Shown here piece after piece: positions 1-64,000 of a DNA stretch of 64,000 nucleotides. A program made the translations under genes and the position numbers. The notes beneath the pieces are model-generated. The model ran no database searches, was not told where the DNA came from, and saw only the letters and a program-made list of their open reading frames with translations. This DNA is from Chitinophagaceae bacterium (lineage in GTDB: Bacteria > Bacteroidota > Bacteroidia > Chitinophagales > Chitinophagaceae). Location: positions 362,596 through 426,595 of the forward strand of contig DASPKM010000004.1 of the NCBI GenBank assembly GCA_035628135.1, given 5' to 3'. How positions within the stretch are numbered: the stretch's first letter is position 1; each line of letters opens with the position of its first letter.

Positions 1-215
1 ATGTACACCGTATTGGCCGTACCGGAAGGGCGGGCGCTAATGGCGTGGCTATTTCTTTCTGCGATGGCCGCGAAGAAATGGACAACCTGAAAAGCATCAA
101 TAAACTGATAGGGTTAAAGATACCCGCAGTTGCGCATCGTTTTGAAAGAACTATGGCATAATCTGGTCATTTCATCTTATATATCCCTCAATGGACTATG
201 CATTGAGGGATTTTT

Positions 216-554
216 TTATTCCATGACGGCCACTTCGGGCTGAGGAATATGCCTGATGGTAAGCTGATATTTAGTGTTCAGCGCAAAATAAAATTCATTG
301 GTCCGGGTGAATTCGCACACCGCTTCGTCTTCCAACAATACGGCCGCCAGGCTGGATGCCAGCGGTAACTCAACTATCACATTCTGCAATTTCCCTCCCT
401 TTAAGTTAAACGAGAACTTATAGCCCGACTTCCTCTTTACGCCTGCTCTTTCAAAATCAGGCGCATTCAAAGTAAGTATTTGTTCAGCAACCAGCGCACG
501 TTTCATGACAATTCGGATAATAGGTAAATACTTAGACCAGACGTTTCTGTACAT
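216..554 (-). CDS. hypothetical protein (about 96-112 aa; alternative start at 506)
   Basis: ORF in the six-frame track. No motif recognised. Upstream of the secreted-protein gene on the same strand. Confidence 0.3.
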   Translation of the reverse strand: MYRNVWSKYLPIIRIVMKRALVAEQILTLNAPDFERAGVKRKSGYKFSFNLKGGKLQNVIVELPLASSLAAVLLEDEAVCEFTRTNEFYFALNTKYQLTIRHIPQPEVAVME

Positions 555-678
555 ATAGCTGTTTTATTCAAATTCGATAATAATATATAAAGGTCGCTAA
601 TCGCGGCCAATAAGTGCAGAAATCTTTAAAACAGGGCAAACCAACATCGAAATGAAGTTCCCGTTTTAGAACTGCTAT

Positions 679-2421
679 TTATTGTCTGATCATCGCATCT
701 TCATTAAAGCTCATTAGCAGCCTGGAAGGGCTTGGCCTCTTGAGATCGTATTCTGCTCCTAAAAAAGCAATCTTTATTTTTCTTCCATCGGTGTACTTAA
801 ACATTATCGAATAATTCCTGACCTCATACGTACCCGAGCCGGGGGTAAGTCCGGGGTTTATGCAGTCGATATATTCATGATATAACACCTTTATTGCGCC
901 GTTATCAGTGAACTTTCCATCAGTTGTAAAAGTGATAGAGGGGATTTGTCCATTCAATTCGCTAAGGGCATACGTGCCGCTAAAGGTTGCACCATCCACA
1001 GATGGCAATGAATAAAATGCATGGTCTGTTTGGTTGGGCGTGATGATCAGCTTATCCTTTTCCATCCTCAGCGGAATATCTCCGTAAGGCATCTTTAAAA
1101 CTCCTCTTCCATTGCTGAACGTATAGGTACCCCAATCCCTCCGGTAGAGTTCGGCCGGAACCCGGCTATCAAATCCATCCAACCCTTCGGTAGGGAATTT
1201 GGGGCCAAAATAGGCCTGTCCATTAGAAAAGAACATGGGTGAAAAAACTTTATACCTCACCCCAAGCCGTTCGCCCTGGGTGGCGGGGCCAACCGATAAA
1301 GAAATACCCTGCCATACCCCAACAATACCACTGCCTTTGGTAATACCTGGCTGCAAGGCCGGTTGCCGTCCGTCTTTAAACTGTAGCGTGAATAAGAATT
1401 TTTCAATCGCGTAACCGTAAGCCCGGCGGTCAGTGGAATAATACCTGGAAAGCTTACAATTAGGCCTTGATTTCAGCACGGCTATCCGCTCGAAGCGGTT
1501 ATTTACTTTTATAACAAACAGGTCAAGTCCCAGTTCCGTCTTATAAGGTGTTCCATTCTCCACCTGCACGCCGCCTTTTGCCTGCATGTATTCCCATCCG
1601 TTGAATGATATTTTAGGTTCTGTTTTTTGGTAATTCGCTCCGCCGGCATAATACATCTTGGTTGCGTTGTACATGAGCGCCGCCTCATCATAGCTCTGCT
1701 TCACCGCTTGTTCCAGGGTGCCGGAAAAAATCAGGGGCTCCATTATTTGCATGGCCAAATGTTCTCCCGCAGGCAGGTCCAGGGGTTTAAATACAATGCC
1801 GTCCACGAATACCTGGTGGCTCCATCCAGCAGGCGCAGTATAGGCCATTAAGCGAAATTGCCCTTTAACTCCATTGGTTTGCGATAGCGCCCTGTCGTTA
1901 CTGCTGTTATCAGCGTGCAATTTTGCCGTTTTATCCAACTTCATGTTTTCAATCAAGGCGTCTACCTGGGCGGTATAGGATTGTTCATTCAGGCTGGTTC
2001 TTATACTGAATGTTTTCCCAAAACCACTGAAAACAGTTAAAATGATGTACACGTCTACGCCATCCATTTTTACCAGGGATGCGCCTACAACGGCTTTCCA
2101 TCCATCGGGAGTGGATTGTGTTTCTGTCTTCGGATCGGGCTCACCCTTGAACGGGACCACTACCAACTCGTTCCAGTCCTTTCTAAAATCTTTTTGCGGG
2201 TCGCCTGTGCTTGCAGTACTTGCATAAATGGCAATAACGCAAAAGCTTCCGCTGGAAGCATTCACATTGCTGTAGGTTATTACCCCGTTTCTCAGATCTT
2301 TTTTGAAACCCTTCGGGGGTGTATAAGTTATAATATCAAACGTTTCTGTTTGTGATATACAATTACTGCTGATAAGCATGAGCAGCAATAATTTTACAGT
2401 GCAGGCAATGAACTTATGCAT
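679..2421 (-). CDS. secreted hypothetical protein; paralog of 7172..8563
   Basis: N-terminal signal peptide MHKFIACTVKLLLLMLISSNCISQ. The first ~150 aa and the C-terminal motif align clearly with the product of 7172..8563 (e.g. TFDIITYTPPKGFKK / TYKFDIASFIPPKGWQR; SGFGKTFSIRTSL / SGFGKVMTIMVNL). Confidence 0.65.
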   Translation of the reverse strand: MHKFIACTVKLLLLMLISSNCISQTETFDIITYTPPKGFKKDLRNGVITYSNVNASSGSFCVIAIYASTASTGDPQKDFRKDWNELVVVPFKGEPDPKTETQSTPDGWKAVVGASLVKMDGVDVYIILTVFSGFGKTFSIRTSLNEQSYTAQVDALIENMKLDKTAKLHADNSSNDRALSQTNGVKGQFRLMAYTAPAGWSHQVFVDGIVFKPLDLPAGEHLAMQIMEPLIFSGTLEQAVKQSYDEAALMYNATKMYYAGGANYQKTEPKISFNGWEYMQAKGGVQVENGTPYKTELGLDLFVIKVNNRFERIAVLKSRPNCKLSRYYSTDRRAYGYAIEKFLFTLQFKDGRQPALQPGITKGSGIVGVWQGISLSVGPATQGERLGVRYKVFSPMFFSNGQAYFGPKFPTEGLDGFDSRVPAELYRRDWGTYTFSNGRGVLKMPYGDIPLRMEKDKLIITPNQTDHAFYSLPSVDGATFSGTYALSELNGQIPSITFTTDGKFTDNGAIKVLYHEYIDCINPGLTPGSGTYEVRNYSIMFKYTDGRKIKIAFLGAEYDLKRPSPSRLLMSFNEDAMIRQ

Positions 2422-2614
2422 AAAAGATGTTTAATTCTTATGAATAGTGATCTGGTATAATGGGGGCCAAATGTGGAAGAATGCCATTGACGTCGATCAC
2501 CGGAACCAGTGGGTTCTCTCAATTTCGGCAATAATATTCGAAACCGGGTATTTAAATTGTCTTACCCCTGGATAATCAGGTAGAAAAGCGAAGAACATCA
2601 CAGTCCGGCGGATT

Positions 2615-3337
2615 TTAAAACAAATGCCCGCCCAGCCGCTTCAGCACCTGTGACCTGTATAAACTGCCAATGGGCAATTCATGGTCCATTACCGTTACCT
2701 GGGTTTGTGAAAACTGTTTGATCCTTGCAACCGGCACTATAAAGCTCCTGTGTATCCTGATAAAATGCTGTGGAGATAATTTTTCTTCCATCTGGCTGAT
2801 GCTGAGCAGCGTAATAAAATTGCCATTGGAAGTAACAACCTTTATATGGTTGCGAAGGCTTTCGATATAAATTACTTCATCCACCAACACCTTTATGAAC
2901 TTCCGGTCGCTCTTGATGTAAAAGAAAGGCGGCTCGTCGGTTGGCGGCTCGGACGCTTGCAGGCCTGCGGACGACGGTATTGTTTTTTCAAGCCTGTACA
3001 CCTTGCCGATTGCTTTTAAAAACCGGTCGAACGAAACCGGCTTCAGCAGGTAATCAACCACATCGAGGTTGAAGCCTTCCAATGCAAATTCGCGGTGTGC
3101 CGTGGTAACGATAACATGCGGTTGCTTAGGGAGCATTTGCAGCATGCTTAGACCGGTCATCTTCGGCATTTGAATGTCCAGGAACAGCAGGTCGATATCG
3201 TTGTTCTGCATAGCCGAGAACGCGTCCATCGCATTGTAATAAACGCCCGCCACCTGCAGGTGTCCGATCCTGCTGATGTGATTTTCAATGACCTTAACGG
3301 CCATTTCTTCATCATCGACTATCAGGCACTTCATCAT
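2615..3337 (-). CDS. two-component response regulator, LytTR family
   Basis: N-terminal receiver domain (LIVDDE...DLLFLDIQMP) and C-terminal LytTR DNA-binding domain (FIRIHRSFIVPVARI). Confidence 0.9.
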   Translation of the reverse strand: MMKCLIVDDEEMAVKVIENHISRIGHLQVAGVYYNAMDAFSAMQNNDIDLLFLDIQMPKMTGLSMLQMLPKQPHVIVTTAHREFALEGFNLDVVDYLLKPVSFDRFLKAIGKVYRLEKTIPSSAGLQASEPPTDEPPFFYIKSDRKFIKVLVDEVIYIESLRNHIKVVTSNGNFITLLSISQMEEKLSPQHFIRIHRSFIVPVARIKQFSQTQVTVMDHELPIGSLYRSQVLKRLGGHLF

Positions 3338-4388
3338 ACAAGCTCAGGTTTAATATAGACAGGTAAGTATCCTGTTGCTTTATCTCCAGCTTATGTCGGC
3401 CGGGATAGGTCATTTCGAGCCTTTTCCGCACGTTTGCCAATCCAATCCCGCTTTGTGTTTTAAAAATATTGCCGTTGATCTCCTTATCATTTTCCAGGTT
3501 GTTCTCTACCGTAAAGTTCAATACATCTTTACTAACCCATAAGTTCACGCAGATCCAGGGGTCTTTATCGTTCTTCGCGGCGCCATGCTTGAAAGCATTT
3601 TCAACAAAGGGCATCAATAACAATGGAGCGATGGTCTTCCCATTGGTATCGCCACCTTTTTCGAAACACACGTCTAACCGTGACCCATACCTGATCTTTT
3701 CCAGCTCGATATAATTTTCGAGATGGGCGATCTCCTTTTCTAGTGAAATCTCGTTCCTGTCGCACTCGTACAGCATGTAGCTCATCATGTCCGATAACCG
3801 CGTTATTACTTCAGGCGCCTTCGGATGGTTGGTGAGCACCATGCCGTACAAATTATTCAACGTATTGAAAAGAAAGTGAGGGTGCAATTGATTTTTTAAC
3901 AGCTTTAACTCTGCTTCCGACCGCTGCTGCGCCAGTTGCAGCGTCATTTTTTCCTGGTAAGTGCTCCGCTGCAATAGTTTTAGTATAATGGGCAATGAAG
4001 AGATGTAGACCAGGTCCAGAGCTTTATAGAAGAGCTTTGAGTTGAAGACGCCTGCCTGGGCCTCCGCGCTATTCGGCATTATAAAAAAACAATACAGCGC
4101 CCATATCAGGGTGCCGCCGGCCATGGCCAGGCCAAGGAACAATGCAAGAAAAATGCTGTACTTCTTTTTGATCAGCCAATTGGGCACGAGATTATAGATC
4201 ACAAAATAGGTGAAGGGCAACTTGATGAGCATGATCTGCAATTCAATTCCCGCGTGATACAGGAAGCTGTCGTTATTATACGTGCTGTTGATAATGGCAT
4301 AAAATACCAGCCAGGCCAGCCAGTACAAAATATGCCGCAGGAGGCGCTCCCACGACCAGCTTGTATACCGTTTTTCGAACTGAAACAT
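3312..4388 (-). CDS. sensor histidine kinase (LytS/YehU-type; His_kinase region plus GHKL ATPase)
   Basis: HPHFLFNTLNNLYGMV motif typical of LytS-like kinases, N-terminal transmembrane helices and a C-terminal ATPase. Overlaps the RR gene by about 26 nt, consistent with an operon. The track ORF extends to 4532, but the first 48 aa are not membrane-like, so the start was set at the internal ATG at 4388 (uncertain). Confidence 0.8.
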   Translation of the reverse strand: MFQFEKRYTSWSWERLLRHILYWLAWLVFYAIINSTYNNDSFLYHAGIELQIMLIKLPFTYFVIYNLVPNWLIKKKYSIFLALFLGLAMAGGTLIWALYCFFIMPNSAEAQAGVFNSKLFYKALDLVYISSLPIILKLLQRSTYQEKMTLQLAQQRSEAELKLLKNQLHPHFLFNTLNNLYGMVLTNHPKAPEVITRLSDMMSYMLYECDRNEISLEKEIAHLENYIELEKIRYGSRLDVCFEKGGDTNGKTIAPLLLMPFVENAFKHGAAKNDKDPWICVNLWVSKDVLNFTVENNLENDKEINGNIFKTQSGIGLANVRKRLEMTYPGRHKLEIKQQDTYLSILNLSLYDEVPDSR

Positions 4389-4610
4389 GCAGAAAATTAT
4401 AGATTTTACTGCTGAATACGGGATAAAAAGGACGAAAGGCCGCTGAATTGATACAAATGACCTCCAAATATTGCAAAGCCCTGTTTTTTCATGCCATATG
4501 CGATATGTGACAACAAAACCCTCATCGGGCATTATTAAGAACTGACCTCCTGTTAGCGGTTATAATTTACACGTGTTCACGAAAGCATAACCATCAAAAA
4601 CTAATTAAGT

Positions 4611-5132
4611 ATGACACGCAAACATGTAAGCAGTTTACTGATCGCCATTGCAGCGAACATGATCGGGTACACATTTGCCCAGCAGGGCCAGCAGACGCTT
4701 CCCGAGAATGAGATGGCGTATTCTCCGGTGCCGGCCAGGCCGGCGGCGCCTGCCGTTCGTTTAAACGAAGTGCCCACAAAAGCGGTTCGCAGCTTTGCCC
4801 GGGAGTTTTCAAACGCAGACGCAAAATGGTATCGCACACCGGATGGCTTCGTGGTGTATTTTGTTCATAAGAACATCCGCACAAAGATGTTTTATGATAG
4901 GAAAGGCAATTATGGCTGCACAGTCCGCAACTATGATGAAACAGCGTTACCACGCGAAATACGGCACCAGGTAAAAAGCAATTACTACGACTACCAAATT
5001 TATCACGTGGTAGAGGTTGCTGCGCAGGGCCAGACCGCGTATATCATCAAGATGGAGAGCAAAACTTCGTGGATGGATGTTAAAGTGCTGAATAATGAAA
5101 TGGAGATTTTGCACGAATACTTCAAACGATAA
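4611..5132 (+). CDS. secreted PepSY-like (beta-lactamase-inhibitor-like) protein
   Basis: Signal peptide followed by two PepSY_like-type repeats (REIRHQVKSNYYDYQIYHVVEV..., WYRTPDGFVVYF...). Family assignment made by eye. Confidence 0.55.
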   Translation: MTRKHVSSLLIAIAANMIGYTFAQQGQQTLPENEMAYSPVPARPAAPAVRLNEVPTKAVRSFAREFSNADAKWYRTPDGFVVYFVHKNIRTKMFYDRKGNYGCTVRNYDETALPREIRHQVKSNYYDYQIYHVVEVAAQGQTAYIIKMESKTSWMDVKVLNNEMEILHEYFKR

Positions 5133-5224
5133 TTTTCCAGGATAAGCTGAACGTGCTTACCACTTTGCCTCATGGTATTACCCCTGGCATTGTATTCGCT
5201 GCTTGTGATGTAAAAACCATCATC

Positions 5225-5413
5225 ATGGCAAATAAGAAAAGCAACCGGGGTGATCAGCAGCAGAGTCCGAGAGGGGATGCTGAAAATCAAAAGAACACCC
5301 GGCAAACAGGCAATCAGGACAAAGAGGGATCGCAGTCGACCCAGGGCAATAATCAATCGCGGCAAGGCGATGGCGGGAACCGTGGAAAACGTGGCAACCG
5401 CGGATTAAACTAA
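5225..5413 (+). CDS. small hydrophilic intrinsically disordered protein (N/Q/G/R/K-rich)
   Basis: 62-aa ORF beginning MANKKSNRGDQQQ with low-complexity basic/polar composition. Start placed at the internal ATG at 5225 rather than the track start at 5153. Confidence 0.4.
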   Translation: MANKKSNRGDQQQSPRGDAENQKNTRQTGNQDKEGSQSTQGNNQSRQGDGGNRGKRGNRGLN

Positions 5414-5434
5414 CAAGTATCAAAATTCATTGTT

Positions 5435-5623
5435 ATGGCACGCAACAGCGATCACGGAAGCAAAGAAGCGAACCAGGGCAACCGCGACCAGGACCAGAAT
5501 GACAAACGCAGCGGACAGGAAACAATGGGAAAACGCGGTCAGCGGCTCGACAAAAAAGAAGAAGAAAGGTATCGCAGCAACGAACAGCCAAAGGGCCGGG
5601 GCAGGCATGGCGGCAACAGGTAG
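5435..5623 (+). CDS. small hydrophilic intrinsically disordered protein (compositional twin of 5225..5413)
   Basis: 62-aa ORF with the same composition (NQGNRDQDQNDKRSGQ...GRGRHGGNR). Tandem arrangement with the upstream gene. Confidence 0.4.
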   Translation: MARNSDHGSKEANQGNRDQDQNDKRSGQETMGKRGQRLDKKEEERYRSNEQPKGRGRHGGNR

Positions 5624-5662
5624 TGCCGGCGCTGCCCCGCCTTTCAAAGACCGTATAATAGT

Positions 5663-6112
5663 TTAGTATCTACGGAACTCGTACCGGTAATCGTAACCGA
5701 ACCTGTTCATATATCCTACCAGGTGGTTGCCGCTCAGTTCTATGGAATAGAATTCCCATTCTATCACCCGGCTATCATAGTAATCATATAATCGCAATTC
5801 CATCGAGGTCCTTGCGCCCGTGCGGTAATTTCCATAGTAGTCATGGTACCCGTCGGACCGGTCTATCAATCTCCACGAGCCATCCATCTGGCCATAATTA
5901 TCGGAATACCTGGCCGTTCCGTTGTTGCCGAAATAAAATTCTCCATACTCGTACTCGGAGTAGATCGGCTCACTGCCGTAGGGACCATACCGTTCCACCG
6001 ATACCAGTTCCCAATTGCCCACGATATTGGCCTGTGTGTCCGGTATCCATTTGGTACAGGATGAAAGCATTAGCGCGGGAACAAGCAGCAATAGGTAAAA
6101 TTTGGACTTCAT
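5663..6112 (-). CDS. Tyr-rich lipoprotein, hypothetical
   Basis: Signal peptide with lipobox (LMLSSC) followed by a Tyr/Gly/Asp-rich mature region. Confidence 0.55.
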   Translation of the reverse strand: MKSKFYLLLLVPALMLSSCTKWIPDTQANIVGNWELVSVERYGPYGSEPIYSEYEYGEFYFGNNGTARYSDNYGQMDGSWRLIDRSDGYHDYYGNYRTGARTSMELRLYDYYDSRVIEWEFYSIELSGNHLVGYMNRFGYDYRYEFRRY

Positions 6113-6322
6113 ATACTCATTTTGCTGTGTAAGAACAAAAAGCCAGCCTCATGTTTAATGGTGAACAGCCCCCACCCCGCTTTTACCTAAAGTTTAACCC
6201 AAGTCATAATAATTTTAAAATTGATGCCTGAATAAGCAAGCTGATTATTAAGAATACCTTAGCAAACACAACAAAATAATTCCGCACTGTCGGGGGTTCT
6301 ACAACTACTAAGACAAAAAGCA

Positions 6323-7165
6323 ATGAAAAGAACCCCTATTCTGATCGTGATTGCGCTGGCAATCTTTTCCTCCGCTTTTGCGAGCAAGAACCCCACTCCC
6401 GAGGTAAGCAAATCGCTGGTGTTCCCGGTATCGGGCAAGAAAAGTAATATCGGCAGCTTTTGGGGCGATGTGCGTGATGGTGGGAGGCGTAAGCACCAGG
6501 GCATCGATATTTTTGCGAGGAAAGGCACCCCTGTATTAGCGATTGCCGATGGCATTATCGTGTCCAAGGGCAATACGCCCCGTGGCGGTAAAACGCTCTG
6601 GCTGCAGCCGGTGGGATATCCCTGGACGGTTTACTATGCGCATTTGGATCAACAGAAGGTCAAGGAGGGACAATTTGTTAAAAAAGGCGAAGTGCTGGGC
6701 ACCGTGGGCAATACAGGCAATGCCCGCTATACGCCGGCGCACCTGCATTTCGGCATTTATACCTGGATTGGCGCGGTAAATCCGCTGCCGTATGTAAAAT
6801 ACTCACCCAGGATAGTATCGCCCCTGGCCAAACCGGCCGCCAAACAAGCGCCACTGGTAAAAGTCAGCAAGCCTAAACCAATAAAGCAAAAGCCGAATGT
6901 TGCTACCGTTGCGGCGTTTCCACGGAAATATGTTATGAAGACCATTTCCATTTCCGCCGATCCTGGCGCGCAATATTATGTAACCACGCGGTCCAATGTG
7001 GTGCGTGTTCATAATGGCAAAGTGCAGGTGGTTGGAAAATGGAACAAGGCCAACAGCAATAAATATCCTTACAGGATTACCCTGGCCAATAACAAGAAGG
7101 TATTTGTAAAACCATCGGGTAAACTAATAACGGCCGAAGGCGTAGAGATTGGCAAAGTGAGCTAG
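6323..7165 (+). CDS. M23 family metallopeptidase with C-terminal basic/SH3-like extension
   Basis: Signal peptide plus M23 motifs HQGIDIF...D and HLHFGIY (HxxxD / HxH). Confidence 0.85.
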   Translation: MKRTPILIVIALAIFSSAFASKNPTPEVSKSLVFPVSGKKSNIGSFWGDVRDGGRRKHQGIDIFARKGTPVLAIADGIIVSKGNTPRGGKTLWLQPVGYPWTVYYAHLDQQKVKEGQFVKKGEVLGTVGNTGNARYTPAHLHFGIYTWIGAVNPLPYVKYSPRIVSPLAKPAAKQAPLVKVSKPKPIKQKPNVATVAAFPRKYVMKTISISADPGAQYYVTTRSNVVRVHNGKVQVVGKWNKANSNKYPYRITLANNKKVFVKPSGKLITAEGVEIGKVS

Positions 7166-7171
7166 CAGCCA

Positions 7172-8563
7172 CTATCGTGGAGATTGTTTTTCATAACACA
7201 CTTCAAACTCCTTTCCATCGGCCACGCTTACCTGCAGCATATATAGCCTGTCCTTCCACCCGGTGCCGCCATGATTTACTTTTTCGAAGCGGAACCGCAC
7301 CTGGTCGGCGGTTTGACTGCCGTATTTCTTAAAAATAATCTGGTTGCCGCGGATGGAGTATGTGCCATCGCCCTTCCAGGCAGATGTTTTTATTTGGAGG
7401 TAATCATTGTACCCTTCCGTTACTTTCGAAGTAGTGCCGTATGCGCCGATGAATTGATAATTGCCGTTGGCCGCAAATATGTATTCTGTTAAGGCCATGC
7501 CGCCGATTGCCATCCAACCGCCGATAATGCGTTTGGAAGCATCTTCTGTATTTTTCGGCGGCAACTGGTTCTTTACGGTAAAGCTGTTGAAGAACCTTCT
7601 CCAATTTTCATAATAGTGATGGCAATAGCAAGACAGCAGCCTGTTATGTCGCCCCGTTACAATGGCTACCTGTTTTCCCATGCTGATCACCCATACGGCG
7701 CCGTCTTCATAATCGTAATAATACCCGTCCGGACGCATTTTGTGCATATCGCCCTCCATCATGCAATATTCCAGGCCCTGGGTCGTGTAACCCTTTAGGA
7801 TCCGGTATTGCTTCTCGCCTGTGTTCCTGAATTTCCAACCGGGATACATCTGGTTGAAGAGGCTTCTGGCGTCTGTTTCCAAATTGCCTGAAGATGGTTG
7901 CGGGGGAAAGATCGTAATGAGACAACCTTCGCCGGCCGGGGATTGGGACAACAATGTGTATTGATTTGTTTTGGACACGGTCCATTTATCAGGCATAATA
8001 AAGCTGTAATTGCTCCAGTTGAAAGCACCGCCAGGCGATGGTTTGGCATCGTTGCCTGTTGCGGCGGTGGCTTTACTGTCCAACTCAAATGAGTTCATGA
8101 ATTTTTCTACCTCCGCTACATAGTCCTGTCCCGCCAGGTTCACCATAATGGTCATCACCTTGCCAAAACCCGATATAACGGATAGGATGCAGGTATAAGT
8201 AATTCCTTGTTGGGTTAAATTGGCCATGCCTGAAACCACGGTCCAACCATCAGGTGTTTTTTCGGTGGTGACCATGGGCTTTACGGAAGTGTTGAGCGGT
8301 TGTGCGATGCGTGCCTTCCATTCATCGTTGAAATTATTTTGCGGATTGTTGCTGCTTGCACGGCTGGGAAACACCATTATCTGGCAGAAAGAGGTGAGGT
8401 TGTTTTGCGTGCGGTAATCGTGCAACAGCAACACGCCATTGGAATCGACGCGCTGCCAGCCTTTCGGGGGAATAAAACTGGCAATATCGAACTTATATGT
8501 TTGCGCGGCGACCGGCGCCACAATGATCATTAGTATAGCGAGGAGAAAGCATTTCGGTTTCAT
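7172..8563 (-). CDS. secreted hypothetical protein; paralog of 679..2421
   Basis: The track ORF runs to 8878, but the signal peptide MKPKCFLLAILMIIVAPVAAQ starts at the internal ATG at 8563. The N-terminal domain is homologous to the 679..2421 product. Confidence 0.65.
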   Translation of the reverse strand: MKPKCFLLAILMIIVAPVAAQTYKFDIASFIPPKGWQRVDSNGVLLLHDYRTQNNLTSFCQIMVFPSRASSNNPQNNFNDEWKARIAQPLNTSVKPMVTTEKTPDGWTVVSGMANLTQQGITYTCILSVISGFGKVMTIMVNLAGQDYVAEVEKFMNSFELDSKATAATGNDAKPSPGGAFNWSNYSFIMPDKWTVSKTNQYTLLSQSPAGEGCLITIFPPQPSSGNLETDARSLFNQMYPGWKFRNTGEKQYRILKGYTTQGLEYCMMEGDMHKMRPDGYYYDYEDGAVWVISMGKQVAIVTGRHNRLLSCYCHHYYENWRRFFNSFTVKNQLPPKNTEDASKRIIGGWMAIGGMALTEYIFAANGNYQFIGAYGTTSKVTEGYNDYLQIKTSAWKGDGTYSIRGNQIIFKKYGSQTADQVRFRFEKVNHGGTGWKDRLYMLQVSVADGKEFEVCYEKQSPR

Positions 8564-8653
8564 CAGAAAGAATTTAACAGACTGGCATCCTGATTCACAC
8601 AATAAAAATAGAACATATCGGCAGCTGCCTTCATCACCCGTTCGGGTGATGCT

Positions 8654-11101
8654 TTGTACGAAGGACACTGGCATATTTATGAGCCCGGTTTGAAGAATTT
8701 TGTGTACATTTCTCGATACCAAAGCAACCAAAACCAAAAACCTGTCCCTGAACCTATGCCTATCTTCGCCCCTCCTTTCGACCACCCCAAAAAACAAGTC
8801 CAGGATGCCATTGCGCAAAAGGACTACTATACCGCCCTGTTCACAATCCATGATTGGCTGGCTGAATATCCTGATCACGAAGAGGCGGTGCAGTTTTGCA
8901 CAGACATTCTGAAGCGTAAAGAGATTTCATTGGCCGATCCTGCATTGCAGGGGAAATTGAAAACCGCGGATGCGGATCAATTGTCGGGCCTGGGCATGGC
9001 TTTTCAAAAGGCAGACAGAACACGGGACGCGATATGGCTTTACGAACTGGCATTGCAGAAAGATCCTGATTCGCAGGAAGTGCTCGAACAATTGGCTGAT
9101 TTGTATGCCGAACAGCCCGGGGACCGGGACAAGGCCATCAACCATTACCTGCAATGCATCAATATCGAAAAGGCGAAACCCGATCCCGATCCCGTGTATT
9201 TGTCACGCATTTATACCGCCATAAGCTATACTTATGTCGAGAAGATCGATCCCGAGAATGCAGAAATGTATGCCAAACTCGGCCTGGAGCACAACGTTGA
9301 TAATTATCCGTGCTATTACAACCTGGCCCTTGCATTGCAGATGCAGGAAAAACACCAGGAGGCCAACGATACATTGAATACTGCATGGAACTATGCTACC
9401 AACGACTCAGAAAAAGGCGATACCCAGTTCATGCTCGGCGAAGTGGCCGACCAGTTGCACAAGCCGCACAAGGCTCGTGATTATTTTGTAGAAGCCCTGC
9501 GATATGACGATAAAATGGTATATGCTTATCACAACCTGGTAACAGTGTCCCGCTCAACAAGCGAATTCGGCAGGGCTGTTTACTATGCCGGCAAGGCGCT
9601 GGAACTGTATGAAGAAGCATATCTCGATAATCGGTTCGAAGATGAAAAGGGCAAATGTTATTACTACGCCGAAATGCTGCGCGATTACAAGCCTGGCAAA
9701 ACAGAAAAGGATTTCGCGAAATGGGAAGAGTTGCTGCGTGAATACCACCGCGCGCATCCCGAAGACCCTGATGGTACGGGAGAACTGTTCAAAATGTTCT
9801 TTGCAAAGAAAAAAGCCATCGAGAACGGAGAAATATTTGCCGATAACTGGCACGGCGAATGGGTAAATCACCTGGAGGACGCACAAAGCAATGTAGTGGA
9901 ATGGTATGAGCGTGCAGTGCAGGCCTTCACGGATTATATCGCCAAGAACAAAAGGCCCTACCAGTTAACCTACCATCACGTTCAACTGGGATACATTTAC
10001 CTCCTGTTCGAAATATACGACAAGGCAAAAGAAAGTTTCGAAGCCGCATTGAAGATAAATCCGCAGCACGCCAAAGCAATGGAAGGCATGGGCGTTGCTC
10101 ATTTTAAGGCGGGCGAGTATCCTAAGGCGTTAGAATATTTCAAGAAAGCGGTGAACCTGCATCCCGGTTCATTGAACCTGGAATGCAACCTGGCAGACAG
10201 CTACCGGATGGCCGGGCAAACAGAAGAGGCCGAGCGCATTTATCAAAGAGTGCTGGCGCGCTGCCCAAAGTACCTGGACGCCCTCGCGGGCCTGGGCGAA
10301 TGCAACAAATCATGGGGCGATAAAGAAGTGGAAGCGGGCAATACCGCCGACTCCGAAGAATATTTTCAAAAAGCAAGGTCTTATTTCCAGCAGGTATTGG
10401 AACTAAGGAATGCGGCTAATTCCAGCAAGCAGCTTACCCGGCAGGAATTGAATGCGCTGTATTATTCGCTCGGCTATTCCAAAGTGCGGCTGTACGAAGC
10501 CAGCAAGGGTATAAACTTCGGGTTGCTGCTAGGCGCCAAGAAAAACCTGAACAGCGTGACCAAAAGCGCACCTGAATACGTGAAGTCGCAAAAAGCCGTA
10601 CGCCTCATCAACCAAAAGATATTTTCCTATAGCTCGGTGTTGAACTTTGCGCCGGCCATTATATTTCTGGTTTCATTCCTGTTGTTGCTGGCAACGCAAT
10701 ACTTCATGTTTAAAAAAGAAGACAAGGTGTACCAGCTGAACCGCGACTCTATACTTGCTTTGGCAAAGAAAAACTCGGACAGTACTATCCTGCTCAAATC
10801 CATATCTCCGTTTTTGATGCAGGAATTTGTGGACCTAAAAGAAATAAAATCAAAGCTCGCTCCTTCAGTACAGCCGGCATTTTTAAATATGATGGATATG
10901 AAATCAGTGACGGAAAAACCCGTTGGTAAAGTAATAGACCTTGATTCCGTTTCTTACATTTCGCTTACGTTCGGAACACTGTTGTTCATGATCATCGGGC
11001 TGTTCCTGCCTTACATTGCAAAGATCAAGGTAGGCGCCATCGAAATGGAAAAGAACGCGATGGAAACAGTAAAGGCCACCAGCACCATCATCAAAAAATA
11101 A
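8654..11101 (+). CDS. TPR-repeat protein with two C-terminal transmembrane helices
   Basis: Multiple TPR-like helical repeats (AKAMEGMGVAHFKAGEYPKALEYFKKAVNLHP...) and two hydrophobic segments near the C-terminus. Start codon uncertain. Confidence 0.7.
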   Translation: MYEGHWHIYEPGLKNFVYISRYQSNQNQKPVPEPMPIFAPPFDHPKKQVQDAIAQKDYYTALFTIHDWLAEYPDHEEAVQFCTDILKRKEISLADPALQGKLKTADADQLSGLGMAFQKADRTRDAIWLYELALQKDPDSQEVLEQLADLYAEQPGDRDKAINHYLQCINIEKAKPDPDPVYLSRIYTAISYTYVEKIDPENAEMYAKLGLEHNVDNYPCYYNLALALQMQEKHQEANDTLNTAWNYATNDSEKGDTQFMLGEVADQLHKPHKARDYFVEALRYDDKMVYAYHNLVTVSRSTSEFGRAVYYAGKALELYEEAYLDNRFEDEKGKCYYYAEMLRDYKPGKTEKDFAKWEELLREYHRAHPEDPDGTGELFKMFFAKKKAIENGEIFADNWHGEWVNHLEDAQSNVVEWYERAVQAFTDYIAKNKRPYQLTYHHVQLGYIYLLFEIYDKAKESFEAALKINPQHAKAMEGMGVAHFKAGEYPKALEYFKKAVNLHPGSLNLECNLADSYRMAGQTEEAERIYQRVLARCPKYLDALAGLGECNKSWGDKEVEAGNTADSEEYFQKARSYFQQVLELRNAANSSKQLTRQELNALYYSLGYSKVRLYEASKGINFGLLLGAKKNLNSVTKSAPEYVKSQKAVRLINQKIFSYSSVLNFAPAIIFLVSFLLLLATQYFMFKKEDKVYQLNRDSILALAKKNSDSTILLKSISPFLMQEFVDLKEIKSKLAPSVQPAFLNMMDMKSVTEKPVGKVIDLDSVSYISLTFGTLLFMIIGLFLPYIAKIKVGAIEMEKNAMETVKATSTIIKK

Positions 11102-11122
11102 CAACTGCTTTATCGGAAAACG

Positions 11123-11150
11123 AAAGGCCGCTTGCGCGGCCTTTTTTATT
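11123..11150. terminator. bidirectional rho-independent terminator
   Basis: Hairpin AAAGGCCGC-TTGC-GCGGCCTTT followed by a T-run, lying between the convergent genes ending at 11101 and 11146. Confidence 0.6.
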
Positions 11151-12045
11151 TCGAAGGTATTGTTGTTACATTTTCACTGATGAACTTCACCAGGTCGTTG
11201 GCAAACCTTTCCGGCTGCTCCCAATGCAAGGCATGGCCCGTTTCTTCGTATATAATAAGCCGTGAGTTCCAGATGGTCTGCGACATCAACTGCTGGCCGG
11301 CCCTGGAACAGATGCCGTCCTTATCGCCCCAAAGGATCAGCACCGGTTTTTGAATGCCAGCAATTTCCTTGCGGAAGTCAACGCTGAGAAACCCTTCGGC
11401 AACCTGCTTCCATACGTGCGCAGGCATCTTCAGGCTTTCTCTGACCGCTATTTTATGAAAAGCAGGATCTACGGGTTTAAACACGGTGCTGCTTTGAAAC
11501 CCATCGGCAAATTCAGGGCTGATAGGATCACGCAATTTCTTGACCTCTTCATGAAACTCAGGCATGCCAGGATTATTGTTCATGGCAATATCGGAACTGA
11601 TCACTACCAAGGCCCTGGTAAGCTTTGGATAGGTGATCGCAAATTGCTGCGCGATGACGCCGCCCATGGAGTGACCTACGATCACAACCTGTCCGAGGTT
11701 CTTCTTTTTAATAAAATCAGCAATGTCGGCTGCAAAGTCCTTCGGGTGATAGTTGCCTCCCGGCTTATCTGAATCACCATGGCCTCGCTGCGACAGTGCA
11801 AACACGTGCATACGTTCGGGCAAGAACGGCAAAGTGGTTTCGAATGAATGCCAGGAGTCGGTGTACCCATGCAGCAGGATCACGGGAATGCCATTGGCAT
11901 TTCCTTTTTCCGCATATTGAAGACTAACACCGGTGCTCAATTGAATGGATTGCACCTTTCCCTTAAAAGGCGTGTAAGGGGCTTGTGCAAACAAACTGCC
12001 TGTAACTGCCAGGCATAGAATAACTGAAAATAATAATCGTGTCAT
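11146..12045 (-). CDS. secreted alpha/beta hydrolase
   Basis: Signal peptide MTRLLFSVILCLAVTGSLFA (internal start at 12045), HGYTDSW oxyanion region and a GHSMGG nucleophile elbow. Confidence 0.8.
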   Translation of the reverse strand: MTRLLFSVILCLAVTGSLFAQAPYTPFKGKVQSIQLSTGVSLQYAEKGNANGIPVILLHGYTDSWHSFETTLPFLPERMHVFALSQRGHGDSDKPGGNYHPKDFAADIADFIKKKNLGQVVIVGHSMGGVIAQQFAITYPKLTRALVVISSDIAMNNNPGMPEFHEEVKKLRDPISPEFADGFQSSTVFKPVDPAFHKIAVRESLKMPAHVWKQVAEGFLSVDFRKEIAGIQKPVLILWGDKDGICSRAGQQLMSQTIWNSRLIIYEETGHALHWEQPERFANDLVKFISENVTTIPSK

Positions 12046-12194
12046 GGCTATAAGTTTTAGGCCGCAAATATGTGCGCAACCGCCGGGCCTTCCTATCACC
12101 AAAGAAGCTGCCGCATTCCCCAAAACCGGGGAGTGGAGGCTGGCATTCATGCCGGCAATCTTATATCTTTGTCGATACCCACTAACAACACGTA

Positions 12195-13010
12195 ATGAAC
12201 TACCAGGTTTATACCCCTGTTGCCGAACTGCAGGAATTTGTAAAATGCTTCTGGACTTTGGAAGATCAAGCGGTTCCCGAGCCCATACGCCAGCGGGTAT
12301 TGCCGGACGGTTGCATGGAAATGATCTTTCACTACGGTGATCTGTACAAGCAATATTTCGAAGACGGCAGTTTCATTGTTCAGCCAAGAAGCTTTGTTTT
12401 CGGTCAAATCACCAAATACCTGGAGATTGCGCCTACCGGTGTAAGTGGTATTAATTCAGCCAGGTTCCTCCCCGATGGCTTATTGCCTTTCTTAAACCGG
12501 CCCGTATCGGAGCTGGAAAACAAGGCCGTGAGCCTGGAAGACCTGTTCAACGAACATGGAAAAAAACTCGAGCAGGAAGTGCTGCAGGCCGCCGATAACC
12601 AGCAACGCATTAAGATCATTGAGGCTTTTTTATTATCGAGGCTTACGGATCCTTCCACGATCGACAACATTACCAAGGATTGCGTAAGCGTGATCATTCA
12701 ATCGAGAGGCCAGGTAGGCGTAGTGGAGCTGGCGGGAAAATTAAAGATCAACCGCCGTAACATGGAAAGAAAGTTCATGTCGGTCATTGGCATGAGCCCC
12801 AAGCAGCTTTCACGCGTGGTGCGGCTGCAAGCCACTCTAAAAATGCTGGAACAAAGACAATTCACCAGTCTTACTTCGCTTGCGTATGAGAATGGGTATT
12901 ACGACCAGGCCCATTTTATAAGAGATTTTAAAGAGTTTACCGGCATCAGCCCTAAATTATTTTTTGCAGACAACCTGAAGCTTTCCACACTGTTCATTGC
13001 CGCGGAATAG
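12195..13010 (+). CDS. AraC family transcriptional regulator
   Basis: C-terminal AraC HTH (ENGYYDQAHFIRDFKEFTGISP). Divergent from the hydrolase gene. Confidence 0.9.
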   Translation: MNYQVYTPVAELQEFVKCFWTLEDQAVPEPIRQRVLPDGCMEMIFHYGDLYKQYFEDGSFIVQPRSFVFGQITKYLEIAPTGVSGINSARFLPDGLLPFLNRPVSELENKAVSLEDLFNEHGKKLEQEVLQAADNQQRIKIIEAFLLSRLTDPSTIDNITKDCVSVIIQSRGQVGVVELAGKLKINRRNMERKFMSVIGMSPKQLSRVVRLQATLKMLEQRQFTSLTSLAYENGYYDQAHFIRDFKEFTGISPKLFFADNLKLSTLFIAAE

Positions 13011-13076
13011 CTGTCGCATTTTTACAATTTTTGCTTGGTGCGGCCCAGTATTATTGTACCAACAAAATATTCCATT

Positions 13077-13445
13077 ATGCAAAACATGATCAATTGGTTC
13101 GAGATCCCTGCAAAGGATATCAGCCGTGCGAAAAATTTCTACAATGTAATTTTAGGCGTCCAGCTCAACGAGGTGGATATGTTCGGAACAAAGATGGCCT
13201 TCTTTCCTACCGATGGTTCCAATGTATCGGGCGCTATTGTGCAGGGCGATGATTATGCTCCATCTCCGGGCGGCTCGCTGTTGTACCTGAATGGTGGCGC
13301 CGACCTTGAAAACGTATTATCGAAAGTGGAAGGCGCGGGCGGAAAAGTGGTTGTACCCAAAACGCAGATCAGCCCGGAGATGGGACATTTTGCAATGTTC
13401 CTGGATACCGAAGGCAATAAGATGGCCCTGCATTCCATGAATTAA
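13077..13445 (+). CDS. VOC/glyoxalase-bleomycin resistance family protein
   Basis: About 120-aa paired beta-alpha-beta-beta-beta fold signature (WFEIPAKDISRAKNFY...GNKMALH). Start placed at the internal ATG at 13077. Confidence 0.75.
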   Translation: MQNMINWFEIPAKDISRAKNFYNVILGVQLNEVDMFGTKMAFFPTDGSNVSGAIVQGDDYAPSPGGSLLYLNGGADLENVLSKVEGAGGKVVVPKTQISPEMGHFAMFLDTEGNKMALHSMN

Positions 13446-13457
13446 AATCATCTATAC

Positions 13458-13991
13458 ATGAAAAAATATCAGCGATACTACCTGCTCACTGCGCTCATTG
13501 TGCTTGCGGTGGGCATCGGCGGCTGCAATAACCAGCAAAACAATGCGGCAACCACAACTGACAGTAGCGGTGCCACCGTCCCAACAACATCCGGGGAGGT
13601 AATATTTGATAAGCTGGTGGGCACCTGGCAAAACACCGGTGACAAAAGCTTTGAGCGATGGACCAGGAACAGCGACGGCACTTACCGAACCGTAGTGTTC
13701 AAGGTGAACGGTAGCGATACCAGTTATACCGAAGAGAACTCAGTATACCAGGAAAATGGTAAATGGGTGTCCGAGAATAAAGTGAGCGGGCAAAATGATG
13801 GCAAGTCTGTAAAGTTTACGCAATCGGCCATGACCACCAACACCATACAGTTGAGCAACCCGGCGCACGATTTTCCCACCGACATTCACTATACCGTTGT
13901 GGATGCCAATACGGTGAATGCATACATCGTAGGTCCTAACAGCAAAGGCGGGAAGGATACCATCCCATTTAATTACACGAGAGTGCGGTAG
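13458..13991 (+). CDS. lipoprotein, hypothetical
   Basis: Signal peptide with lipobox (GIGGC) and a Thr/Asn-rich linker. Confidence 0.55.
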   Translation: MKKYQRYYLLTALIVLAVGIGGCNNQQNNAATTTDSSGATVPTTSGEVIFDKLVGTWQNTGDKSFERWTRNSDGTYRTVVFKVNGSDTSYTEENSVYQENGKWVSENKVSGQNDGKSVKFTQSAMTTNTIQLSNPAHDFPTDIHYTVVDANTVNAYIVGPNSKGGKDTIPFNYTRVR

Positions 13992-14009
13992 CTAACGTAA
14001 ATGGTCATG

Positions 14010-15194
14010 CTATTTAAAAGGGTCTGAATATTTTGGGTCGGTTACCAGGCTCTGATCGGTAAGCGTTTTTAAGAATGCCACGATGGCCGCTTTGTCTGCC
14101 GCGGTTATGAATTGGTAACCTCCATTAGGTATCTGGACACCGCGATTGGGATGATTTTTTGCGCCGTTCTGGTAATGGTCCATTACCTGTTCCAGCGTGC
14201 TGAATCTTCCATCGTGCATATAGGGCGCGGTGAGCGCAATGTTTCTTAGCGTGGGCATCTTAAAGGTGCCCATGTCTTTTGCCAGCCCGGTCTTCTCTCC
14301 TATTCCATTGTCGGCATAGTTTAGGTCAAGCGCATTGTTGGCGCCAAACCCGGTATTGACGCCGGAATTTTCAACAATGATGAAAGTAGGTTCCAGGCGC
14401 GACGCCACATTGGTAAGATCACTGTGGCATTCCGTGCAATTGAGTTGGGTCATCAGTTGTTTGCCGCGCAATTCTTCCGTGCTGAAGTTTGCAAAATTAT
14501 TGCCCAGTCCCTGGTCGTATTTTGAATTGAAGGTAACGATCGAGCGCATGAATTGCGAAAGCGCTTTTGCGATGCGGTCGTCGGTGATATCTTCTGTTCC
14601 AAATGCATTCTTAAATAACGCTGGATAATAAGCCTTGCCTTTAAGCTTTGTTTCGAGTACGGACAACGATGGCATACCCATTTCGATATGGTCTGTAATG
14701 GGCATCAGCGATTGTTCTTCCAATGTGGCGGCGCGCAGGTCCCAGAACATTTTCTGCGCTTTAAAATACCGCACGTTCACGATCGCCATGGCATTGCGCC
14801 TGGTAACGCCACCATCGAAACCTTTTGAAACGTTCAAGCCATCGGTGAATGCCTTGTCCTGGTGATGGCAGGACGCACAGGCGATGGTATTATTAACTGA
14901 AAGCGATTTGTCGTAAAACAACACTCTTCCCAGGGTGGCGCCATGGTTGGTAATAGGATTATTGCCCGGTGTGTTGTCAACATCAGGATGCGCGTTGATG
15001 TAATTCCTGATGTGTGTGGGCATGGTGGCGCCGGCAGCGTAATCAAAAGGAGTTGGCGGCAGCTTTGGAGCGCCGGGTACGGGGCCTGGTACCGGAACAG
15101 GATCATCCCCGTTTATAGGTTCCTGGCAGCTAAATTGAATTAGCAGGATAAGACAAACGAAAAGCGTAATGGCTATGCTGTTTCTGCGGTTCAT
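14010..15194 (-). CDS. di-haem cytochrome c peroxidase (CCP/MauG family)
   Basis: Two CxxCH haem motifs (CASCH, CTECH) and the conserved PYMHDG region. Signal peptide present. Confidence 0.85.
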   Translation of the reverse strand: MNRRNSIAITLFVCLILLIQFSCQEPINGDDPVPVPGPVPGAPKLPPTPFDYAAGATMPTHIRNYINAHPDVDNTPGNNPITNHGATLGRVLFYDKSLSVNNTIACASCHHQDKAFTDGLNVSKGFDGGVTRRNAMAIVNVRYFKAQKMFWDLRAATLEEQSLMPITDHIEMGMPSLSVLETKLKGKAYYPALFKNAFGTEDITDDRIAKALSQFMRSIVTFNSKYDQGLGNNFANFSTEELRGKQLMTQLNCTECHSDLTNVASRLEPTFIIVENSGVNTGFGANNALDLNYADNGIGEKTGLAKDMGTFKMPTLRNIALTAPYMHDGRFSTLEQVMDHYQNGAKNHPNRGVQIPNGGYQFITAADKAAIVAFLKTLTDQSLVTDPKYSDPFK

Positions 15195-15325
15195 ACATGA
15201 GGAATTTAGGTCAATTGGTCAACGAATACACTTTATGTACGACATATACTGTAGATAAAAGAAATGCGTTGGGTAAAGCGGTTGCTTTTTACTTTTCTTT
15301 GTAAGACCATCCCAAAACCAATCAT

Positions 15326-15811
15326 ATGCGCTTTTCACAAAAAGCTACTGCCATTGCCGCTCTTATGGTAATGGCCTCTTGCGACATTACCGTAGAACAT
15401 TCAGACGCCCCTGCCTCCGGGGCCGCCGCTGAAATAAGCATGACCCGCGAACAGTTCTGGGCGGCCGCCAGGGCAGGAAATGTAGACAGCATGCTTGCCT
15501 TTCACCTCGACACTGCCACGTATAAATTATATGAGAACGGTGGAATGTACGATTATGCGGCCCAGGCAGATGGACACAAGGCCATGAAGGACCTTGGAGT
15601 GAACAGGATAGAATTCAATGTGCGTGTAATGGATACTGTTGTATTCAATAGGAGCCATGCAATGGAAACCTGGGATGGCACAACGGTTACGTGGCTTAAC
15701 TCAGGCCAGAAGGACACTTCGGGAAGGTTTTTTGTTACCATTTTGTATACGCGTACGCCTGAAGGCTGGAAGTTCAGTTATTTACATTCTTCAAGCAAGC
15801 CAAGTAACTAA
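15326..15811 (+). CDS. SnoaL-like/DUF4440-type lipoprotein
   Basis: Lipobox (MASC) and NTF2-like fold signature. Family assigned by eye. Confidence 0.5.
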   Translation: MRFSQKATAIAALMVMASCDITVEHSDAPASGAAAEISMTREQFWAAARAGNVDSMLAFHLDTATYKLYENGGMYDYAAQADGHKAMKDLGVNRIEFNVRVMDTVVFNRSHAMETWDGTTVTWLNSGQKDTSGRFFVTILYTRTPEGWKFSYLHSSSKPSN

Positions 15812-15854
15812 ATCTGTTGTTTTTGCATTAATTTTCCGGCCGCCATTACACCCA

Positions 15855-15942
15855 GGAGAGATGCCAGAGCGGCTGAATGGGACGGTCTCGAAAACCGTTG
15901 TCCGGCTTGTCCGGACCGAGGGTTCGAATCCCTCTCTCTCCG
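15855..15942 (+). tRNA. tRNA-Ser(CGA)
   Basis: Cloverleaf with 7-bp acceptor GGAGAGA/TCTCTCC, anticodon arm ACGGT-CTCGAAA-ACCGT (anticodon CGA), long variable arm and T-arm GAGGG-TTCGAAT-CCCTC. Close to E. coli serU by eye. No encoded CCA. Confidence 0.85.
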
Positions 15943-15980
15943 CTTTTTGATGGTTTTGTTCACTTTTTCACGCTTTCTGT
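15943..15980 (+). repeat. R0: repeat tail directly following the tRNA-Ser 3' end (TTTTTGATGGTTTTGTTCACTTTTTCACGCTTTCTGT)
   Basis: Together with the tRNA 3' end this is the prototype of the downstream direct repeats. Confidence 0.6.
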
Positions 15981-16063
15981 ATTTTGGCAGACAGCCACTC
16001 ACTAATCTGTAATTCATACTTCTTCAGGAAATTCCTGATTTTCAACAAATCTGTTTCAAATAA

Positions 16064-16140
16064 ATTCGAATCCGTCCCATCACTTCGCCTTCGTTCGCCG
16101 AAGCTTTAACGTAGGCGAACTTGGCTCACAACAAGAGCTT
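16064..16140 (+). repeat. R1: tRNA-3'-end-like core (TTCGAATCCGTCCCATCACTTCGCC) with a B-type hairpin tail
   Basis: Core similar to the other copies. The tail carries the inverted repeat GTTCGCC...GGCGAAC. Confidence 0.55.
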
Positions 16141-16222
16141 TATTCCTCGGCCAGCAAATTTCGGCAGACGAAGTCCACTTAATAGATGGGAGAGCCCCGG
16201 ACCTCAATAGCTCATAAGGGGA

Positions 16223-16747
16223 TTATGATAGAAGCCATAATACTGCACTTAAAAATATACTGGCAAAAATTAGACCCAAATAGAAAACTGAAACTTCTTT
16301 GAATTTCATAGTCATCTTTTGAGAAACAAATTTTTTATATTCCAAATCCTTTCTGTATTGAAACCCTGTGGGATCTAGTACTTTAAAATTTGTAAACTTA
16401 TTACTTGCACAGTCAGTCGCAAATTCTTCGCTATTGAGATACTCAGCAATTTTTATTTGTCGATAAATTGACCTTCGCTGAAGCGTTCTAAAAAAGGAAT
16501 CCATATACCAAAAAAGCAGTGGAATAATTGAAGTCATTAGGATTATCGATGCACGTAACTCTTGCAAATCTTTACCCAAGGCTATAGAAATAACTCCCGC
16601 CCAAATCAAAATACTCCAATTTTTGCTTACCCTAGCAAAGTTGTCCATTCTGTCGATTATAGCATTAATGGTATTTAGTTCCCAAGTGATCAAGTCGACA
16701 TTATGCTCGAATGGATTGATATTATTATTCATTTGATTCATTCGCAA
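16223..16747 (-). CDS. cassette 1: hypothetical membrane protein (3 predicted TM helices)
   Basis: AT-rich ORF. Hydrophobic segments WSILIWAGVISIALG, IILMTSIIPLLFWYM and VFYLGLIFASIFLSAVLWLL. Confidence 0.5.
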   Translation of the reverse strand: MRMNQMNNNINPFEHNVDLITWELNTINAIIDRMDNFARVSKNWSILIWAGVISIALGKDLQELRASIILMTSIIPLLFWYMDSFFRTLQRRSIYRQIKIAEYLNSEEFATDCASNKFTNFKVLDPTGFQYRKDLEYKKFVSQKMTMKFKEVSVFYLGLIFASIFLSAVLWLLS

Positions 16748-16915
16748 TGTAACTAATCGACAATTAATCGGATTTACAAATCGTGAATAGGCAAAACGAA
16801 GGTATCAATTTATCAATGTGGTTTTTATTTATTTCTGAGCTTGGTTTAAATTGACAGTTATAGAAGATGCTACACTTGTTAGAATGCCACTGATTGTCAA
16901 TAAGTCTTTAACCAA

Positions 16916-16983
16916 AAAGTTCGAACTCCGTCCCCTCCACCCCGCTTTTTTGATGGTTTTGTTCGCTTTTTTACGCTTTCTGT
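16916..16983 (+). repeat. R2: AAAGTTCGAACTCCGTCCCCTCCACCCCGC plus A-type tail TTTTTTGATGGTTTTGTTCGCTTTTTTACGCTTTCTGT
   Basis: Near-identical to R0, R3 and R4. Confidence 0.65.
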
Positions 16984-17021
16984 TTGCGACGATAATCAGC
17001 TTCAATTCTGGCTAATCAGTA

Positions 17022-17600
17022 TCATTTCTGATAGTTCAATAATGTGTCGTTTCTATAATGTTCTTTTCTGATAGTATCGCCCGTTTCTGAGAAGTACAGC
17101 CAAATACTGTCCTTTACCCATTTGTCTGTTTCAGGGAAAGGAGAACCTTCACTTACGGTGTCATTGCTTTTATAAAACTCAATCTTTCTGAGTTTTGTGG
17201 TCCCGGTGAAATTATAGTAAGCTTCCTGGTAGCGATGATTGTTTACATTGAATTCATAGGTAGAAGACCTTGCATTACCCTGGCTAATCCGGGCAGCTAC
17301 TGTAAAAATAATTAGTGGAAGCAAGGGAGTTGCGGTCACCATCCCAATTTTGTCGGCAGTTGTTCTAACTTTAATGATTTTAGTCCGCCATAGAATAAAC
17401 TGTACGATTGGAAAGAGAACAAAAAGAAATATATACGCAAAGCCTATTCCTAATGATATACTTGGGTCTTGTTTTGCTTGTCCATATAAGTATAGCACAG
17501 TTCCATAGAAGACGATATTGAAAAGTAAAAGTGGAATATTCATGAGGAGTAATTGGTATCCCGAAATATAACGTAAGACGCGCTCTAAAAATACGCACAT
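17022..17600 (-). CDS. cassette 2: hypothetical membrane protein (3 TM) with a soluble C-terminal domain
   Basis: AT-rich ORF with three hydrophobic helices, then a hydrophilic ~80-aa tail. Confidence 0.5.
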   Translation of the reverse strand: MCVFLERVLRYISGYQLLLMNIPLLLFNIVFYGTVLYLYGQAKQDPSISLGIGFAYIFLFVLFPIVQFILWRTKIIKVRTTADKIGMVTATPLLPLIIFTVAARISQGNARSSTYEFNVNNHRYQEAYYNFTGTTKLRKIEFYKSNDTVSEGSPFPETDKWVKDSIWLYFSETGDTIRKEHYRNDTLLNYQK

Positions 17601-17640
17601 ATTGGTATAAAGGCCTTAACAATCAGCAAATCTTTCACCA

Positions 17641-17709
17641 AAAGTTCGAACTCTGTCTCCTCCACCCCGCTTGTTTGTTGATTTTGTTCACTTTTTGACG
17701 CTTTCTGTC
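17641..17709 (+). repeat. R3: AAAGTTCGAACTCTGTCTCCTCCACCCCGC plus A-type tail
   Basis: Direct repeat copy. Confidence 0.65.
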
Positions 17710-18010
17710 CTCTTGATCTACATTGATCAACTAATGTATAATTCTCGATGATAGCGATCGCATACTATGGGATGCACAGAACCCATGCATCACCAAGGAG
17801 GCTTAGATGATTTATGATTATGCGGGCAGGTTTTGTAGAAACTACTAACACAAATTACATTTTACAAATTCTTAAAACCGTAACTTCTTATAGAATGAAC
17901 AGGCTTGGGAAAAAGAATTAGGGTAGGGCGATAAACGGATTTGGATCGGTATAAAAGCTTTCATACACTCCAAAGCTACTGCACACGATTTGGCTGGTTT
18001 CGAAATGGTA

Positions 18011-18472
18011 TTAAAAAGAAAATCCGCCATTTTGGCGGATCGCTAAGAATGCTGAGTATTTCTTCCCCTTTTCATAAGGATGCCATTGGTCTCCAACCTG
18101 GCCCCAGAGGAAAAAATAATTTTCTATTTCTTCAAGATGCTTATTGATATTCATCTGATACCACCGGTGTTTTACTGCCGTATTACCTTTCACGAATATG
18201 GAAACATTCCAGTTAATGACTGTGAAAGTCCTGATAATGTTTCCGAGCGTATGTAAAACCTTTTCGGCGTCCCCATTATAGCTCAGCTTCGAATCATCAA
18301 TTTTTTGGGTTTTTTCGTCCCAGTCGCCAAATCCAAAATTATAAGTATCGTCAAATTGGTAGGTAAACTGTGCGGCCTTCGGAATCGTGCCTTTTGGGCC
18401 GGTGCTGACAAATTCAAAGAGAGTCACACTGGCTGAAACATTTTTTTTTGTATCATAACATTCGCCAACCAT
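18011..18472 (-). CDS. cassette 3: hypothetical soluble protein (contains an A9 tract at codons 8-10)
   Basis: AT-rich ORF with no recognisable domain. Confidence 0.45.
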   Translation of the reverse strand: MVGECYDTKKNVSASVTLFEFVSTGPKGTIPKAAQFTYQFDDTYNFGFGDWDEKTQKIDDSKLSYNGDAEKVLHTLGNIIRTFTVINWNVSIFVKGNTAVKHRWYQMNINKHLEEIENYFFLWGQVGDQWHPYEKGKKYSAFLAIRQNGGFSF

Positions 18473-18778
18473 AATAGATATTTATAATACTCCCTCAAAT
18501 TATGTTCCATTAATATCCTGGCAACTCGTTTACCTCGTCCCAGCCCTGCCATTTGATAGGCCTTCAGAGCATTCCCCACCTATTATAGAGTGGACAGATA
18601 CACTGCAAACCACAAGGGACTGAGATCACATTCAATAATTCGTTAGATCGGTTTATTTTTGGATTCAACACTCCCAAGGCTGCAGCTCTTAGCGGCTGCC
18701 AATACAGAAAGGTTGTAGGCTGTATAATTAATGCAACAAAGTGAAGAAGACACTGATTTTCAGTAGATCCCTTAAGCG

Positions 18779-18845
18779 AAAGTTCGAACTCTGTCCCCTA
18801 CACCCCGCTTTTTTGATGGTTTTCTTGGTCTTAATCACTTTCTGC
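18779..18845 (+). repeat. R4: AAAGTTCGAACTCTGTCCCCTACACCCCGC plus A-type tail
   Basis: Direct repeat copy. Confidence 0.65.
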
Positions 18846-18867
18846 CGCATTTGCCTTAGGCGACTAG

Positions 18868-19170
18868 TCATCTCGAGATATTGGTGCATATACCAAAAAT
18901 TGAATTCCGAGTCACCCATCCATTGATGCGGCCAACATTATTGCCAATTTGATACCTTTCTCCTTGAATTGCTTTTATAAGATGTAAATAATGGGTGCCA
19001 TTTACTTTGCACAACACTATATCATCTTTACGTAGTTGTCGATCGCGCAAGGGTTCAACCGTCACCAACTCGCCAGATTCTATTTTTCCTTTCATTGAAT
19101 TCCCTCTTGGACGGAATTGCACCGTTTCGCCTGCCTTCAACTTTTCAATATAATGTGCAGCCCAGCTCAT
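18868..19170 (-). CDS. cassette 4a: S24 (LexA/UmuD-like) peptidase-fold protein, about 100 aa
   Basis: GNSMKGKIESGELVTV and DIVLCKVNGTHYLHLIKA resemble the S24 Ser/Lys dyad region. Start placed at the internal ATG at 19170. Confidence 0.4.
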   Translation of the reverse strand: MSWAAHYIEKLKAGETVQFRPRGNSMKGKIESGELVTVEPLRDRQLRKDDIVLCKVNGTHYLHLIKAIQGERYQIGNNVGRINGWVTRNSIFGICTNISR

Positions 19171-19285
19171 TTTATTTATTCCCCAGGGTTTTTGTGAGCA
19201 TAACCCCAACAAATGTCTATGTTAAATTACAAACGGAACCTAAACATAACGATCGCGTTTTTACCACTTAAAGCGAAAACCCTTC

Positions 19286-19783
19286 TTAGCCATTTCTTTG
19301 TTTCATGTAGTTTAATAAGTCAAGGATATGCTGTTGTGTATGACTTTTGAAAATCAATTCAAAGTACCGAAGCCCATCAGCCACACTATTGTTTTCAATT
19401 CGCCACTTAATTTCTAGCAAGTCTCCAATAATGTCAGTTAAGTCATCAACTGCGTCGCCAATGCCACACTCTTTCAAATTGTAAATATCCTCGAAGTCCA
19501 GTGGAGTCTTGTAGAATCCAAAGTCTTTGAAGTTCGTTTCGACATTAGATCGGACGTTCGTCAAGTTCGATTTATCAAAGTCTGGATAGTCGGTATCATC
19601 AAACTGGTAGCTGATGTCAAAATAAAGGCTGTAAATTTTAACCAGACTGTGCTCCAACATTTTATCTCGGTTGGGCACACATAAACTTGGTTGTAGTCCA
19701 AATTTTACAATTTCCTGTATTGTCTCTAGTAGCTTCGTCATTTTCGTGTGGACTGATAACGCACTAACTCTAAAATAGCGCAA
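19286..19783 (-). CDS. cassette 4b: hypothetical acidic protein
   Basis: AT-rich ORF with no recognised domain. Alternative start at 19741. Confidence 0.45.
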   Translation of the reverse strand: MRYFRVSALSVHTKMTKLLETIQEIVKFGLQPSLCVPNRDKMLEHSLVKIYSLYFDISYQFDDTDYPDFDKSNLTNVRSNVETNFKDFGFYKTPLDFEDIYNLKECGIGDAVDDLTDIIGDLLEIKWRIENNSVADGLRYFELIFKSHTQQHILDLLNYMKQRNG

Positions 19784-19912
19784 ATAATAATAAATATTGC
19801 GATTCTGAATATGCGCAATTAAATTAAGATATAATAAACGCAGTAGATTGGCTTGGAAGGGGTTTTATAGGTGCCGTATAAATCCACTAATGATCTGCAA
19901 ATCGTTCAAAAC

Positions 19913-19972
19913 GAAGTTCGATATCTGTCCCTTGTAGCCCACTTTGTTTCAAAGTTTTACACACTTTCTGTC
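19913..19972 (+). repeat. R5: degenerate copy (GAAGTTCGATATCTGTCCCTTGTAGCCCAC plus TTTGTTTCAAAGTTTTACACACTTTCTGTC)
   Basis: Direct repeat copy, more diverged than the others. Confidence 0.5.
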
Positions 19973-20076
19973 TTTGGCTAACAGGGTTTGCAAGAATTTT
20001 ATAGACGAAGTGCTTTCGTTATTTGTTTAACCAACGCTGCAGTTTCTGCAATGCAGGGTCGGAACGTAACAAGCCT

Positions 20077-20703
20077 TTAGCCTGGGAACCTGGTATCAGC
20101 TATGATCCTCTTTAGCTGTTCAATATGCCTTATGCGATGGGCGACAAGGATCAACCCTAATTGATGACAATCTCTGATGGTACGGACCCCCTTGCCATCC
20201 ATTCTAAAAACAAAATACCGCCTTAGATCCTTAGAAGCATTTACGGTGAAAAATTCCTTTACCAGATCATTGGTTTCAGAAAAAATGCGTACACAGGCAT
20301 CCTTACTGCAGTACCGGTTCCTCGGTAAATTAGTTCCCCTTGCTTTGCCCTTTTCCGGTTGCGTCGCATATGCAAGCGCTTTCTCATCGCCTCCTTTTGT
20401 GGAGTCCGCATAACTTGCAGGAAAAACCGGCTGGGCCAGTGAAAACCACAATTCCCGTACATAACCTTCATCAATAAGCCCCAGGTGTTCAACAATATCA
20501 TTTGCTGACCATGTATTCGTATCAATCCGATAAAAGAATTGCGACTCCTTCAAGGTATTGACAACTCTCAACAACTCGTTATGTGTTGAATCAAGCAGCC
20601 TTAACATCTTTTTGTTGTCGGCATCTGTATAATGCCGCTTTGCCGGTTGGGCCCCCAACATAAAAGAACAGCTAAGAAAGAGAAAAAGTATAAGATATTT
20701 CAT
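20077..20703 (-). CDS. cassette 5: secreted DinB/YfiT-like (DinB_2) family protein
   Basis: Signal peptide MKYLILFLFLSCSFMLGAQP (internal start at 20703). His-containing helical bundle signature HLGLIDEGY...HRIRHIEQL. Confidence 0.6.
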   Translation of the reverse strand: MKYLILFLFLSCSFMLGAQPAKRHYTDADNKKMLRLLDSTHNELLRVVNTLKESQFFYRIDTNTWSANDIVEHLGLIDEGYVRELWFSLAQPVFPASYADSTKGGDEKALAYATQPEKGKARGTNLPRNRYCSKDACVRIFSETNDLVKEFFTVNASKDLRRYFVFRMDGKGVRTIRDCHQLGLILVAHRIRHIEQLKRIIADTRFPG

Positions 20704-20857
20704 TGTATTCACGGTTAATGTAACTAACGGCGCCGAACCTTTAATCTTCATCCAATGCACTAACCAAGGTAATAAAAATATCAATTCCCTTCTGCACTCA
20801 CAGATAACCAGTACCTATAAACAAACTGCTTTATTCTCAGTAAATCCTTCAAAAGGA

Positions 20858-20930
20858 AATTCGAACTCCGTCCCCTCCGCCCCGCTTTCACTCCCAGAAG
20901 ATTTAGCGTAGGCATGCTTTGCCTGGGCAA
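20858..20930 (+). repeat. R6: AAATTCGAACTCCGTCCCCTCCGCCCCGC plus B-type hairpin tail
   Basis: Core as in R2. The tail carries the inverted repeat CCCAG...GCATGC...CTGGG and resembles the R1 tail (TTAGCGTAGGC / TTAACGTAGGCGAAC). Confidence 0.55.
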
Positions 20931-20934
20931 CTTG

Positions 20935-21942
20935 TTAGTTTAGGACGAGCTCCATAATCTGGTGTCGCGCCTTTTTCGATTCAGGCAAATTCAGGAACAC
21001 CCAGGCATGTGCCATTCCTTCATATTCGTAATAGTTTATCTCCACGTTTTTGATACCGGCGAGATGTTTTAGTTTTCTTGCGTCTGAAACCAGTATATCT
21101 TTTGTTCCTGTAAAAACAGATATTTTTCCCAGGTTGTCAAGACACCCATTGATTGGGCTAAGCAAATAATGGGCAGGATCCGTATCTCCTGCATATAACC
21201 TTCCCATCTCCCTGAGTCCTTTTATTCCGAGGAAAGGTTCTATTCCATTTACGTGTTCAATCTCCGGATTGCCAAGCGTGATATCCAGCCATGGTGAAAT
21301 CAGGATGATCCGGGAAGGTTGTGGGAGATGTTCATGCTGTAATTTTTGCGCAAGTGCCAGTGCAAAGCCGCCACCCGATGAATCCCCCATAAAGACCATT
21401 CCGGCACGATCAACTTCAGAAGCCAGTTGCCGGTAAAGCTTATCCACCATATCAAATGAATCTTTGTAGGTATGATGCGGTGCAAATGGAAAATCGGGTG
21501 CAGTAACGATGCAGCCTGTTTTATTTACAAGCTCCGACAGGAACTTCCAGTGAAAGGTGAGGAAACTGCTGGCATAAGCCCCTCCATGCAGGTATAAGAC
21601 ATGCGTGCCGCTGGCCTTCCTGTTCTTTGAACTGAGCTCAAAAACGTTGCGGTTATTTAATGTAGATTTACGGATATGGCAATTCCGTCTCGCCACGGCA
21701 GAAGGTTCGGGGCTATTGAAGAAACTGAATTGACCAGATGCGAATTGCCTCCTGAGAAATTCCCTTCTGTTTACCAGCCCCAGCAGACGATTAAATAATT
21801 TGCTTTGTATACTTGGCACGGAATAAATTTGATATAGAGAATTGTGAAGAACAGCTAAAGGTACGCCAATAAAAACACTAATAGAAAATGGGATAATGCC
21901 TGTATAAACAAGGCATGCTTGTATCAGCAATGGATTTTTCAT
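20935..21942 (-). CDS. alpha/beta hydrolase (esterase/lipase, HSL-like)
   Basis: HGGAY oxyanion motif and a GDSSGG nucleophile elbow. Confidence 0.8.
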   Translation of the reverse strand: MKNPLLIQACLVYTGIIPFSISVFIGVPLAVLHNSLYQIYSVPSIQSKLFNRLLGLVNRREFLRRQFASGQFSFFNSPEPSAVARRNCHIRKSTLNNRNVFELSSKNRKASGTHVLYLHGGAYASSFLTFHWKFLSELVNKTGCIVTAPDFPFAPHHTYKDSFDMVDKLYRQLASEVDRAGMVFMGDSSGGGFALALAQKLQHEHLPQPSRIILISPWLDITLGNPEIEHVNGIEPFLGIKGLREMGRLYAGDTDPAHYLLSPINGCLDNLGKISVFTGTKDILVSDARKLKHLAGIKNVEINYYEYEGMAHAWVFLNLPESKKARHQIMELVLN

Positions 21943-23224
21943 GGCAGATAAAAACCAGGATATAAATGACTTCTGGCTGCGACTTGATAATGCCGCGAAA
22001 ATCTATCCTGCAATAAGGGATAAAGAACTGACGTCTGTTTTCAGGATATCAGTACAATTAAAGGAGAGAATAAAAGCAAAACAATTGCTGCAAGCGGTCC
22101 ATTCCCTCGAAGAAAGATTTCCGTATTATAAAGTAAAGCTGAAAGCCGGCTTTTTCTGGTACTATCTCGAACCCGCTGACCTGCCAATCCCAGTAATACC
22201 CGACAAGGAAATTCCGTGCAGGTCGTTTGGCAAACAGGAACTAATGTTCAGGGTGCTGGCAAAAGAAAGCAGTATCAGTGTTGAATTTTCACATATCCTT
22301 ACCGATGGGACCGGGGCCCTTGAATTTTTAAAATCGCTGCTTCTGGTTTATTTTGAAAAATGTCAACGCAATGTCCCAGCCACTGTTTCCCGTCATATTC
22401 CGGGAGAAACGCCGCAACCGGAAGAATACGAAGACGCCTATAAAAGATATTTTAAAAAAATTGCCGCCCGCCCCCCGAAAATCGCAAAAGCCTTTCACGT
22501 GCCATTTCGTTTGCGGGAGGTGCCTCGTTTCTCTGTATTGACAGTTGTCCTGCCGCTTGATGAAATGCTGAAGAAGGCAAAGGAATATGAAGTGAGCCTG
22601 ACAGAATATCTTACTGCGGTATATCTCCATTCCCTGCAGCAGGTTTATAATCAGCAATCATCGTTCCGGAAACATACGGCTAACAAGATACTGCGCATTG
22701 AAGTACCCGTAAATCTTCGCAGGCTATTCCCTTCGCGCACTATGCGGAATTTTTCACTGTATGTGATGCCGGGCATTGACCTGCGGCTGGGCCACTATAC
22801 CTTTGACGAGATCATAAAGTTTGTTTATCACCAGGTAAGGCTCGAAACCGATAAGAAACTTATCAGTAAAATGATCTCCCGTAATGTGAGTGGAGAAAAA
22901 AATCCGGCCGTAAAGAGCCTGCCGCTGTTTATCAAATCATTTTTTCTGTCGAAACTGTATGCAATTGGTACAAGGCAATACAGCGGCGTAGTAACCAATA
23001 TGGGGAAAATAGATATGGGTCCCGAAATAAACAATGTGATAAATAAATTTGTATTTATTCCGCCGCCGCCCAATAAAATATTGAGAGTAAACTGCGCTGT
23101 AGTGGGATTCGACGGTAAATTGGTACTGACCTTTGGAAACATTACCGTCAGTAAAGAAGTCGAAAGACAATTCCTGGTATTCCTGGCAGCACAGGGCGTA
23201 CCGGTAAAAATCATGAAGCAATAG
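21941..23224 (+). CDS. HxxxD-type acyltransferase (condensation/PapA5/alcohol-acetyltransferase-like)
   Basis: SHILTDGTG motif about 120 aa from the N-terminus, with the length typical of this superfamily. Its start overlaps the divergent hydrolase start (CATG). Confidence 0.55.
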   Translation: MADKNQDINDFWLRLDNAAKIYPAIRDKELTSVFRISVQLKERIKAKQLLQAVHSLEERFPYYKVKLKAGFFWYYLEPADLPIPVIPDKEIPCRSFGKQELMFRVLAKESSISVEFSHILTDGTGALEFLKSLLLVYFEKCQRNVPATVSRHIPGETPQPEEYEDAYKRYFKKIAARPPKIAKAFHVPFRLREVPRFSVLTVVLPLDEMLKKAKEYEVSLTEYLTAVYLHSLQQVYNQQSSFRKHTANKILRIEVPVNLRRLFPSRTMRNFSLYVMPGIDLRLGHYTFDEIIKFVYHQVRLETDKKLISKMISRNVSGEKNPAVKSLPLFIKSFFLSKLYAIGTRQYSGVVTNMGKIDMGPEINNVINKFVFIPPPPNKILRVNCAVVGFDGKLVLTFGNITVSKEVERQFLVFLAAQGVPVKIMKQ

Positions 23225-23239
23225 CAATATTGAACAATT

Positions 23240-23944
23240 ATGATCATTTGTAAAAATTGCGGTGTAGAACTGGAAGAGGGAATAGCAAATTGCCCTTTAT
23301 GCGGTCAATCAGCAGGCAGCGATGATACCAGTTTGTCGCAAATCCCTGTTCCAGAACAGAAATCTGTTTATGGACGGGAAATGACCCAGCCCCAGAAACA
23401 ATTCACCTGGGAAATAGTTTCTCTTATCCTTCTTTCCGGCGCCATTGCAACTTTTATTGTCGATTTTATTATCAGTCGCCGGATTACCTGGTCAGAGTTG
23501 CCTATGGCCATGAGCCTTACTATTTTTTCTTACATTTCATTATTTGCATTCTGGAGGCAACGGTTGGTTGTTCAAATGACCGGCGGGCTCATGCTATCTT
23601 CTTTATGTCTTGTTGTTCTTGATCTATTGATCGGTGGTATTCACTGGTCAACGCGCCTGGCGATACCGTTGCTTACGGCAACTACCATTGTATTAATGAT
23701 ATTGATCTTTGTTGTCCGTAATTCAAAGTACAAAGGGATCAACCTGATTGCCTGGATTTTTTTGGGTGCGGCAATTCTGTGCCTTTGTATTGATGGCGTT
23801 TTGTCTATTTATAAAACAGGTTCTTTTCACCTGTCATGGAGTATTATTGCAATAAGCTGTATCGTACCTGTTGTTTTAGTGCTTCTTTTTGCGCATTTCC
23901 GGTTGAAGAAAGGGCGGAGCTTAGAGAAAACCTTTCATGTTTGA
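23240..23944 (+). CDS. zinc-ribbon plus multi-pass membrane protein
   Basis: N-terminal CxxC...CxxC, followed by about five hydrophobic helices. Confidence 0.6.
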   Translation: MIICKNCGVELEEGIANCPLCGQSAGSDDTSLSQIPVPEQKSVYGREMTQPQKQFTWEIVSLILLSGAIATFIVDFIISRRITWSELPMAMSLTIFSYISLFAFWRQRLVVQMTGGLMLSSLCLVVLDLLIGGIHWSTRLAIPLLTATTIVLMILIFVVRNSKYKGINLIAWIFLGAAILCLCIDGVLSIYKTGSFHLSWSIIAISCIVPVVLVLLFAHFRLKKGRSLEKTFHV

Positions 23945-23950
23945 ATGTTT

Positions 23951-25141
23951 TTACACAAGCTGAAATTGCTTCTTACCAAAGGATTTCCCATTTATCTGAA
24001 TTTCTATTTCGTGCCGCCCGCGAAAAAGCTTCCGGGTAGTCATATGTTCGCGCAGCACATGTCGTTTTGTGAGCACAATACTTTCTCCTTTGGAAAGCGA
24101 TAGGTTCTTTAGCTTGAAGACCTTCTTGCTGTTGACTTTACCTGATTTATTTGGAAAGTACAGTATATAGTCGGCAATGATGTGCGCGTCTTCCTGCGCT
24201 TGTATTGTAAAAGAAAATTCCAATGTGTTATTCATCTTGACCTTTGCTGGTATCCTGAAGTTTAAGGCACGTATAGCTGCCTTACGCGAAACGCCCAACA
24301 GATCCATTGCTTTGGGGTTTCCATTTTTAATGAGTGTCCGCAAGCCATGGCGGACAATATAGTCCATTTCTTTCGGCGTTTGCTTTGCTGATCGTTTCCA
24401 TCGCATGAGCGTATCAATTGCCAAACCCGGGTCAATTTTTGAAATGTCGTTTATGTGATTTGCAACGGAACGGACAACGAACCTTGTTGAATCGAAAAAA
24501 AGATTGTCAAGTATCGGAATCGGAGCGGTTATAGGGATGTTTACTTTCTGCGACCACGGAAGCTTTGGACGCGTTCCTTCACTGCATAACCTACGGACAT
24601 GGTAATGCGCGTCTCTGCTCCATTTTAACAATGTCCTCAACGTTTCTTCGGGAAATGCGTTAATGAAATACCGGATAGCGTCCTCCGCCGAAAAACGCAT
24701 AGTCAGCTCGTAAAGTGCGTTAAGAGAAAGCGCCAGGTCATCTTGATTGCAGCCGTAGCGCGCAATATATTCCCCATACGGCGCATAGATGAAGTCACCG
24801 AAATCGTTGTCGGAGAGTTCAGGATTGTTTGGCGCGGGAAGCGATTGAAGTATCACATTCACTCCCTGCCCATAATCGCCGGGCAAGTATTGCTTCAAAC
24901 ATTGTGCAATCCAGTAAATCCTCGCCTTGAGTTCGAGTTCGGGAAATTTGGCGACAACTTCACGAATAAACCGGGTTTTTTGGAACGGAGGATATACGCG
25001 ATGTATTTCTCCTGCAATTTGCTCAACTTTTGCTGCATTGAACAGGAGATCTTTGAGTAAAACTTTCTCTGCCATGTAGTCAACTTTGTCTTTTGCAGGT
25101 TTGAACGCAGTGGTTACTCGGCATCTTTTAATTTTATCCAT
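23951..25141 (-). CDS. DNA alkylation repair protein (AlkC/AlkD HEAT-like repeat family) with C-terminal extra domain
   Basis: HEAT-like repeat signature of the DNA_alkylation family (WSRDAHYHVRRLCSEGTRPKLPW) plus a ~100-aa beta-rich C-terminal domain, as in AlkC. Confidence 0.65.
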   Translation of the reverse strand: MDKIKRCRVTTAFKPAKDKVDYMAEKVLLKDLLFNAAKVEQIAGEIHRVYPPFQKTRFIREVVAKFPELELKARIYWIAQCLKQYLPGDYGQGVNVILQSLPAPNNPELSDNDFGDFIYAPYGEYIARYGCNQDDLALSLNALYELTMRFSAEDAIRYFINAFPEETLRTLLKWSRDAHYHVRRLCSEGTRPKLPWSQKVNIPITAPIPILDNLFFDSTRFVVRSVANHINDISKIDPGLAIDTLMRWKRSAKQTPKEMDYIVRHGLRTLIKNGNPKAMDLLGVSRKAAIRALNFRIPAKVKMNNTLEFSFTIQAQEDAHIIADYILYFPNKSGKVNSKKVFKLKNLSLSKGESIVLTKRHVLREHMTTRKLFRGRHEIEIQINGKSFGKKQFQLV

Positions 25142-25581
25142 TCCTGGATGACAGATTCAAGAGCCTTCTTTTTGTTCTCAATATCCTTCATGTCTGTAAA
25201 TCTCGCTACCCGCCCGGTAGTGCCATCGCCTTCCAGTAAGCCTGATTTATTAGGCAGCGAAGCGCCGTAGTGGAACATAAGGCTAACGTGCTGTTTTGCA
25301 TTAAGGAAATAAGACGCGATGTTGCCTTTGTAAATAAATGTAGGTACACTCCATTTGATATCTTCGCTTATCTTATCGCTGCTGTTCATGATTATCTCCC
25401 GCACACGTTGTATTTCGGCATGCATGGGATGATTTTTCTTTTTTAGAAATTCATCCACTTTTGGATTGTTCCCGGGTTTTGCAGTGGAGACGGTAGCCTT
25501 TTTGGCTGCCTTTTTAGCCGGTGCAGCAGGTTTCCTGGTAGATTGCTTTTTAGAAGGCGTCGCTGCCTTTTTTGTGGCCAT
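25114..25581 (-). CDS. DUF1801 (YdhG-like) protein with Lys/Ala-rich histone-H1-like N-terminal tail
   Basis: Tail MATKKAATPSKKQSTRKPAAPAKKAAKKA followed by a DUF1801-like core (IASYFLNAKQHVSLMFHYG). Confidence 0.55.
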   Translation of the reverse strand: MATKKAATPSKKQSTRKPAAPAKKAAKKATVSTAKPGNNPKVDEFLKKKNHPMHAEIQRVREIIMNSSDKISEDIKWSVPTFIYKGNIASYFLNAKQHVSLMFHYGASLPNKSGLLEGDGTTGRVARFTDMKDIENKKKALESVIQEWIKLKDAE

Positions 25582-25779
25582 ATAAAATAATTGTGGGGTT
25601 AAATTTACTAAATACTGCTAACCCTGGTCTTGACCCAAGCAACTTTTGACAATTTGCTTTAAATGGTATCATTACGATGAACAATAAACCGGCTCTCTTT
25701 AAGAAAAATTTCTATTTCTTGCGACTTTCTGCACAACCCGCTGCTCTAATTAAAAAGCTTTAACCACAGACGACAAAGC

Positions 25780-26301
25780 ATGAACAGAAGCCCGGAAGAA
25801 TTTATCGACCTTTTAAAGCCAGTGTACAATAATGCGCTGCAATACTGTCTTGCCCTTACTAAAAATGGAACGGAAGCGAAAGACTTGTTGCAGGAATCAC
25901 TGCTAAAGGGCATCCAGGGTTTTAGATCGCTCCGGGAAGAAGCTAAGTTCAAATCATGGCTCTTTAAGATCATCACCCGTGAATTCTATGCCCTGTCGCG
26001 GAAATCTGTTAGCAGGAAGCATCTCCTAAACGGGCTTAAGGCTGAAACTACGGAGTTCCCAAATGTGTTCAGCAATGAAATATCAGACCTCAAACAAAAA
26101 GCGCTGCTGCACGCCATGAAACTACTAAACGAAAAGGAAAGAGCAGCCATTCTATTGTTCGAAGTGGGCGGATTTTCATTGGAAGAAGTACGACAAATAC
26201 AGGGCGAGCATTCCCTATCAGCCATAAAATCCAGGCTCAGCAGAACGAGGAGCAAGTTAAAGGAACTCATCCTGAGCCTGCAAAATGAAAAACAATTATA
26301 A
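25780..26301 (+). CDS. RNA polymerase sigma-70 factor, ECF subfamily
   Basis: Region 2 (LLQESLLKGIQGF) and region 4 HTH (ERAAILLFEVGGFSLEEVRQI). Confidence 0.9.
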   Translation: MNRSPEEFIDLLKPVYNNALQYCLALTKNGTEAKDLLQESLLKGIQGFRSLREEAKFKSWLFKIITREFYALSRKSVSRKHLLNGLKAETTEFPNVFSNEISDLKQKALLHAMKLLNEKERAAILLFEVGGFSLEEVRQIQGEHSLSAIKSRLSRTRSKLKELILSLQNEKQL

Positions 26302-27502
26302 AAATGAGATTATGCCAGGCACACCACCCTTTCACGATTCGAATGACGAACTCAACTCGCATTGGAAATCCATAAAAGACGCTGACTTCAGCGCCTCATT
26401 TCCCGAAACGGCCCAATGGATCCGGGAAAATGCAAAAAGCGGGCGTTTTGGACGCAACAGAACGCGCAGCCGTATTAAATGGACCGTGGCTGCTTTTATT
26501 CCTTTGCTGTTTATCATTTCGTGCACCTATAAAGTTGACCGGTTGGAAAAGTTTGGCGACCTCATAAATTTCAGTTTGCACAAGGGTAACCATACATCCT
26601 TTCAACAATTGGCTTCGTTACAAAAACGATTTGGCTTTTCCAGCTACCAATTGTTTCAACCCGGCTTACCTCACCTGGCTTCCTTTATTTCGCTGGTGAG
26701 AAACGATGCCGGCGTTATTGAAAAAGAACTTTCTGCCGTGAGCGGTGTAAGCAGGTTAAAGGTATCGCGGATAAACTATTCTGTCAGGGAATCGTTGTTT
26801 TCCACTTTTGTACATACGAGGTTGAAAATGGGTGCTTCGCCCAAGCCCGAAAAGGAAGTAATAAAAAAAGCCGTGCAGAACGAATTAAAAACACAAGGCT
26901 TCGCACATGTGGATATAGATATTGCAATTGATGAAAAAGAACCCTTAGTGGTAAAGTATAATTTACCCGAAGACACGGAGTCTGATACGGCGGTAACGAT
27001 CATTTATGTACCTGACAGCGCCCCCCGGTTTGTCCCGCGCTCAAACACGATGTCGAGGCAGGCCAGGCAATTGAAAAATTTTGAATGGATATTAGGCACG
27101 TGGAAAGTGTTGCATAAAGACGTAGAAACCTGGCATCACTGGGTGGGCATGAGCGATACAGTCCTAAAATGCTACGTTCTCGAAAAACCGGGCAAACAGG
27201 TAAACCTGACAGTAGGCTTTTACCTCAAGAACAGCCATACGAATGAAATCGAGCTGCATTTGAAAAGTGAACAATGGACGTTTGTAACACGATCAAATAC
27301 GCCGTGGCAATTCAGCAACGACTCGGAGGGCCCACGCAGCGACGTGACCTGGGCACTAAAGGATAACAATACCTGGCAAATCATGTTCTCCGGCCAGGGG
27401 AATAAAGAGTTCATCAACTTATCGCGGCAGCCCAACCAGGAAATGGAAGACCTGGTACGATCGATGATCAAAAACCATCCTGACAAGGGCACAAAGTATT
27501 AA
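26285..27502 (+). CDS. putative anti-sigma factor (single-pass membrane protein)
   Basis: Overlaps the 3' end of the ECF sigma gene. Cytoplasmic N-terminus, one TM (WTVAAFIPLLFIISC) and a large extracytoplasmic domain. Confidence 0.5.
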   Translation: MKNNYKNEIMPGTPPFHDSNDELNSHWKSIKDADFSASFPETAQWIRENAKSGRFGRNRTRSRIKWTVAAFIPLLFIISCTYKVDRLEKFGDLINFSLHKGNHTSFQQLASLQKRFGFSSYQLFQPGLPHLASFISLVRNDAGVIEKELSAVSGVSRLKVSRINYSVRESLFSTFVHTRLKMGASPKPEKEVIKKAVQNELKTQGFAHVDIDIAIDEKEPLVVKYNLPEDTESDTAVTIIYVPDSAPRFVPRSNTMSRQARQLKNFEWILGTWKVLHKDVETWHHWVGMSDTVLKCYVLEKPGKQVNLTVGFYLKNSHTNEIELHLKSEQWTFVTRSNTPWQFSNDSEGPRSDVTWALKDNNTWQIMFSGQGNKEFINLSRQPNQEMEDLVRSMIKNHPDKGTKY

Positions 27503-27506
27503 ACAA

Positions 27507-27537
27507 AAGTTCCCGGCACATGCCGGAACTTTTTTAT
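27507..27537 (+). terminator. rho-independent terminator
   Basis: GTTCCCGGCA-CA-TGCCGGAAC hairpin plus T6, immediately after the stop at 27502. Confidence 0.65.
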
Positions 27538-27884
27538 CAAGTGGATTGCAATACCGGCACTTCATTGAATTCAATCAGGTTGTCTGCCAACGCTCCGGTA
27601 ATCGGCATGCCGGTGGGTCCTTCCATAAATAGCCATTGGCCTTCAAGTATTGATCTCGGGGAATGTATTCACCCTTGCTGTTGCGCCGCATGTCAATGGC
27701 GCCATATACCAGCTAAAGCTTTTTCATCAATAGCAATAGCTTGTTCAATGCTCTTTGGAAGTTCGTGCCGTTCAATAACCACCCGTTCGATATCCTGTTA
27801 GTGGTATTTTGAAAAGAAAAATCCCAAACTTCTTCACTTACGTGGAGAAGATCTGGGATTGTGATATACTGAAACCCTGCTTAC

Positions 27885-28625
27885 TTATTTTCCGTCGTCT
27901 GTCAAAGTTCCGTTCTGGATAAACCTGATCTGCACTTTTGTATCATCAGTTGCGCCGGGAACGCCAGACAGCAATATTGTGTACACCCTTCCCTGGGCAA
28001 CGTCTATCGTCCTGCTGGCATCGATGGCTGCGCCATTCTTTGCGGCAACGGTCAACTGGCCGGGAGCAACCGCTTTAAATTCACTAACACCTGCATAAGT
28101 TGCAGTTTCATTTACTACGGTATTGCCACCTGCGGAAATGGTAACGAGCGGTGTATTTACCGAATCGGTAATGGCATTTACATAACGTATGTATGCCTGG
28201 CCCGATGCAGCGGACAAGCTATCGATGTTATCCTGCACCACTACGTTGCGGTAGCTGTTGTTGGCTCCTACTACGAATACCGAATAGTACTTGTCGTCTT
28301 TAAATTCATAATCAACGCTGGCCAGCGGCTTGCTTGCAGGATAATCAAAACTTTGAACGGGCCTGTTGCCTATGTATATATTCTGATATCCCCCGGTATA
28401 ACTGGTGTAGCTCAGCGGCGTACGCGTGAGCAGGTTGCCTGAAAGCGTAACCACCACCGACCGCTGGTCGGGCGCCAGGTTAACGGCCATCAACCCCGCA
28501 GCGGGAACGTCAACATTGTTATCGTTGTTCTTGGTACATGCTGCAAACAATACTGCTGCCGCCACTATCGCTATACCGGCAAACAAATTCCGGCGGAAGC
28601 TCAAAGAGACCTTCTTCATATTCAT
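27885..28625 (-). CDS. DUF4397-like lipoprotein
   Basis: Lipobox (FAAC) and the repeated beta-rich pattern typical of DUF4397. Assigned by eye. Confidence 0.55.
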   Translation of the reverse strand: MNMKKVSLSFRRNLFAGIAIVAAAVLFAACTKNNDNNVDVPAAGLMAVNLAPDQRSVVVTLSGNLLTRTPLSYTSYTGGYQNIYIGNRPVQSFDYPASKPLASVDYEFKDDKYYSVFVVGANNSYRNVVVQDNIDSLSAASGQAYIRYVNAITDSVNTPLVTISAGGNTVVNETATYAGVSEFKAVAPGQLTVAAKNGAAIDASRTIDVAQGRVYTILLSGVPGATDDTKVQIRFIQNGTLTDDGK

Positions 28626-28878
28626 CTATATTTTTTTGATTTAAAAAAACTGGTTAAGCACGCAGGAAGAAATGGTTATGATATGCCCCGGTTGGATTTA
28701 GGAGGCACCAAAGTTATTTAAACAACCTTTGCTGTTTTTATAATGAAATGATAAAGCATCGTTAAGCAAACTCTAAAAAGCCATTCATGATTTCATGCGC
28801 ACCGGGGCGAATGGCCCGTATTTCAGGCGGGATATCACAATTCCTTTTTTTATTGTACGATTGGGCTTACTTTAAATC

Positions 28879-29862
28879 ATGATACAGCCGCTTGAAGCAA
28901 AACAGGACCTTGCAGTAAGCCTTTCCAATGGCGTGCGCTCCACCGCAGGCAAGGTGTGGGATGTACTGACGGCAAGCAGGGATGGGAACCTGCAGCGCGT
29001 ACAGCAATTGGTGAATGAATGCGCGGAGCTGGCCTATGCACAATACAATTATACGCCTCCCATTCATTTTGCAGTAAGAGAGGGACATGCAGAACTGGTG
29101 CAATACCTGCTTGGTCTCGGCGCACTGGACCCATCTTATATCACGTATCCTTTCAAGGAAACGCTTCTTACAGTTGCGCAGGACAGGGGCTATCGCGCTA
29201 TAGCAGGCATGTTGCAGCAATATCTCAGCGACCCCTCGCTCTGTAAATTCAAAGGTGATAATGGCGAGATACACTACAATCAAACGCCGGTACAACAAGC
29301 CTTTCAAAAAGCAGTAGACAAAGGCGACATCTGCACAACAGCGGCATTGCTACTCGATCATGCCGACCTGCTGCAAACCGATAATTATTTCTGGGGTGAA
29401 GGCATACTCATGATGCCGGCCAAAGACCCGAATCCTGAAATGGTGAAATTATTGCTTGACCATGGCGCCAAAGTTCCAGGCGTATCAAAATGGGGACGGT
29501 TTTATTATTTCAAGCACTACCCTATGGCTGTATTCCTGATGCAGCACGGCATGAATCCAAATCACATGAACTGGCATCATGTAACGTTATTGCACGATAT
29601 GGCACAGGAAGGCGACTTGCAAAAAGCCCGGCTACTGTTGCAGCATGGCGCTGATGTGGACCCGTTAGAAGAAGAATACTGTTCTACGCCACTCGGAATG
29701 GCGGCGAGGTGGGGACATGTTGAAATGGTTGAACTTTTATTGCAGCAAGGCGCGGACGTGCACACAGCGGGCGTTGACTGGGCTACACCGTTACAATGGG
29801 CAAAGCGAAAAGGACATGAACGCATCGAAGCGATGCTGCGTGAAGCCGGCGCCGAACATTGA
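28879..29862 (+). CDS. ankyrin-repeat protein
   Basis: Several ANK repeats (TPPIHFAVREGHAELVQYLLGLGA; TPLGMAARWGHVEMVELLLQQGADV). Confidence 0.85.
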   Translation: MIQPLEAKQDLAVSLSNGVRSTAGKVWDVLTASRDGNLQRVQQLVNECAELAYAQYNYTPPIHFAVREGHAELVQYLLGLGALDPSYITYPFKETLLTVAQDRGYRAIAGMLQQYLSDPSLCKFKGDNGEIHYNQTPVQQAFQKAVDKGDICTTAALLLDHADLLQTDNYFWGEGILMMPAKDPNPEMVKLLLDHGAKVPGVSKWGRFYYFKHYPMAVFLMQHGMNPNHMNWHHVTLLHDMAQEGDLQKARLLLQHGADVDPLEEEYCSTPLGMAARWGHVEMVELLLQQGADVHTAGVDWATPLQWAKRKGHERIEAMLREAGAEH

Positions 29863-30073
29863 TTGCAATCAAACGTCAACGCCGTAAAAAAACTTTTAGA
29901 AAAATTTGGAAACATCAAAAAAATATTTCCATCTTTGCATTCGCAAATCAACAACATGCATCGCAGACCTATAAATACAATGATTGACCGGTTTAGTTCC
30001 GAGAAGGGCTATACCAACGGTGGGGCATGTTATGCTACAGAATGAGTCATAAAAACTATTCCGATATAACAGA

Positions 30074-30103
30074 CCCCGCACAAAATTGCGGGGTTTTTAA
30101 TTT
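30074..30103 (+). terminator. rho-independent terminator
   Basis: CCCCGCACAAAATTGCGGGG hairpin followed by TTTTTAATTT. Confidence 0.6.
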
Positions 30104-30110
30104 GGAACAT

Positions 30111-30266
30111 ATGCTGAAACAGTCACTACATAAACGAATTAAACAATTGACGGAAAGATCGATAGCATCCGAACGGGAGTATTGTGCCAAAAGGAATAGC
30201 AACGGTAATCCTGTTGATACGGAGCGAGATATTATCCATATACGGCCGAGGTATATCCAGACATGA
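30111..30266 (+). CDS. possible small protein (51 aa) bracketed by two terminators
   Basis: ATG at 30111 directly after the terminator. The ORF ends 25 nt before a second terminator. No homolog recognised. Confidence 0.25.
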   Translation: MLKQSLHKRIKQLTERSIASEREYCAKRNSNGNPVDTERDIIHIRPRYIQT

Positions 30267-30290
30267 CCTGCGCACGCAGGTAAATGTGGC

Positions 30291-30325
30291 AAGAAGCCCG
30301 GTCGATATGCGGCCGGGCTTTTTGT
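30291..30325 (+). terminator. rho-independent terminator
   Basis: GCCCGG-TCGATATGCGG-CCGGGC hairpin plus T5, just upstream of the tRNA cluster. Confidence 0.6.
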
Positions 30326-30333
30326 TGCCTTTT

Positions 30334-30409
30334 GGCCTGTTCGTCTAATGGTACAGGATACCACACTTTCGATGTGGGGATACGGGTTCGATTCCCGTAC
30401 AGGCTACCA
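30334..30409 (+). tRNA. tRNA-Glu(TTC)
   Basis: Acceptor GGCCTGT/ACAGGCT, anticodon arm CCACA-CTTTCGA-TGTGG, T-arm ACGGG-TTCGATT-CCCGT, encoded CCA. Confidence 0.8.
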
Positions 30410-30481
30410 GGTTCGTTGGTGTAATGGCTAACATAGCAGATTGTCGATCTGTTGACACGGGTTCGAATCCCGTACGAACCG
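30410..30481 (+). tRNA. tRNA-Asp(GTC)
   Basis: Acceptor GGTTCGT/ACGAACC, anticodon arm GCAGA-TTGTCGA-TCTGT, T-arm ACGGG-TTCGAAT-CCCGT. Confidence 0.8.
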
Positions 30482-30486
30482 CGCAC

Positions 30487-30558
30487 TGGTTTATAGTTCA
30501 ATGGACAGAACACCGCGCTACGAACGCGGAGATGAAAGTTCGATTCTTTCTAAACCAA
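30487..30558 (+). tRNA. tRNA-Arg(ACG)
   Basis: Acceptor TGGTTTA/TAAACCA (U1-A72), anticodon arm CCGCG-CTACGAA-CGCGG, T-arm GAAAG-TTCGATT-CTTTC. Confidence 0.7.
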
Positions 30559-30592
30559 CACCGCCAGCATTTGAAGGGATTGATATTCAGCA

Positions 30593-30664
30593 GATGATTT
30601 AGCTCAATGGTAGAGCAGCACCCTGATACGGTGCAGGTTGATAGTTCGAATCTATCAGTCATCA
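30593..30664 (+). tRNA. tRNA-Ile(GAT)
   Basis: Acceptor GATGATT/AGTCATC, anticodon arm GCACC-CTGATAC-GGTGC, T-arm GATAG-TTCGAAT-CTATC. Confidence 0.7.
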
Positions 30665-30665
30665 C

Positions 30666-30741
30666 TGGCTCGTAGCTCAATTGGCAGAGCTCCAGGTTTT
30701 TACCCTGGAGGTTGTGAGTTCGATCCTCACCGGGCCAACCA
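30666..30741 (+). tRNA. tRNA-Lys(TTT)
   Basis: Acceptor TGGCTCG/CGGGCCA, anticodon arm CCAGG-TTTTTAC-CCTGG, T-arm GTGAG-TTCGATC-CTCAC, encoded CCA. Confidence 0.75.
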
Positions 30742-30742
30742 T

Positions 30743-30815
30743 GGATGAATAGCTCAACTGGCAGAGCAACGGCTTGTTAAGCCGGAGGTTGAAAGTTCGA
30801 TTCTTTCTTCATCCG
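30743..30815 (+). tRNA. tRNA-Asn(GTT)
   Basis: Acceptor GGATGAA/TTCATCC, anticodon loop TTGTTAA, T-arm GAAAG-TTCGATT-CTTTC. Confidence 0.8.
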
Positions 30816-30949
30816 CCGTAGCATGACATTGACAATGTCATCACAAGAGCTTCCTCTTTTAAGGAAGGAACATGCCGTTGCATTCAAACCAGGCCTGTGC
30901 TTCAAAAAAGCATGGCAGTGCAGGAGTAGTAACTCCCTGTATGCTGTTG

Positions 30950-31140
30950 CTGCAGCGGATGTGTCAGCAACACTGCGTGTCGGGGGTTCGATTCCCCTTC
31001 ACATCACCATTTAACGGGTGTGATAGCTCAGTGGTTAGAGCAGCAGACAAATCGCGGGTTCGAATCCCGCACGGACTGTGAATCCGTTAGCTCAGGCGGT
31101 AGAGCACTACGCTCATAACGTAGAGGAAAAAGGGAGTCCA
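30950..31140 (+). pseudogene. tRNA-derived fragments / tRNA-like structured RNA (three incomplete cloverleaf modules)
   Basis: (i) 30958..31009: an acceptor plus T-arm minihelix ending in ACCA. (ii) 31016..31079: G(-1)-type acceptor and D-arm followed directly by a T-arm, with no anticodon arm, then a His-like anticodon hairpin ACGGA-CTGTGAA-TCCGT. (iii) 31081..31126: D-arm plus CAU anticodon arm (CTACG-CTCATAA-CGTAG) with no T-arm. No complete cloverleaf can be drawn. Confidence 0.35.
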
Positions 31141-31445
31141 CCACTCCTGTAACAAAGGTGACCATTATAAAAAGCCGGGTTGTTTGCCCGCGGTACTACC
31201 GCAGTCCGGTAAACACCTGCATGCAGGCTTCTCGGCAGTATGGCTTGCATTACTTCACAGGAGCAGCAATTGCCGATGAAGCCGGTGATCCCACATACAG
31301 GGGTAACCGGCAGAAGTCAAGGACGCTCCGATGAACTGATGCGAAAAAATACTGGCACTGCCTGCTTCCGTGGATACGGGATGGTGAACAATGCGGCTTT
31401 TTAATTTTTAAAACTTATAACAACCAATAACAACAGGAGGTAAAC

Positions 31446-32555
31446 ATGAAACGCGTATTGATCAACGCCTACCAGGTAGGCCTGGTATTCAGGCGCGGAA
31501 TGTACAAGCGCATGCTGAAGGAAGGCAAATACTGGTTATGGGCTTCCGATACCGTGTACGTGTACGACGTAACCAAGCCTTTTTATGCACCCGTTGAACT
31601 GAACATCCTGTTGCAGGATGCAGAGCTGGCCGATGCATTGCAGGTGATCGAAGTAAAAGACAACGAGATCGCGCTGCAATACGAAAATGGTTTGCTGAAA
31701 CAGGTACTGAACCCCGGACGGTACACTTTCTGGAAAAGTGTAATCCGCTATGATTTCATTCGCGCCGACATCAGCAAGATCGAGATCACTGAAAACATCG
31801 ACCGGTCTGTATTAATGAACAAACTGGTAGCTCCATACGTACGCTCTGTAACTGTAGAGAGCTACGAGAAAGCAGTTTTGTTCGTGGACGGCAAATATGT
31901 AAAGGTGCTGGAAAGCGGTGTGTACTACTGGTGGAAGAACAACATTGCCATCAACGTGGGCCGGGTAGATGGGCGGCAACAGCAATTAGAGATCAATGGA
32001 CAGGAAATCCTGACCAAAGACAAAGCTGCATTGCGCATCAATGCCTGGGCACAGTACAAGGTAACCGATATTGAAAAAGCGGTATTGGCCAACAAGGAAT
32101 ACGACAAGCAATTGTACGTAAACTTCCAGGTTGCATTGCGTGCTTACATCGGTACTTACACCCTGGATGAGTTGCTGGAGAAAAAAGAGACCATTGCTCC
32201 CGTGGTATTGCAAAACGTGCAGGAAAGCGCGGAAGCATTGGGCGTGGCAGTATATGGATTCGGTATCCGCGACATCATCCTGCCAGGTGACGTGAAGGAG
32301 ATCATGAACCAGGTGTTGATTGCCGAGAAAAAAGCTCAGGCAAACATCATCATGCGCCGTGAGGAAACTGCCAGCACACGCAGCCTGCTGAACACCGCCA
32401 AGCTGATGGAGGACAACGCAATGCTGTTCAAGTTGAAAGAAATGGAATACGTGGAGAAGATCGCAGACAAGATCAACAGCATCAGCGTAAGTGGCAACGG
32501 CATGCTGATCGAACAGTTGAAGCAGATCTTTGTGAAAAGTTCCGCACCCGGTTGA
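31446..32555 (+). CDS. SPFH/band-7 (slipin/flotillin-like) domain protein without an obvious TM anchor
   Basis: SPFH core and the coiled-coil tail VLIAEKKAQANIIMRREETA. Preceded by an AGGAGG SD-like motif. Confidence 0.75.
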   Translation: MKRVLINAYQVGLVFRRGMYKRMLKEGKYWLWASDTVYVYDVTKPFYAPVELNILLQDAELADALQVIEVKDNEIALQYENGLLKQVLNPGRYTFWKSVIRYDFIRADISKIEITENIDRSVLMNKLVAPYVRSVTVESYEKAVLFVDGKYVKVLESGVYYWWKNNIAINVGRVDGRQQQLEINGQEILTKDKAALRINAWAQYKVTDIEKAVLANKEYDKQLYVNFQVALRAYIGTYTLDELLEKKETIAPVVLQNVQESAEALGVAVYGFGIRDIILPGDVKEIMNQVLIAEKKAQANIIMRREETASTRSLLNTAKLMEDNAMLFKLKEMEYVEKIADKINSISVSGNGMLIEQLKQIFVKSSAPG

Positions 32556-32624
32556 TAGCTGACATCCGGTACTGTAATGGTGCCGGATGTTTTTATATCT
32601 TCATGTGCCTTGTAAACAACTACC

Positions 32625-33119
32625 ATGAAGGCCAAAACATTTACATTTTCGGGAACGGTCCACAACATCGAAAGCAATATGCCGGGCATACTTAACCCGA
32701 ATGTGTTGGTTCCTGAAGACATTGTGGACAGCCTGCACGCATTGGCAGGAAAAGAAAAGGGACCTGTGCAGGTGAAATGCGGGTTAAAGAAAAAATGGTA
32801 CAAGGCCAATATAGTAAAATACAAGGGCGCGTGGCGATTATACCTTCATGGGATCATGCGCAATGAAACCGGCATCGAAGTAGGCGATACCGTTCGTGTT
32901 ACATTGGTATACGATCCTGAAGCGCGCATGCCGCCAATGCCAAAGGCTTTTAAAGACGCGCTTGCCGCCAATAAACCGGCCAAAAAAATATGGCTGATGC
33001 AATCCAAATCGCGCAGAAAAGAGGTGCTCAATTATCTTAATTCCCTGAAGACGCAGGAATCAGTAGCGCGCAATGTGCAGAAGCTGATTGTGCAATTCCT
33101 GGAGAAACGAAAGCAATAA
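32625..33119 (+). CDS. DUF1905 plus YdeI/OmpD-associated family protein
   Basis: N-terminal DUF1905-like beta domain and C-terminal YdeI-like helical region (KEVLNYLNSLKTQESVARNVQKLI). Confidence 0.65.
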   Translation: MKAKTFTFSGTVHNIESNMPGILNPNVLVPEDIVDSLHALAGKEKGPVQVKCGLKKKWYKANIVKYKGAWRLYLHGIMRNETGIEVGDTVRVTLVYDPEARMPPMPKAFKDALAANKPAKKIWLMQSKSRRKEVLNYLNSLKTQESVARNVQKLIVQFLEKRKQ

Positions 33120-33215
33120 AAGCTCCATGATGAAGCGGCTGTTTGGACCAGCGGCATAAATTCTGCATATCACAGCTTACCGGCGAGGCTTGAAGCATTA
33201 AATGCTTTTTTATGA

Positions 33216-35486
33216 TTGTATATTGGAAAATGTATGGGACTTAAAGTGCACAGGGTGATATCGAGGCGCTTGCCTGAGCCGGGCTTAATGCCCGAGGACA
33301 CGCCGGAACTGCATGCGCTTGCACAGTATGTAAGGGCTGGCCGGTGCATTTTGTTCGTAGGCGCGGGACTGCCTTCAGGAGCGGGCCTTCCAACCTGGGT
33401 GGAATTGATGGAAAGGCTGGTGAAAAAGATCACCTGCTACGGTATTAATGAAGGCGTGGTACCCAATTATATCTCCCTCCCTGTTAGTGAAGAAGATGCC
33501 TGGAAAGACCCTGTGGTGGTTGCTGTACAAAAGGAACTAGGTAAAAAAACATTCGATCAATTGCTCAAGCAGATCCGTCGCACCACTGCCCTTACCTCGG
33601 AACCAGAGATCATCTTACTCGCATTGGAAATTGTGGGCCGCACTTCCATAGAACGCGCAGAGTTGATGCGGCTGCTGCAACAAAAGCGCTTTCCGGAGCT
33701 GGCCGAGTTTTGCCGCAACAGGTTGGGTAATGAACGGTTCAACCAGGAAATACGCAAGGCCCTGGTACCAAAATCCGGGTTGCCCGCGGCATTCCGCCAT
33801 ATTGTGCGCACGCCATTCGCGTGCATTGTAACCACTAATTTCGATACGTTGATCGAGCGAGCCTACGAACAATTCGGGCAAACGGGTATTCCACGCGCAC
33901 CCACGGGCGTTGAGCTTACACAGCTTGGCACGCTGCTGATAGATGATTCGTTTTTTGTATTGAAAGCGCATGGCGACGCGCTGCGTCCTGAAACGATGAT
34001 ATTTTCAGCGAACGATTACCGCCGCCTCATTCATGCCACGCCCGCATTCCAGGCATTCTTCAACAGCATGCTAATGACGCATGCATTGCTGTTTGTAGGT
34101 TATTCATTGAACGATGCCAACTTTCGCCTGTTATTGGACCAGCAGTTTACGATGTTCAACGGGCAGGTGCCGCCGCGCTATGCATTGCTAAGCGGTGTTG
34201 GCGCCGCGGAAGAAGATATTCTGTGGCAAACCGCCCGGCTACAGGTGCTCTCCTATCCCGATGGAAAGCACGAGCACGTAGAAAGATTTTTAGGAAGGCT
34301 TGCAAGGGTCACGAAACAACCAGGCGCCATCATTCCTTCGAAACCGGCGACGCCTTCGCCCAAAACAGGCATCATCAATACAGACGAAGCATCTACACTG
34401 TTCAACACCAGCATCCGCGATGGAAGGTTGTTGGTTGAACTCGTACGGCCTGCCAATTCTAAAACGCAGCCCACCACATGGGCCATGCAGGTAAGCCAAA
34501 AGGATTTTGAGGACTTTAAGTCATCGATCAAAGACGTGGTAAAAGCACACACGCAATATCACTCGGCCATGCCCGAAATAAATGCCATCAAAGAACATTT
34601 TTTGAAATTGTTTCCTGCGGAGCTGTTTCGAAAGCTGGCGGCATTGAAACCGGGCTCGCCCATTCGTTTTGTTTGCAGGCATGGAACGCACCGCATACCC
34701 TGGGAATGGTTGCCGGCGGCCAAAACACCGCTATGCCTGAGACATTCGGTTTCACGATGCCCCATCACATTAAGCGATACGGCGCGGGGCTACCGCATAC
34801 TCAACAAAAGGGTTCGCGCACTTATCATTGGCGACGCGGGCAGCGGCCAGCCGCCCCAACTCTGGCCCCTGGACGAGGCAGAACGCGAAGCGACAGAAAT
34901 AGTAAAGCGGCTGCGGAATAAATTATCTCCTAAAGGGGTTACGCATTTGTCGAGGAAAACCGCCACCAGGAACCGCATCCTGCGCGAATTGCGGGAAGGA
35001 GATTATGATATCATCCATTTTGCAGGACATGCATGGTTCACCAACCGTGAATCTTATCTATGGGCCTGGGACAATGTAATGCTGGGTTCTGAGCTAACGC
35101 CCATGCTTAGCCGCAGGCCTCCGTCGTTGCTGGTAATGAGCACGCATTTCACCAGCTTCGTGCCGCTGGGGATTAATGAAGACCTGATGGCGAAGCTGGC
35201 CGGCAAAACCACAGCGCTGCACGAAATAGAAGCTCAGCATTCGCTCGACTTTGCCGAAAACGCCATGCGTTGCGGCGTAGCTACTTTCGTGGGCTCATTC
35301 GGCGAGCCTCCGGAAAAGGACACGGCCGACACCATGATCGCTTTTTATGAAGGGTTGCTGGCAGGCGATTCCGTGGCCGGCTCGCTGCTGAAAGCAAGGA
35401 AGCGCCGTGTCCAGAAAGGATTCACGAGCAGCCTCCTTGTAACAGCCACAGGTTATGGCGATCTGCGGCTGGTGAATAAAAAATGA
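33216..35486 (+). CDS. SIR2-like (SIR2_2) NADase-type domain fused to a CHAT-like caspase-fold domain; candidate antiphage defence protein
   Basis: N-terminal SIR2_2 motifs: ILFVGAGLPSGAGLPTW, IVTTNFDTLIE, VLKAHGD, LLFVGYSLND. C-terminal CHAT-like motifs: ALIIGDAGSG, DIIHFAGHAWF, LLVMSTHF (His in place of the catalytic Cys), and the tail VATFVGSFG...MIAFYEGLLAGDSVAGSLLKARKR. Confidence 0.75.
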   Translation: MYIGKCMGLKVHRVISRRLPEPGLMPEDTPELHALAQYVRAGRCILFVGAGLPSGAGLPTWVELMERLVKKITCYGINEGVVPNYISLPVSEEDAWKDPVVVAVQKELGKKTFDQLLKQIRRTTALTSEPEIILLALEIVGRTSIERAELMRLLQQKRFPELAEFCRNRLGNERFNQEIRKALVPKSGLPAAFRHIVRTPFACIVTTNFDTLIERAYEQFGQTGIPRAPTGVELTQLGTLLIDDSFFVLKAHGDALRPETMIFSANDYRRLIHATPAFQAFFNSMLMTHALLFVGYSLNDANFRLLLDQQFTMFNGQVPPRYALLSGVGAAEEDILWQTARLQVLSYPDGKHEHVERFLGRLARVTKQPGAIIPSKPATPSPKTGIINTDEASTLFNTSIRDGRLLVELVRPANSKTQPTTWAMQVSQKDFEDFKSSIKDVVKAHTQYHSAMPEINAIKEHFLKLFPAELFRKLAALKPGSPIRFVCRHGTHRIPWEWLPAAKTPLCLRHSVSRCPITLSDTARGYRILNKRVRALIIGDAGSGQPPQLWPLDEAEREATEIVKRLRNKLSPKGVTHLSRKTATRNRILRELREGDYDIIHFAGHAWFTNRESYLWAWDNVMLGSELTPMLSRRPPSLLVMSTHFTSFVPLGINEDLMAKLAGKTTALHEIEAQHSLDFAENAMRCGVATFVGSFGEPPEKDTADTMIAFYEGLLAGDSVAGSLLKARKRRVQKGFTSSLLVTATGYGDLRLVNKK

Positions 35487-35490
35487 CTTG

Positions 35491-38130
35491 CTATAATTTC
35501 ACCATTTTCACACGCTCCTTCATTCCCGTTGTGCTGGCTTCCACGAAATACATGCCCGCAGTTGCCTGGGCAAATCTTCTGTTGAAACTATTCTGTATAA
35601 TGGCCGGGGTCCCACGCACAGAGAACAACTCCGTGCCATCCACGCTGAACAATTTCAAGGTAACAATGGCGGTATGGTTCACATTGTTGAACTCCAGTTT
35701 CACCTGGCTCCTCGAAGGATTGGGATAGGCCTGGAAGGTCATCCTGGTCTCGTAGGGTTCTTCCACGTTTACAAATACATCGCTGCCACGTGTCCTTAAA
35801 TTACCCGGCGATGTGCGGGTGTTGACTGAAGTTGGCGCGGTATAAGTAACGTTCACCCATACTTTTTGCCCGAGATCTGCAGTAGTGGAATTCTTTATTT
35901 TGATAGTGTACCAGCCGGTAGACGCAGCAACATAACTGCCTGTTAAGGGTGAACTGCTGGAAGACGTGCCGGTAACATTCGATACGTTGGTGCCGCTGGT
36001 ATTGTACAATGCGATATTCTGAGTGCGTCCATTTACTTCAGGATATAGTTTGTAGGTAATGGTCTTGCCCGCATCGGCATAAATTCTTCCAACGGTACGT
36101 TGCGCGGTAGAATTGTTCGGTAATCTTCCCCCCTGTTGCAATGATTGTGCATGACTATCGCCCAGGTCGTCCGCCATTTCCCACTCCTGCACGGTAGTGG
36201 TGCTGCGGCCTGGCGAATAGGTAGCGAGATAGTTATACATATCCGCAACGGTGGTAAACGTTACGCCCGCAGGTTTCGGCGCCCAGATGGAATATCCATG
36301 GCCCCTTGCACCCGCAATGGTATGACCTACGGGAGCAGTCTTGATAAGTACCCTGCCATCGTTGTACACGTGCGTGGGCGTTACGCCATGCGCGCCGGAA
36401 TAATCGTAGAGGTCGGTGTTATTCCAGGACGGATCTCCCACGCTCACCCAAACTTCTTCATCCTGGGAGTTGTTGGAAGCAGTATTGAATTTATCGGTAA
36501 TGCCGATGATGGCCTTGCCCTTTCTTTCCAGCACCAGGTGATCGCCGCTTCCTCCTTTCTGGTAATAAGGCGCCTGTCCGCCGGTAAGCGATGTGGGAAC
36601 GGCATAATCACCATTCTTGAATTGCAGCTTCTGATGCGCGAGAATGATGTTCACGATGTCCTCGCGTACGGGCAGATCGGTAGTGCTGGTCGGTAAATGC
36701 GAATAGCGTTTACCGGTAGTGCCGATGTCGAAGAGGTCTTCGAAAAAAACAGTGGGATTGCCGTCCATGGCAAATACAATGGCATAAGCTGCATACAGCC
36801 TCGGCTCCCGCGGATCGATGTGCTGGCCATTGCCACCCAATTCTTCCCCGGTATTCCAGCCGGTTGCATCGCCCAATGGTTTCAGGAAATTACCACTGGC
36901 GTCTACCTTGGGCCGGTAAGTATCGTGACTATTTACAAAAGGACAGGTGCGATGCACGCGTTGCGTAGCATAGTTGTAATATCTTTTGTTCTGCTGCTCG
37001 CCCGGGAGATTTTGCATATTATAGCTGCCAGTGCTCAGCACCATGCTGTACAAGCCTCCGTTGGGACCGTATCCCCTAAGGCTGAAATCGAAAGTGCCGG
37101 TATGCTCTTCGGTGCCGCTGCGCACATTGGTTACATAGTTATCGAGGTCTGTTTTGTTGCCGATCCATTCCCCGATGCATAGCATGGCCTCGCCACCCTG
37201 GGCAAATGATGGCAATGTATATTTCGTATTGTAAATAAGGTCTTCCTGCACATAAATAGGAAAATGCTTTACTGCATCCCAGCGCCAGCCGTCCACACCG
37301 GTTTGCTTTTTGAACCACATGATCCAATCACGCGAATGGTTGCGCATGTGATTGGAGCTTTGCGCGGGATTTACATAAGCGCGGGTAACACTGCCGATGG
37401 TCGCCGAACCCGATGTAGGTATATTGGAGCTTTGCCCGTAGGCCGAGCTCTCAAAAGAAATATCCGGGCCGAAATGCGGCGTGCATATATCACCGGTAGT
37501 ACAGTTGTTGTTGAGGTTGGGATAAAAATTGGGATAGTTCTTGGGCCACCGGCCGTTGCGCGTCCAGTAATCATTTTGCGAATCATCAATGAAGGGCGTG
37601 CTGTACGACACGTACCGGAAGTTTTTATATCCATTGGCATTGACCATTGAATAACTGGTCTCCGGGTCCTGTCCACCGGTGCCCGTGTTACTGCCCGCTC
37701 CGTCCACGTGGTTCAACACGATGTCCTGTATGGCCTCGATGCCATTGGCGTGCAGCACCGCGATCATGCGCAGCAATTCATCTTTATTGCCCATACGCGT
37801 ACGGACAGTCAGCGAATCGGCCCCGCCCTTCTGGTATTTATCACCCAGGTCGTAATGATCGAAAGGACTGTAGCCTACAGAGCCTGTAAAGCTGTTCTTA
37901 TAAGAGGGCGGGATCCAAACGGCGTCGATGCCCATGGCCTTCAGGCGCGGCGTCAATTCGGTCAGGTAGTTCGACCAGCGGTTGGGAAAATTGTCATTCC
38001 TGAAATTCCACCAGAATCCCTGGAGCACTACTTTTTTTACGCGGGTGGATTGTGAGTAGAGGTTAGTGATGGAAAGGCTGCACAGCAGCAAGAGGAGCCA
38101 AAGGGCCCTCAGACGAAGTCTTACGGTCAT
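35491..38130 (-). CDS. secreted GH13 alpha-amylase family glycosidase with T9SS C-terminal sorting domain
   Basis: GH13 conserved regions I (DIVLNHV), II (GWRWDAVKH) and IV (FVNSHD). Signal peptide. C-terminal roughly 80-aa Por/T9SS sorting domain (TLKLFSVDGTELFSVRG...). Confidence 0.9.
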   Translation of the reverse strand: MTVRLRLRALWLLLLLCSLSITNLYSQSTRVKKVVLQGFWWNFRNDNFPNRWSNYLTELTPRLKAMGIDAVWIPPSYKNSFTGSVGYSPFDHYDLGDKYQKGGADSLTVRTRMGNKDELLRMIAVLHANGIEAIQDIVLNHVDGAGSNTGTGGQDPETSYSMVNANGYKNFRYVSYSTPFIDDSQNDYWTRNGRWPKNYPNFYPNLNNNCTTGDICTPHFGPDISFESSAYGQSSNIPTSGSATIGSVTRAYVNPAQSSNHMRNHSRDWIMWFKKQTGVDGWRWDAVKHFPIYVQEDLIYNTKYTLPSFAQGGEAMLCIGEWIGNKTDLDNYVTNVRSGTEEHTGTFDFSLRGYGPNGGLYSMVLSTGSYNMQNLPGEQQNKRYYNYATQRVHRTCPFVNSHDTYRPKVDASGNFLKPLGDATGWNTGEELGGNGQHIDPREPRLYAAYAIVFAMDGNPTVFFEDLFDIGTTGKRYSHLPTSTTDLPVREDIVNIILAHQKLQFKNGDYAVPTSLTGGQAPYYQKGGSGDHLVLERKGKAIIGITDKFNTASNNSQDEEVWVSVGDPSWNNTDLYDYSGAHGVTPTHVYNDGRVLIKTAPVGHTIAGARGHGYSIWAPKPAGVTFTTVADMYNYLATYSPGRSTTTVQEWEMADDLGDSHAQSLQQGGRLPNNSTAQRTVGRIYADAGKTITYKLYPEVNGRTQNIALYNTSGTNVSNVTGTSSSSSPLTGSYVAASTGWYTIKIKNSTTADLGQKVWVNVTYTAPTSVNTRTSPGNLRTRGSDVFVNVEEPYETRMTFQAYPNPSRSQVKLEFNNVNHTAIVTLKLFSVDGTELFSVRGTPAIIQNSFNRRFAQATAGMYFVEASTTGMKERVKMVKL

Positions 38131-38304
38131 ACGACAAGGCAGTTTAATGGTTAAGAATTATGCGAATCGTTCGAATGTGTATAAAATACACATTGTACCT
38201 AAATGTAAGACTTTTTTAGAAACTGCCAATAAAAAAGCGCCGGGTTCCCAGGAAGTGAACCGGCGCTTTAGGCCAATATTTTGGGGGATGCAGGGAATAA
38301 TTTG

Positions 38305-38775
38305 TTATGATCGTTTCCGGGCGTTTTTCATATTCAGCTCATACGTGGCAATCCATTCCTTAGGAGTGATCTTGCTGGCCAGCTCCCCTACCAGCTTATA
38401 AGGAATATCATCCATTTTCTTAAAACGTATACAGCTTTTGCCCATGTCCAACTTGGTTTTGCACTGCTTCGCGTATTCCTTCGTAAACCAGTCGTGCAGT
38501 TTTTTATCAGCATACACTCCCATGTGGTATAAGGCAATAAAATTTTTCTGCGAAGCAAGCCCCATAAATGGCAATGGCTGGCTGGGGTCGCAGTGGTAAC
38601 CTTCGGGATACATGGAATGTGGCACGGCCCAGCCCATCATTCCATAACCCATGGATTCTGAAAAGCCTTTAGGCAGGTTTTTCTTAATCACCTTCCTGAG
38701 TTCACTCATGGCGGCCTTCCGGTCTGGGGGCAAGCTCTCGATATACTCGTCGGGGGTAGCAGCTTTGGATTGCAT
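38305..38775 (-). CDS. DUF1801 (YdhG-like) domain protein
   Basis: Family signature recognised by eye (GYGMMGWAVPHSMYPEGYH...FIALYHMG). Confidence 0.65.
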   Translation of the reverse strand: MQSKAATPDEYIESLPPDRKAAMSELRKVIKKNLPKGFSESMGYGMMGWAVPHSMYPEGYHCDPSQPLPFMGLASQKNFIALYHMGVYADKKLHDWFTKEYAKQCKTKLDMGKSCIRFKKMDDIPYKLVGELASKITPKEWIATYELNMKNARKRS

Positions 38776-38868
38776 ACAACTTTATAGTTTGTGGTGGTTG
38801 TTTAGCCTCTAAGTTAATGCGTAACTTTCAACCATAACACAACCACACCTACAAATCATAAACTATAC

Positions 38869-40224
38869 ATGAACCGCAAAGATTTCATTAAAAATGCCGG
38901 GCTGGCCGCGGCTTCGCTGGCTATCTTGCCTTCACAGGGCAACGCGCTCGGCCGCAGCCAGGACAAGGTGCGGGTGGCCATTATTGGCGTGGGCCTGCGC
39001 GGGCAAAATCACCTGGACTTGTTATTGCGCAGGCAGGACGTAGAAGTGGCGGCCATCTGCGATATCGATGAACGCATGCTCACGGCTTCGAAGGACATCA
39101 TTCAAAAAAGCGGGAAAAAAATGCCCGGCATATTTACCGGCGGCCTGTATGCCTGGAAAAAAATGCTGGAACAGAAAGGACTGGACGCAGTAGTGATAGC
39201 CACCCCATGGGAATGGCACAAGGAAATGATCATCGGTTCACTGGAGGCAGGATTGAAATACGTAGGCACCGAAGTAATGCTCGGCATTACATTGCAGGAC
39301 CACTGGGATGTGGTACGCGCCGCCGAAAAACACCAGGCGCATGTAATGATGCTGGAAAATGTGTGCTACCGCAGGGATGTGATGGCCGTATTGAACATGG
39401 CGCGGCAAGGGCTGTTCGGGGAGCTTATCCATTTGCAGGGCGGCTACCAGCACGACCTGCGGGAAGTGAAGTTCAACGACGGCGTGCACGCCTACGGGCA
39501 TGGCTGCGAGTTCGGCGACAAGGCATGGACCGAAGCGCGCTGGAGAACGCATCATTCGGTGTACCGTAACGGCGACCTATACCCGACACATGGCATTGGT
39601 CCCATTGCGCATTATATCAATATCAACCGGGGCAACCGCTTTATCAATCTTTGTTCATTTTCATCTAAGGCAAGAGGCTTGCACGATCACATCGTCAGGC
39701 GCTGCGGGCCTTCGCATCCCAATGCCAGTGTGCAATTCAAACTGGGCGATGTGGTAACCACCTCCATTACCTGTGCCAATGGGGAAACGATTTTACTGCA
39801 ACACGATACGAACCTGCCAAGGCCCTATTCATTGGGCTTTCGCGTGCAGGGCACCAATGGATTGTGGATGGACGTGAATAAGAGCATGTACATCGAAGGT
39901 AAATCGCCCAAAGCACACCAATGGGATAATGCAAAGGAATGGCTGGACAAATACGATCATCCTTTATGGGTGCGTTGGAGCAGGGAAACGCAGGGCGCAG
40001 GTCACGGAGGCATGGACTTCTTCGTGATACATTCTTTCATTGAATCCATCAAGCGTAAGCTGCCTACTCCAATGGACGTGTACGACGCGGCCGCGTGGAG
40101 TGCCATCACGCCTTTGAGTGAACAATCTATCGAGCTTGGGAACGAAACAGTGGAATTTCCTGATTTTACCGGCGGGCAATGGATGTACAGAAAGCCGGTA
40201 TTTGCCCTGAATGATGAATACTAA
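38869..40224 (+). CDS. Gfo/Idh/MocA family NAD-dependent oxidoreductase (GH109-like) with Tat-like signal
   Basis: N-terminal NRKDFIKNAGLAAASLA Tat-like signal, Rossmann motif IIGVGLRGQNH, and the size and architecture of GH109. Confidence 0.85.
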   Translation: MNRKDFIKNAGLAAASLAILPSQGNALGRSQDKVRVAIIGVGLRGQNHLDLLLRRQDVEVAAICDIDERMLTASKDIIQKSGKKMPGIFTGGLYAWKKMLEQKGLDAVVIATPWEWHKEMIIGSLEAGLKYVGTEVMLGITLQDHWDVVRAAEKHQAHVMMLENVCYRRDVMAVLNMARQGLFGELIHLQGGYQHDLREVKFNDGVHAYGHGCEFGDKAWTEARWRTHHSVYRNGDLYPTHGIGPIAHYININRGNRFINLCSFSSKARGLHDHIVRRCGPSHPNASVQFKLGDVVTTSITCANGETILLQHDTNLPRPYSLGFRVQGTNGLWMDVNKSMYIEGKSPKAHQWDNAKEWLDKYDHPLWVRWSRETQGAGHGGMDFFVIHSFIESIKRKLPTPMDVYDAAAWSAITPLSEQSIELGNETVEFPDFTGGQWMYRKPVFALNDEY

Positions 40225-40253
40225 GGTTGGGGGGTTGATGTGGCAGCTATCGA

Positions 40254-41192
40254 TTATGTTATCGATGTTATTTTGAAGCGCTCGGGGCTAAGCATGGGTT
40301 GTGGTATCACCTGCCGGATATGATCTTTTAAATGTTCCAGCAATTTTTTGCGCGGGAAGTTTTTTCCTGTCGCCAGGCTTATTTCCCGCACCGGCTTTGG
40401 CTTTGCGAACTCCCGGAGGTTTTTCTTTTGTCCCGGCTTGAGCATTTGCGTTGCGAGATAAGGCACTATTGTAATGCCATCGCTTTTATCTACAAGGTTT
40501 ATCAGGGTTTCGATGCTGCCTGCCTGGTAGTGCAGCCCGTTAGCGGCAGTATCCCCATTCTTCAATTCACAAAGGTTGAATACCTGGTTGCGCAGGCAAT
40601 GGCCTTCCTCGAGCAACCAAAGACTGTCGGGATAAATTTCTTTGGGCAACAAATATTTTTTCCGGGAAAGCTTTTCGTGTTTGGAGGCATAGGCAAAGAA
40701 CTCTTCGTAGAACAGCGGGTGTTCCGTGATCATGCTTTCGTTCAAGGGCGTGGCGAGTATGCCGATATCGACTTCGCCGGTCTTTAATTTAAGAATGATC
40801 TCATCCGTTACCAGTTCCTTAATATACACGTCCAGGGCCGGGAACCGCCGTGTAAATGATTTCAGGAATAAGGGTAAAAGGTAAGGCGCCAGGGTTGGGA
40901 TGATGCCCAGGTGCAGTTCACCAGAGATCTCACCGCTCAGGTCCTTTGCATACGCTTTCAGGCTATTGGCTTCCGCCAATACTTTCCTGGCGCGCGTTAT
41001 GACCTGCTCGCCTTCCCTCGTTGGCTTCACCGGCTGGCGGCTGCGATCGAAGATTTGGACACCAAGTTCCTGTTCCAATTTCTTGACCATCATGCTTAGC
41101 GTCGCCTGTGTAACAAAGCATTTCCCGGCAGCGGTGGAAAACTGCCGGTAATTGTCTACCGCAATTATATATTCCAACTGGGCAAAATTCAT
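40254..41192 (-). CDS. oxyR: LysR-family transcriptional regulator, OxyR-like peroxide sensor
   Basis: N-terminal HTH close to Bacteroidetes OxyR (LEYIIAVDNYRQFSTAAGKCFVTQATLSMMVKKLEQELGVQIFDRS). A redox Cys pair with OxyR spacing (EGHCLRNQVFNLC). Confidence 0.75.
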   Translation of the reverse strand: MNFAQLEYIIAVDNYRQFSTAAGKCFVTQATLSMMVKKLEQELGVQIFDRSRQPVKPTREGEQVITRARKVLAEANSLKAYAKDLSGEISGELHLGIIPTLAPYLLPLFLKSFTRRFPALDVYIKELVTDEIILKLKTGEVDIGILATPLNESMITEHPLFYEEFFAYASKHEKLSRKKYLLPKEIYPDSLWLLEEGHCLRNQVFNLCELKNGDTAANGLHYQAGSIETLINLVDKSDGITIVPYLATQMLKPGQKKNLREFAKPKPVREISLATGKNFPRKKLLEHLKDHIRQVIPQPMLSPERFKITSIT

Positions 41193-41465
41193 GTATAGAT
41201 AAAATCTATTCGAAGATAGATAATATCAGTTTGATTTATGCTTGCTAATTGCCCAATTTTGTGGCCTATCCCGCAGCAGGCAGGCTTTTTTAACAGATAA
41301 GAACTTATTTAACATTGCGGGGCCATGAGCGGCATCAGCGGTCCTAAAAAGACGAAATTATTAACCAGCAGCTAGTCATTTCTTCCGTGTGGATTTAAGT
41401 TAGGACCCGCTGTTGCCTTAGGCCACGGCATCTATCCGCAGCAATGATCGAACAAGTTTAACTTA

Positions 41466-42815
41466 TTATGGATTAATGATCTCGTTTTGCGGAGAGCGGA
41501 ACGATATCTCACGAAGGTTATTGAAAATGTCCTCCGGAATTGCTTCGATGCTATAATCAAAATACTTTTCATACATCTTATCGCTCCATACCAGGTCGTC
41601 GAACCATTTTGGGTCGGGATGTTTGGCCTTGGCCTGGAATACTTTGTAAGTCATTTCCGGCAAGCGGTGCTGTAAATACCGTATGGCATAACTTCCATCC
41701 TCCTCGTCCAGCACTTCCACTTTTCCACTGGTGATAGACATCACAGGTCCGCGGGCTGTGCGTGCCAATCCACAAACACTTTGGATAGCGCCCCGGTAAA
41801 TATTCAGCGCATCAATTAACGACTCTGCGAAGTAATGCTGTGCTCCTGTATCGCGCGGCAGGAACATATAATACGGTACACAACCCAGCCGCACCTGCTC
41901 AGACCAAAGCTGGGCCCAGGTAGCCGCGTCATTGTTGATGTTCCTAAGCAAAGGCGCTTGCGTCCTGATCTCCGCGCCTGTTTGCCGCACATTATATACA
42001 GCCTGGTGCAAAATATCAGGCTTTAATTCAGCAGGATGATTGAAATGCGCCATAAAAGCCAGGTGTCTCCCGGAAGCTACCACCCGCCGGAAGATCTTCA
42101 GCATTTCATCGGCTTCAGGATCGGTTACATATTTGTGCGGCCAGTACGATAAGGATTTACTGCCAATGCGGATGGTTTGCACGCTCTTTACTTCCAGCAA
42201 TGAATCGATGTACATTGCAAATATGCGGGGGCTCATCACCATTGGATCGCCACCGGTTATCAGCACGTCCGTAACCTGCGGATTCTTTTTCAGGTATTGA
42301 ATGAGCGGTGACAGCTCCTTGGCCTGCATCTTCAATTCAGGATCGTTCACGAACTGCGGCCAGCGAAAACAAAACGTGCAATACGCATGACAGGTTTGGC
42401 TGTGACTTGGAAAGAATAACAGCGTGGTGCGGTATTTATGCTGAATACCTTCTATACGCTGCCCCTCATCATCGAAAGGAATGTTGAGATAGGTTTGGCC
42501 TGCGGGATGCGGGTTGAGCGTAAGGCGGATCTGCTTCACCAGCTCGGGATGGTCCTCACGCTGCAACCTCCTGCTCCATTGTATTTTGTCGAAATGCTCA
42601 TCCGTCAACATTCCCTTCTGCGGAAAGTTCAGCCGGAAGACAGGATCGTCGGGAACATTTTTCCAATCTATGAGGTTGTTCAGTACATAGTTATTTGTCT
42701 TGAATGGGTATATCTCGCTTACAACCTTTATCTCTTCTACCTGTTTTTCACTCAGCAGTTTTATCTGCGGAATCAATTCCAGGTCCTTTATGGTAAATGA
42801 CTTGAACTTTAGCAT
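41466..42815 (-). CDS. radical SAM KamA-family (lysine/amino-acid 2,3-aminomutase-like) enzyme
   Basis: CHAYCTFC (CxxxCxxC) cluster motif and ITGGDPM motif. 449 aa, typical KamA size. Confidence 0.8.
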   Translation of the reverse strand: MLKFKSFTIKDLELIPQIKLLSEKQVEEIKVVSEIYPFKTNNYVLNNLIDWKNVPDDPVFRLNFPQKGMLTDEHFDKIQWSRRLQREDHPELVKQIRLTLNPHPAGQTYLNIPFDDEGQRIEGIQHKYRTTLLFFPSHSQTCHAYCTFCFRWPQFVNDPELKMQAKELSPLIQYLKKNPQVTDVLITGGDPMVMSPRIFAMYIDSLLEVKSVQTIRIGSKSLSYWPHKYVTDPEADEMLKIFRRVVASGRHLAFMAHFNHPAELKPDILHQAVYNVRQTGAEIRTQAPLLRNINNDAATWAQLWSEQVRLGCVPYYMFLPRDTGAQHYFAESLIDALNIYRGAIQSVCGLARTARGPVMSITSGKVEVLDEEDGSYAIRYLQHRLPEMTYKVFQAKAKHPDPKWFDDLVWSDKMYEKYFDYSIEAIPEDIFNNLREISFRSPQNEIINP

Positions 42816-42847
42816 GGTTAATGATTAAGTGATGAGTAATGGGTAAG

Positions 42848-43813
42848 CTATGCCATGCAGACCACGATCTTGCGCGGGCCTGTAAATGGCAGCCTGCCGT
42901 GGAGCGACACCATGTTCTCCACTATCAACAAATCACCGGCTTCCCAAGGCACCGGTATCAGCACTTCGTCGAGCACGCGCACGATTTCCTCGACATATTC
43001 TTTTTGTATCGGTGATCCATCGCCGTAAGTAGAATGCATAGGAAGCGCTTTCTCGTCGCCGCCGGCCATCATCAGCAGGGTTTCATATACTTCGTCGCCA
43101 TAAATGCGCGGGTAGAATTGGTCCACCTGGTTGAACCAAAGGCGGTCTCCGGTAATAGGATGTTTGCGGATGGCGGGCCTGGTCTGCGTTAAGCGAACAT
43201 CGCCGTTGCGCTGCCACTCCACCTTGATGCCATTGGTGGCGCAGTAAGCTTCCATGGTCTTTTTATCTTTTGTTTCGAATGCGTCTTGCCAGGAAGGACC
43301 GAATCCCTGCCCTGAATGCAGGTTGCGGATGTAGGTGATGCCCTTTCTTTCAAACTCGTCCACCAATGCCGGATTAAGCTTATCGAGCATCAGCCGGCAA
43401 TCGCCTACCGTGGTTTGTCCGCCGGTAGCTGCTGGCGTAATGCAACAGAAGTATAACCTGGAAGGCCAGATATTGGAATAAGAATACTCCGTATGCAGCC
43501 TTATAATGGCGTTGGCATCGTACTCCGAAGCATTGTACACGTTAGAAGTGTGCTTGCCGCGGGGAGAATTGCCATCCAGGAAATTCGGGGCATTGGGGCA
43601 AAGGAATTTGCCAAGGCTATCAAATTTTTCTACGGTGTCGGAGTGGATGCCCTTGATGAAGAGCGCTCCTACTTTCAGCAACTCTTCGTCGACAAAACTC
43701 CTGTTTTCCGTGTACCAGGAAGTAAAAGCATCGATATCGCTTCCTTCTTCAAATTGAATCACCATTGGTAGTTTCTCTTCACCAACGGTAACGGCGGCGG
43801 TGGCTAATTGCAT
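42848..43813 (-). CDS. TauD/TfdA-family Fe(II)/2-oxoglutarate dioxygenase (SyrP-like amino-acid beta-hydroxylase)
   Basis: HTE...H facial triad region (RLHTEYSY; SLHGR). Architecture and size match SyrP-type enzymes of NRPS clusters. Confidence 0.75.
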   Translation of the reverse strand: MQLATAAVTVGEEKLPMVIQFEEGSDIDAFTSWYTENRSFVDEELLKVGALFIKGIHSDTVEKFDSLGKFLCPNAPNFLDGNSPRGKHTSNVYNASEYDANAIIRLHTEYSYSNIWPSRLYFCCITPAATGGQTTVGDCRLMLDKLNPALVDEFERKGITYIRNLHSGQGFGPSWQDAFETKDKKTMEAYCATNGIKVEWQRNGDVRLTQTRPAIRKHPITGDRLWFNQVDQFYPRIYGDEVYETLLMMAGGDEKALPMHSTYGDGSPIQKEYVEEIVRVLDEVLIPVPWEAGDLLIVENMVSLHGRLPFTGPRKIVVCMA

Positions 43814-43901
43814 AGTTAATTGTTTTGGTGTGAATAAATGATATAAGGTAAAAGGAAGAAAAGAGATAGATAGTCAATAGGTCATTAAGTCAATGAGTCA
43901 A

Positions 43902-45539
43902 TTAGGGCATTGAGTCAATGACCAGATGACTTAATGATTCATTGACCAATTGGGGTTGGTATAACAATTCTCTTTCTCCATACAATCGTTCGGCGGTTAT
44001 ATTGCGTGAACGGCATTCCTGTATGAGTTTGTTGGATGCAACGATGGGATGGGCATCTTCACGGTAGCGCACACTGCTGATGAATTCAACCCAAGGTTCT
44101 AACCCCATGGCATACACGTACAGTTCTTTGGGTTGAAAAGTATCTACAAGGGCCTTGCCCCTGTCGTAGTTCGATCCTGCAAGCCGGCGCGATAGTTCTT
44201 TGTCGCGTTGTATCGTTTCATTCATCAATGGGCCATACACCCAGGTAAAGGGCGCGCCATCGCATTCCATGCCCAGGAAGATCACGTCAACCGGGTCGAT
44301 GAGCTGAACGATGCGGTCGTACAGCCGCGGTTCGATATTACAGGAATCAGCAAGGAACAGGAAGGACACTGCATCGAACTTTACGTTGTAGCAGATCTTC
44401 GATTGTATGTTCAGGTCCCCGTGCTCGCCCAGGAAAGGAAGGCCCGTGATCCTGCAATTGTTGAATGTAATGGTATCCATCTCCCCTATTTCCATCACAT
44501 TGTTGAACCCCATGGTGTTGAACAATAACTTCAGATTGGGATCCTGCAGGGTGCCAAAGCCATTGCGCGGGATGATGATCTTCTTTGCCTTGTGCCGAAG
44601 GCTAAGCATGGTTTCCAGCAGGATATGGTCTTGGTGGTTGTGCGTGATGAGGATGTAATCAATTTCATCGGGCAGGTCGCAATAAGAAAAACGTTCCAGC
44701 TCAGCCTGGTAACCATAATAACTGATCACAGGATCTACCAATATGGACACATCCCTTGTTTCCACCAATATGCAGGCGTGCCCGAAGTAGCGTATGCGCA
44801 CATTGTCGCCCGTATATTTTTCGTATGGGACCGGCGCTTCTTCGGTGAAGAACGACCTGAACACAGCTTCATCTTTTTCCTGTACGTTCAGCGCTTTTTT
44901 AATGCGCTGGTAATCGCCGGGCGCCGAACGCATGGCATGCAGCTCGTCTATCAGGCGGCTCCTGAAAGGTATTTTCAACTCAATAGCGTCTTCTTCAGGC
45001 AAACGTGGCGTGCTTAACACGAATGGGCGCTCGTCGTTCATGGTCACCCACATGGCAATGCTCTGTGCGCCTTCGTCGTAAAACTCGCTTTTGTACACCA
45101 GTTGTTCAAAGAATCGGAACGAGGGATGGCCGTTCAGGTCATACGTTAATTCTATGAGCCCTTTGAGCATGTCGGGCACTTGTGCGTATAAGGGTTCCAG
45201 TGAGTGGCCGTCCGCATTTTTGAGCAGGTTGTCCACCGCTTTAATGGCGTCGGCCAGCTCCAGCATATGCTTGCGCTGTTCCATGGTTTCCGCTATCAGC
45301 GCTTTTACTTCGGCTGTACGTACGGTAGCATAGTTCATGAAAGGGCCGCCGAGCATTTTTGGGTTCCTGGCCGCGGCAAAATGTACCTGCGGCGCCTGCA
45401 CATAGGAGTTCATGATCTTTAGATGCCGCGACAGGATATTCAAGGCATGCGTGGGCGGAAAAATCAGGTGCGTCCATGCATACCATTTGTCTACCAGTGG
45501 CTCCAATACCACATTGGGTTTAAGATACAGGTTTTGCAT
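43902..45539 (-). CDS. CmlA-like non-haem diiron beta-hydroxylase (N-terminal domain plus C-terminal MBL fold)
   Basis: C-terminal metallo-beta-lactamase motif ILITHNHQDH, a ~250-aa N-terminal domain, and a position immediately downstream of the NRPS. Confidence 0.6.
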   Translation of the reverse strand: MQNLYLKPNVVLEPLVDKWYAWTHLIFPPTHALNILSRHLKIMNSYVQAPQVHFAAARNPKMLGGPFMNYATVRTAEVKALIAETMEQRKHMLELADAIKAVDNLLKNADGHSLEPLYAQVPDMLKGLIELTYDLNGHPSFRFFEQLVYKSEFYDEGAQSIAMWVTMNDERPFVLSTPRLPEEDAIELKIPFRSRLIDELHAMRSAPGDYQRIKKALNVQEKDEAVFRSFFTEEAPVPYEKYTGDNVRIRYFGHACILVETRDVSILVDPVISYYGYQAELERFSYCDLPDEIDYILITHNHQDHILLETMLSLRHKAKKIIIPRNGFGTLQDPNLKLLFNTMGFNNVMEIGEMDTITFNNCRITGLPFLGEHGDLNIQSKICYNVKFDAVSFLFLADSCNIEPRLYDRIVQLIDPVDVIFLGMECDGAPFTWVYGPLMNETIQRDKELSRRLAGSNYDRGKALVDTFQPKELYVYAMGLEPWVEFISSVRYREDAHPIVASNKLIQECRSRNITAERLYGERELLYQPQLVNESLSHLVIDSMP

Positions 45540-45568
45540 TGTGATGAATTGTAAGTTTTGATTTGAAC

Positions 45569-48500
45569 TTATTTACCAGGTGCGCAGAGCTTCGACAAAT
45601 GTTCTGATATGATCAGCATATTTTTCGGAAGTGCGAGTACATCATAATGATTGCCGAGCACGTAGAAGTGCGAGAACTTATTCGTGGTGAACTTCTTCCA
45701 TTTCTTCATGTTCACGAAGTCGTCGTCCACATTATCCCTTGCTTTCAATGCCATTATCTCTCCATTAATCGGGCCGCTCATTACGTAGTTGTTGCGCAAG
45801 CTGATGTTATGCAGCCATAGCTCCTTAATACGGACTACGTCCTCATCGCTGAAGCCTACGGTACGCAGTTGGCCGGCGGACCATTCAAAGTCTTCATTTA
45901 ATGCCTTGGCTACTTCTTCGGTGTCTTCTTTGCGTGCTTTCTTTGCCTTCCGTGTCCTGATACTGCTATCGAGCACGACCAGTTTCACGCGGTGGCCGTT
46001 GCGCTCCAGCAGTTTGGCGGTTTCATACGCCATCAATGCCGCAAAGGAGAACCCGAACAGGACTATTTCTTCTTCCTTATCGTGAATGGCGAGGATCTCG
46101 TCCATGTAATGCTTCACTTTCGCGTCCACATGCTCTGCAAATGGCGCGTCTGCGTCAAAGCCTTGGTCTTGCAAGCCATAGCAGTTGAACTGGTTGTCCA
46201 GCTCTGCGGCGAGGCCCATGTACATGATGGACGATCCGATCAGCGCCGGTACGAAGTAAATATTTTGCCGGCCCGGCCTGATGTTGTTGAGATGGATGAC
46301 CGTTCCCTTCATGTAATTGCCGTATGCTATCACTTTAGCCAGCGATTCAACGGTGGGACCATTCAATACATCCTTGAGCGTAAGTTTGGAACCGAACGCT
46401 TTATTGATGAAAGACATCATCTGCACTGCTTTCAGGGAGTGTCCACCCAGCTCAAAGAAATTATCTTCCACTCCTACTTTCTCCCGTTCGAGTACATCCA
46501 TCCAGATAGCGGCTAGTTTTTCTTCCATTGCATTGCGCGGAGCTATGTATTGTTTGTCTGATCTCTTATCAGGCTCAGGCAGCGCTTTCTTATCGATCTT
46601 GCCATTGGGTGTAAGCGGCATTTTTTCCAGTTGCACGAACCAGGACGGCATCATGAAGTCCGGCAGCTTGCTGCGCATATAATTCCTGATGGTATTGACT
46701 GGTATCACGGTATCGGCGGTGTAGTACGCTACCAGGAATTTATCGTCCTTCTTCTCCTTGCATACTATGACGCCTTGCTGAATGCCTGTTGTTTCCCGCA
46801 GCACCTTCTCTACCTCACCGGGCTCTATGCGGTAACCGCGGATCTTCACCTGGTCGTCGTTGCGGCCGAAGTAGCGGATGCGGCCGTCGCCAACCCAGCA
46901 GCAGATATCACCTGTGTTGTAAAGCCGTTCGCCCTCAGCGAAAGGATTTTGCACGAAGCGTTCCGCGGTAAGGTCTTCGCGGTTGATATAACCTCTTGCA
47001 AGACCTGCACCGCCGATGTACAAAGTGCCTGGAATTCCTTGGCCCACAAGCTGCATGTGCTCGTCAAGAATATATGCCTGCGTATTGCGCAGCGGTTTAC
47101 CGATGAGCACCACTTCGTCTGCGGATTGCAGCTGCACCTGTGTTGCATAGACGGTGACTTCTGTAGGACCGTACATATTCCACACCTTTCCGGTGCATTG
47201 CAGCAAGTGTTCAGCCAATGCCTGTGGAATGGATTCTCCGCCTGAAATGATCCGCAGGTCCTTGCTTCCCTCCCACGCGGTAGATGCCAGCATGTTCCAG
47301 AGCCCCGGCGTGGCCTGCATAATGGTTGGTCGTGTGGAGCCGATCAGTGCACTGAGTTGCCGCACATCCCTGATCGCATCGTTGGATGCCAGTACCAGTT
47401 GTGCACCGGTAACCAACGGAAGCAATATCTCCACTACCGACATATCGAAGGCGTGCGTGGTAACTGCCAGCAGCACATCGCTTGCGGTGATGGAGATTTC
47501 ATCGCCAACACCGTTCAGCATATTCACTACGGAATGGTGCTCTATCATTACGCCTTTGGGCTCGCCGGTGGAACCGGAGGTATAGATAACATAGGCGAGA
47601 TGATTGGGCTGTGCACTGTTGACCGGATTATCTGTCGAATAATTGCCGAGCGTTGGTGGATTGTCGCTGTCGAGCACCAATTTGGCCGCACTGTTTTGCA
47701 ACATGTATTGCACACGGTCTGAAGGATAGTTCATATCTATGGGCAGGTAAGCCGCCCCTGACTTGAATACGCCCAGGATGGCGATCACCAGCCATTCATC
47801 GCGTTCCATACGGAGGCCTACCAGTTCCTCGGGGACTACCGAATGTTCTTCTATAAGATAATGCGCCAATTGATTGGCTTTTTCATTCAGCTCCTTGTAC
47901 GTAAGCTTTGCATCACCGGATATGACCGCGATGGCGTCGGGAGTTTGTGCTGCCTGCGCTTCGAAACGTTGAACCGCGGTGTTAACGGGCGCTTCATCCA
48001 CCTGTACATCTTTGTTTGGCTGGAGCAACTTTTCCTTTTCCTGCTCATCGATGTATTGATAGGTGTGCAATGGCTGGGCTGGATCGCTCAATACGGCATC
48101 CAGCAGGGCTTGCAGGTGGTTGCCCATCCTTTCGATACGCTCTGTGTTGAAGATATCGGTATTGTATTCCAGTCCCAGGCTAAGTCCCCTGGTTGTTTCG
48201 GCGAAGAAGAAGGATACGTCGAACTTACTGATAGGCATGTTCAGCGAAGCATCGTCGTTAGACACATCTATGCCTCCCATTACTTCTGTATCGTTCTCAT
48301 TACCTTCTACGTTGTTGGTGAGCGTTACCATCACGTCGAACAGGGCTGAACGGCTCATGTCACGCGCAAGATCGAGGTCTTCTACCAGGCGGTCGAACGG
48401 GTATACCTGGTGCCGGTATGCGTCTAACGCGGTGTCTTTCACTTGTTGGAGCAGTTGTATGAAGCTGTCATGCTGATCGAATTGCGTGCGAAGCGCCAGT

Positions 48501-51500
48501 GTATTCACATAAAATCCTATTTGGAACTCAAGGTCCGGGTGTTCTCTTCCTGCAACCGGCGAACCGACGATCATGTCTTGCTGACCGGTATAACGGTATA
48601 ACAGCAACTTCACCATTGCCAGCACGCCCATGAACAAAGTAGCGTCCTGGTCGCGCACCAACGCCAGCAGTTTATCACGATGCTCGGCAGAGAAGTTTAC
48701 ATACAGCACGTTGCCGTTGTATGTTTTAACAGGCGGGCGCGGACGGTCGCCAGGTATCGATAATACCGGCAGTTCTCCTGATAATTTATCCAACCAGTAT
48801 TGCTGATGTGTTGCCAGGTTTTCGCCCTCCAGTTCCTGCAGTTGCCAGGCAGCATAGTCCTTGTACTGTATGGTGAGGTCAGGCAGGTTGGGTTCTTTGC
48901 CTTTGTGGTACGCATCGTACAATGCCAGCACGTCCTGTATCAACACATTGTTCGACCAGCCGTCGGATATGATGTGGTGTACGTTTAGCAGGAAGTGGTA
49001 CTCGTTGTCTTTTACATGCAGCAGCTTCACGCGCAGCAACGGCCCATGTTGCAGATCGAATGGTTGAACAGCAGCTGCCTGCATTTCGGCTTGCGCAATT
49101 TGAAGCGATTCGCTTTCATTGCGGAGGTCTATATATTCTACTGCGCATTTGCTTTCTGCGGCGGGCAGTATGCGTTGGCGAGGCTCACCATTTACAACCT
49201 CAAATACCGTGCGCAGGCTTTCATGCCTTTGCACCAACGTGTCGAAGGCTTTCTCCAATGCTTCGCGGTCGAGATCACCCACGAATGTGTACGTGATGGG
49301 AATGTTGTAAGCTACCGCCACTTCTTCGAATTGATTGAGCACCCACAGGCGGCGCTGCGAATGTGAAATGGGGTAAGTTTCCTGTTCCGGTACTCTTTCT
49401 ATCGGCTTGTAAGCTTCGCGGCGCGAGTTGGTTACGAGAAGGGCCAGCTCTGATAATACGCCGTGCGTGAACAATTCATTCAACTCCAGCCTGACCGACA
49501 GGTCTTTATAGATGCGTGTCATCACCTGCACGGCTTTCAATGAATGCCCGCCGAGGTCAAAGAAATTATCGGCCATGCCTACCTGTGCAATGCCCAGCAC
49601 TTCCTGCCAGATGGCGACGAGTTGTTTTTCTATCGCGGTACGCGGAGGAATGTATTCTACAACAGGCCTTCCATCTGCCTGAGGCAAGGCTTTTTTATCA
49701 ACCTTTCCATTTGGCGTTAGCGGAATACTTTCTATTTGCACCAACCACGCGGGTATCATGTAATCCGGCAATTGCTGGCGGAGGTATTCTTTCAATGCAG
49801 CTGGTTCAACCGCCTCTTCCGCGGTGTAATACCCTACCAGGAACTTGTCATCCCGCTTTGACTGCATAACCACCACCGCTTGCGCGATAGCATGATGTGC
49901 GGTCATCACGTTTTCTATTTCACCTAATTCAATGCGGTAGCCGCGCATCTTTACCTGTTGATCTATACGGCCCATGTATTCGATGTTGCCATCGGGCAGC
50001 CAACGTCCAAGGTCGCCGGTTTTGTACATTTTCGCTCCTTCACCGGCAAATGGGTTCGGGATGAATCGTTCCTGTGTCAATGATTCCTGGTTCAGGTAGC
50101 CGCGTGCGATGCCTGTGCCGGCTATGCAAATTTCACCTGGCACCCCCGCTGGTTGCAATTGCTTCTCAGGACCAAGAATATAGACTCTTGTGTTGTCGAT
50201 CGGCGATCCTATTGGCGGAATAATATCCCTTTTGTTTTCTGCCAATACGTAGTGTGTAGCGACCACGGTGTTTTCTGTAGGCCCATAATTATTGACAATC
50301 CTATAGCAAAGCCCGGAGGTATCTAAGGACAACAGCTTGTCTCCACCGGTTAGCAGGTAGCGTAATGACAGGTCTATATTCCTGGATGCTTTCACAAACT
50401 CAGGCACCAACGCAGTGGCAATAAAGCAATGTGTTGCTTCAATGGTGATCAGTTCCTGCAATATGTGTTTAGCCGATACGCGCTTTTCATCGTCCATAAT
50501 ATAAACGCTTGCGCCAGCGGCCAGGTGCGGCCACACCTCGAATCCAAAAGCATCGAAACCAATACCCGAAATACTAATGACTTTACTCGAATCAGACACT
50601 TCACTAACCCGTTTTTGCCATTCAATGAGATTTACAAAACCTCTGTGTTCGATCATTACGCCTTTGGGTCTGCCAGTTGAACCGGAAGTATAGATAATGT
50701 AAGCGAGCTGTTCCGGTTGAATGTGCAGTTGTGTAAATGTGCAAACCTGCAGATGGTCTGCAATTGATTCATCGTCCAACAAAATAATATCGGCATTAGT
50801 GCCCACGAGCTTCTCTGCAATGGACTTCGTACTGATTATTATCGACGCGTGGACATCTTCCAGCATGTAGCGAATGCGGTCCACGGGATAGCCCGGATCG
50901 ATTGGAACGTAGGCAGCGCCTGCTTTTAAAACAGCCAGCATGGCAACAATTACTTGTGCGGACCGGCCCATGCATATGGGAACCGGTGTTTCGGGTGTTA
51001 TTCCCTTGGCTATTAAATACCCGGCCAACCGGTTTGCCGCTTCTTCCAGCTCTTCATAAGTCAGTCGTTGGTCGCCTGAGGCCAATGCCAGGTTGCCGGG
51101 AGTTTTTGCGGCCTGCTCATTCAATAAGTCGACAATGGTCTTTTCCTTCGGATATTCCACCATTGTGTTATTGTAATCATGCAGGAGCTGGTTTACTTCA
51201 TCGGCCGACAGATACTCATAAGCATGCAATGGTTTCGTTGGCTCGTCCAAAGCTGCTTCGAGCAAGCGTTCCATGTGACGGCACATTCTTTCTATGCTGC
51301 TTTCGTTGAATATATCTGTATTGTATTCGATGGAAAACAGCATGCCGTCAGGCCGCTCTGCAAAGTTGAAAGTAAGATCGAACTTGCTGTTGGGCAGGTT
51401 GAACGAATCATCGTTTGATACATCCACATCGGCCATCACTTCAGTGTCGTTCTTACTGGCTTCCGCATAGTTGGTAACCGTTACCATTACGTCAAACAGC

Positions 51501-54500
51501 GCGGAGCGGCTCAGGTCACGAGGCAGTTTAAGGTCTTCTACCAGCCGGTCGAACGGATATACCTGGTGCTGGTAGCCGCCCAATGATGTTTCCTTTATCT
51601 TTTGCAGCAATTGAATAAAACTGTCTTGCGCATCGAACCGGGTACGTAATGCCAGTGTATTTACATAAAATCCTATCTGGAATTCAAGATCAGGATGTTC
51701 CCTTCCTGCAACGGGTGTTCCTATAATAATATCCTGCTGCCCGGTGTAGCGGTACAATAACAGTTTTACGGCGGCCAATGCTCCCATGAAAAGTGTGGCG
51801 TCGTGCTCACGCACCAGTGCTAATAATTTCTCGCGATGCGCCGCGGAGAGTTTTATTCCAAATTCATTTCCGCTATACGTTTTCACGGGTGGACGTGGAC
51901 GGTCTCCTGCCAGCTCGAGTATGGGAAGTTCTCCTGACAATTTATTCAACCAATATTGCTGATGTCCGGCCAGTGCCTCTCCTTCCAATTCCTGTAGCTG
52001 CCAAGCGGCATAATCTTTATACTGGATGGTCAATGGAACGAGGTCCGGTTCCTTTCCGGTATGGTATGCTTCGTACAATGCGAGTGTGTCCTGTATCATT
52101 ACGTTGTTTGACCATCCATCGGACACGATGTGATGAACGTTTAACAGGAAATGGTATTCGTTGTCCTGTACGTGCAGCAGCGTTACACGCAACAGTGGCC
52201 CGTGCAGCAGGTCGAATGTTTCGACTGCGGCAGACTGCATTTCATCCCGTGCTGCTTTCTTAGGATCTTCCTCGTCGCGAAGGTCTTTATAGGTTACCGC
52301 AAACCTGGTTTCTTCAACGCTGAGTATCCGCTGGCGGGGTTCGCCATTGACTATTTCAAATACGGTGCGCAGGCTTTCGTGACGGGCCACCAATGCATGG
52401 AAAGCCCTTTCCAATGCGTCGCGGTCCAGTTCTCCTACGAACTTATAGCTAATTGGAATGTTATAAGCCGCATTCACTTCTTCGAACTGGTTAATTACCC
52501 ACAGGCGACGTTGTGAATGTGATACGGGATAGGTCTCTTGCTCTTCAACGCGCTCAATAGGCTTGTATGCTTCACGACGCGAGTTGGTTACCAGCACAGC
52601 CAGGTCTGCAAGCACGGCGTGGGTAAACAGCTCGTTCAGTTCGAGCTTCACTGAAAGGTCTTTGTAAATGCGCGTCATCACCTGCACTGCTTTCAACGAG
52701 TGGCCTCCAAGGTCGAAGAAATTATCAGCCATGCTTACCTGTTCGCGGTCGAGTATTTCCTGCCAGATAGCGACGAGCTGTTTTTCAATGGTGGAGCGGG
52801 GTGGAATGTATTCAACAAGCGGCCTGCCATCTGCCTGCGGCAAGGCTTTCCTGTCTACTTTACCATTAGGTGTCAGCGGAATGTTTTCCAATTGCAATAA
52901 CCAGGCAGGTACCATATAGTCGGGCAGCTGTTGCCTTAAAAATTCTCTCAGTTCCACGGCGTTCAGTGCAACATCCGCCGTATAATAGCACACCAGGAAT
53001 CTATCGTTGTGCGTTGTGCGCAAGATGACTACAGCCTTTCTTATGCCGGGATAGGTAGCCAGCACGTTTTCTATTTCTCCCAATTCAATGCGATAGCCCC
53101 GTATTTTCACCTGTTCGTCTATACGGCCCATGAATTCAATATTGCCATCCGGCAGCCAACGGCCAAGGTCTCCGGTCCTGTATATCTTGGAACCGTCATT
53201 GGCATACGGGTTGCTTGCAAATCTTTCCTGCGTCAATGCTTCGCGGTTAAAGTATCCGCGTGCAAGGCCGGCGCCTGCTATATAAATTTCACCGGGTACA
53301 CCAACAGGTTGCAATTGTTTTTCACTACCTAATATATAAACGCTGGTATTGTCTATCGGTTTTCCGATAGGCGGCATAACGTCTTTGTTGACCTCGGCCA
53401 AAGTATAGATAGTAGTAACAATCGTATTTTCAGCAGGGCCATAGTTATCTACGATTTTGTATGCGAGGCCTTGAATATCCAATGATAAAAGCTTGTCACC
53501 ACCGGTGAACACATAACGCAACGACATTTCTACATTCCTGGATGCTTTTACAAAATCGGGCACCAGGGCCGTGGGCATGTAGCTATGCGTTATTTCGTCA
53601 TTCGTCAACTGTTGTAACAATAGTTGTGGTACAACACGCGTATGATCGTCTACAATATGAATGCTGGCGCCCGCTGAAAGGTAAGGCCAGGTCTCAACTC
53701 CAAAAGCATCGAAGCCCACACCTGCCATGGTGGTAGCACGACTGGAAGCAGATACGCCGAACACCCGCTTGTGCCATTCTATCAGATTCGCCAGGTTGCG
53801 GTGCTCAATCATGACCCCTTTGGGCTTGCCTGTAGACCCGGACGTGTAAATGATGTAAGCAAGGTTGTGCGAGTGCGGACGTAAAGGTGTGGTGGTTTGG
53901 AAATGCAGAGATGGCAGCTCATCATCTATTAGAATGGCACTGATGCCTTCACTATTAATTTTATCCAGGACGGGTTTTGTCGTGATGAAAATGGTAGCGC
54001 CGGTGTCTTCCAGCATGTAGCGGATGCGGTCGGCGGGATACTCCGGATCGACAGGAACATAAGCCCCGCCTGCCTTCATGATGCCGAGCATGGCTACGAT
54101 AAGGTCGATAGAACGGTGGATACATACCGGTACGGGCATTTCGGGTGTGATCCCTTTTTGCAAAAGATGGCGGGCAAGGTCAGTTGCCTTCTCGTTCAGC
54201 TGTTCATACGTCAGTTGCCGTTCTCCATGCGACAGCGCCAGATTGGCTGGCGCATTTGCAACCTGTTGTTCAAAAAGATCAATGATGGTCCTGTCCTGCG
54301 GGTAGTCAACAGTGGTATTGTTGAAGTCCTGCAGCAACTGCTTCTGCTCTTCCTGAGACAAATATTCATACGCATGCAGCGGCTTGGCTGGCTCGGCAAA
54401 AATTGCATCGAGCAAGCGCTGTACATGGCCGCCCATCTGTTCAATACGCTCATCGGTGTATATGTCCGTGTTGTATTCAATGCACAGCAATATTCCATCA

Positions 54501-57500
54501 GCGTGTTCCGTAAAGTTGAATGTGAGATCGAATTTGCTTATGGGCAAGGTTACCGAGTCGTCGTTGGAAACATCTACTTCCGACATAGCTTCGGTATCGT
54601 TCTTGCTGCCTGCCACATGGTTTGTAAATGTCACCATCACATCAAATAAGGGCGAGCGGCTCATGTCTCGTGGCAGATTGAGGTCTTCTACCAACCGGTC
54701 GAATGGATAAACCTGGTGCTCGAATCCGCCCAACGAGGTTTCCTTCACGCGCTGCAGCAATTGCCTGAAATTGTCGTTGGCATCGAGTTGAGTGCGCAAC
54801 GCAAGGGTATTCACATAGAAGCCTATCTGGAATTCCAAATCGGGGTGTTCCCTACCCGCCACCGGCGATCCAACGATAATATCTTGCTGGCCGGTATAAC
54901 GGTACAGCAACAGTTTTACAAGCGCCACCGAGCCCATAAACAATGTTGCGTCCTGCTCGCGCACCATTGCCAGGAATTGTTCCCGGTACTGTGCGGGAAG
55001 CTTGACTCCCCATTCCTTTCCGTTGTAGGTCTTTACTGCCGGCCTCGGCTTGTCTCCCGCCAGTTGAAGCACCGGCAGTTCACCTGATAATTTATCCAGC
55101 CAGTATTGTTGGTGTGCGACAAGGTTATCCCCGCTCAGCTCCTGCAATTGCCAGGCTGCATAATCCTTGTATTGAATGATCAGTGGTGGAAGATTAGCTT
55201 CCTTGTTATTATGGTATGCCTCATACAATGCCAATACGTCCTGTATCAGCACGTTGTTCGACCATCCGTCAGAAACAATATGGTGAATATTTAGCAGGAA
55301 CTTGTATTCATCGTCTTGTATATGCAGCAGTTTTACGCGTAACAGCGGACCGTGTTGCAAATCGAATGGCTCAACGGCGGCAGATTGCATTACAGCTTGT
55401 GCGGCCTTCTTAGGATCCTCTTCGTTGCGCAGGTCTGCATACTCTACTGCAAAGCCGCTTTGTTCATAAGTAAGTATGCGCTGGCGTGGCTCGCCATCCA
55501 CCATTTCAAATACGGTGCGCAAACTCTCGTGCCTTTGTACCAGCGTTTCAAACGCAAGCGTCAGTGCATTTGTGTCCAACTCTCCCGTAAATGAATAGGT
55601 CATGGGAATGTTGTATGCGGCTGCCACTTCCTCGAATTGGTTCAATACCCACAACCGGCGCTGAGAATGCGAAACGGCATAAGTGTCCTGCTCTTCCACC
55701 CGCTCAATGGGTTTGTATGCTTCGCGGCGCGAGTTCGTGACCAATGCGGCCAGGTCCGCGAGTACGGGATGCGTAAACAGATCATTCAGTCCAAGCTTCA
55801 CCGACAGTTCCTTGTAAATCTTCGTCATCACCTGAACCGCCTTGAGGGAATGCCCGCCCATATCGAAGAAATGATCGGCCATGCCTACGCGTTCACAATT
55901 CAACACCTCCTGCCAGATAGCAGCAAGTTGCTTTTCTATTGTAGTGCGTGGCGGAATATATTCTACAACGGGTCTTCCATCTGCCTGCGGCAAAGCTTTC
56001 TTGTCAACCTTTCCGTTAGGTGTCAACGGCATGCTTTCAATCTGGAGCAGCCATGCAGGGACCATATAATCGGGCAGGCGTTGCTTCAGGTATTCTTTCA
56101 CTGCTACGGCATCTATAGTTTCATCTGCAGTAAAATATCCCGCCAGGAACTTATCTTCCTGCGTTGTGCGTACAACCACTACTGCCTGGTTAATGCCGGG
56201 GAAGGCCGTCAGCATGTTTTCGATTTCACCAGGCTCGATGCGGTAGCCGCGGATCTTCACCTGCTCATCCATCCTTCCGAGGTACTCAATGTTGCCATCG
56301 GTAAGCCAACGGCCAAGGTCGCCGGTCCTGTATAGCTTAGCGCCTGGTTCATCGCTGAACGGATCATCGATGAACTTTTCTGCTGTAAGCTCTTCACGGT
56401 TCAGGTAACCGCGCGACAAGCCCGCGCCACCTACACATATTTCGCCCGGATTGCCGATAGCAACCAGCTTACGATGTTTATCGAGAATATAAACCTTGCG
56501 GTTGTTCAAAGGACACCCAATGGGAATGGAACGTCGTACTTCCTCGCCTTGTATCGCATAGATCAAAGAGAAGGTCGTGTTTTCGGTAGGCCCGTACCCA
56601 TTGATGATATTGATGGAAGGATAACTTTCTTTCAGTTTGCCGATGTGCCGTTCTGAAAGTTTCTCTCCTCCTACCAGGATGGTTTGCAATCCTTCAAATA
56701 CCGTAATATCGGAATCCACAACCTGGTTGAACCAGCTGGAGGTGAACCACATTTTGCTGACCCGCCGGTTAGTAATTTCATCCTTCAGCAATGCGGTGTC
56801 CAATAGTTTTTCCTCCGCACACATTACCAGTCGGCCACCGTTCAATAGCATGCTCCAATATTCAAATGTGGTAGCGTCGAAGGAAGCTGATCCTGTAGAT
56901 AGCAATATATCATCCACGTCAGATGAAACATGCTCCGTTCCTTTCACCAGGCTCACGACATTACCATGCGTTACCATCACACCCTTTGGAGTGCCGGTAG
57001 AACCGGAAGTGTACATGATGTAGGCAAGGCTGGCGGGATGAACATGTCCAAAGGGCTCCTTCCGGAGCAAACGGACAGACAGTAATTCGTCACTCAATAA
57101 AATAACATCAACGTTGTCACCTGATATTTTATCAACGATTGATTGGCTGCTGATGATCATTGACGCGCCGGTATCCTGCAGCATATAACGGATGCGGTCC
57201 GCCGGATACTTTGGATCGATGGGAACATAGGCACATCCTGCTTTGAGTATGCCCAATATGGCAATGATCAGTTCCGGCGAACGGTCGATACAAACGGGCA
57301 CGGGCATTTCAGCTGTCGCCCCTTTTGTAAGCAGGTGCGCGGCAACACGGTCCGCCTTATAATTCAACTCCTGATACGTCAATTGCTTGTCTTCAAATTC
57401 CAATGCTATGCCTGAAGGTGTAATGGCCGCCTGCTCTTCGAAGAGATCGACGATGCTCTTATCAGCGGGATATTCTGCCGCTGTACTGTTATAGGTTTGA

Positions 57501-60500
57501 AGCAGCAGCTCAGTTTCTTCCTGCGCCAGGTATGCATAATCGCTGACCGGCTTGCCGGGTTCTTCCAAAGCCGCGCCCAGCAAGCTATCCAGGTGCTGGC
57601 ACATGCGCTCGATACGCTCATCGTTGTATATGTCCGTATTGTATTCTATGCACAGCATAATACCGTCCGGCCTTTCACCGAAGTGGAAAGTGAGGTCGAA
57701 CTTGCTGATGGGAACTATCAACTCTGTGTCGGAAATTTCAACGCCATCCAGTACCGGCACTGGTTTTTCGCTGGTGTCTTCGTCGCTGCGGTTTTGCAGG
57801 GCCACCATTACATCAAACACCGCAGAGCGGCTCACATCGCGCGCAAGGTCCAGGTCTTCCACCAAACGATCGAACGGATATACCTGGTGGTTATATGCTT
57901 CCAGTGCGGTTTGTTTCACCTGCTGCAGCAATTCCCTGAAGCCAAGGTTGCCATCAAGCTGAGTGCGCAGCACCAATGTATTTACATAAAAACCAATTTG
58001 TCCTTCCAGGTCCGGATGTTCTCTTCCTGCTACCGGCGAACCGATGATGATGTCGGTCTGCCCGGTGTAGCGATATAACAACAACTTCACTGCAGCTACC
58101 AGGCCCATGAAGAGCGTAGCGTCCTGTTCGCGGTTGAGCGCAAGCAGTTTTTTCTGGCGCTCGGTCGGCAACCAATGATAGCGCTGCTTTCCATTGTGTG
58201 TTTTCACAGGCGGACGCGGACGGTCACCCGGCAGTTCCAGCACCGGCAACTCACCAGAAAGCTTATTCAGCCAGTATTGCTGGTGGGCGGCAAGGCTTTC
58301 GCCGCTTAATTCCTGCAGCTGCCAAACAGCATAATCCTTGTATTGGATTGGCAATGGGGCCAGCATGTTGTCCTTTCCTGCGCGGTGCGCATCGTACAAT
58401 GCCAACACTTCGCCTATCAATACGTTGATCGACCATTCGTCTGAAATAATGTGGTGGATGTTGCAGAGGAATAAATGCTCATCGTCTTTTATCCGCAACA
58501 ATTTTACTCTCAGCAAAGGTCCGCGTTGCAGATCGAATGGTTCTAATGAAGATGCCTGTATCTCATTTTGTGCGGCCAGCTCGGCGTCTTCCTCATTGCG
58601 TAAATCCTTATGATCGACTGCAAAGCCGCTTTGTTCGAATGGCAGTATCCGTTGGCGTGCTTCGCCATCCACCAATTCGAATACGGTGCGCAGGCTTTCA
58701 TGCCGTTGTACCAATTCATGGAAGGCCCACGACAATGCCGCTCCGTCCATTGTTCCCCTGAAGCGATAGCTTAGCGGAATGATGTATGCAAGCGACATTT
58801 CTTCGAACTGGTTCAATACCCACAAACGGCGTTGCGCATGCGAAATAGGATAAGTATCCTGTTCGGGCGCTTTATCTATAGGCTTGTAGGCTTGCCGGCG
58901 CGAATTGGTTACCAATAATGCCAGGTCAGACAATACTGAGTGCGTGAACAACTCTTTCAGCTCGAGCTTCACGGAAAGTTCCTTGTATATCCTCGACATT
59001 ACCTGCACCGCCTTGAGCGAATGGCCTCCGAGATCGAAGAAATTATCGGCCATGCCTACCTGCTGGCGGTTCAGCACTTCTTCCCAAATGGCAACCAGTT
59101 TCTTTTCGATGGTAGTGCGCGGCGGAATGTATTCTCTTGCGGGGCTTCCATCGGCCTGCGGCAATGCCTTCTTATCCACTTTACCGTTCGGGGTAAGCGG
59201 AATATTCTCTACCTGCACAAACCAGGCAGGGATCATATAATCTGGTAATTGCTGCTGCAGGTAGCTCTTCAGCGTGGGAGCATCCAATGTTTCATCCGAG
59301 GTAAAATAGCCCACCAGGAATTTATCGTCTTGTTTGGAGCGTGCGATCACCACCGCCTGCTTAATGGCAGGATGCGAAGCCAATGCACGTTCCACTTCAC
59401 CGGGCTCGATGCGGTAACCGCGGATCTTCACCTGCTCATCTATCCTGCCAAGGTATTCGATGGTGCCATCGGGCAGCCAGCGGCCGAGGTCACCCGTTTT
59501 GTACAGCTTGCTGCCGTCGTTTGTAAATGGATTGTCGATGAATTTTTGTTCTGTGAGCTCGGGACGGTTCAGGTAACCACGGGCCACCTGCGCGCCGCCA
59601 ACACATATTTCTCCCTTATTGCCGGACGTTACCAGCTTATGCGCTTTATCTACGATATATACCGTTCCATTGGTCACCGGCCTTCCTATCGGTAATGAGT
59701 AACTGTTATCTGCCAGTTCCCTGACATGGTGCTGTATCGCCGTTACCGTGATCTCGGTAGGACCATACTTATTATAAAATGCAACCCGATCCATCCATTT
59801 TGCAGCAAGTTCTTTTTTACACAGGTCGCCGCCGGCCACTACCCTTCTTAGGGCGCCCGCATTTTCTCCTTTCAGGTTCTCGAGGAATCCCGGGGTGGCG
59901 TGAAGGTGTGTAATGGATTGGTCGAGCACGAATTGCTCAAACGCATCGATATCGTATTGCAATCCCTGCGGGAACATTACCAACGATGCCCCGTTAAGCA
60001 ATGCAAGGAATATCTGTTCAACCGAAGCATCAAAACAGTAGTTGGAGAACTGCAATATCTTTTCATCACTGGTCATGCCAAAGAAATTGGTTTGGCCTTT
60101 TATGAAGTTCACCACGTTCCGGTGCTCTATCATTACGCCTTTCGGCTTGCCGGTAGACCCGGAAGTATAAATAATATAGGCAAGGTGGTTAGGTTGAATG
60201 TCCGGGTTGATGAATGTGTTGGCGCGCCCGTTGAATAATTCCTCGTCCAGTACAATGGTTTCGATGCCCGTTGTGGGTATTTTATCAACGACGGCTGGCG
60301 TGGTAATGATCATCGAAGCGCCGGTGTCTTCCAGCATGTAGCGGATACGATCGGCTGGATAATCAGGATCGATGGGAACATAAGCGCAGCCTGCTTTGAG
60401 AACACCCAGTATGGCAACGATCATTTCTATCGAACGGTCTATACAGATGGGGATGAGCATTTCCGTAACCGCTCCTTTGGCACTTAAATAATGCGCCAAG

Positions 60501-63500
60501 CGGTCTGCTTTTCCATTCAATTCAGCATAAGTGAGCCGCTCGTCTTTAAATATTATCGCAAAGTTATCGGGCGTATTTGCAACCTGTTGTTCGAACAGGC
60601 TTACGAGTGTATCATCCTGCGCACATTCTACGGTAGTAGCATTGTATTCCCGCAGGAGTTGGTCCACTTCTTCGTCGGCCAGGTACTCATACTCGTCCAA
60701 TGCCTTGTCAGGATCATCGGAAATGGCACCCAGCAAGCGGTCCAGGTGATAACACATTTTTTCGATCCGGGCTTCATTGAATATGTCCGTATTATACTCT
60801 ATTGAAAGCTGCAAACCATCCGGCCGTTCGCCGAAATGGAAGGTAAGGTCGAACTTGCTGATGGGGACTACCAGCGCGCTGTCTGATATCTCAACGCCAT
60901 CCAATGCGGGAGTATCGCTCTTGCCTTCTTCGTCGAGGTTTTCCAATGAAACCATTACATCGAATATGGCCGATCGGCTCATGTCGCGCGAAAGGTCGAG
61001 GTCTTCCACGAGCCTGTCGAATGGATATACCTGGTGATTATATGCCTCCAGCGCGGTTTGTTTCACTTCCTGCAACAATCCCCTGAAGCCTGCGCCGGCA
61101 TTAAATTGCGTGCGCAGCACCAGCGTGTTCACATAAAACCCTATCTGGTCTTCCAGGTCAGGATGTTCCCTACCGGCAACTGGCGAGCCAACAATAATAT
61201 CCTGCTGACCTGTGTAACGGTACAACAGCAGTTTAACGATCGCCACCAATCCCATGAAGAGCGTGGCATCCTGTTCGCGGTTCAGTGCGGAGAATTTTTC
61301 GAGACGGGCCGTGGGCAGCCAGCGATAACACTGTTTACCATTGTACGTTTTAACGGGCGGCCGCGGCCTGTCCCCTGCCAGCTCTATCACGGGCAGTTCT
61401 CCTGACAGCTTATTCAGCCAGTATTGCTGGTGGGTAGCAAGGCTTTCGCCACTCAGTTCCTGCAATTGCCAGGCGGCATAGTCCTTATACTGTATGCGCA
61501 ATGGTGGCAGCACATCTGCCTTGCCGCTGCGGTATGCATCGTACAATGCCAGTACTTCTCTTACCAATACATTGATAGACCACTCGTCGGATATAATATG
61601 ATGAATGTTGAAAAGGAACAAATGCTCATCGTCCTTTATTCTTAGCAGCTTAACCTTGAGCAGGGGGCCCCGTTCCAAATCGAATGGTTCAGCGGATGAT
61701 AGCTGTATCTCGGTTTGCGCTGCCAATTCCGGATCTTCCTCGTTACGCAAATCCTTGTGATCAACCGCAAAACCGCTTTGCTCAAACGTGAGTATCCTTT
61801 GCCGTGCCTCTCCATCCACCAACTCGAATACGGTGCGCAGGCTTTCATGCCGCTCTACCAACGCGTGGAACGCCCAGGCCAACGCTTCGCCATCCAGCAT
61901 GCCTTTGAACCGGTAGCTCATTGGAATGATATACGCCAGTGCAACTTCTTCGAACTGGTTCAGCACCCACAAACGGCGTTGCGCATGCGAAATTGGATAA
62001 GTATCCTGCTCTTCCACCCGCTCGATTTGCTTGTATGCCTGCCTGCGCGAATTGGCCACCAGTGCCGCAAGGTCCGACAGAATAGCATGTGTAAACAGGT
62101 CCTTCAATTCCAGCTTTACCGACATGTCCTTGTAAATCCTCGACATTACCTGCACGGCCTTAAGGCTGTGCCCGCCCATTTCAAAGAAATTATCGGCCAT
62201 GCCAACCTGCTCGCGGTTCAATACCGATTGCCATATGCCCGCAAGCTTTTTCTCTATGGAATTGCGGGGTGCTATGTATTCTTTTACAGATCTGCCTTGT
62301 GGATCGGGCAAGGCCTTCTTATCGATCTTTCCATTGGGAGTGAGCGGAATGCTTTCCAGCGGGATCAGCCAGGACGGGACCATGTGCGCCGGCAACTGGC
62401 CCGAAAGCCATGAACGTACTTCCTCGGGGTCGAGTGTTGTGGAAGGAACATAATAACCCACCAGGGATTTTTCGTTTTGCCAATTGTATGCTGTAACCAC
62501 GGCCTGCGTAATATTCTCGTGCGAGGTGAGCGCTTGTTCCACTTCGCCCAGTTCGATCCGATAGCCACGGATCTTTACCTGGTGGTCGTAGCGGCCCGTA
62601 AATACCACTCTTCCGTCGGGCAGCCAATAGCCAGTGTCACCGGTCCTGTATAACCGGCCGTCGCCAAATGGGTTTGCAATAAATTTTTCTGCTGTAAGTT
62701 CTTCGCGGTTATGGTATCCTCTTGCCAGGCCTGCGCCCCCAATGCAAATTTCTCCGCGCACGCCAATTCCCTGCAATTGCATTTTCTCGTCTACGATGTA
62801 CACTGTGCGGTTTGCAATAGGCTTGCCGACTATGTTCGTATTCGCCAATGAATCCACCTTATTGTATGTAGTGCAAATGGTAGATTCCGCGGGACCGTAA
62901 GTATTATAAACAGGAACTTTTTCAATGAGCTTATCGATATAGCTTGCTTTCAATTCATCGCCGCCGCTCAGGATCACGCGTAAAGAAGAAAGTCCATCCT
63001 GTAATTGATTGAGCCCGTTGATCACCAATGGGGTCGTACTGATAATGGTCACCTGCTCCTCGTCGATGATCGATGCGAGGGCTTCTATATCCCTTCCACC
63101 TTCTTTGGCTATTACCAGTTTGGCGCCTGTTGAAAGCGGCGCAAATACTTCTTCCACCATGGTATCAAATGCAACCGAACACTGCTGCACAACGGCATCT
63201 TCGTGGGTAATGTTGAAGTAGTTAACAACGGTTTGGATGTAATCTGCTATGGAAGCGTGTTCAATCAGCACGCCCTTGGGTTTGCCGGTAGAACCGGACG
63301 TATAGATCACTTGCGCCAGTTGGTGTGGTGCAGGCAGAGACAATGGATCATGCGTTTCACATGCATCGACAGCAGGCTGTGCTTCCTGCAATAACACCGC
63401 ATTTTCAAAGCCACGCTTATCAGTCAGCAATAGTTTAACCGAAGCGTCCTGTAATAAATAATTGATCCTTTCTTCGGGATAATCAGGATCTATAGACAGG

Positions 63501-64000
63501 AAAGCCGCGCCTGATTTGAGTATGGCCAATAAAGTAATTACGGTTTGTTCGGACCGGTCTACGAGCGAACCTACCAATTCACCAGGTTGTACATCGAAAG
63601 TAGTGCGCAGGTAGTGCGCAAGCCGGTTGGCCCGTTCATTTAATTCCCGGTAGGTGATCCTGTAATCTCCGGCAACCAGTGCAATGGCATTTGGATAGTT
63701 TGCAACGCTCTGCGCGAACATGTCCACCACGGTACGTGGTTCATAATGGAAGGCGGTATTGTTGAACTCCTGTTGAATGAGCAATTGCTCATCCACGGTA
63801 AGGTACTGCAACTGCTGCAGCGATTGTGCAGGTTGTTCTATTATGGTTGACAACAACTGCTGCAAGTACTTTGCAATGCGTTCGATGCGCTCACGGTCAT
63901 AGATGTCCATGTTGTATTCAATCGACATCATCATGCCGTCGGCCGCTTCACGGAAGAAGAAAGTGAGGTCAAACATGCTTACGGGAATGGCCAGTGCATT
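45569..64000 (-). CDS. non-ribosomal peptide synthetase, 3' part (at least 6 C-A-PCP modules plus terminal thioesterase); the gene continues past the window end
   Basis: 6135-aa in-window ORF with no in-frame stop up to position 64000. Six PCP motifs FF(E/D)(L/M)GGHSLKAV, six A-domain cores (YTSGSTGxPKGV), C-domain HHI(I/V)SD(E/G)WS motifs, and a C-terminal GFSFAALMAYETAKLL (GxSxG) thioesterase. Confidence 0.95.
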   Translation of the reverse strand, partial: NALAIPVSMFDLTFFFREAADGMMMSIEYNMDIYDRERIERIAKYLQQLLSTIIEQPAQSLQQLQYLTVDEQLLIQQEFNNTAFHYEPRTVVDMFAQSVANYPNAIALVAGDYRITYRELNERANRLAHYLRTTFDVQPGELVGSLVDRSEQTVITLLAILKSGAAFLSIDPDYPEERINYLLQDASVKLLLTDKRGFENAVLLQEAQPAVDACETHDPLSLPAPHQLAQVIYTSGSTGKPKGVLIEHASIADYIQTVVNYFNITHEDAVVQQCSVAFDTMVEEVFAPLSTGAKLVIAKEGGRDIEALASIIDEEQVTIISTTPLVINGLNQLQDGLSSLRVILSGGDELKASYIDKLIEKVPVYNTYGPAESTICTTYNKVDSLANTNIVGKPIANRTVYIVDEKMQLQGIGVRGEICIGGAGLARGYHNREELTAEKFIANPFGDGRLYRTGDTGYWLPDGRVVFTGRYDHQVKIRGYRIELGEVEQALTSHENITQAVVTAYNWQNEKSLVGYYVPSTTLDPEEVRSWLSGQLPAHMVPSWLIPLESIPLTPNGKIDKKALPDPQGRSVKEYIAPRNSIEKKLAGIWQSVLNREQVGMADNFFEMGGHSLKAVQVMSRIYKDMSVKLELKDLFTHAILSDLAALVANSRRQAYKQIERVEEQDTYPISHAQRRLWVLNQFEEVALAYIIPMSYRFKGMLDGEALAWAFHALVERHESLRTVFELVDGEARQRILTFEQSGFAVDHKDLRNEEDPELAAQTEIQLSSAEPFDLERGPLLKVKLLRIKDDEHLFLFNIHHIISDEWSINVLVREVLALYDAYRSGKADVLPPLRIQYKDYAAWQLQELSGESLATHQQYWLNKLSGELPVIELAGDRPRPPVKTYNGKQCYRWLPTARLEKFSALNREQDATLFMGLVAIVKLLLYRYTGQQDIIVGSPVAGREHPDLEDQIGFYVNTLVLRTQFNAGAGFRGLLQEVKQTALEAYNHQVYPFDRLVEDLDLSRDMSRSAIFDVMVSLENLDEEGKSDTPALDGVEISDSALVVPISKFDLTFHFGERPDGLQLSIEYNTDIFNEARIEKMCYHLDRLLGAISDDPDKALDEYEYLADEEVDQLLREYNATTVECAQDDTLVSLFEQQVANTPDNFAIIFKDERLTYAELNGKADRLAHYLSAKGAVTEMLIPICIDRSIEMIVAILGVLKAGCAYVPIDPDYPADRIRYMLEDTGASMIITTPAVVDKIPTTGIETIVLDEELFNGRANTFINPDIQPNHLAYIIYTSGSTGKPKGVMIEHRNVVNFIKGQTNFFGMTSDEKILQFSNYCFDASVEQIFLALLNGASLVMFPQGLQYDIDAFEQFVLDQSITHLHATPGFLENLKGENAGALRRVVAGGDLCKKELAAKWMDRVAFYNKYGPTEITVTAIQHHVRELADNSYSLPIGRPVTNGTVYIVDKAHKLVTSGNKGEICVGGAQVARGYLNRPELTEQKFIDNPFTNDGSKLYKTGDLGRWLPDGTIEYLGRIDEQVKIRGYRIEPGEVERALASHPAIKQAVVIARSKQDDKFLVGYFTSDETLDAPTLKSYLQQQLPDYMIPAWFVQVENIPLTPNGKVDKKALPQADGSPAREYIPPRTTIEKKLVAIWEEVLNRQQVGMADNFFDLGGHSLKAVQVMSRIYKELSVKLELKELFTHSVLSDLALLVTNSRRQAYKPIDKAPEQDTYPISHAQRRLWVLNQFEEMSLAYIIPLSYRFRGTMDGAALSWAFHELVQRHESLRTVFELVDGEARQRILPFEQSGFAVDHKDLRNEEDAELAAQNEIQASSLEPFDLQRGPLLRVKLLRIKDDEHLFLCNIHHIISDEWSINVLIGEVLALYDAHRAGKDNMLAPLPIQYKDYAVWQLQELSGESLAAHQQYWLNKLSGELPVLELPGDRPRPPVKTHNGKQRYHWLPTERQKKLLALNREQDATLFMGLVAAVKLLLYRYTGQTDIIIGSPVAGREHPDLEGQIGFYVNTLVLRTQLDGNLGFRELLQQVKQTALEAYNHQVYPFDRLVEDLDLARDVSRSAVFDVMVALQNRSDEDTSEKPVPVLDGVEISDTELIVPISKFDLTFHFGERPDGIMLCIEYNTDIYNDERIERMCQHLDSLLGAALEEPGKPVSDYAYLAQEETELLLQTYNSTAAEYPADKSIVDLFEEQAAITPSGIALEFEDKQLTYQELNYKADRVAAHLLTKGATAEMPVPVCIDRSPELIIAILGILKAGCAYVPIDPKYPADRIRYMLQDTGASMIISSQSIVDKISGDNVDVILLSDELLSVRLLRKEPFGHVHPASLAYIMYTSGSTGTPKGVMVTHGNVVSLVKGTEHVSSDVDDILLSTGSASFDATTFEYWSMLLNGGRLVMCAEEKLLDTALLKDEITNRRVSKMWFTSSWFNQVVDSDITVFEGLQTILVGGEKLSERHIGKLKESYPSINIINGYGPTENTTFSLIYAIQGEEVRRSIPIGCPLNNRKVYILDKHRKLVAIGNPGEICVGGAGLSRGYLNREELTAEKFIDDPFSDEPGAKLYRTGDLGRWLTDGNIEYLGRMDEQVKIRGYRIEPGEIENMLTAFPGINQAVVVVRTTQEDKFLAGYFTADETIDAVAVKEYLKQRLPDYMVPAWLLQIESMPLTPNGKVDKKALPQADGRPVVEYIPPRTTIEKQLAAIWQEVLNCERVGMADHFFDMGGHSLKAVQVMTKIYKELSVKLGLNDLFTHPVLADLAALVTNSRREAYKPIERVEEQDTYAVSHSQRRLWVLNQFEEVAAAYNIPMTYSFTGELDTNALTLAFETLVQRHESLRTVFEMVDGEPRQRILTYEQSGFAVEYADLRNEEDPKKAAQAVMQSAAVEPFDLQHGPLLRVKLLHIQDDEYKFLLNIHHIVSDGWSNNVLIQDVLALYEAYHNNKEANLPPLIIQYKDYAAWQLQELSGDNLVAHQQYWLDKLSGELPVLQLAGDKPRPAVKTYNGKEWGVKLPAQYREQFLAMVREQDATLFMGSVALVKLLLYRYTGQQDIIVGSPVAGREHPDLEFQIGFYVNTLALRTQLDANDNFRQLLQRVKETSLGGFEHQVYPFDRLVEDLNLPRDMSRSPLFDVMVTFTNHVAGSKNDTEAMSEVDVSNDDSVTLPISKFDLTFNFTEHADGILLCIEYNTDIYTDERIEQMGGHVQRLLDAIFAEPAKPLHAYEYLSQEEQKQLLQDFNNTTVDYPQDRTIIDLFEQQVANAPANLALSHGERQLTYEQLNEKATDLARHLLQKGITPEMPVPVCIHRSIDLIVAMLGIMKAGGAYVPVDPEYPADRIRYMLEDTGATIFITTKPVLDKINSEGISAILIDDELPSLHFQTTTPLRPHSHNLAYIIYTSGSTGKPKGVMIEHRNLANLIEWHKRVFGVSASSRATTMAGVGFDAFGVETWPYLSAGASIHIVDDHTRVVPQLLLQQLTNDEITHSYMPTALVPDFVKASRNVEMSLRYVFTGGDKLLSLDIQGLAYKIVDNYGPAENTIVTTIYTLAEVNKDVMPPIGKPIDNTSVYILGSEKQLQPVGVPGEIYIAGAGLARGYFNREALTQERFASNPYANDGSKIYRTGDLGRWLPDGNIEFMGRIDEQVKIRGYRIELGEIENVLATYPGIRKAVVILRTTHNDRFLVCYYTADVALNAVELREFLRQQLPDYMVPAWLLQLENIPLTPNGKVDRKALPQADGRPLVEYIPPRSTIEKQLVAIWQEILDREQVSMADNFFDLGGHSLKAVQVMTRIYKDLSVKLELNELFTHAVLADLAVLVTNSRREAYKPIERVEEQETYPVSHSQRRLWVINQFEEVNAAYNIPISYKFVGELDRDALERAFHALVARHESLRTVFEIVNGEPRQRILSVEETRFAVTYKDLRDEEDPKKAARDEMQSAAVETFDLLHGPLLRVTLLHVQDNEYHFLLNVHHIVSDGWSNNVMIQDTLALYEAYHTGKEPDLVPLTIQYKDYAAWQLQELEGEALAGHQQYWLNKLSGELPILELAGDRPRPPVKTYSGNEFGIKLSAAHREKLLALVREHDATLFMGALAAVKLLLYRYTGQQDIIIGTPVAGREHPDLEFQIGFYVNTLALRTRFDAQDSFIQLLQKIKETSLGGYQHQVYPFDRLVEDLKLPRDLSRSALFDVMVTVTNYAEASKNDTEVMADVDVSNDDSFNLPNSKFDLTFNFAERPDGMLFSIEYNTDIFNESSIERMCRHMERLLEAALDEPTKPLHAYEYLSADEVNQLLHDYNNTMVEYPKEKTIVDLLNEQAAKTPGNLALASGDQRLTYEELEEAANRLAGYLIAKGITPETPVPICMGRSAQVIVAMLAVLKAGAAYVPIDPGYPVDRIRYMLEDVHASIIISTKSIAEKLVGTNADIILLDDESIADHLQVCTFTQLHIQPEQLAYIIYTSGSTGRPKGVMIEHRGFVNLIEWQKRVSEVSDSSKVISISGIGFDAFGFEVWPHLAAGASVYIMDDEKRVSAKHILQELITIEATHCFIATALVPEFVKASRNIDLSLRYLLTGGDKLLSLDTSGLCYRIVNNYGPTENTVVATHYVLAENKRDIIPPIGSPIDNTRVYILGPEKQLQPAGVPGEICIAGTGIARGYLNQESLTQERFIPNPFAGEGAKMYKTGDLGRWLPDGNIEYMGRIDQQVKMRGYRIELGEIENVMTAHHAIAQAVVVMQSKRDDKFLVGYYTAEEAVEPAALKEYLRQQLPDYMIPAWLVQIESIPLTPNGKVDKKALPQADGRPVVEYIPPRTAIEKQLVAIWQEVLGIAQVGMADNFFDLGGHSLKAVQVMTRIYKDLSVRLELNELFTHGVLSELALLVTNSRREAYKPIERVPEQETYPISHSQRRLWVLNQFEEVAVAYNIPITYTFVGDLDREALEKAFDTLVQRHESLRTVFEVVNGEPRQRILPAAESKCAVEYIDLRNESESLQIAQAEMQAAAVQPFDLQHGPLLRVKLLHVKDNEYHFLLNVHHIISDGWSNNVLIQDVLALYDAYHKGKEPNLPDLTIQYKDYAAWQLQELEGENLATHQQYWLDKLSGELPVLSIPGDRPRPPVKTYNGNVLYVNFSAEHRDKLLALVRDQDATLFMGVLAMVKLLLYRYTGQQDMIVGSPVAGREHPDLEFQIGFYVNTLALRTQFDQHDSFIQLLQQVKDTALDAYRHQVYPFDRLVEDLDLARDMSRSALFDVMVTLTNNVEGNENDTEVMGGIDVSNDDASLNMPISKFDVSFFFAETTRGLSLGLEYNTDIFNTERIERMGNHLQALLDAVLSDPAQPLHTYQYIDEQEKEKLLQPNKDVQVDEAPVNTAVQRFEAQAAQTPDAIAVISGDAKLTYKELNEKANQLAHYLIEEHSVVPEELVGLRMERDEWLVIAILGVFKSGAAYLPIDMNYPSDRVQYMLQNSAAKLVLDSDNPPTLGNYSTDNPVNSAQPNHLAYVIYTSGSTGEPKGVMIEHHSVVNMLNGVGDEISITASDVLLAVTTHAFDMSVVEILLPLVTGAQLVLASNDAIRDVRQLSALIGSTRPTIMQATPGLWNMLASTAWEGSKDLRIISGGESIPQALAEHLLQCTGKVWNMYGPTEVTVYATQVQLQSADEVVLIGKPLRNTQAYILDEHMQLVGQGIPGTLYIGGAGLARGYINREDLTAERFVQNPFAEGERLYNTGDICCWVGDGRIRYFGRNDDQVKIRGYRIEPGEVEKVLRETTGIQQGVIVCKEKKDDKFLVAYYTADTVIPVNTIRNYMRSKLPDFMMPSWFVQLEKMPLTPNGKIDKKALPEPDKRSDKQYIAPRNAMEEKLAAIWMDVLEREKVGVEDNFFELGGHSLKAVQMMSFINKAFGSKLTLKDVLNGPTVESLAKVIAYGNYMKGTVIHLNNIRPGRQNIYFVPALIGSSIMYMGLAAELDNQFNCYGLQDQGFDADAPFAEHVDAKVKHYMDEILAIHDKEEEIVLFGFSFAALMAYETAKLLERNGHRVKLVVLDSSIRTRKAKKARKEDTEEVAKALNEDFEWSAGQLRTVGFSDEDVVRIKELWLHNISLRNNYVMSGPINGEIMALKARDNVDDDFVNMKKWKKFTTNKFSHFYVLGNHYDVLALPKNMLIISEHLSKLCAPGK
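45572..46330 (-). other. NRPS thioesterase (TE) domain
   Basis: Last ~255 aa, with a GxSxG nucleophile elbow (GFSFAA) after PCP6. Confidence 0.7.
46330..49440 (-). other. NRPS module 6 (C6 about 48110..49440; A6 about 46540..48110; PCP6 about 46330..46540)
   Basis: PCP GGHSL codons at 46433..46447, A-domain core YTSGSTGEPKGV at about 47560..47600, C-domain HHIISDG at about 48962..48985. Boundaries approximate (within about 100 nt). Confidence 0.6.
49441..52590 (-). other. NRPS module 5 (C-A-PCP)
   Basis: PCP GGHSL codons at 49538..49552. Boundaries estimated from the ~3.15-kb module periodicity. Confidence 0.55.
52591..55740 (-). other. NRPS module 4 (C-A-PCP)
   Basis: PCP GGHSL codons at 52694..52708. 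Confidence 0.55.
55741..58910 (-). other. NRPS module 3 (C-A-PCP)
   Basis: PCP GGHSL codons at 55844..55858. Confidence 0.55.
58911..62060 (-). other. NRPS module 2 (C-A-PCP)
   Basis: PCP GGHSL codons at 59015..59029. Confidence 0.55.
62061..64000 (-). other. NRPS module 1 (truncated C, A1, PCP1)
   Basis: PCP GGHSL codons at about 62168..62182. Only the last ~60 aa of the C domain lie inside the window. Confidence 0.55.

Follow-up and report, generated by a model that had tools for sequence, protein, structure and literature searches.

Tandem islands anchored on a structural RNA gene are known from the ssrA islands of Dehalococcoides and the ICESt1/ICESt3-type elements of Streptococcus, in which direct repeats of the att region delimit each downstream unit (PMC3146451, PMC5704250). 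In such CIME-type accretion, extra conserved bases that cannot be aligned to the RNA gene precede the repeat. An integration module is missing from about half of the Dehalococcoides islands, and these have been interpreted as CIMEs that are mobilised either in trans or in cis (PMC3146451, PMC5704250). In the tycheposon islands of Prochlorococcus, elements lie side by side next to tRNA genes, separated only by partial tRNA copies; more partial tRNAs are scattered inside, an arrangement interpreted as serial integration that pushes older elements inward (10.1101/2020.12.28.424599). In Bacteroidales, rAID-1 forms integron-like arrays of co-oriented genes that are short and low in GC, with intergenic motifs that recur and are "reminiscent of integrons", and how these arrays grow is still unknown (10.1101/471110, PMC12247911). 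Within the same phylum as our locus, the NBU2 tyrosine integrase IntN2 of Bacteroides targets tRNA-Ser 3' ends as attB (PMC8816746). In integron arrays and CALINs, single-gene units of uniform orientation each end in a recombination site, attC, a structured imperfect palindrome recombined by IntI as a folded single strand, and no recombinase is needed per unit. The pdif modules of Acinetobacter plasmids are small gene modules between recombination sites, moved in trans by host XerC/XerD; these sites, 28-bp dif-like inverted repeats, are plasmid-borne and lack a tRNA anchor.

The locus described here lies in a 64-kb stretch of DNA (the window) from a soil Chitinophagaceae bacterium, where five small gene units stand beside tRNA-Ser(CGA), separated by six related repeats (Table 1). 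This arrangement, with AT-rich units of 0.7–1.1 kb each and all cargo ORFs on the minus strand, had been noticed in a sequence-only reading and is real. Like the Dehalococcoides ssrA and ICESt1/ICESt3 islands, it has an RNA-gene anchor, units bounded by att repeats, and extra bases upstream of the repeat. However, the units of those islands are multi-gene, span several kb to tens of kb and in many cases carry integrases, whereas the units here (up to 1.9 kb in L012, a related species) hold one or two genes and no integrase, and their repeat contains a 27-nt pseudo-tRNA core not derived from the anchoring tRNA. Tycheposons carry a tyrosine recombinase with replication genes, and their repeats are genuine partial copies of the tRNA of the island; the locus here has neither. 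The rAID-1 arrays are set apart by their description, which includes a XerD-like recombinase directly 5', immunity-gene cargo and no reported tRNA anchor. NBU2, alike in its tRNA-Ser target, is mobilizable, about 11 kb in size and equipped with its own integrase, while our units encode none. In contrast to attC, the repeats are unstructured, conserved in sequence and modelled on a tRNA att site, and we take their core not to be dif-like. Tandem elements between partial tRNA or tmRNA copies, some without integrase, have already been published, so the earlier claim of an undescribed architecture does not stand.

Table 1. Features of the tRNA-Ser(CGA) locus, in window coordinates.
Feature	Position	Strand	Evidence
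tRNA-Ser(CGA), intact, array anchor	15855..15943	+	ARAGORN; Rfam RF00005, 55 bits; ortholog in L012
attB-like segment: CCGC (last 4 nt of tRNA), A-type tail, extension ATTTTGGCAGACAGCC	15940..15996	+	95% identical to R2 tail
Unit 0, "empty" 145-nt unit: A tail, 50 nt, degenerate left arm and core	15944..16088	+	common to L012
R1: left arm, degenerate core ATTCGAATCCGTCCCATCACTTCGC, B-type hairpin tail	16026..16133	+	nhmmer E 1.4e-18
Cassette 1: 169-aa membrane protein	16223..16732	-	weak PADLOC match to PDC-M50A, 1.3e-9
R2: left arm, 27-nt core (16919-16945), A tail	16881..16994	+	profile HMM, core pattern
Cassette 2: 192-aa membrane protein, no family match	17022..17600	-	
R3: left arm, core, A tail	17606..17717	+	profile HMM, core pattern
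Cassette 3: DUF6934 protein	18011..18472	-	Pfam 7.7e-40
R4: left arm, core, A tail	18744..18853	+	profile HMM, core pattern
Cassette 4a: 100-aa protein, S24-peptidase-like domain only	18868..19170	-	Pfam PF00717
Cassette 4b: 151-aa acidic helical protein, DUF5063-related family	19286..19741	-	
R5: degenerate repeat, core GTTCGATATCTGTCCCTTGTAGCCCAC, diverged A tail	19878..19996	+	profile HMM
Cassette 5: DinB_2 protein, signal-peptide-like N-terminus	20077..20703	-	Pfam
R6: left arm, core, B-type hairpin tail; abuts hydrolase stop codon	20821..20929	+	profile HMM, core pattern
Block absent from L021/L016: Abhydrolase_3 hydrolase, AATase-like protein, DUF6320 protein	20935..23944		

Each repeat spans about 120 nt and consists of a weakly conserved left arm of about 40 nt, the core, and a tail. 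As claimed earlier, the tails are of two types: A follows the tRNA and R2–R5, and B, with TTA(A/G)CGTAGGC, follows R1 and R6. The left arm motif (..TCAGYAAATC..12 nt..AAAGTTCGAAC) is absent from tRNA-Ser(CGA). A search with the core pattern, allowing at most one mismatch, gave four matches against 0.00 expected, and a profile HMM of the repeat unit recovered all six copies, with cores near 16064, 16916, 17641, 18779, 19913 and 20858 (E values from 1e-18 to 4e-28), and no further copy in the 64 kb. The REP/MITE-like scatter raised in the sequence-only reading was not seen, the repeat also being very rare in public data; its carriers are three organisms only (the window organism, L012 and L001, a third Chitinophagaceae MAG), which keeps the statistics thin. 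The core is 85–96% identical among R2, R3, R4, R6, L012 and L001 (63–74% between R5 and the other good cores), compared with only 50–69% for the left arm and 68–74% for orthologous coding DNA of the window and L012. Conservation of the core above that of left arm and coding DNA is consistent with constraint on a protein-binding site.

The core, TTCGAAC-TCCGT-CCCCTCC-A-CC, can be read as a T-loop, a T-stem, an acceptor strand and A73. The repeats had been taken for duplications of the tRNA-Ser(CGA) 3' end, and this had to be given up. The core cannot pair with the 5' GGAGAGA of that tRNA and is about 5 nt longer than its own end, so it is not a duplicate of it, and the crossover maps 3' of the core. 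Truly common to repeats and tRNA locus are CCGC and the A tail only, and Rfam at E<=1 called none of the six repeats a tRNA. When folded against shuffles, A-type repeats were unstructured on both strands (z from −0.1 to +0.9), in line with the earlier claim that they are not attC-like palindromes. The repeats with B-type hairpin tails gave z −2.8 (R1) and −2.5 (R6), and the R1 stem CGTT/AACG is compensatory to CGCT/AGCG in L001. An integron cassette array of the classical kind that lacks its integrase (CALIN) would account for the uniform orientation and the repeat–ORF–repeat units. The absence of an attC-like hairpin, however, means that the array is not an integron; there are no R''/L''–L'/R' inverted repeats, conservation lies in sequence rather than structure, and IntI is missing; the folding result effectively refutes this explanation.

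Related loci were then compared at the junctions. The species L012 has 76% identity in its cytochrome c peroxidase (CCP) and the same DUF6265–CCP–SnoaL–tRNA-Ser synteny. There, the tRNA and A tail are followed by a 1.9-kb unit, a left arm with core, a second A tail, and then sequence whose ortholog in the window comes right after the tRNA; in the alignment, the attB-like segment (whose A-type tail has T-tracts about 10–11 nt apart) matches the sequence right of the L012 repeat. The L012 unit, whose only gene is tail-sheath-like and lies on the opposite strand, is inserted exactly at the CCGC of the tRNA. By alignment, the two loci form a clean insertion/empty-site pair, which places the exchange point between CCGC and about nucleotide 20 of the tail. 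A crossover in the T-loop was ruled out by the same pair. Since L012 also has unit 0, this unit is ancestral.

Another assembly of the same organism, L004, is 100% identical to the window for 8.9 kb, ending with the final base of the R2 core (16945), after which the sequence is entirely different, with no flanking homology. This junction could be an assembly chimera, but a chimera would also require a second copy of cassette 1 with the repeat. In L001 the layout is the same: about 190 nt separate the start of a gene from a left arm with core, and a B tail follows. All junctions coincide: to the left stands either the tRNA or a left arm with core, to the right one of the two tail types or an unrelated "C" sequence, and the switch is always directly after CCGC. 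The tRNA-Ser(CGA) locus differs among three relatives, and the cassette-granular variation bounded exactly by the repeats, expected earlier, was seen both in L012 and in L004. The claim that the repeats behave as att-type recombination sites is supported. Beyond R6, the three-gene block may belong to an older portion of the variable region; in L021, SnoaL stands directly before the ortholog of window 23951-25141 (72% amino acid identity).

The array units have a GC content of 0.36–0.42, compared with 0.46 in the flanks, and junction-to-junction lengths, including unit 0, of 145, 857, 725, 1138, 1134 and 943 nt. ORFs nearly fill the units, leaving no space for integrase remnants. The distance between ORF and repeat, given earlier as 40–100 nt, was measured as about 13 to 340 nt, non-coding spacers being at most 340 nt. 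A left arm with core lies upstream of every ORF, in gene orientation, 70–336 nt from the start codon. Neither promoter-like sites (16 found, 14.0 expected from shuffles) nor terminator-like sites (4 found, 4.5 expected) were enriched in the array region. The promoter-less packing described earlier does not extend to every unit, as the ORF of cassette 3 is preceded by 279 nt and has a hairpin+T terminator of its own (18041..18021). Pfam assignments of the cargo were the same as in the sequence-only reading. The PF00717 match of cassette 4a (9.6e-6) is on a 114-aa ORF, 18868-19212, and the protein also matches a CI-like repressor PHROG (1.2e-4). The cassette 4b protein has 370 homologue clusters, with DUF5063 matched by 17 of 40 members, and its model (pLDDT 95) matches 3NRH (BF1032) at a TM score of 0.70; the cassette 3 model (pLDDT 82) has no PDB match. 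L018 has a homologue (73%) of the cassette 3 gene that is not flanked by repeats, and DNA homology ends at the ends of the coding sequence. As reported earlier, no recombinase is in view: integrase, transposase and relaxase families gave no match in the 64-kb window (Pfam and other searches, one of them listing 25 of 71 families).

We consider the best account of the locus, with a probability of about 0.6, to be accretion: micro-cassettes that lack a recombinase would have entered serially, by site-specific integration catalysed in trans, at an att site that overlaps the 3' end of the tRNA. The array would be a hypervariable islet anchored on tRNA-Ser(CGA) and built by repeated site-specific recombination, at a site beginning at CCGC, the last four tRNA bases, and lying within roughly the next 20 nt. 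From junction to junction, a unit would hold one or two AT-rich accessory genes between a tail on one side and a left arm with the conserved core on the other; when circularised, it would carry a complete attP-like site of left arm, core, CCGC and tail. Integration into the tRNA|tail site, or into an existing core|tail site, would push older units outward and so leave a series of attP-like hybrid repeats. Because the units encode no recombinase, the enzyme would have to be supplied in trans, either by another part of the genome or by a co-resident element; it is probably a tyrosine integrase and less probably a serine recombinase. Against accretion stand the lack of a recombinase in the window, the repeat-free L018 homologue, the small number of carriers, the possible chimera in L004 and the degeneration of R1 and R5; nor was any circular junction or excision product seen. 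The B-type tails, too, are not yet explained by it.

The array might instead consist of fossil scars, left by once autonomous, integrase-bearing islands at tRNA-Ser(CGA) that eroded to one gene each and are now immobile. Tandem decayed elements are the usual account of such arrays (PMC5704250; 10.1101/2020.12.28.424599), R1 and R5 are degenerate, and unit 0 with R1 is older than the split from L012. However, this would need five independent deletions, each sparing exactly one intact gene and both att halves, and no integrase fragment is found in the short spacers. The L012 unit is likewise single-gene, the core is conserved across species above the level of coding DNA, and L004 suggests present-day variation, all of which makes a wholly fossil array unlikely. 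Since R1 and R5 are degenerate, part of the array at least is fossil. The two readings offered earlier, capture served in trans and serial scars, are the same process on different time scales.

A rAID-type system of Bacteroidales, served by a XerD-like recombinase outside the window, would explain the co-oriented genes of 100–208 codons, the low GC and the conserved intergenic repeat in the same phylum (10.1101/471110, PMC12247911), and the cassette 4b family has a structural homologue in B. fragilis. This is improbable, as the position directly 5' of the array, where the defining recombinase should lie, is taken by the hydrolase, no cargo matches an immunity family, the host belongs to Chitinophagales rather than Bacteroidales, and a tRNA anchor is not among the described rAID features. 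It is slightly less probable still that the repeats are not recombinase sites at all, serving as portable homology for homologous recombination or as a regulatory element. Their length could support RecA-dependent exchange, and their place upstream of every ORF would suit regulation, but the distance to the start codon varies, no Rfam family matches, and promoter- and terminator-like sites are not enriched. The L004 divergence is abrupt at the core end and lacks flanking homology, and neither function accounts for the tail being the downstream flank of the tRNA itself, or for the L012 insertion lying flush with the end of the tRNA.

The array units are foreign genes, and the tRNA-Ser(CGA) array is a miniature form of the known pile-up of tRNA-linked islands; what is novel is its single-gene scale and the conserved pseudo-tRNA core. 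On the accretion account, its units would function as very small cis-mobilizable elements, and the array would work much as integron cassette arrays do, although it is not an integron.

The window comes from a 431-kb contig of a Chitinophagaceae MAG (ENA ERZ27257312). Downstream of its tRNA-Ser(CGA) gene, which ARAGORN and Rfam both report as intact, lie six related repeats (R1 to R6, in array order). The core pattern TTCGAACTCYGTCCCCTCCACCCCGC matched the window four times at ≤1 mismatch, with no match expected, and a profile of the whole unit recovered 6/6 copies (E 1e-18 to 4e-28) and no further copy outside the array in the 64 kb. The repeat had been described as a core plus a tail; to this a left arm must be added, giving a unit of ~120 nt in three parts. 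The tail is of type A behind R2–R5 and of type B behind R1 and R6.

Features of the repeat, the array and its surroundings (positions and strands are those of the window; unit lengths run from junction to junction, and strands of units are those of their genes)
Feature	Position	Strand	Length	Content
tRNA-Ser(CGA)	15855-15943			
Left arm of repeat			~40 nt	short conserved motif TCAGYAAATC, AAAG ~12 nt further on
Core of repeat			27 nt	GTTCGAACTCCGTCCCCTCCACCCCGC
Unit 0			145 nt	no gene
Unit 1		-	857 nt	169-aa membrane protein; weak PADLOC match to PDC-M50A
Unit 2		-	725 nt	192-aa membrane protein; no family match
Unit 3		-	1138 nt	DUF6934 protein (Pfam)
Unit 4		-	1134 nt	S24-like domain protein; 151-aa helical protein, DUF5063-related family
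Unit 5		-	943 nt	DinB_2 protein, signal-peptide-like N-terminus
Extra sequence relative to L016/L021	15812-23950		~8.1 kb	
Genes right of array	20935-23944			hydrolase, AATase-like and DUF6320 genes
Gene with orthologue in L016/L021	23951-25141			
Packed tRNA genes	30334-30817	+		Glu, Asp, Arg, Ile, Lys, Asn; spacers 0-33 nt
SIR2_2-CHAT gene	33216-35486	+	756 aa	SIR2_2 and CHAT protease domains
Peptide synthetase ORF	45569-63976	-	6135 aa	single ORF, non-ribosomal peptide synthetase

Read as the 3' end of a tRNA (..CCCCTCCA), the core parses into a T-loop TTCGAAC, a T-stem strand TCCGT, an acceptor strand CCCCTCC, A73 and CC, and presumably resembles a Tyr-type rather than a Ser-type end. It is unable to pair with the 5' GGAGAGA of the neighbouring tRNA-Ser and exceeds the end of that tRNA by ~5 nt in length; the two have only GTTCGAA and CCGC in common. 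Even with the cutoff at E ≤1, Rfam recognised none of the repeats as a tRNA, and it found no known RNA family in the region apart from the tRNA itself. What the repeats and the tRNA locus do share is CCGC followed by the A-type tail, which recurs after the tRNA and after R2–R5; between the R2 tail and the one behind the tRNA, identity is 95%. The proposal of the sequence-only reading that the repeats are duplications of the tRNA-Ser(CGA) 3' end thus fails at the core. T-tracts in the A tail are spaced ~10–11 nt apart. On either strand, A-type units folded no better than shuffled sequences (z −0.12, 0.59, 0.06 and 0.85). The B-type tails contain a hairpin that takes in the end of the core (z −2.5 to −2.8), and its stem varies in a compensatory manner, with CGTT/AACG in R1 versus CGCT/AGCG in another organism's copy.

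With junctions counted from the base after CCGC, the units have a GC content of 0.36–0.40 (0.42 in unit 5), compared with 0.46 for the flanks. They carry six co-oriented genes, all ORFs being on the minus strand. The 151-aa protein of unit 4 resembles only BF1032 of B. fragilis, itself uncharacterised, and DUF6934 of cassette 3 has no solved structural relative. PADLOC reported nothing on the cargo beyond the weak match in cassette 1, and the Pfam families found there (DUF6934, S24, DinB_2 and the DUF5063-related one) include no Imm or SUKH family. The Bacteroidetes −7 promoter motif TAnnTTTG has no exact match ahead of the cargo genes. Unit 3 has 279 nt ahead of its ORF plus a hairpin+T terminator, and at least this unit is a separate transcription unit, so that the promoter-less packing ascribed to the array does not hold throughout. 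Among the Pfam matches listed for the 64 kb, precomputed ones included, there were no integrase, transposase or relaxase families, and the earlier statement that no recombinase is in view stands in that none of the Phage_integrase type is among them. Pattern scans of species genomes, metagenome contigs and viral contigs found no integrase-bearing relative of the units.

Loci of relatives were reached through homologues of the cytochrome c peroxidase (CCP) and SnoaL genes, and the informative one was L012 alone, a farmland-soil contig from a related species whose CCP shares 76% identity with the window's. Synteny is kept there over DUF6265-CCP-SnoaL-tRNA-Ser(CGA). After the tRNA come an A-type tail, an opposite-strand tail-sheath-like gene, a left arm, a core (TTCGAACTCCGTCCCCTACACCCCGC) and an A tail. 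Past this distal repeat lies the orthologue of the window sequence that directly follows the tRNA, consisting by alignment of the tail extension ATTTTGG.., a 50-nt spacer and the start of R1. This order, and the orthology past the distal repeat, indicate that L012 carries a 1.9-kb insertion flush with the tRNA CCGC that is missing from the window. In the window, in turn, units 1–5 come after the ancestral R1, and the two species differ at the tRNA-Ser(CGA) locus in the cassettes that the repeats bound, as the earlier reading had anticipated. The distal repeat of L012 retains the pseudo-core, holds no displaced tRNA end and has a native tail from about nucleotide 20 on, which puts the point of exchange somewhere from CCGC to about the 20th tail nucleotide and excludes a crossover in the T-loop. 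The idea that the repeats are copies of this tRNA's 3' end generated by T-loop crossover was rejected, as the core mismatches the tRNA and the attR of L012 holds the pseudo-core.

The sole cargo of the L012 cassette is the phage tail-sheath-like gene (1692-3002 of that contig; PF04984, PHROG tail sheath 7e-57). The 7.5-kb contig holds no further gene for a tail or an injection system.

Three other assemblies of the organism match the window wherever they overlap it, except for L004 (ERZ27252495). For 8,937 nt this contig is 100% identical to the window; the match ends with the final C of the R2 core (16945), past which come 402 nt unrelated to any window sequence. In the same sample, unit 2 occurs alone on a 783-nt contig (L010). 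L004 represents either a true alternative junction or a chimera that runs through another, identical copy of unit 1 with its repeat; in either case the end of the core is implicated as an exchange point. The alternative sequence (L004 1-402, reverse, joined to 16945) starts with a 16/15-nt inverted repeat, AAAAGAAAACAAACAC ... GTGTTGTTTTCTTTT, around roughly 100 nt, and ~150 nt in has a degenerate tRNA-Ser 3' end, AATCCCTAACTCTCCGCTTTTT, with 20/22 nt as in the tRNA. A break at the tRNA end in Logan contigs (L003/L009) was not counted as variation because a 30-mer in the conserved tRNA accounts for it equally well.

Across R2, R3, R4, R6, L012 and L001 (a third Chitinophagaceae MAG), the 27-nt core is 85–96% identical and the left arm only 50–69%. 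Orthologous coding DNA of the window and L012 is 68–74% identical. That the core outdoes genes in cross-species conservation indicates that it is selected as a protein-binding site or has recently spread from one species to another. Degeneration is seen in R1 and R5, whose cores are 41–74% identical to the other copies, so that some sites are probably dead.

The core pattern proved rare. Among 185,579 species genomes it had one match, L001; in JGI metagenomes it occurred only in the organism of the window (L011); and viral contigs contained no match to it or to the A-tail and B-tail patterns. A dispersed REP/MITE-type repeat was rejected on the grounds of this rarity in the collections searched and of the lack of an out-of-array copy in the 64 kb. 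L001 is laid out as the window is, with an opposite-strand gene starting ~190 nt from the left arm, then the core and a B-type tail. About 250 nt past that tail, on the strand opposite to the repeat, ARAGORN called a 'tRNA-Stop(tta)' pseudo-tRNA (L001 1295-1367, plus strand); the Dehalococcoides ssrA islands likewise have a pseudo-tRNA (PMC3146451).

In two more distant relatives, L016 and L021 (CCP 73%), SnoaL is followed directly by the orthologue of the gene that in the window lies beyond the extra sequence, with no tRNA or array at the locus. At its right flank, L012 shows no relation to either the window or L016/L021. The tRNA-Ser locus is thus a hotspot for changes in gene content, and its variable part may reach past the coordinates first proposed for the array. 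L016/L021 lack the three genes right of the array at the corresponding position; the hydrolase is 171 aa in the public annotation versus an ORF of 335 aa, with an Abhydrolase_3 domain over residues 115–315. Five other loci (L013-L015, L017 and L020) had no synteny with the window, and two loci with homologues of cassette 3 (L018, 73%; L019, 50%) had no flanking repeats.

Three further features of the window were observed. The six-tRNA cluster looks unusual for a chromosome, with two pairs directly abutting and a CCA end in only 2/6 genes. The SIR2_2-CHAT protein, encoded ~2.4 kb from this cluster, has a defence-like architecture. The first 4892 aa of the peptide synthetase ORF hold five sets of Condensation, AMP-binding and PP-binding domains, and adjoining it are genes for a CmlA-type beta-hydroxylase, a TauD dioxygenase and a radical SAM protein; the region looks like a biosynthetic gene cluster.

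The simplest account of the array is serial site-specific integration. A circular unit would bear a left arm, a core and a CCGC-tail (attP-like) and would recombine with the tRNA-CCGC-tail (attB-like) or with an existing core-CCGC-tail site. Every such event would leave an attP-like hybrid between neighbours and displace older units outward, which would account for how left arms and tails are ordered, for the core joined to a B tail where the array ends at the flank, and for the B-tailed unit 1 beside R1. The array might instead be a fossil of past integrations and, if merely that, would amount to a small tRNA island of the ordinary kind. Such a history entails five independent decays, each down to one gene, which is unlikely, and spacers of ≤340 nt leave the units no room for integrase remnants. 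We favour, for both reasons, micro-cassettes that lack a recombinase and would be served in trans. The enzyme would probably be a tyrosine integrase and less probably a serine recombinase, a class that we only infer. A tyrosine integrase targeting tRNA-Ser 3' ends exists in the phylum (IntN2 of NBU2; PMC8816746), and the Dehalococcoides ssrA islands use a serine enzyme (PMC3146451).

The resemblance to an integron or CALIN was not upheld: the A-type repeats are unstructured and sequence-conserved, without attC hairpins, and there is no IntI in the window. Nor is the architecture undescribed, since tandem elements at tRNA and tmRNA genes are known. In tycheposon islands, tandem elements are separated by partial tRNA copies (10.1101/2020.12.28.424599), but their tyrosine recombinase and replication module are absent from every unit here. 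The Dehalococcoides ssrA islands are tandem elements between partial tmRNA copies, with extra conserved bases upstream of the repeat; about half lack integration genes and have been read as cis-mobilizable elements (PMC3146451). As in such tRNA-anchored tandem islands and in the accretion/CIME concept (reviewed in PMC5704250), the units of the array are bounded by direct repeats of the anchor's att region and lack integration or transfer genes, yet retain both att sites; the repeat here, however, is not a genuine copy of part of the anchoring tRNA. A further comparison is with rAID-1 of Bacteroidales, in which a XerD-like recombinase is accompanied by short, low-GC genes of one orientation and by intergenic motifs that repeat (10.1101/471110; PMC12247911). 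The array shares its feature of at least two co-oriented downstream genes at GC ≤41%, unit 5 lying slightly higher, but 5' of the array, directly where rAID-1 has its co-oriented XerD-like recombinase, there is an Abhydrolase_3 hydrolase, and the interbacterial immunity cargo of rAID-1 is missing. Unusual here are the single-gene scale (0.7–1.9 kb), the lack of any mobility genes and a strongly conserved pseudo-tRNA core unlike the anchoring tRNA. The array is real and non-random, and the best reading of it is tandem integration anchored at a tRNA, in a miniature variant that lacks a recombinase.

More tentatively, with a probability of about 0.3, Chitinophagaceae may have a dedicated gene-capture platform that is integron-like but built on different principles. 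Single-gene cassettes with their own expression signals would carry the 27-nt pseudo-tRNA core and a tail mimicking the tRNA-Ser(CGA) flank, their insertion and excision, at the end of the tRNA and at existing cassette junctions, would be the work of a dedicated recombinase encoded elsewhere, and cassettes would pass from one species to another. How rAID-type arrays grow is a stated open question (PMC12247911), and the array could bear on their growth in Bacteroidota. If the units move singly, no smaller class of tRNA-targeted integrative cargo would be known, and they would offer a second, mechanistically different route to integron-like shuffling, based on linear, sequence-conserved att sites rather than folded attC sites; the 27-nt core would be a simple marker for hidden accessory-gene hotspots in soil Bacteroidota.

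Follow-up and report, generated by a model that had tools for sequence, protein, structure and literature searches.

Results

A structured RNA between a tRNA array and a slipin gene

The window is the whole 64,000-nucleotide stretch of DNA that was analysed, and all coordinates refer to it. On its + strand an array of six tRNA genes (Glu, Asp, Arg, Ile, Lys, and Asn; 30334-30817), found by ARAGORN and scoring 61-72 bits with Rfam, directly abuts a noncoding region that is followed by an A/U-rich spacer (31402-31445, + strand) and then by a gene for a 369-aa slipin of the Band-7/SPFH family (31446-32555, + strand; Pfam Band_7, E = 6.6e-36). A preliminary description of part of the noncoding region had reported a palindrome, several short hairpins, and three incomplete tRNA-like units, and had offered two readings of them, as debris of tRNA-His and tRNA-Met genes or as a composite tRNA-like structured RNA. 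The second reading is supported by the analysis below, with an extent far beyond the coordinates then noted: every one of these features is contained in one structured noncoding RNA of about 580 nt (30823-31401, + strand).

Homologs of the RNA lie 5' of the orthologous slipin gene in 75 Chitinophagaceae genomes, in which the loci were reached via the slipin gene, and when the RNA motif alone was used as the query, a slipin gene was found downstream in 73/73 metagenome contigs with enough downstream sequence, its start codon being 330-700 nt from the motif. In all 148 of these cases (75 genomes and 73 metagenome contigs) the slipin gene is directly downstream in the same orientation. The homologs are 455-693 nt long (median 577, in the Chitinophagaceae set) and about 70% identical in 70+ genomes (blastn), and conserved alignment columns span 30845-31400; the number of tRNA-like modules per RNA ranges from one to three, placed between conserved 5' and 3' domains. 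This is one large structured noncoding RNA, and it is conserved across the Chitinophagaceae.

In pairwise comparisons, indels that are not multiples of three outnumber those that are (1405 to 381), which confirms the lack of coding potential noted previously. G-U cells outnumber A-C cells in the paired columns of the alignment (606 vs 137), and the RNA is therefore encoded on the + strand. Minimum free energy folding of the single sequence gives a z-score of just -1.55, and a hairpin that it predicts at 30945-72, specific to the window, is paired at 47% in relatives and was rejected as unconserved. Rfam searches of the window and 31 relatives returned no family except tRNA at its gathering threshold, the other match being YrlA, below threshold. 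Two pattern scans of 2.9 million viral contigs gave no match to the conserved block, on which basis we rejected a phage origin, and synteny around the RNA is chromosomal. The Bacteroidetes -7 box (TAnnTTTG) is present upstream of the RNA in 0/75 loci. A motif that we cannot explain, AAGTTCTTTAAAATATT, is present upstream of the RNA in approximately 40% of the 75.

Two tandem tRNA-shaped modules with permuted arms

The core of the RNA consists of two tandem tRNA-shaped modules with a permuted order, in which a T-arm is followed by an acceptor-like stem closed by a loop, then by U8 and A9, and then by a D-arm. Module 1 (30973-31046, + strand) has the topology of the bacterial Y RNA YrlA and is defined by covariation, by its tertiary nucleotides, and by a match to the core of the YrlA model. 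Within it, a closing stem (CUGC/GCAG, 30973-76/31043-46) encloses a variable-loop-like GUGUC situated between that stem and the T-arm, the T-arm itself (GGGGG-TTCGATT-CCCCT, 30982-98), a closed acceptor hairpin (UCACAUC/GGUGUGA with loop ACCAUUUAACG, 30999-31005/31017-23), and a D-arm (GCTC..GAGC, 31026-41) preceded by U8 and A9 and followed by A26. The 4-bp closing stem substitutes for an anticodon stem, and there is no anticodon arm. Module 2 (31049-31123, + strand), defined by covariation and replicated on 90 metagenome sequences, has a variable-loop-like AAAUC before its T-arm (GCGGG-TTCGAAT-CCCGC, 31054-70), a closed acceptor hairpin (ACGGA/UCCGU, 31071-87), a D-arm (GCTC..GAGC, 31090-105) likewise flanked by U8 and A9 before and A26 after, and an anticodon-like arm (CUACG-CUCAUAA-CGUAG, 31107-23); it corresponds to a circular permutant of tRNA opened at the 43/44 junction. 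A regular-expression scan for the same order of T-arm, acceptor-like stem, and D-arm outside the RNA gave mostly false positives, namely tandem tRNA genes.

The tRNA-like helices were fixed from the window sequence alone, before they were tested on the alignment. In the alignment 94.9% of their cells are paired, compared with 72% after shuffling and 36-46% when the helices are slid, and 34 of the 39 pairs have compensatory changes on both sides; none of 500 shuffles reached the observed values. In 90 metagenome sequences, taken as an independent set, 93.9% of cells are paired and 38 of 46 pairs have compensatory changes. The helices of module 1 have such changes at 4/4, 3/5, 7/7, and 3/4 pairs, with 89-99% of cells paired, and those of module 2 at 3/5, 5/5, 4/4, and 5/5 pairs. 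The nucleotides responsible for the tRNA tertiary fold (U8, A14, G18, G19, A21, U54, U55, C56, and A58) each reach 90% conservation or more in the two modules, and the counts for the Levitt 15-48 pair are GC:52/AU:8 in module 1 and AU:20/GC:16 in module 2.

The loops that close the acceptor-like stems are mostly 2-7 nt long, and NCCA is found in the window only, where the 7-bp acceptor stem of module 1 is followed by ACCA. The anticodon-like loop of module 2 keeps the pattern C32 U33 NNN R37 A38, and its "anticodon" triplet takes 26 different forms in 76 sequences. The modules have neither a free acceptor end nor a conserved anticodon, while the nucleotides that build the elbow are all conserved, and the two tRNA-shaped modules cannot serve as tRNAs.

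The tRNA-like units described previously are parts of these two modules. The T-arms, the GCTC..GAGC D-arms, and the hairpins ACGGA-CTGTGAA-TCCGT (31071-87) and CTACG-CTCATAA-CGTAG (31107-23) are all present where they had been reported. The acceptor stem proposed for the first unit (GATGTGT/TCACATC) is paired at 39% in the alignment, which is background, whereas the permuted pairing of TCACATC with the downstream GGTGTGA, also pointed out at the time, is paired at 91%. What had been taken for a His-type anticodon hairpin is the closed acceptor-like stem of module 2, with an unconserved loop. We also agree that none of the units forms a full cloverleaf: ARAGORN finds no tRNA in 30818-31445, and Rfam gives a single marginal tRNA match (31017-78; 33.5 bits against a gathering score of 29) in which the D-arm of module 1 is fused with the T-arm of module 2, with an unpaired acceptor and no anticodon arm. 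The pairing that this alignment implies is unconserved, at 53% in relatives, and a second match to the tRNA model (31086-31154, 23.9 bits) is below the gathering score of 29. Since ARAGORN reports nothing and the Rfam match lacks a paired acceptor, no full cloverleaf was overlooked. Acceptor pairings in the standard gene order are paired at 27-53%, again background; a standard-order tRNA that uses the downstream hairpin HP3 as its T-arm likewise shows background pairing. The chimeric match passes the Rfam threshold, and annotation pipelines could therefore call a tRNA or a pseudogene at 31017-78.

The flanking domains and a pseudoknot

The modules are embedded in further conserved structure, all of it on the + strand, and the remaining helices together with the pseudoknot are paired at 90.9%, compared with 34-46% when slid. 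The RNA starts with a 5'-terminal hairpin, P0 (30823-30841), which is the perfect palindrome ATGACATTG-A-CAATGTCAT noted before and is present as described. The palindrome by itself is no more than chance, with four perfect inverted repeats of at least 9 bp in the window against 1.85 expected; the hairpin is seen in relatives, where a stem of at least 6 bp with varying sequence lies 3-6 nt before P1 in 52 of 75, compared with 19% of shuffles. The 5' domain (30850-30967), delimited by column conservation and pair counts, contains P1 (CTTCC/GGAAG, 30850-54/30863-67), the long-range helix P2 (30868-73/30959-65), P3 (30885-87/30947-49), P4 (30893-95/30914-16 plus 30897-901/30909-13), and P5 with loop GUAGUAAC (30918-24/30936-42). 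These helices are paired at 87-98% each in alignment A1, with compensatory changes present, and the domain includes a near-invariant block, AGUGCAG..GUAGUAAC..CUGUAUGCUGUU. The short hairpins listed previously, CTTCC/GGAAG at the position of P1, TGCTT/AAGCA within 30897-30913, and CAGGAG/CTCCCTG within 30921-30939, are likewise present, and with the palindrome they are the conserved helices P0, P1, P4, and P5.

Downstream of the modules the hairpin HP3 (GGGAG/CUCCU, 31132-36/31144-48; 94% paired) forms an H-type pseudoknot in which its loop CACC pairs with GGUG (31139-42/31157-60). The loop and its partner covary, the variants being CACC/GGUG, CGCC/GGCG, CAGC/GCUG, CAUC/GAUG, and UGCC/GGCA; the pseudoknot is paired at 80%, with compensatory changes at 4/4 pairs, and at 88% in the metagenome replicate. 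The 3' domain (31168-31401), whose apical part is variable, is closed by the long-range helix P6 (AAAAGCCG/CGGCUUUU, 31170-77/31394-401), which has compensatory changes at 8/8 pairs. Within it are P7 (31184-88/31383-87), P8 (31214-16/31370-72), and P9 (31222-24/31364-66), paired at 84-95%, and an invariant UUCCGU (31366-71), including the invariant C31368 and C31369. We considered P6 as an intrinsic terminator and rejected it, as a U-run after P6 is missing in most species.

The slipin gene and its neighbours

Across 76 sequences, the spacer that separates the RNA from the slipin start codon measures 24-292 nt (median 37.5), and A makes up 46% of it; P6 typically closes some 25-45 nt ahead of that codon. 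Half of the species have a spacer that leaves no space for a second promoter, so the RNA and the slipin gene appear to be co-transcribed, and the tRNA array is probably part of the same transcription unit. The slipin has an N-terminal beta-rich domain, an SPFH 'shoulder', and a C-terminal helix, with no predicted transmembrane helix (maximum Kyte-Doolittle score 1.2). It matches stomatin, QmcA, and HflK in the PDB and resembles cage-forming SPFH proteins; the structure model is of low confidence (pLDDT 64), so a further match, to the major vault protein, is taken as a hint. A protein homologue search returned close relatives only, among the matches listed. The slipin is presumably either the protein partner of the RNA or the product of a gene that the RNA regulates.

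Same-strand tRNA arrays lie within 5.6 kb upstream in 69 of 89 relatives (78%), with a median of 8 tRNAs and up to 16. A gene for a PF04308 RNaseH-like protein is upstream in 79% of loci and an AAA gene in 63%, and in 75 of 98 related loci the same strand encodes the RNA-repair ligase RtcB downstream, in 21 of these within 270 nt of the slipin stop codon. RtcB is absent from the 64-kb window by tblastn, and the RtcB, AAA, and RNaseH-like genes appear to have been lost from this locus, with the RNA-slipin pair left intact. None of the slipin, AAA, RNaseH-like, and RtcB proteins has a defence-system match in PADLOC.

Discussion

tRNA-like cofactors of RNA-repair loci, Y RNAs with Ro and the b7a-tRNA with Band-7 proteins, were predicted years ago. 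The closest known relative in shape of the RNA described here is YrlA, a tRNA-like bacterial Y RNA (RF02553; Chen et al. 2014, PMC4201824; Wang et al. 2018, bioRxiv 10.1101/312249). Both have the order of T-arm, loop-closed acceptor-like stem, and D-arm, with an enclosing stem in place of the anticodon stem, both conserve the tRNA tertiary nucleotides with a covarying Levitt 15-48 pair, and both are found in or beside RtcB repair operons, in the present case in relatives of the window. YrlA is also the best non-tRNA Rfam match: in 17 of 20 loci the RNA has between one and three hits of 27-44 bits over model positions of about 23-88, which are mostly the core of T-arm, acceptor-like stem, and D-arm plus the inner closing stem. 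They differ in that the Ro60-binding stem is unmatched in most relatives' matches, and in that the present RNA is about five times longer and has two (one to three) tandem modules, a true anticodon-like arm in the second of them, extra 5' and 3' domains, a pseudoknot, and slipin as the neighbouring protein. In the window the match is longer (model positions 4-108, 34.5 bits, against a YrlA gathering score of 69) and its outer stem is aligned to a strand of the T-arm of module 2, a pairing that is 49% conserved and so at background.

The gene context points to a second class. Burroughs and Aravind are said to have predicted, in NAR in 2016, a b7a-tRNA as the counterpart of the scaffold-cofactor pair formed by Ro and Y RNA. 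The YrlA preprint also attributes to Burroughs and Aravind (2016) the prediction of a Band-7-associated tRNA-like RNA beside RtcB, and places YrlA itself occasionally by Band-7 genes (bioRxiv 10.1101/312249). The RNA described here shares with that class a tRNA-like noncoding RNA by a Band-7/SPFH gene (148/148) and by RtcB (75/98). It differs in that the b7a-tRNA has, according to its description, a strong resemblance to an authentic tRNA, while the modules here are permuted, closed, doubled, and set within approximately 580 nt; because they are permuted, this may be a variant other than the published b7a-tRNA. With these qualifications the RNA fits the predicted and never validated b7a-tRNA that accompanies RtcB repair loci, at a much larger size. 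The b7a-tRNA has no family in Rfam.

Other large or permuted RNAs offer partial parallels. GOLLD and ROOL (RF01998, RF03087) resemble it in length (550-800 nt), in many helices, multistem junctions, and pseudoknots, and in lying by tRNA arrays; the RNA here differs in being chromosomal, in its restriction to a single bacterial family with no match in the viral contigs scanned, and in being strictly tied to a protein gene. The structured bacterial RNA OLE (PMC12286853) is also lineage-restricted, about 600 nt long, and in an operon directly beside the gene for a protein partner (OapA/B/C), but its sequence and fold are unrelated, it pairs with a membrane protein from a different family, and it has no tRNA mimicry. 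GOLLD, ROOL, and OLE gave no Rfam match with E up to 10 on 30780-31460 or up to 0.1 in 20 relatives. Two-piece (permuted) tmRNA and the permuted tRNA genes of Cyanidioschyzon similarly encode the 5' acceptor strand after the T-arm and the 3' acceptor strand; theirs are processed to a free CCA end and aminoacylated, whereas here the strands are joined in a short closed hairpin, with ACCA in the window only. ARAGORN found no tmRNA, and the Rfam tmRNA and tmRNA_permuted models match T-loop fragments only, at 10-11 bits.

The reading that we favour, with a little more conviction than doubt, is that of a slipin-linked, repair-associated tRNA-mimic RNA, which we consider the best explanation as a whole. 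Judging from its context, the RNA would be transcribed together with the upstream tRNA array and the downstream slipin gene, and would represent, in the Chitinophagaceae, the tRNA-like RNA found with Band-7 proteins in RtcB-type repair loci. Its function is suggested by analogy and gene neighbourhood: once folded, it may be a stable scaffold that associates with oligomeric slipin, as a Y RNA does with Ro60 and OLE RNA with OapA, and it would display two L-shaped tRNA mimics that cannot be aminoacylated. These mimics may recruit or gate tRNA-binding repair or processing factors, RtcB above all, during the repair of damaged tRNA. An SPFH gene present within the rtc locus of P. aeruginosa (PMC13086221) and the likeness of the slipin to cage-forming SPFH proteins are in its favour. 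Against it count the lack of RtcB in the 64 kb of the window, the position of the RNA before the slipin start, which fits a cis-acting leader equally well, the large 5' and 3' domains, to which it gives no part, the permuted order of the modules, unlike the described b7a-tRNA, and the low confidence of the slipin model. RNA binding is not a known property of SPFH proteins. Such a leader or damage sensor, in which the RNA is the 5' UTR of a slipin or slipin-RtcB mRNA, is a possible explanation that we think appreciably less probable. A tRNA-binding protein would bind the mimics, or tRNA-targeting nucleases would cut the anticodon-like loop, altering the stability, read-through, or translation of the downstream repair genes and taking the place of the RtcR-type sensing of tRNA fragments in enterobacteria; no RtcR-type regulator was seen beside the loci examined. 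The leader is consistent with the invariant position and orientation directly before slipin (148/148), the short A-rich spacer, which in half of the species could not hold a promoter of its own, the lack of a canonical terminator after P6, the presence of RtcB after slipin in most relatives, and the retained C32 U33 NNN R37 A38 pattern. However, with approximately 580 nt, roughly 20 helices, and a pseudoknot, the RNA greatly exceeds known leaders in size, P6, a long-range helix of 220 nt, is poorly suited to co-transcriptional switching, the 5'-terminal hairpin and closed 3' helix are typical of stable RNAs, and the 26 'anticodons' argue against a specific nuclease or synthetase ligand. YrlA, moreover, can be inside an rtc operon and yet act as a separate RNA (bioRxiv 10.1101/312249).

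The strict slipin linkage and frequent RtcB point to a protein-coupled role and also make it unlikely that the RNA is a self-assembling ornate RNA of the GOLLD/ROOL kind, which would be an RNA-only multimer by tRNA arrays, with the modules as a variable linker or cargo-like decoration and the slipin linkage secondary. The similar size and complexity, the tRNA array upstream in 78% of loci, and the one to three modules between conserved domains would suit such an RNA, as would the location of GOLLD and ROOL near tRNA islands and the tRNAs sometimes contained in GOLLD linkers (PMC12286853, PMC5737381); the failure to match GOLLD, ROOL, or OLE in Rfam and to find the conserved block in the viral contigs argues against it. 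We think it very improbable that this is a true Y RNA to which a Ro60/Rsr protein from another part of the genome binds. It shares the module topology, is best matched by YrlA outside tRNA, and YrlA loci are often linked to RtcB, but the scores are below the gathering score, the Ro-binding stem is unmatched or, where reached, unconserved in its pairing, and the RNA is about five times as long as YrlA. Whereas almost all top hits of the YrlA search model are within 4 kb of Ro60, a TROVE gene was found neither among the larger ORFs between 23951 and 40224 (approximately 5-9 kb around the RNA), nor among the remaining large ORFs in the window, nor within 10 kb on three further contigs (L202-L205). 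Hardly credible, finally, is the proposal that the modules are pseudogene debris from recombination, or permuted or split genes that mature into tRNA-His or tRNA-Met. The window array does lack the His and Met genes found in relatives' arrays, its module 1 has the 7-bp acceptor stem and ACCA, and the tRNA model scores 33.5 bits at 31017-78. However, at least 165 independent sequences from the Chitinophagaceae keep the same arrangement at about 70% identity, with compensatory changes in each of the helices and with the tRNA tertiary nucleotides conserved, and relatives with intact tRNA-His and tRNA-Met genes in their arrays carry the modules as well. The acceptor stems are closed by loops, the tRNA-model alignment has neither a paired acceptor nor an anticodon arm, and the GUG and CAU triplets on which a His or Met identity was based are unconserved, CAU being present in 3 of 76 sequences.

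A more far-reaching version of the slipin-linked reading, speculative and in our view improbable, is that the slipin, lacking a transmembrane helix, forms a soluble vault-like cage that packages or docks the RNA via its two modules and, with RtcB, constitutes a bacterial compartment for tRNA repair. If true, such a cage would parallel, in prokaryotes, the vault/vault-RNA and Ro/Y-RNA particles and be the first link of an SPFH cage to RNA biology.

The RNA adds a class of about 580 nt that has no entry in Rfam 15, and it is an unusually informative case of tRNA mimicry, being large, with very strong covariation, two complete tRNA shapes that cannot be charged, and a fixed protein neighbour. Cultivable hosts exist in Chitinophaga, Niastella, Pinibacter, and Paraflavitalea, and the association makes testable the idea that SPFH/Band-7 proteins may be RNA-binding scaffolds analogous to Ro60.

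Permuted tRNA-like arms downstream of a six-tRNA array

Every feature that the preliminary description placed after the six tRNAs, which ARAGORN calls upstream of the RNA (~30823–31401), was found by reading the sequence at its reported position on the + strand: a perfect 19-nt palindrome (30823–30841), three short hairpins downstream of it, two canonical T-arms (30982–98 and 31054–70), two canonical D-arms (31026–41 and 31090–105), a stem-loop ACGGA-CUGUGAA-UCCGU (31071–87), and an anticodon-arm-like stem-loop (31107–23). The palindrome alone is within chance for 64 kb, with four such repeats observed and 1.85 expected. The claim that no full cloverleaf forms here holds: ARAGORN calls no tRNA between 30818 and 31445, and the Rfam tRNA model gives a single match just above threshold (31017–78; 33.5 bits), a chimera in which the first D-arm is fused with the second T-arm, the anticodon arm is missing, and the acceptor has no partner; another match (31086–154; 23.9 bits) is below threshold. 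We conclude from these searches that no intact tRNAs had been missed. The most telling Rfam match, although below threshold, is to YrlA, a tRNA-like bacterial Y RNA. The permuted order of the arms is that of the YrlA consensus: T-arm, closed acceptor-like stem, and D-arm (T-AS-D).

Two tRNA-like modules are conserved among relatives

The structures of both modules were fixed beforehand from the window sequence alone, by the logic of tRNA and YrlA, and pairs were then counted in A1, a MAFFT alignment of 76 sequences. Module 1 (+ strand) has a closing stem (30973–76/31043–46), a T-arm, an acceptor hairpin (30999–31005/31017–23), and a D-arm; module 2 (+ strand) has a T-arm, an acceptor hairpin (31071–75/31083–87), a D-arm, and an anticodon-like arm. 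In A1 the module helices have standard pairs in 94.9% of cells, compared with 72.1% in shuffled alignments and 36–46% when partners are slid, and both-sided changes occur in 34 of 39 module pairs (627 cells); none of 500 shuffles equalled any observed measure. A local replicate with 90 distinct metagenome sequences gave 93.9% pairing versus 43% when slid, with compensatory types in 38 of 46 pairs.

Competing pairings are all at background (27–53%). Among them are the acceptor of the Rfam tRNA match, the outer stem implied by Rfam's alignment to YrlA, the MFE hairpin of the window, and a tRNA of standard order using the next hairpin as T-arm. The acceptor GATGTGT/TCACATC, previously proposed for the first tRNA-like unit, likewise fails to pair above background across relatives.

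In both modules, conservation of individual positions indicates selection on the tRNA elbow. U8, A14, G18, G19, A21, U54, U55, C56, A58, U60 and A26 are each at least 90% conserved in both, and the Levitt 15–48 pair covaries (GC:52/AU:8 in module 1, AU:20/GC:16 in module 2). The module 2 arm keeps the loop pattern C32 U33 NNN R37 A38, its central triplet takes 26 different values, and CAU is found in three sequences. Acceptor-like stems are 4–8 bp long with closing loops mostly of 2–7 nt, and a 7-bp stem followed by ACCA is present in module 1 of the window alone among the 76 (30999–31023). [quoted passage not shown] 2014; PMC4201824). If module 1 of the window behaves like M. smegmatis YrlA, RNase P might cut it between 31016 and 31017, which could split the RNA in two and leave a CCA-like end at 31009.

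Two canonical T-arms are present in 132 of 163 RNAs, one in 27, and three in four. Module number evolves through duplication and loss, since in one relative's locus (L056, ~3040–3130) a duplicated module 1 brings the T-AS-D modules to three, and several Chitinophaga species have a single module only. Another relative (L047) carries an insertion between the modules (columns 343–370 of A1).

Flanking domains

The palindrome is the window's form of P0, a hairpin at the 5' terminus; in 52 of 75 relatives, compared with 19% of shuffles, a stem of 6 bp or more, differing in sequence, lies 3–6 nt 5' of helix P1. The three short hairpins correspond to P1, P4b, and P5 of a 5' domain closed by the long-range helix P2 (30868–73/30959–65, + strand). 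Following module 2 is a hairpin (31132–48, + strand) whose loop pairs with 31157–60; the two strands covary (CACC/GGUG, CGCC/GGCG, CAGC/GCUG, CAUC/GAUG, UGCC/GGCA), and they therefore form a pseudoknot. The 3' domain (31168–31401, + strand) is closed by an 8-bp long-range helix, P6. The non-module helices are 90.9% paired compared with 34–46% when slid, with both-sided changes in 50 of 59 pairs, although these helices were derived from the same alignment and the pairing test is biased in their favour. G-U cells exceed A-C cells (606 versus 137), from which we conclude that the RNA is read from the + strand. Insertions and deletions among homologues are mostly not multiples of three.

The RNA is linked to a slipin gene

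Using the downstream gene (31446–32555, + strand) as query, 80 loci were fetched from species-representative genomes, all from Chitinophagaceae or close relatives with slipin identities of 68–82%. The region upstream of slipin is alignable at ~70% identity in nearly all 80; column conservation spans ~30845 to 31400, and homologous segments are 455–693 nt long (median 577). An independent scan of metagenome contigs, with a motif from the 5' block of the RNA as the only query, gave 119 further loci, and a slipin gene starts 330–700 nt past the motif on the same strand in 73 of 73 contigs with sufficient downstream sequence. In Rfam searches tRNA was the only family at threshold in 11 relatives, and 20 further relatives examined to E = 0.1 gave tRNA and sub-threshold YrlA and nothing else. 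The conserved block was not found in a viral contig collection.

The gene encodes a Pfam Band_7/SPFH protein (NCBI name 'slipin family protein') with no predicted transmembrane helix and a predicted extra N-terminal beta-rich domain of ~135 aa. Its matches include stomatin, QmcA, HflK/C, prohibitin, and erlin, SPFH proteins that form cages; with a low-confidence model, Foldseek also gives alignments to the stomatin and HflK/C cages and longer (>400 columns) but poor ones to major vault protein.

Relatives usually carry, in order and on a single strand, a tRNA array of up to 16 genes (median 8), genes for a PF04308 RNaseH-like (YkuK-type) protein and an AAA ATPase, either of which may come first, the RNA, slipin, and mostly RtcB, an RNA-repair ligase. 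Among 89 loci with sufficient upstream sequence the array is present in 69, the RNaseH-like gene in 70, and the AAA gene in 56; RtcB is present in 75 of 98 loci with sufficient downstream sequence, and in 21 of these the slipin stop codon is no more than 270 nt away. From P6 to the start of slipin there is only a short spacer (median 37.5 nt), A-rich and usually without a U-run, so that the RNA and slipin gene are probably co-transcribed; a separate slipin promoter or canonical terminator in the spacer is unlikely.

In the window, the six-tRNA array (30334–30822 region) abuts P0 with no genes between, and no RNaseH-like, AAA, or RtcB gene is present in the 64 kb. Two other assemblies (L001, L002) share the arrangement, which is therefore real, and the locus looks like a deletion with a junction at ~30818–30822; the RNA itself is intact despite the missing neighbours. 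Slipin is followed by a YdeI-like gene and then a gene (33216–35486, + strand) whose 756-aa product combines a SIR2 domain of ThsA/Thoeris-like type (PADLOC E = 8e-25) with a CHAT protease domain. This gene occupies the position that RtcB has in most relatives; it may serve in defence and have entered the repair locus or replaced part of it.

Several other features were observed. A motif, AAGTTCTTTAAAATATT, lies just upstream of P0 in ~40% of relatives, ~30–45 nt before P1 (e.g. L003 5330–5350, L009 5335–5352), but the window lacks it; it might act as a promoter element, processing site, or protein-binding site. It does not correspond to the canonical Bacteroidetes –7 box (TAnnTTTG), which was found upstream of the RNA in 0 of 75 sequences. 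GC-rich palindromic repeats of the type CCTCCCCTTTGGGGAGG, which look like REP-like mobile repeats, occur at varying sites in several relatives, downstream of the RNA or upstream of P0 (L006–L008, L016, L021). A tRNA-Ile with anticodon UAU, unusual in bacteria, occurs in many relatives' arrays (e.g. L015 2962–3035, L027 3052–3125, L065 5052–5125), several arrays have weak or partial tRNA matches, and the arrays may be accessory and not housekeeping sets. Elsewhere in the window are a T9SS-sorted amylase-like protein (35491–38130), a giant ORF of 6135 aa (45569–63976, – strand), and an Rfam 'Plastid-psbl-rps4 3'UTR' match (15890–15942, – strand; 65.2 bits, gathering score 68) antisense to tRNA-Ser (15855–15943), an artefact of a model containing an antisense tRNA, with similar small matches on T-arms.

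Relationship to known RNAs and possible function

Comparison with relatives thus establishes, at the level of sequence, a conserved structured RNA with two tRNA-shaped, non-chargeable modules, invariably linked to slipin and often to RtcB and tRNA arrays. Rot/TROVE and SPFH/Band-7 proteins are reportedly described in the abstract of Burroughs and Aravind (2016) as scaffolding cofactors with cognate RNAs. We would give about even chances to a model in which the RNA is made within an array-slipin(-RtcB) transcript and its fold provides a stable scaffold that, together with oligomeric slipin, would present tRNA mimics to tRNA-binding repair factors, as presumed for Ro and Y RNA in rsr-rtcB operons. 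The main rival, which we regard as less probable, is that the RNA serves as a leader acting in cis, so that expression of slipin and RtcB would be controlled when the tRNA mimics are bound or cut; the invariant location immediately ahead of the start codon is equally compatible with this rival.

Other readings are much less likely. Debris of tRNA genes, suggested in the preliminary description together with a composite tRNA-like RNA, is refuted by a family-wide conserved structure with compensatory changes, and the comparative evidence supports the composite reading; permuted tRNA genes are similarly disfavoured. GOLLD and ROOL share a similar size and tRNA-array context, yet their Rfam models do not match the RNA, which speaks against a self-assembling GOLLD-like RNA. 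As for a true Ro-bound Y RNA, YrlA is marked by a Ro-binding stem, a T-AS-D tRNA-like domain, and TROVE gene proximity, and nearly all best matches to the search model have a TROVE gene within 4 kb (Chen et al. 2014; PMC4201824). The likeness here is confined to the tRNA-like core: the Rfam YrlA match (30955–31070; 34.5 bits, E = 1e-5) is below the gathering score of 69, the RNA lacks the Ro stem, and no TROVE/Ro60 gene was found among the larger ORFs scanned within ~5–9 kb of the window's element or within 10 kb in three other contigs.

A second likeness, in genomic context, is to the Band-7-associated tRNA-like RNA. As relayed by Wang et al. 2018 (bioRxiv 10.1101/312249), Burroughs and Aravind (2016) predicted that some bacteria have RtcB beside a Band-7 protein and a 'band 7-associated tRNA' strongly resembling a real tRNA, and that YrlA is occasionally beside a Band-7 protein, predictions which that account describes as unvalidated. 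The P. aeruginosa rtc locus also contains an SPFH gene (PMC13086221). The RNA differs from both YrlA and the Band-7-associated RNA in its length (~580 nt), two permuted modules, pseudoknot, and large flanking domains, and in being conserved family-wide adjoining tRNA arrays. The general idea of a combination of Band-7, tRNA-like RNA, and RtcB was already predicted in 2016, whereas the architecture appears to be previously undescribed. With strong comparative support, we interpret the RNA as a much larger variant of repair-associated tRNA mimics, absent from Rfam, which makes the question of Band-7-associated tRNA-like RNA experimentally approachable.

Follow-up and report, generated by a model that had tools for sequence, protein, structure and literature searches.

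The stretch of DNA analysed here, referred to as the window (64,000 nt of contig DASPKM010000004.1 from a Chitinophagaceae bacterium), contains on its forward strand an open reading frame at positions 33216..35486 (756 aa when counted from TTG) which encodes a SIR2-type domain fused to a domain of the CHAT type. The ATG at 33234 is the likely start codon and is favoured over the TTG because the resulting length of 750 aa is that of P0001, a public protein annotated as “SIR2 family protein [Chitinophagaceae bacterium]” with 100% identity to the window protein, and because the N-terminal “MGL.V” is common to homologs from other phyla. No contig on record as encoding the window protein itself was returned. 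A scan for sigma-70 promoters and terminators around the gene gave nothing above shuffled expectation with a tool that does not cover the promoters of Bacteroidota. The features of the gene are as follows.

33234..35486, + strand: SIR2-CHAT gene, 750 aa from the ATG at 33234, frame open from the TTG at 33216 (open reading frame list and translation)
33309..34268, + strand: SIR2_2 domain of the NADase type, aa ~26-345, with a helical insertion at aa ~66-185
33360..33374, + strand: glycine loop GAGLP of the NAD-binding Rossmann fold, aa 43-47, aligning with “fvGAGvS” of KomC
33831..33845, + strand: TTNFD, aa 200-204, aligning with TTNYD of KomC; N202 is encoded at 33837-33839
33963..33977, + strand: KAHGD, aa 244-248, with the catalytic His H246 at 33969-33971
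34098..34115, + strand: GYSLND, aa 289-294; G289, Y290, S291, L292 and D294 are invariant
34269..34394, + strand: variable, partly disordered linker, aa 346-387, pLDDT <50 at aa 363-375
34395..34658, + strand: pre-CHAT subdomain, aa 388-475, three strands and three helices according to the secondary structure of the model
34659..35468, + strand: CHAT (separase/caspase-fold) core, aa 476-745, without a cysteine nucleophile
35016..35039, + strand: HFAGHAWF, aa 595-602; H595 is invariant and H599 (35028-35030) occupies the canonical catalytic-His position
35127..35150, + strand: LLVMSTHF, aa 632-639; H638 (35145-35147) occupies the catalytic-Cys position

All motifs named in the original prediction, which had been made from the letters of the window, are present together with the C-terminal tail, and their coordinates were checked; the glycine loop, there described as GAGLS-like, reads GAGLP in the window and GAGLS in 34 of 37 aligned homologs. 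Upstream of the gene, at a distance of 2.4 kb, lies an array of six tRNAs (30334-30817), followed by a degenerate tRNA-like element (31017-31078), which agrees with the proposed tRNA cluster and remnant about 2 kb away. The SPFH and DUF1905 (OmdA) neighbours are also as described, and T9SS amylase, DUF1801, GH109, and LysR genes complete the neighbourhood. The view that this is a typical accessory-island context is not supported: neither an integrase nor a transposase nor any known defence gene occurs in the neighbourhood, and its GC content is not deviant. A search for att-like, tRNA-derived direct repeats reaching from the array to beyond the gene found only T-arm paralogs and short chance repeats; this search thus lends no support to the gene being part of a tRNA-integrated element.

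The N-terminal half is a SIR2_2 domain of the defence type with its catalytic residues intact. It matches Pfam SIR2_2 (PF13289) with 90.9 bits against a cutoff of 24.5 (E 1e-25) and the ThsA models of PADLOC with E 8e-25, the latter match being restricted to the SIR2 region (aa 154-323); N202, D204 and H246 are invariant in all 115 full-length homologs. H246 aligns with H146 of KomC, which is replaced in PDB entry 9xvc (“KomC(H146N)”). When the PDB was searched by sequence, KomC (9e-15), ThsA (6.8e-12), and also DSR2 were retrieved, and Foldseek returned ThsA (8btp, 1.9e-12), DSR2 and KomC with a probability of 1.00, the target-normalised TM-scores to isolated SIR2 chains being 0.69-0.78. Judged from these relationships of sequence and fold, the domain probably hydrolyses NAD+ as an effector of the ThsA/DSR2/KomC type. 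The closest SIR2 domains elsewhere are joined to NACHT, AAA_16 STAND or WD40 sensors as well, from which it appears that this type of SIR2 acts as a swappable N-terminal effector.

The C-terminal half matches Pfam CHAT (PF12770) with 64.6 bits against a cutoff of 24 (E 1.3e-17). Its comparison with the PDB by sequence profile gave only a marginal match to SAVED-CHAT (E 0.13), and the caspase/CHAT fold, as had been proposed, was established from the predicted structure. In alignments, HFAGHAWF is matched by “HFIGH” in the SAVED-CHAT structure (8tl0) and by “HYAGHG” in a CHAT relative that is active. That a histidine stands in place of the catalytic cysteine is borne out by the alignment of “MSTH” with “...ANAC...” of a closely related active CHAT protein, and the secondary structure of the model (a strand at 632-635, then S-T-H) agrees with this placement of H638. 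The change from Cys to His is real and defines the clade: the nucleophile position is never Cys in the 115 full-length homologs, but His in 86 and Leu, Asp, Glu, Ile or Arg in 29. Within a set of 254 proteins, none of those bearing SIR2 has Cys at this position, while the nearest CHAT proteins without SIR2 retain the canonical His/Cys dyad (a comparison from which the 2033-aa protein of JOSHI_001 was left out). The original suggestion that the CHAT part might activate a partner protein is not upheld, as the nucleophile is absent and no partner is conserved.

The position of H599 is His in 87 of the 115 homologs (76%), and it covaries with that of H638, both being His in 84 and neither in 27 (~24%), with few mixed cases. 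The covarying pair hints at some remaining chemistry, or at binding of a metal or small ligand, and not merely at a dead site.

Between the two domains lies the linker, with a mean pairwise identity of 26% and one of 42 columns conserved. The pre-CHAT subdomain which follows is the fastest-evolving part of the protein (23%, none of 88 columns conserved); here PADLOC reports a weak match to BovA of the Borvo system (E 2.6e-5; aa 380-512 of the protein, positions 300-427 of the 720 in the profile). Over the 115 homologs, mean pairwise identity falls from 64% in the SIR2 core to 40% in the CHAT core and 23% in the pre-CHAT subdomain, a gradient such as one would expect if a constrained effector is coupled to a sensor that diversifies.

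SIR2-CHAT is an uncharacterised, horizontally scattered single-gene family. Relatives are distributed patchily across at least eight phyla, copies from Bacteroidota and Acidobacteriota, for example, being 65% identical, and come mostly from bacteria of soil or wastewater, such as Myxococcota, Acidobacteriota and Planctomycetota. All phyla in which the family occurs are environmental and little studied, which probably explains why island screens centred on model bacteria missed it. Paralogous duplications occur; one identical protein (P0016) was found in two different contexts, one of them adjoining an IS66 element; and at one locus (L017) the SIR2 and CHAT halves lie in separate reading frames. 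In 33 loci (24 genome loci and nine further contexts) no neighbouring gene is conserved, in line with the proposed single-gene unit, and no synteny of any kind, housekeeping or other, was found conserved around the homologs. When metagenome contigs were searched with the convergent amylase neighbour of the gene, only one (L089, 86% identity) was seen to share the order GH109-DUF1801-amylase, and it stops exactly at the 3′ end of the amylase gene; relatives at 73% identity or below have no neighbour in common with the window.

Some copies do lie among genes of mobile elements or defence, as is the case in about three or four of the nine homolog contexts inspected in detail. The clear island is that of Burkholderiales JOSHI_001, with a NACHT protein, an integrase, ParE, SSB and RadC as neighbours; besides it, three contexts show toxin-antitoxin/AbiEii genes (a PIN/RHH pair together with AbiEii), IS66 or a second SIR2 gene nearby. 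The majority of contexts are without defence genes, and the surroundings are ordinary metabolic or housekeeping ones in the window and at three other loci. The full-length fusion was found neither on the viral contigs of IMG/VR nor on the plasmids of PLSDB, which gave only partial matches to SIR2 or to CHAT.

The architecture is, as anticipated, outside the named defence systems: no PADLOC model spans the whole protein, and besides the weak BovA match its models meet the SIR2 part only. Literature searches, which did not cover subscription-only papers, found none describing a SIR2-CHAT fusion or containing both “CHAT domain” and “SIR2”. Among the closest known systems are DSR2 and DSR1, likewise single polypeptides with an N-terminal SIR2_2 NADase, the same catalytic Asn and His, and a large C-terminal non-enzymatic module (the Foldseek match to DSR2 is ~1e-11 over ~350 columns). 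By analogy, the logic of DSR, in which binding by the sensor leads to NAD+ depletion, would be expected for SIR2-CHAT. However, the C-terminal region of DSR, which senses phage proteins, consists of helical repeats over at least 700 residues, whereas that of SIR2-CHAT is a caspase fold, and membership in DSR was rejected (NCBIfam gives 16.4 bits for Dsr2 and 14.8 for Dsr1, the cutoff being 1400; the Dsr models of PADLOC match the SIR2 core only).

ThsA (Thoeris type I, SIR2-SLOG) and KomC (Kongming) have the closest SIR2 domains both by sequence and by structure; they are NADases activated through ligand-induced assembly. SIR2-CHAT differs from them in having neither SLOG nor a TIR (ThsB) partner nor KomA/KomB, the CHAT domain being the regulatory module instead. 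It is not a Thoeris protein, since the ThsA match covers the SIR2 region only, the window has no TIR gene close by and the homolog loci share no conserved neighbour. Nor does it belong to Avs5 (AVAST type 5, SIR2-STAND), for which NCBIfam gives 9.9 bits against a cutoff of 1000 and whose NTPase domain the protein does not have, or to Borvo (BovA, a single-gene CHAT protease), the match being partial and weak and the nucleophile absent.

With regard to the CHAT part, Csx29/TPR-CHAT (Craspase), SAVED-CHAT and BovA are active His/Cys proteases, and DdvA acts as an anti-sigma factor; SIR2-CHAT is set apart from the immune CHAT proteases by the loss of Cys throughout the clade and by the fused SIR2 effector. 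Its nearest CHAT relatives (profile E ~1e-30 to 1e-27) are proteins composed of lipase/alpha-beta-hydrolase, Peptidase_M17_N and CHAT, and CHAT-STAND/TIR-SLOG conflict proteins. They share with SIR2-CHAT the motif “D..H[YF]AGHA.F” and the C-terminal position of CHAT, but keep the cysteine of “NAC” and carry lipase, TIR, SLOG or STAND modules, not SIR2. Relatives of the lipase-CHAT type are occasionally encoded beside SIR2-CHAT; with a lipase-CHAT neighbour in only two of the 33 loci, an obligatory partnership was dismissed. For caspase domains of bacterial conflict systems which are catalytically inactive, a role as binders or decoys has been predicted (PMC7159879). None of the pseudo-caspases or pseudo-CHAT scaffolds (c-FLIP, Raptor, CFAP46, the inactive caspase domains of vWA-MoxR conflict systems) is fused to SIR2. 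We know of no description among them of a Cys-to-His replacement with a covarying pair of histidines.

The explanation we favour, with moderate confidence, is that SIR2-CHAT is a stand-alone, horizontally mobile conflict protein, most likely acting in anti-phage abortive infection, in which a SIR2 NADase effector would be controlled by a protease-dead CHAT sensor or scaffold. As part of this explanation, and held with the same confidence, the CHAT domain would descend from CHAT proteases that are active in bacterial conflict systems; having lost its cysteine it would no longer cleave, but take on a role in regulation, sensing or assembly. In the resting state, SIR2 may be kept inactive within the compact two-domain protein, as suggested by the single-chain structure model, which is confident (pTM 0.86). 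A ligand derived from the infection, most likely a phage protein or peptide acting as a non-cleavable pseudo-substrate, would then bind either in the degenerate cleft of CHAT or at the pre-CHAT subdomain with its fast evolution and alter the conformation or the oligomeric state of the protein, upon which SIR2 would deplete NAD+ and the infection would be aborted.

A related but unlikely possibility is that the dead CHAT domain is an integrated decoy which mimics active immune CHAT proteases: a phage inhibitor of CHAT or caspase proteases, acting as a securin-like pseudo-substrate, would be bound but neither cleaved nor released and would thereby switch on the SIR2 NADase. The clade-specific exchange of Cys for His would then be an adaptation turning a cleaving enzyme into a non-releasing trap. 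However, active CHAT genes co-occur only rarely (in two of the 33 loci), and mimicry of the active site is not universally kept, as nearly a quarter of the family is without both cleft histidines. We know of no phage CHAT inhibitor of this kind, and the guard/decoy strategy described for plant NLRs has, to our knowledge, so far not been described for bacterial caspase-like immunity.

It is likewise improbable that the pocket formed by His599 and His638 is the binding site of a metal ion or of a signal derived from a nucleotide, with CHAT being a ligand-gated switch for SIR2 comparable to SLOG in ThsA. The tight covariation of the two histidines argues for a joint function and not for drift, and SIR2 enzymes of the ThsA type are indeed ligand-gated (8btp, 8bto); moreover, the caspase-like effector of type IV Thoeris was reported to bind a cyclic ADPR signal, N7-cADPR (PMC13434031). 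Yet the gene has no conserved neighbour which could produce a signal (TIR, cyclase), and the quarter of the family without the pair has a perfect SIR2 site all the same.

There is, further, a small chance that the protein has no immune function at all. Sirtuin-fold enzymes may be deacylases or ADP-ribosyltransferases, and an NAD-dependent enzyme of this sort with a scaffold domain might have a regulatory role or take part in programmed cell death under stress or in the course of development; the many copies among ordinary metabolic genes, that of the window included, and the complex lifestyles of the mostly soil- and wastewater-dwelling hosts would fit such a role. Against it stands the affiliation with the SIR2_2 (DSR/ThsA-like) branch, whose nearest solved relatives KomC, ThsA and DSR2 are all anti-phage NADases, as well as the lack of conserved synteny, the patchy occurrence suggestive of horizontal transfer, the paralogous duplications, and the fact that the nearest relatives of both domains are found in conflict-system architectures.

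A proteolytic switch, in which CHAT is still a hydrolase (His- or water-based) or another protease cuts the disordered linker, is very improbable: the catalytic-His position is kept in most homologs, the replacing His is potentially reactive and not inert, the variable disordered linker is ~40 residues long and the halves of L017 lie in separate frames, but we know of no caspase- or separase-fold enzyme of clan CD with a His nucleophile, the 29 homologs with Leu, Asp, Glu, Ile or Arg at this position speak against one, the linker is without a conserved cleavage motif and no protease partner is conserved.

In bacterial immunity, SIR2 NADases recur as the executioner module, and it is the sensor which varies between systems and is informative biologically; in SIR2-CHAT, the place of the sensor would be taken by a systematically disarmed caspase/separase-fold domain, whose sister CHAT proteins have remained active. 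If the favoured role of SIR2-CHAT in phage defence is true, the family would add a single-gene system unnamed in current catalogues and a clean bacterial case of a pseudo-protease as immune receptor. With one gene and two point-mutable sites, it would also be a tractable model for the sensing of non-cleaved ligands by caspase folds, and sensing by such a fold without cleavage bears also on eukaryotic pseudo-caspases (c-FLIP) and on the regulation of separase.

The ORF of the SIR2-CHAT gene (33216-35486, plus strand) is uninterrupted in the ORF list and in translation; the ATG at 33234 is its likely start, giving 750 residues, and a public "SIR2 family protein [Chitinophagaceae bacterium]" of that length (P0001) is identical to it. 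The N-terminal MG(L)xV is common to homologs in unrelated phyla. All motifs quoted in the original prediction were found in the protein and their coordinates verified:

Residues 43-47, GAGLP
Residues 200-204, TTNFD
Residues 244-248, KAHGD
Residues 289-294, GYSLND
Residues 595-602, HFAGHAWF
Residues 632-639, LLVMSTHF

Pfam SIR2_2 (E 1e-25, residues 197-338) and CHAT (E 1.3e-17, residues 472-725) both match far over the curated cutoffs. PADLOC matches to the SIR2 region are led by ThsA (8e-25), followed by LmuA, PDC-S25, Dsr1/2 and SIR2-pAgo partners; Borvo BovA gives a single weak, partial match outside it (residues 380-512), and the NCBIfam equivalogs Dsr1, Dsr2 and Avs5 reach 10-16 bits against cutoffs of 1000-1400. 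No named-system model in PADLOC or NCBIfam covers the full architecture, and membership in DSR, Thoeris, Avs5 or Borvo was rejected because the protein lacks their defining features. The top matches among PDB sequences are anti-phage NADases, namely KomC (9e-15), ThsA (6.8e-12) and DSR2; the SIR2 domains of ThsA and KomC are closest, and His246 of KAHG falls on KomC His146, which is the mutated position of PDB 9xvc. The AlphaFold2 model (37-sequence alignment) is confident (pLDDT 88.3, pTM 0.86), with pLDDT below 50 only in the linker at residues 363-375. By Foldseek its N-terminal half resembles ThsA, DSR2 and KomC, and its C-terminal half Craspase TPR-CHAT/Csx29 and DdvA; the structural relatives, with their listed figures, are:

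Separase, 24.9
Csx29, 23.6
TPR-CHAT, 22.2
Gingipain, 20
SAVED-CHAT, 19.3
DdvA, 18
Metacaspases, 15-16.5
Caspases, about 13

The same list holds the known pseudo-caspase scaffolds Raptor, c-FLIP and CFAP46. Since the CHAT fold is present in the predicted structure of the C-terminal domain and no SIR2 catalytic residue is missing, the original prediction, which had been made dependent on both, stands on these two points.

A word-indexed search returned at least 229 homologs; of the 120 listed, almost every one is a SIR2_2-CHAT fusion of 650-810 amino acids. SIR2 N202, D204 and H246 and CHAT D592, H595 and G598 are invariant in all 115 full-length homologs. The canonical catalytic-His position, 599, is His in 87 of these, and position 638, that of the canonical Cys nucleophile, holds His (86), Leu (12), Asp (11), Glu (3), Ile (2) or Arg (1), and never Cys (n=115). 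The two positions covary, with His at both in 84/115 and lost from both in 27/115. Their correspondence is fixed by alignment with the active CHAT of a related 1132-residue alpha/beta-hydrolase-CHAT protein (locus L003), where HYAGHG matches HFAGHA and ANAC matches MSTH; the Cys-to-His substitution proposed originally is borne out, His638 of the window protein being aligned with the Cys of this sister. The protein thereby fails the His-Cys dyad test for active CHAT peptidases.

The C-terminal profile was also run exhaustively (HMMER) against 1.84 billion cluster representatives, of which 107 matched at E <= 1e-30. The Cys nucleophile is absent from every SIR2-bearing match, and the few His/His matches without SIR2 are short contig fragments. 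From E about 1e-30 downward there follow SIR2-less proteins of 600-1600 amino acids that keep the canonical [YF]AGHA.F ... NAC dyad, in architectures typical of bacterial conflict systems:

Lipase/alpha-beta-hydrolase + Peptidase_M17_N + CHAT
Lipase_3-TIR-SLOG-CHAT
CHAT-AAA_16-TPR
AAA_16-CHAT

Because the SIR2-bearing matches all lack the Cys and the SIR2-less sisters keep the dyad, nucleophile loss is, as judged from sequence, a shared derived character tied to the SIR2 fusion.

Constraint along the protein in 115 homologs (mean pairwise identity; columns >=95% identical)
SIR2 core, 64%; 49/200
SIR2 helical insertion, 34%; 4/120
Linker, 26%; 1/42
Pre-CHAT subdomain (residues 388-475), 23%; 0/88
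CHAT core (residues 476-745), 40%; 25/270

Such a profile would be expected if an enzymatic effector under strong constraint were coupled to a recognition or regulatory module that evolves faster. The most similar SIR2 domains are also fused to NA-iREase1+NACHT, AAA_16 STAND modules and WD40+AAA_21, and these varied partners mark this SIR2 type as a swappable N-terminal effector on different sensors or switches.

The accessory-island context proposed originally holds for only some homologs and is not supported for this window. Here, DUF1905/OmdA and SPFH genes lie upstream and a T9SS-tailed alpha-amylase-like gene is convergent, with DUF1801, GH109, LysR and radical-SAM genes farther on; no integrase, transposase or recognised defence gene is found nearby in the window, and at 0.49-0.52 the GC of the locus differs little from its surroundings. 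The six-tRNA array (30334-30817) lies 2.4 kb upstream, followed by a degenerate tRNA-like element; a search of the window for an att-like repeat bracketing the gene found none. Other features of the window are:

15855-20800, GC 0.37-0.39 against about 0.48 in the flanks, starting right after tRNA-Ser(cga) (15855-15943)
18011-18472, minus strand, DUF6934 protein
18868-19212, minus strand, short S24-peptidase-like (LexA/CI-type) ORF
27885-28625, minus strand, DUF4397 protein, adjoining the ankyrin-repeat gene
28879-29862, plus strand, 327-residue ankyrin-repeat protein (Ank_2, E 7e-32), just upstream of the tRNA array
30984-31154, degenerate tRNA-like elements directly downstream of the array
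30984-31001 and 31056-31073, T-arm-like repeats
31017-31078, tRNA called by Rfam (33.5 bits, gathering score 29), not by ARAGORN
31052-31105, sub-threshold YrlA (Y-RNA-like) match
31086-31154, weaker tRNA-like Rfam match, 23.9 bits

The low-GC stretch, in which no integrase was seen, otherwise holds small ORFs without family match and may be what is left of an integrated element.

Flanking ORFs were compared all-against-all in 24 species-representative genomes with the full-length fusion (ORF calling was crude at high-GC loci; gene-called contexts agree with the result). No neighbour is conserved across lineages among them, and the few shared ones occur only in close relatives (Hyalangium/Archangiaceae; Accumulibacter). 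Housekeeping synteny, named originally as an argument against a defence role, therefore does not apply, there being no conserved synteny at all among homolog loci. In Burkholderiales JOSHI_001 (locus L080) the gene lies in a clear mobile/defence island (NNH1-NACHT, Amidase_2, integrase, SRAP, RadC, SSB, DUF932, ParE), directly downstream of a gene for a 2033-residue DUF7379-CHAT protein (3548-9649). Homolog P0003 (L083/L084) occupies an islet between housekeeping LptE/holA/rpsT (S20) and metabolic genes, with a second SIR2_2 gene (14730-17330, 866 amino acids, faint TPR matches) 2.5 kb downstream; P0016 occurs as an identical protein in two different contexts, one adjoining an IS66 element; a PIN/RHH toxin-antitoxin pair and a faint AbiEii match lie near P0072; and P0005, P0034 and P0074 have ordinary neighbourhoods. 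At the P0074 locus (L171) a divergent isochorismatase-family gene (7179-7814, minus strand) adjoins the fusion, a single case without pattern across loci; PncA, the nicotinamidase of NAD salvage, is a member of this family.

At L003 the gene for the 1132-residue protein (6646-10044, minus strand) lies 2.8 kb from the SIR2-CHAT gene. The large proteins of L003 and L080, both lipase-like alpha/beta-hydrolases with an active CHAT, stand beside SIR2-CHAT in two unrelated genomes; proteins of this build, with a Peptidase_M17_N-like domain in the middle, are the closest relatives of the pseudo-CHAT that are still active, and the two may correspond to the alpha/beta-hydrolase-caspase components of Kaur et al. 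2020 (PMC7159879). A Gemmatimonadaceae MAG (L014) carries paralogs about 5 kb apart (2293-4803 and 9845-11941), and in an Acidimicrobiia MAG (L017, 9911-11673) the SIR2 and CHAT halves are in different reading frames, which could reflect a frameshift, a pseudogene or an assembly error.

Hosts belong to Bacteroidota, Acidobacteriota, Gemmatimonadota, Verrucomicrobiota, Planctomycetota, Myxococcota, Actinomycetota and Pseudomonadota; the 65% identity between the Chitinophagaceae protein and one of Blastocatellia indicates horizontal transfer. No full-length fusion was found in IMG/VR viral contigs or PLSDB plasmids.

The intact, highly constrained SIR2 NADase-type active site, the CHAT fold without nucleophile, the lack of an obligatory partner and the patchy, HGT-like distribution make a stand-alone abortive-infection protein the best-supported reading and, by analogy, a reasonably probable one. 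ThsA, DSR2, KomBC, SPARSA and Avs5 are all SIR2 NADases that become active when a ligand drives a conformational change or assembly; here, the CHAT module would sense an infection cue and control SIR2. Separase-type clefts accommodate extended peptides, so the simplest assumption would be a phage protein or peptide docking on CHAT as a non-cleavable pseudo-substrate, after which the protein would oligomerise. Its probable way of working is like that of DSR2, in which one gene supplies both the SIR2 and a C-terminal sensor. For inactive caspase domains of bacterial conflict systems, a function as binders or decoys had been predicted earlier (Kaur et al. 2020, PMC7159879). The fusion could also be an integrated decoy guarding against phage inhibitors of CHAT proteases, which seems rather unlikely. 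Similarly improbable is that the covarying His pair 599/638 forms the basis of a sensor for a small molecule or metal; type IV Thoeris has a comparable caspase-like protein that binds N7-cADPR (PMC13434031). A non-immune cellular role is doubtful, and residual or linker-directed proteolysis is very improbable.

The architecture is visible in automatic annotation (e.g. JGI "SIR2-like domain/CHAT domain"). In the open-access library, to which the search was confined, no paper describing the fusion, or naming "CHAT domain" together with "SIR2", was found; wider searches gave only reviews naming the two separately. Under the reading as a stand-alone abortive-infection protein, what would be new is the pseudo-enzymatic sensor attached to a SIR2 effector. 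The combination by itself is unsurprising given modular defence systems; the specific, testable feature is the clade-wide, fusion-linked disarming of a caspase-fold protease, together with its covarying His pair.
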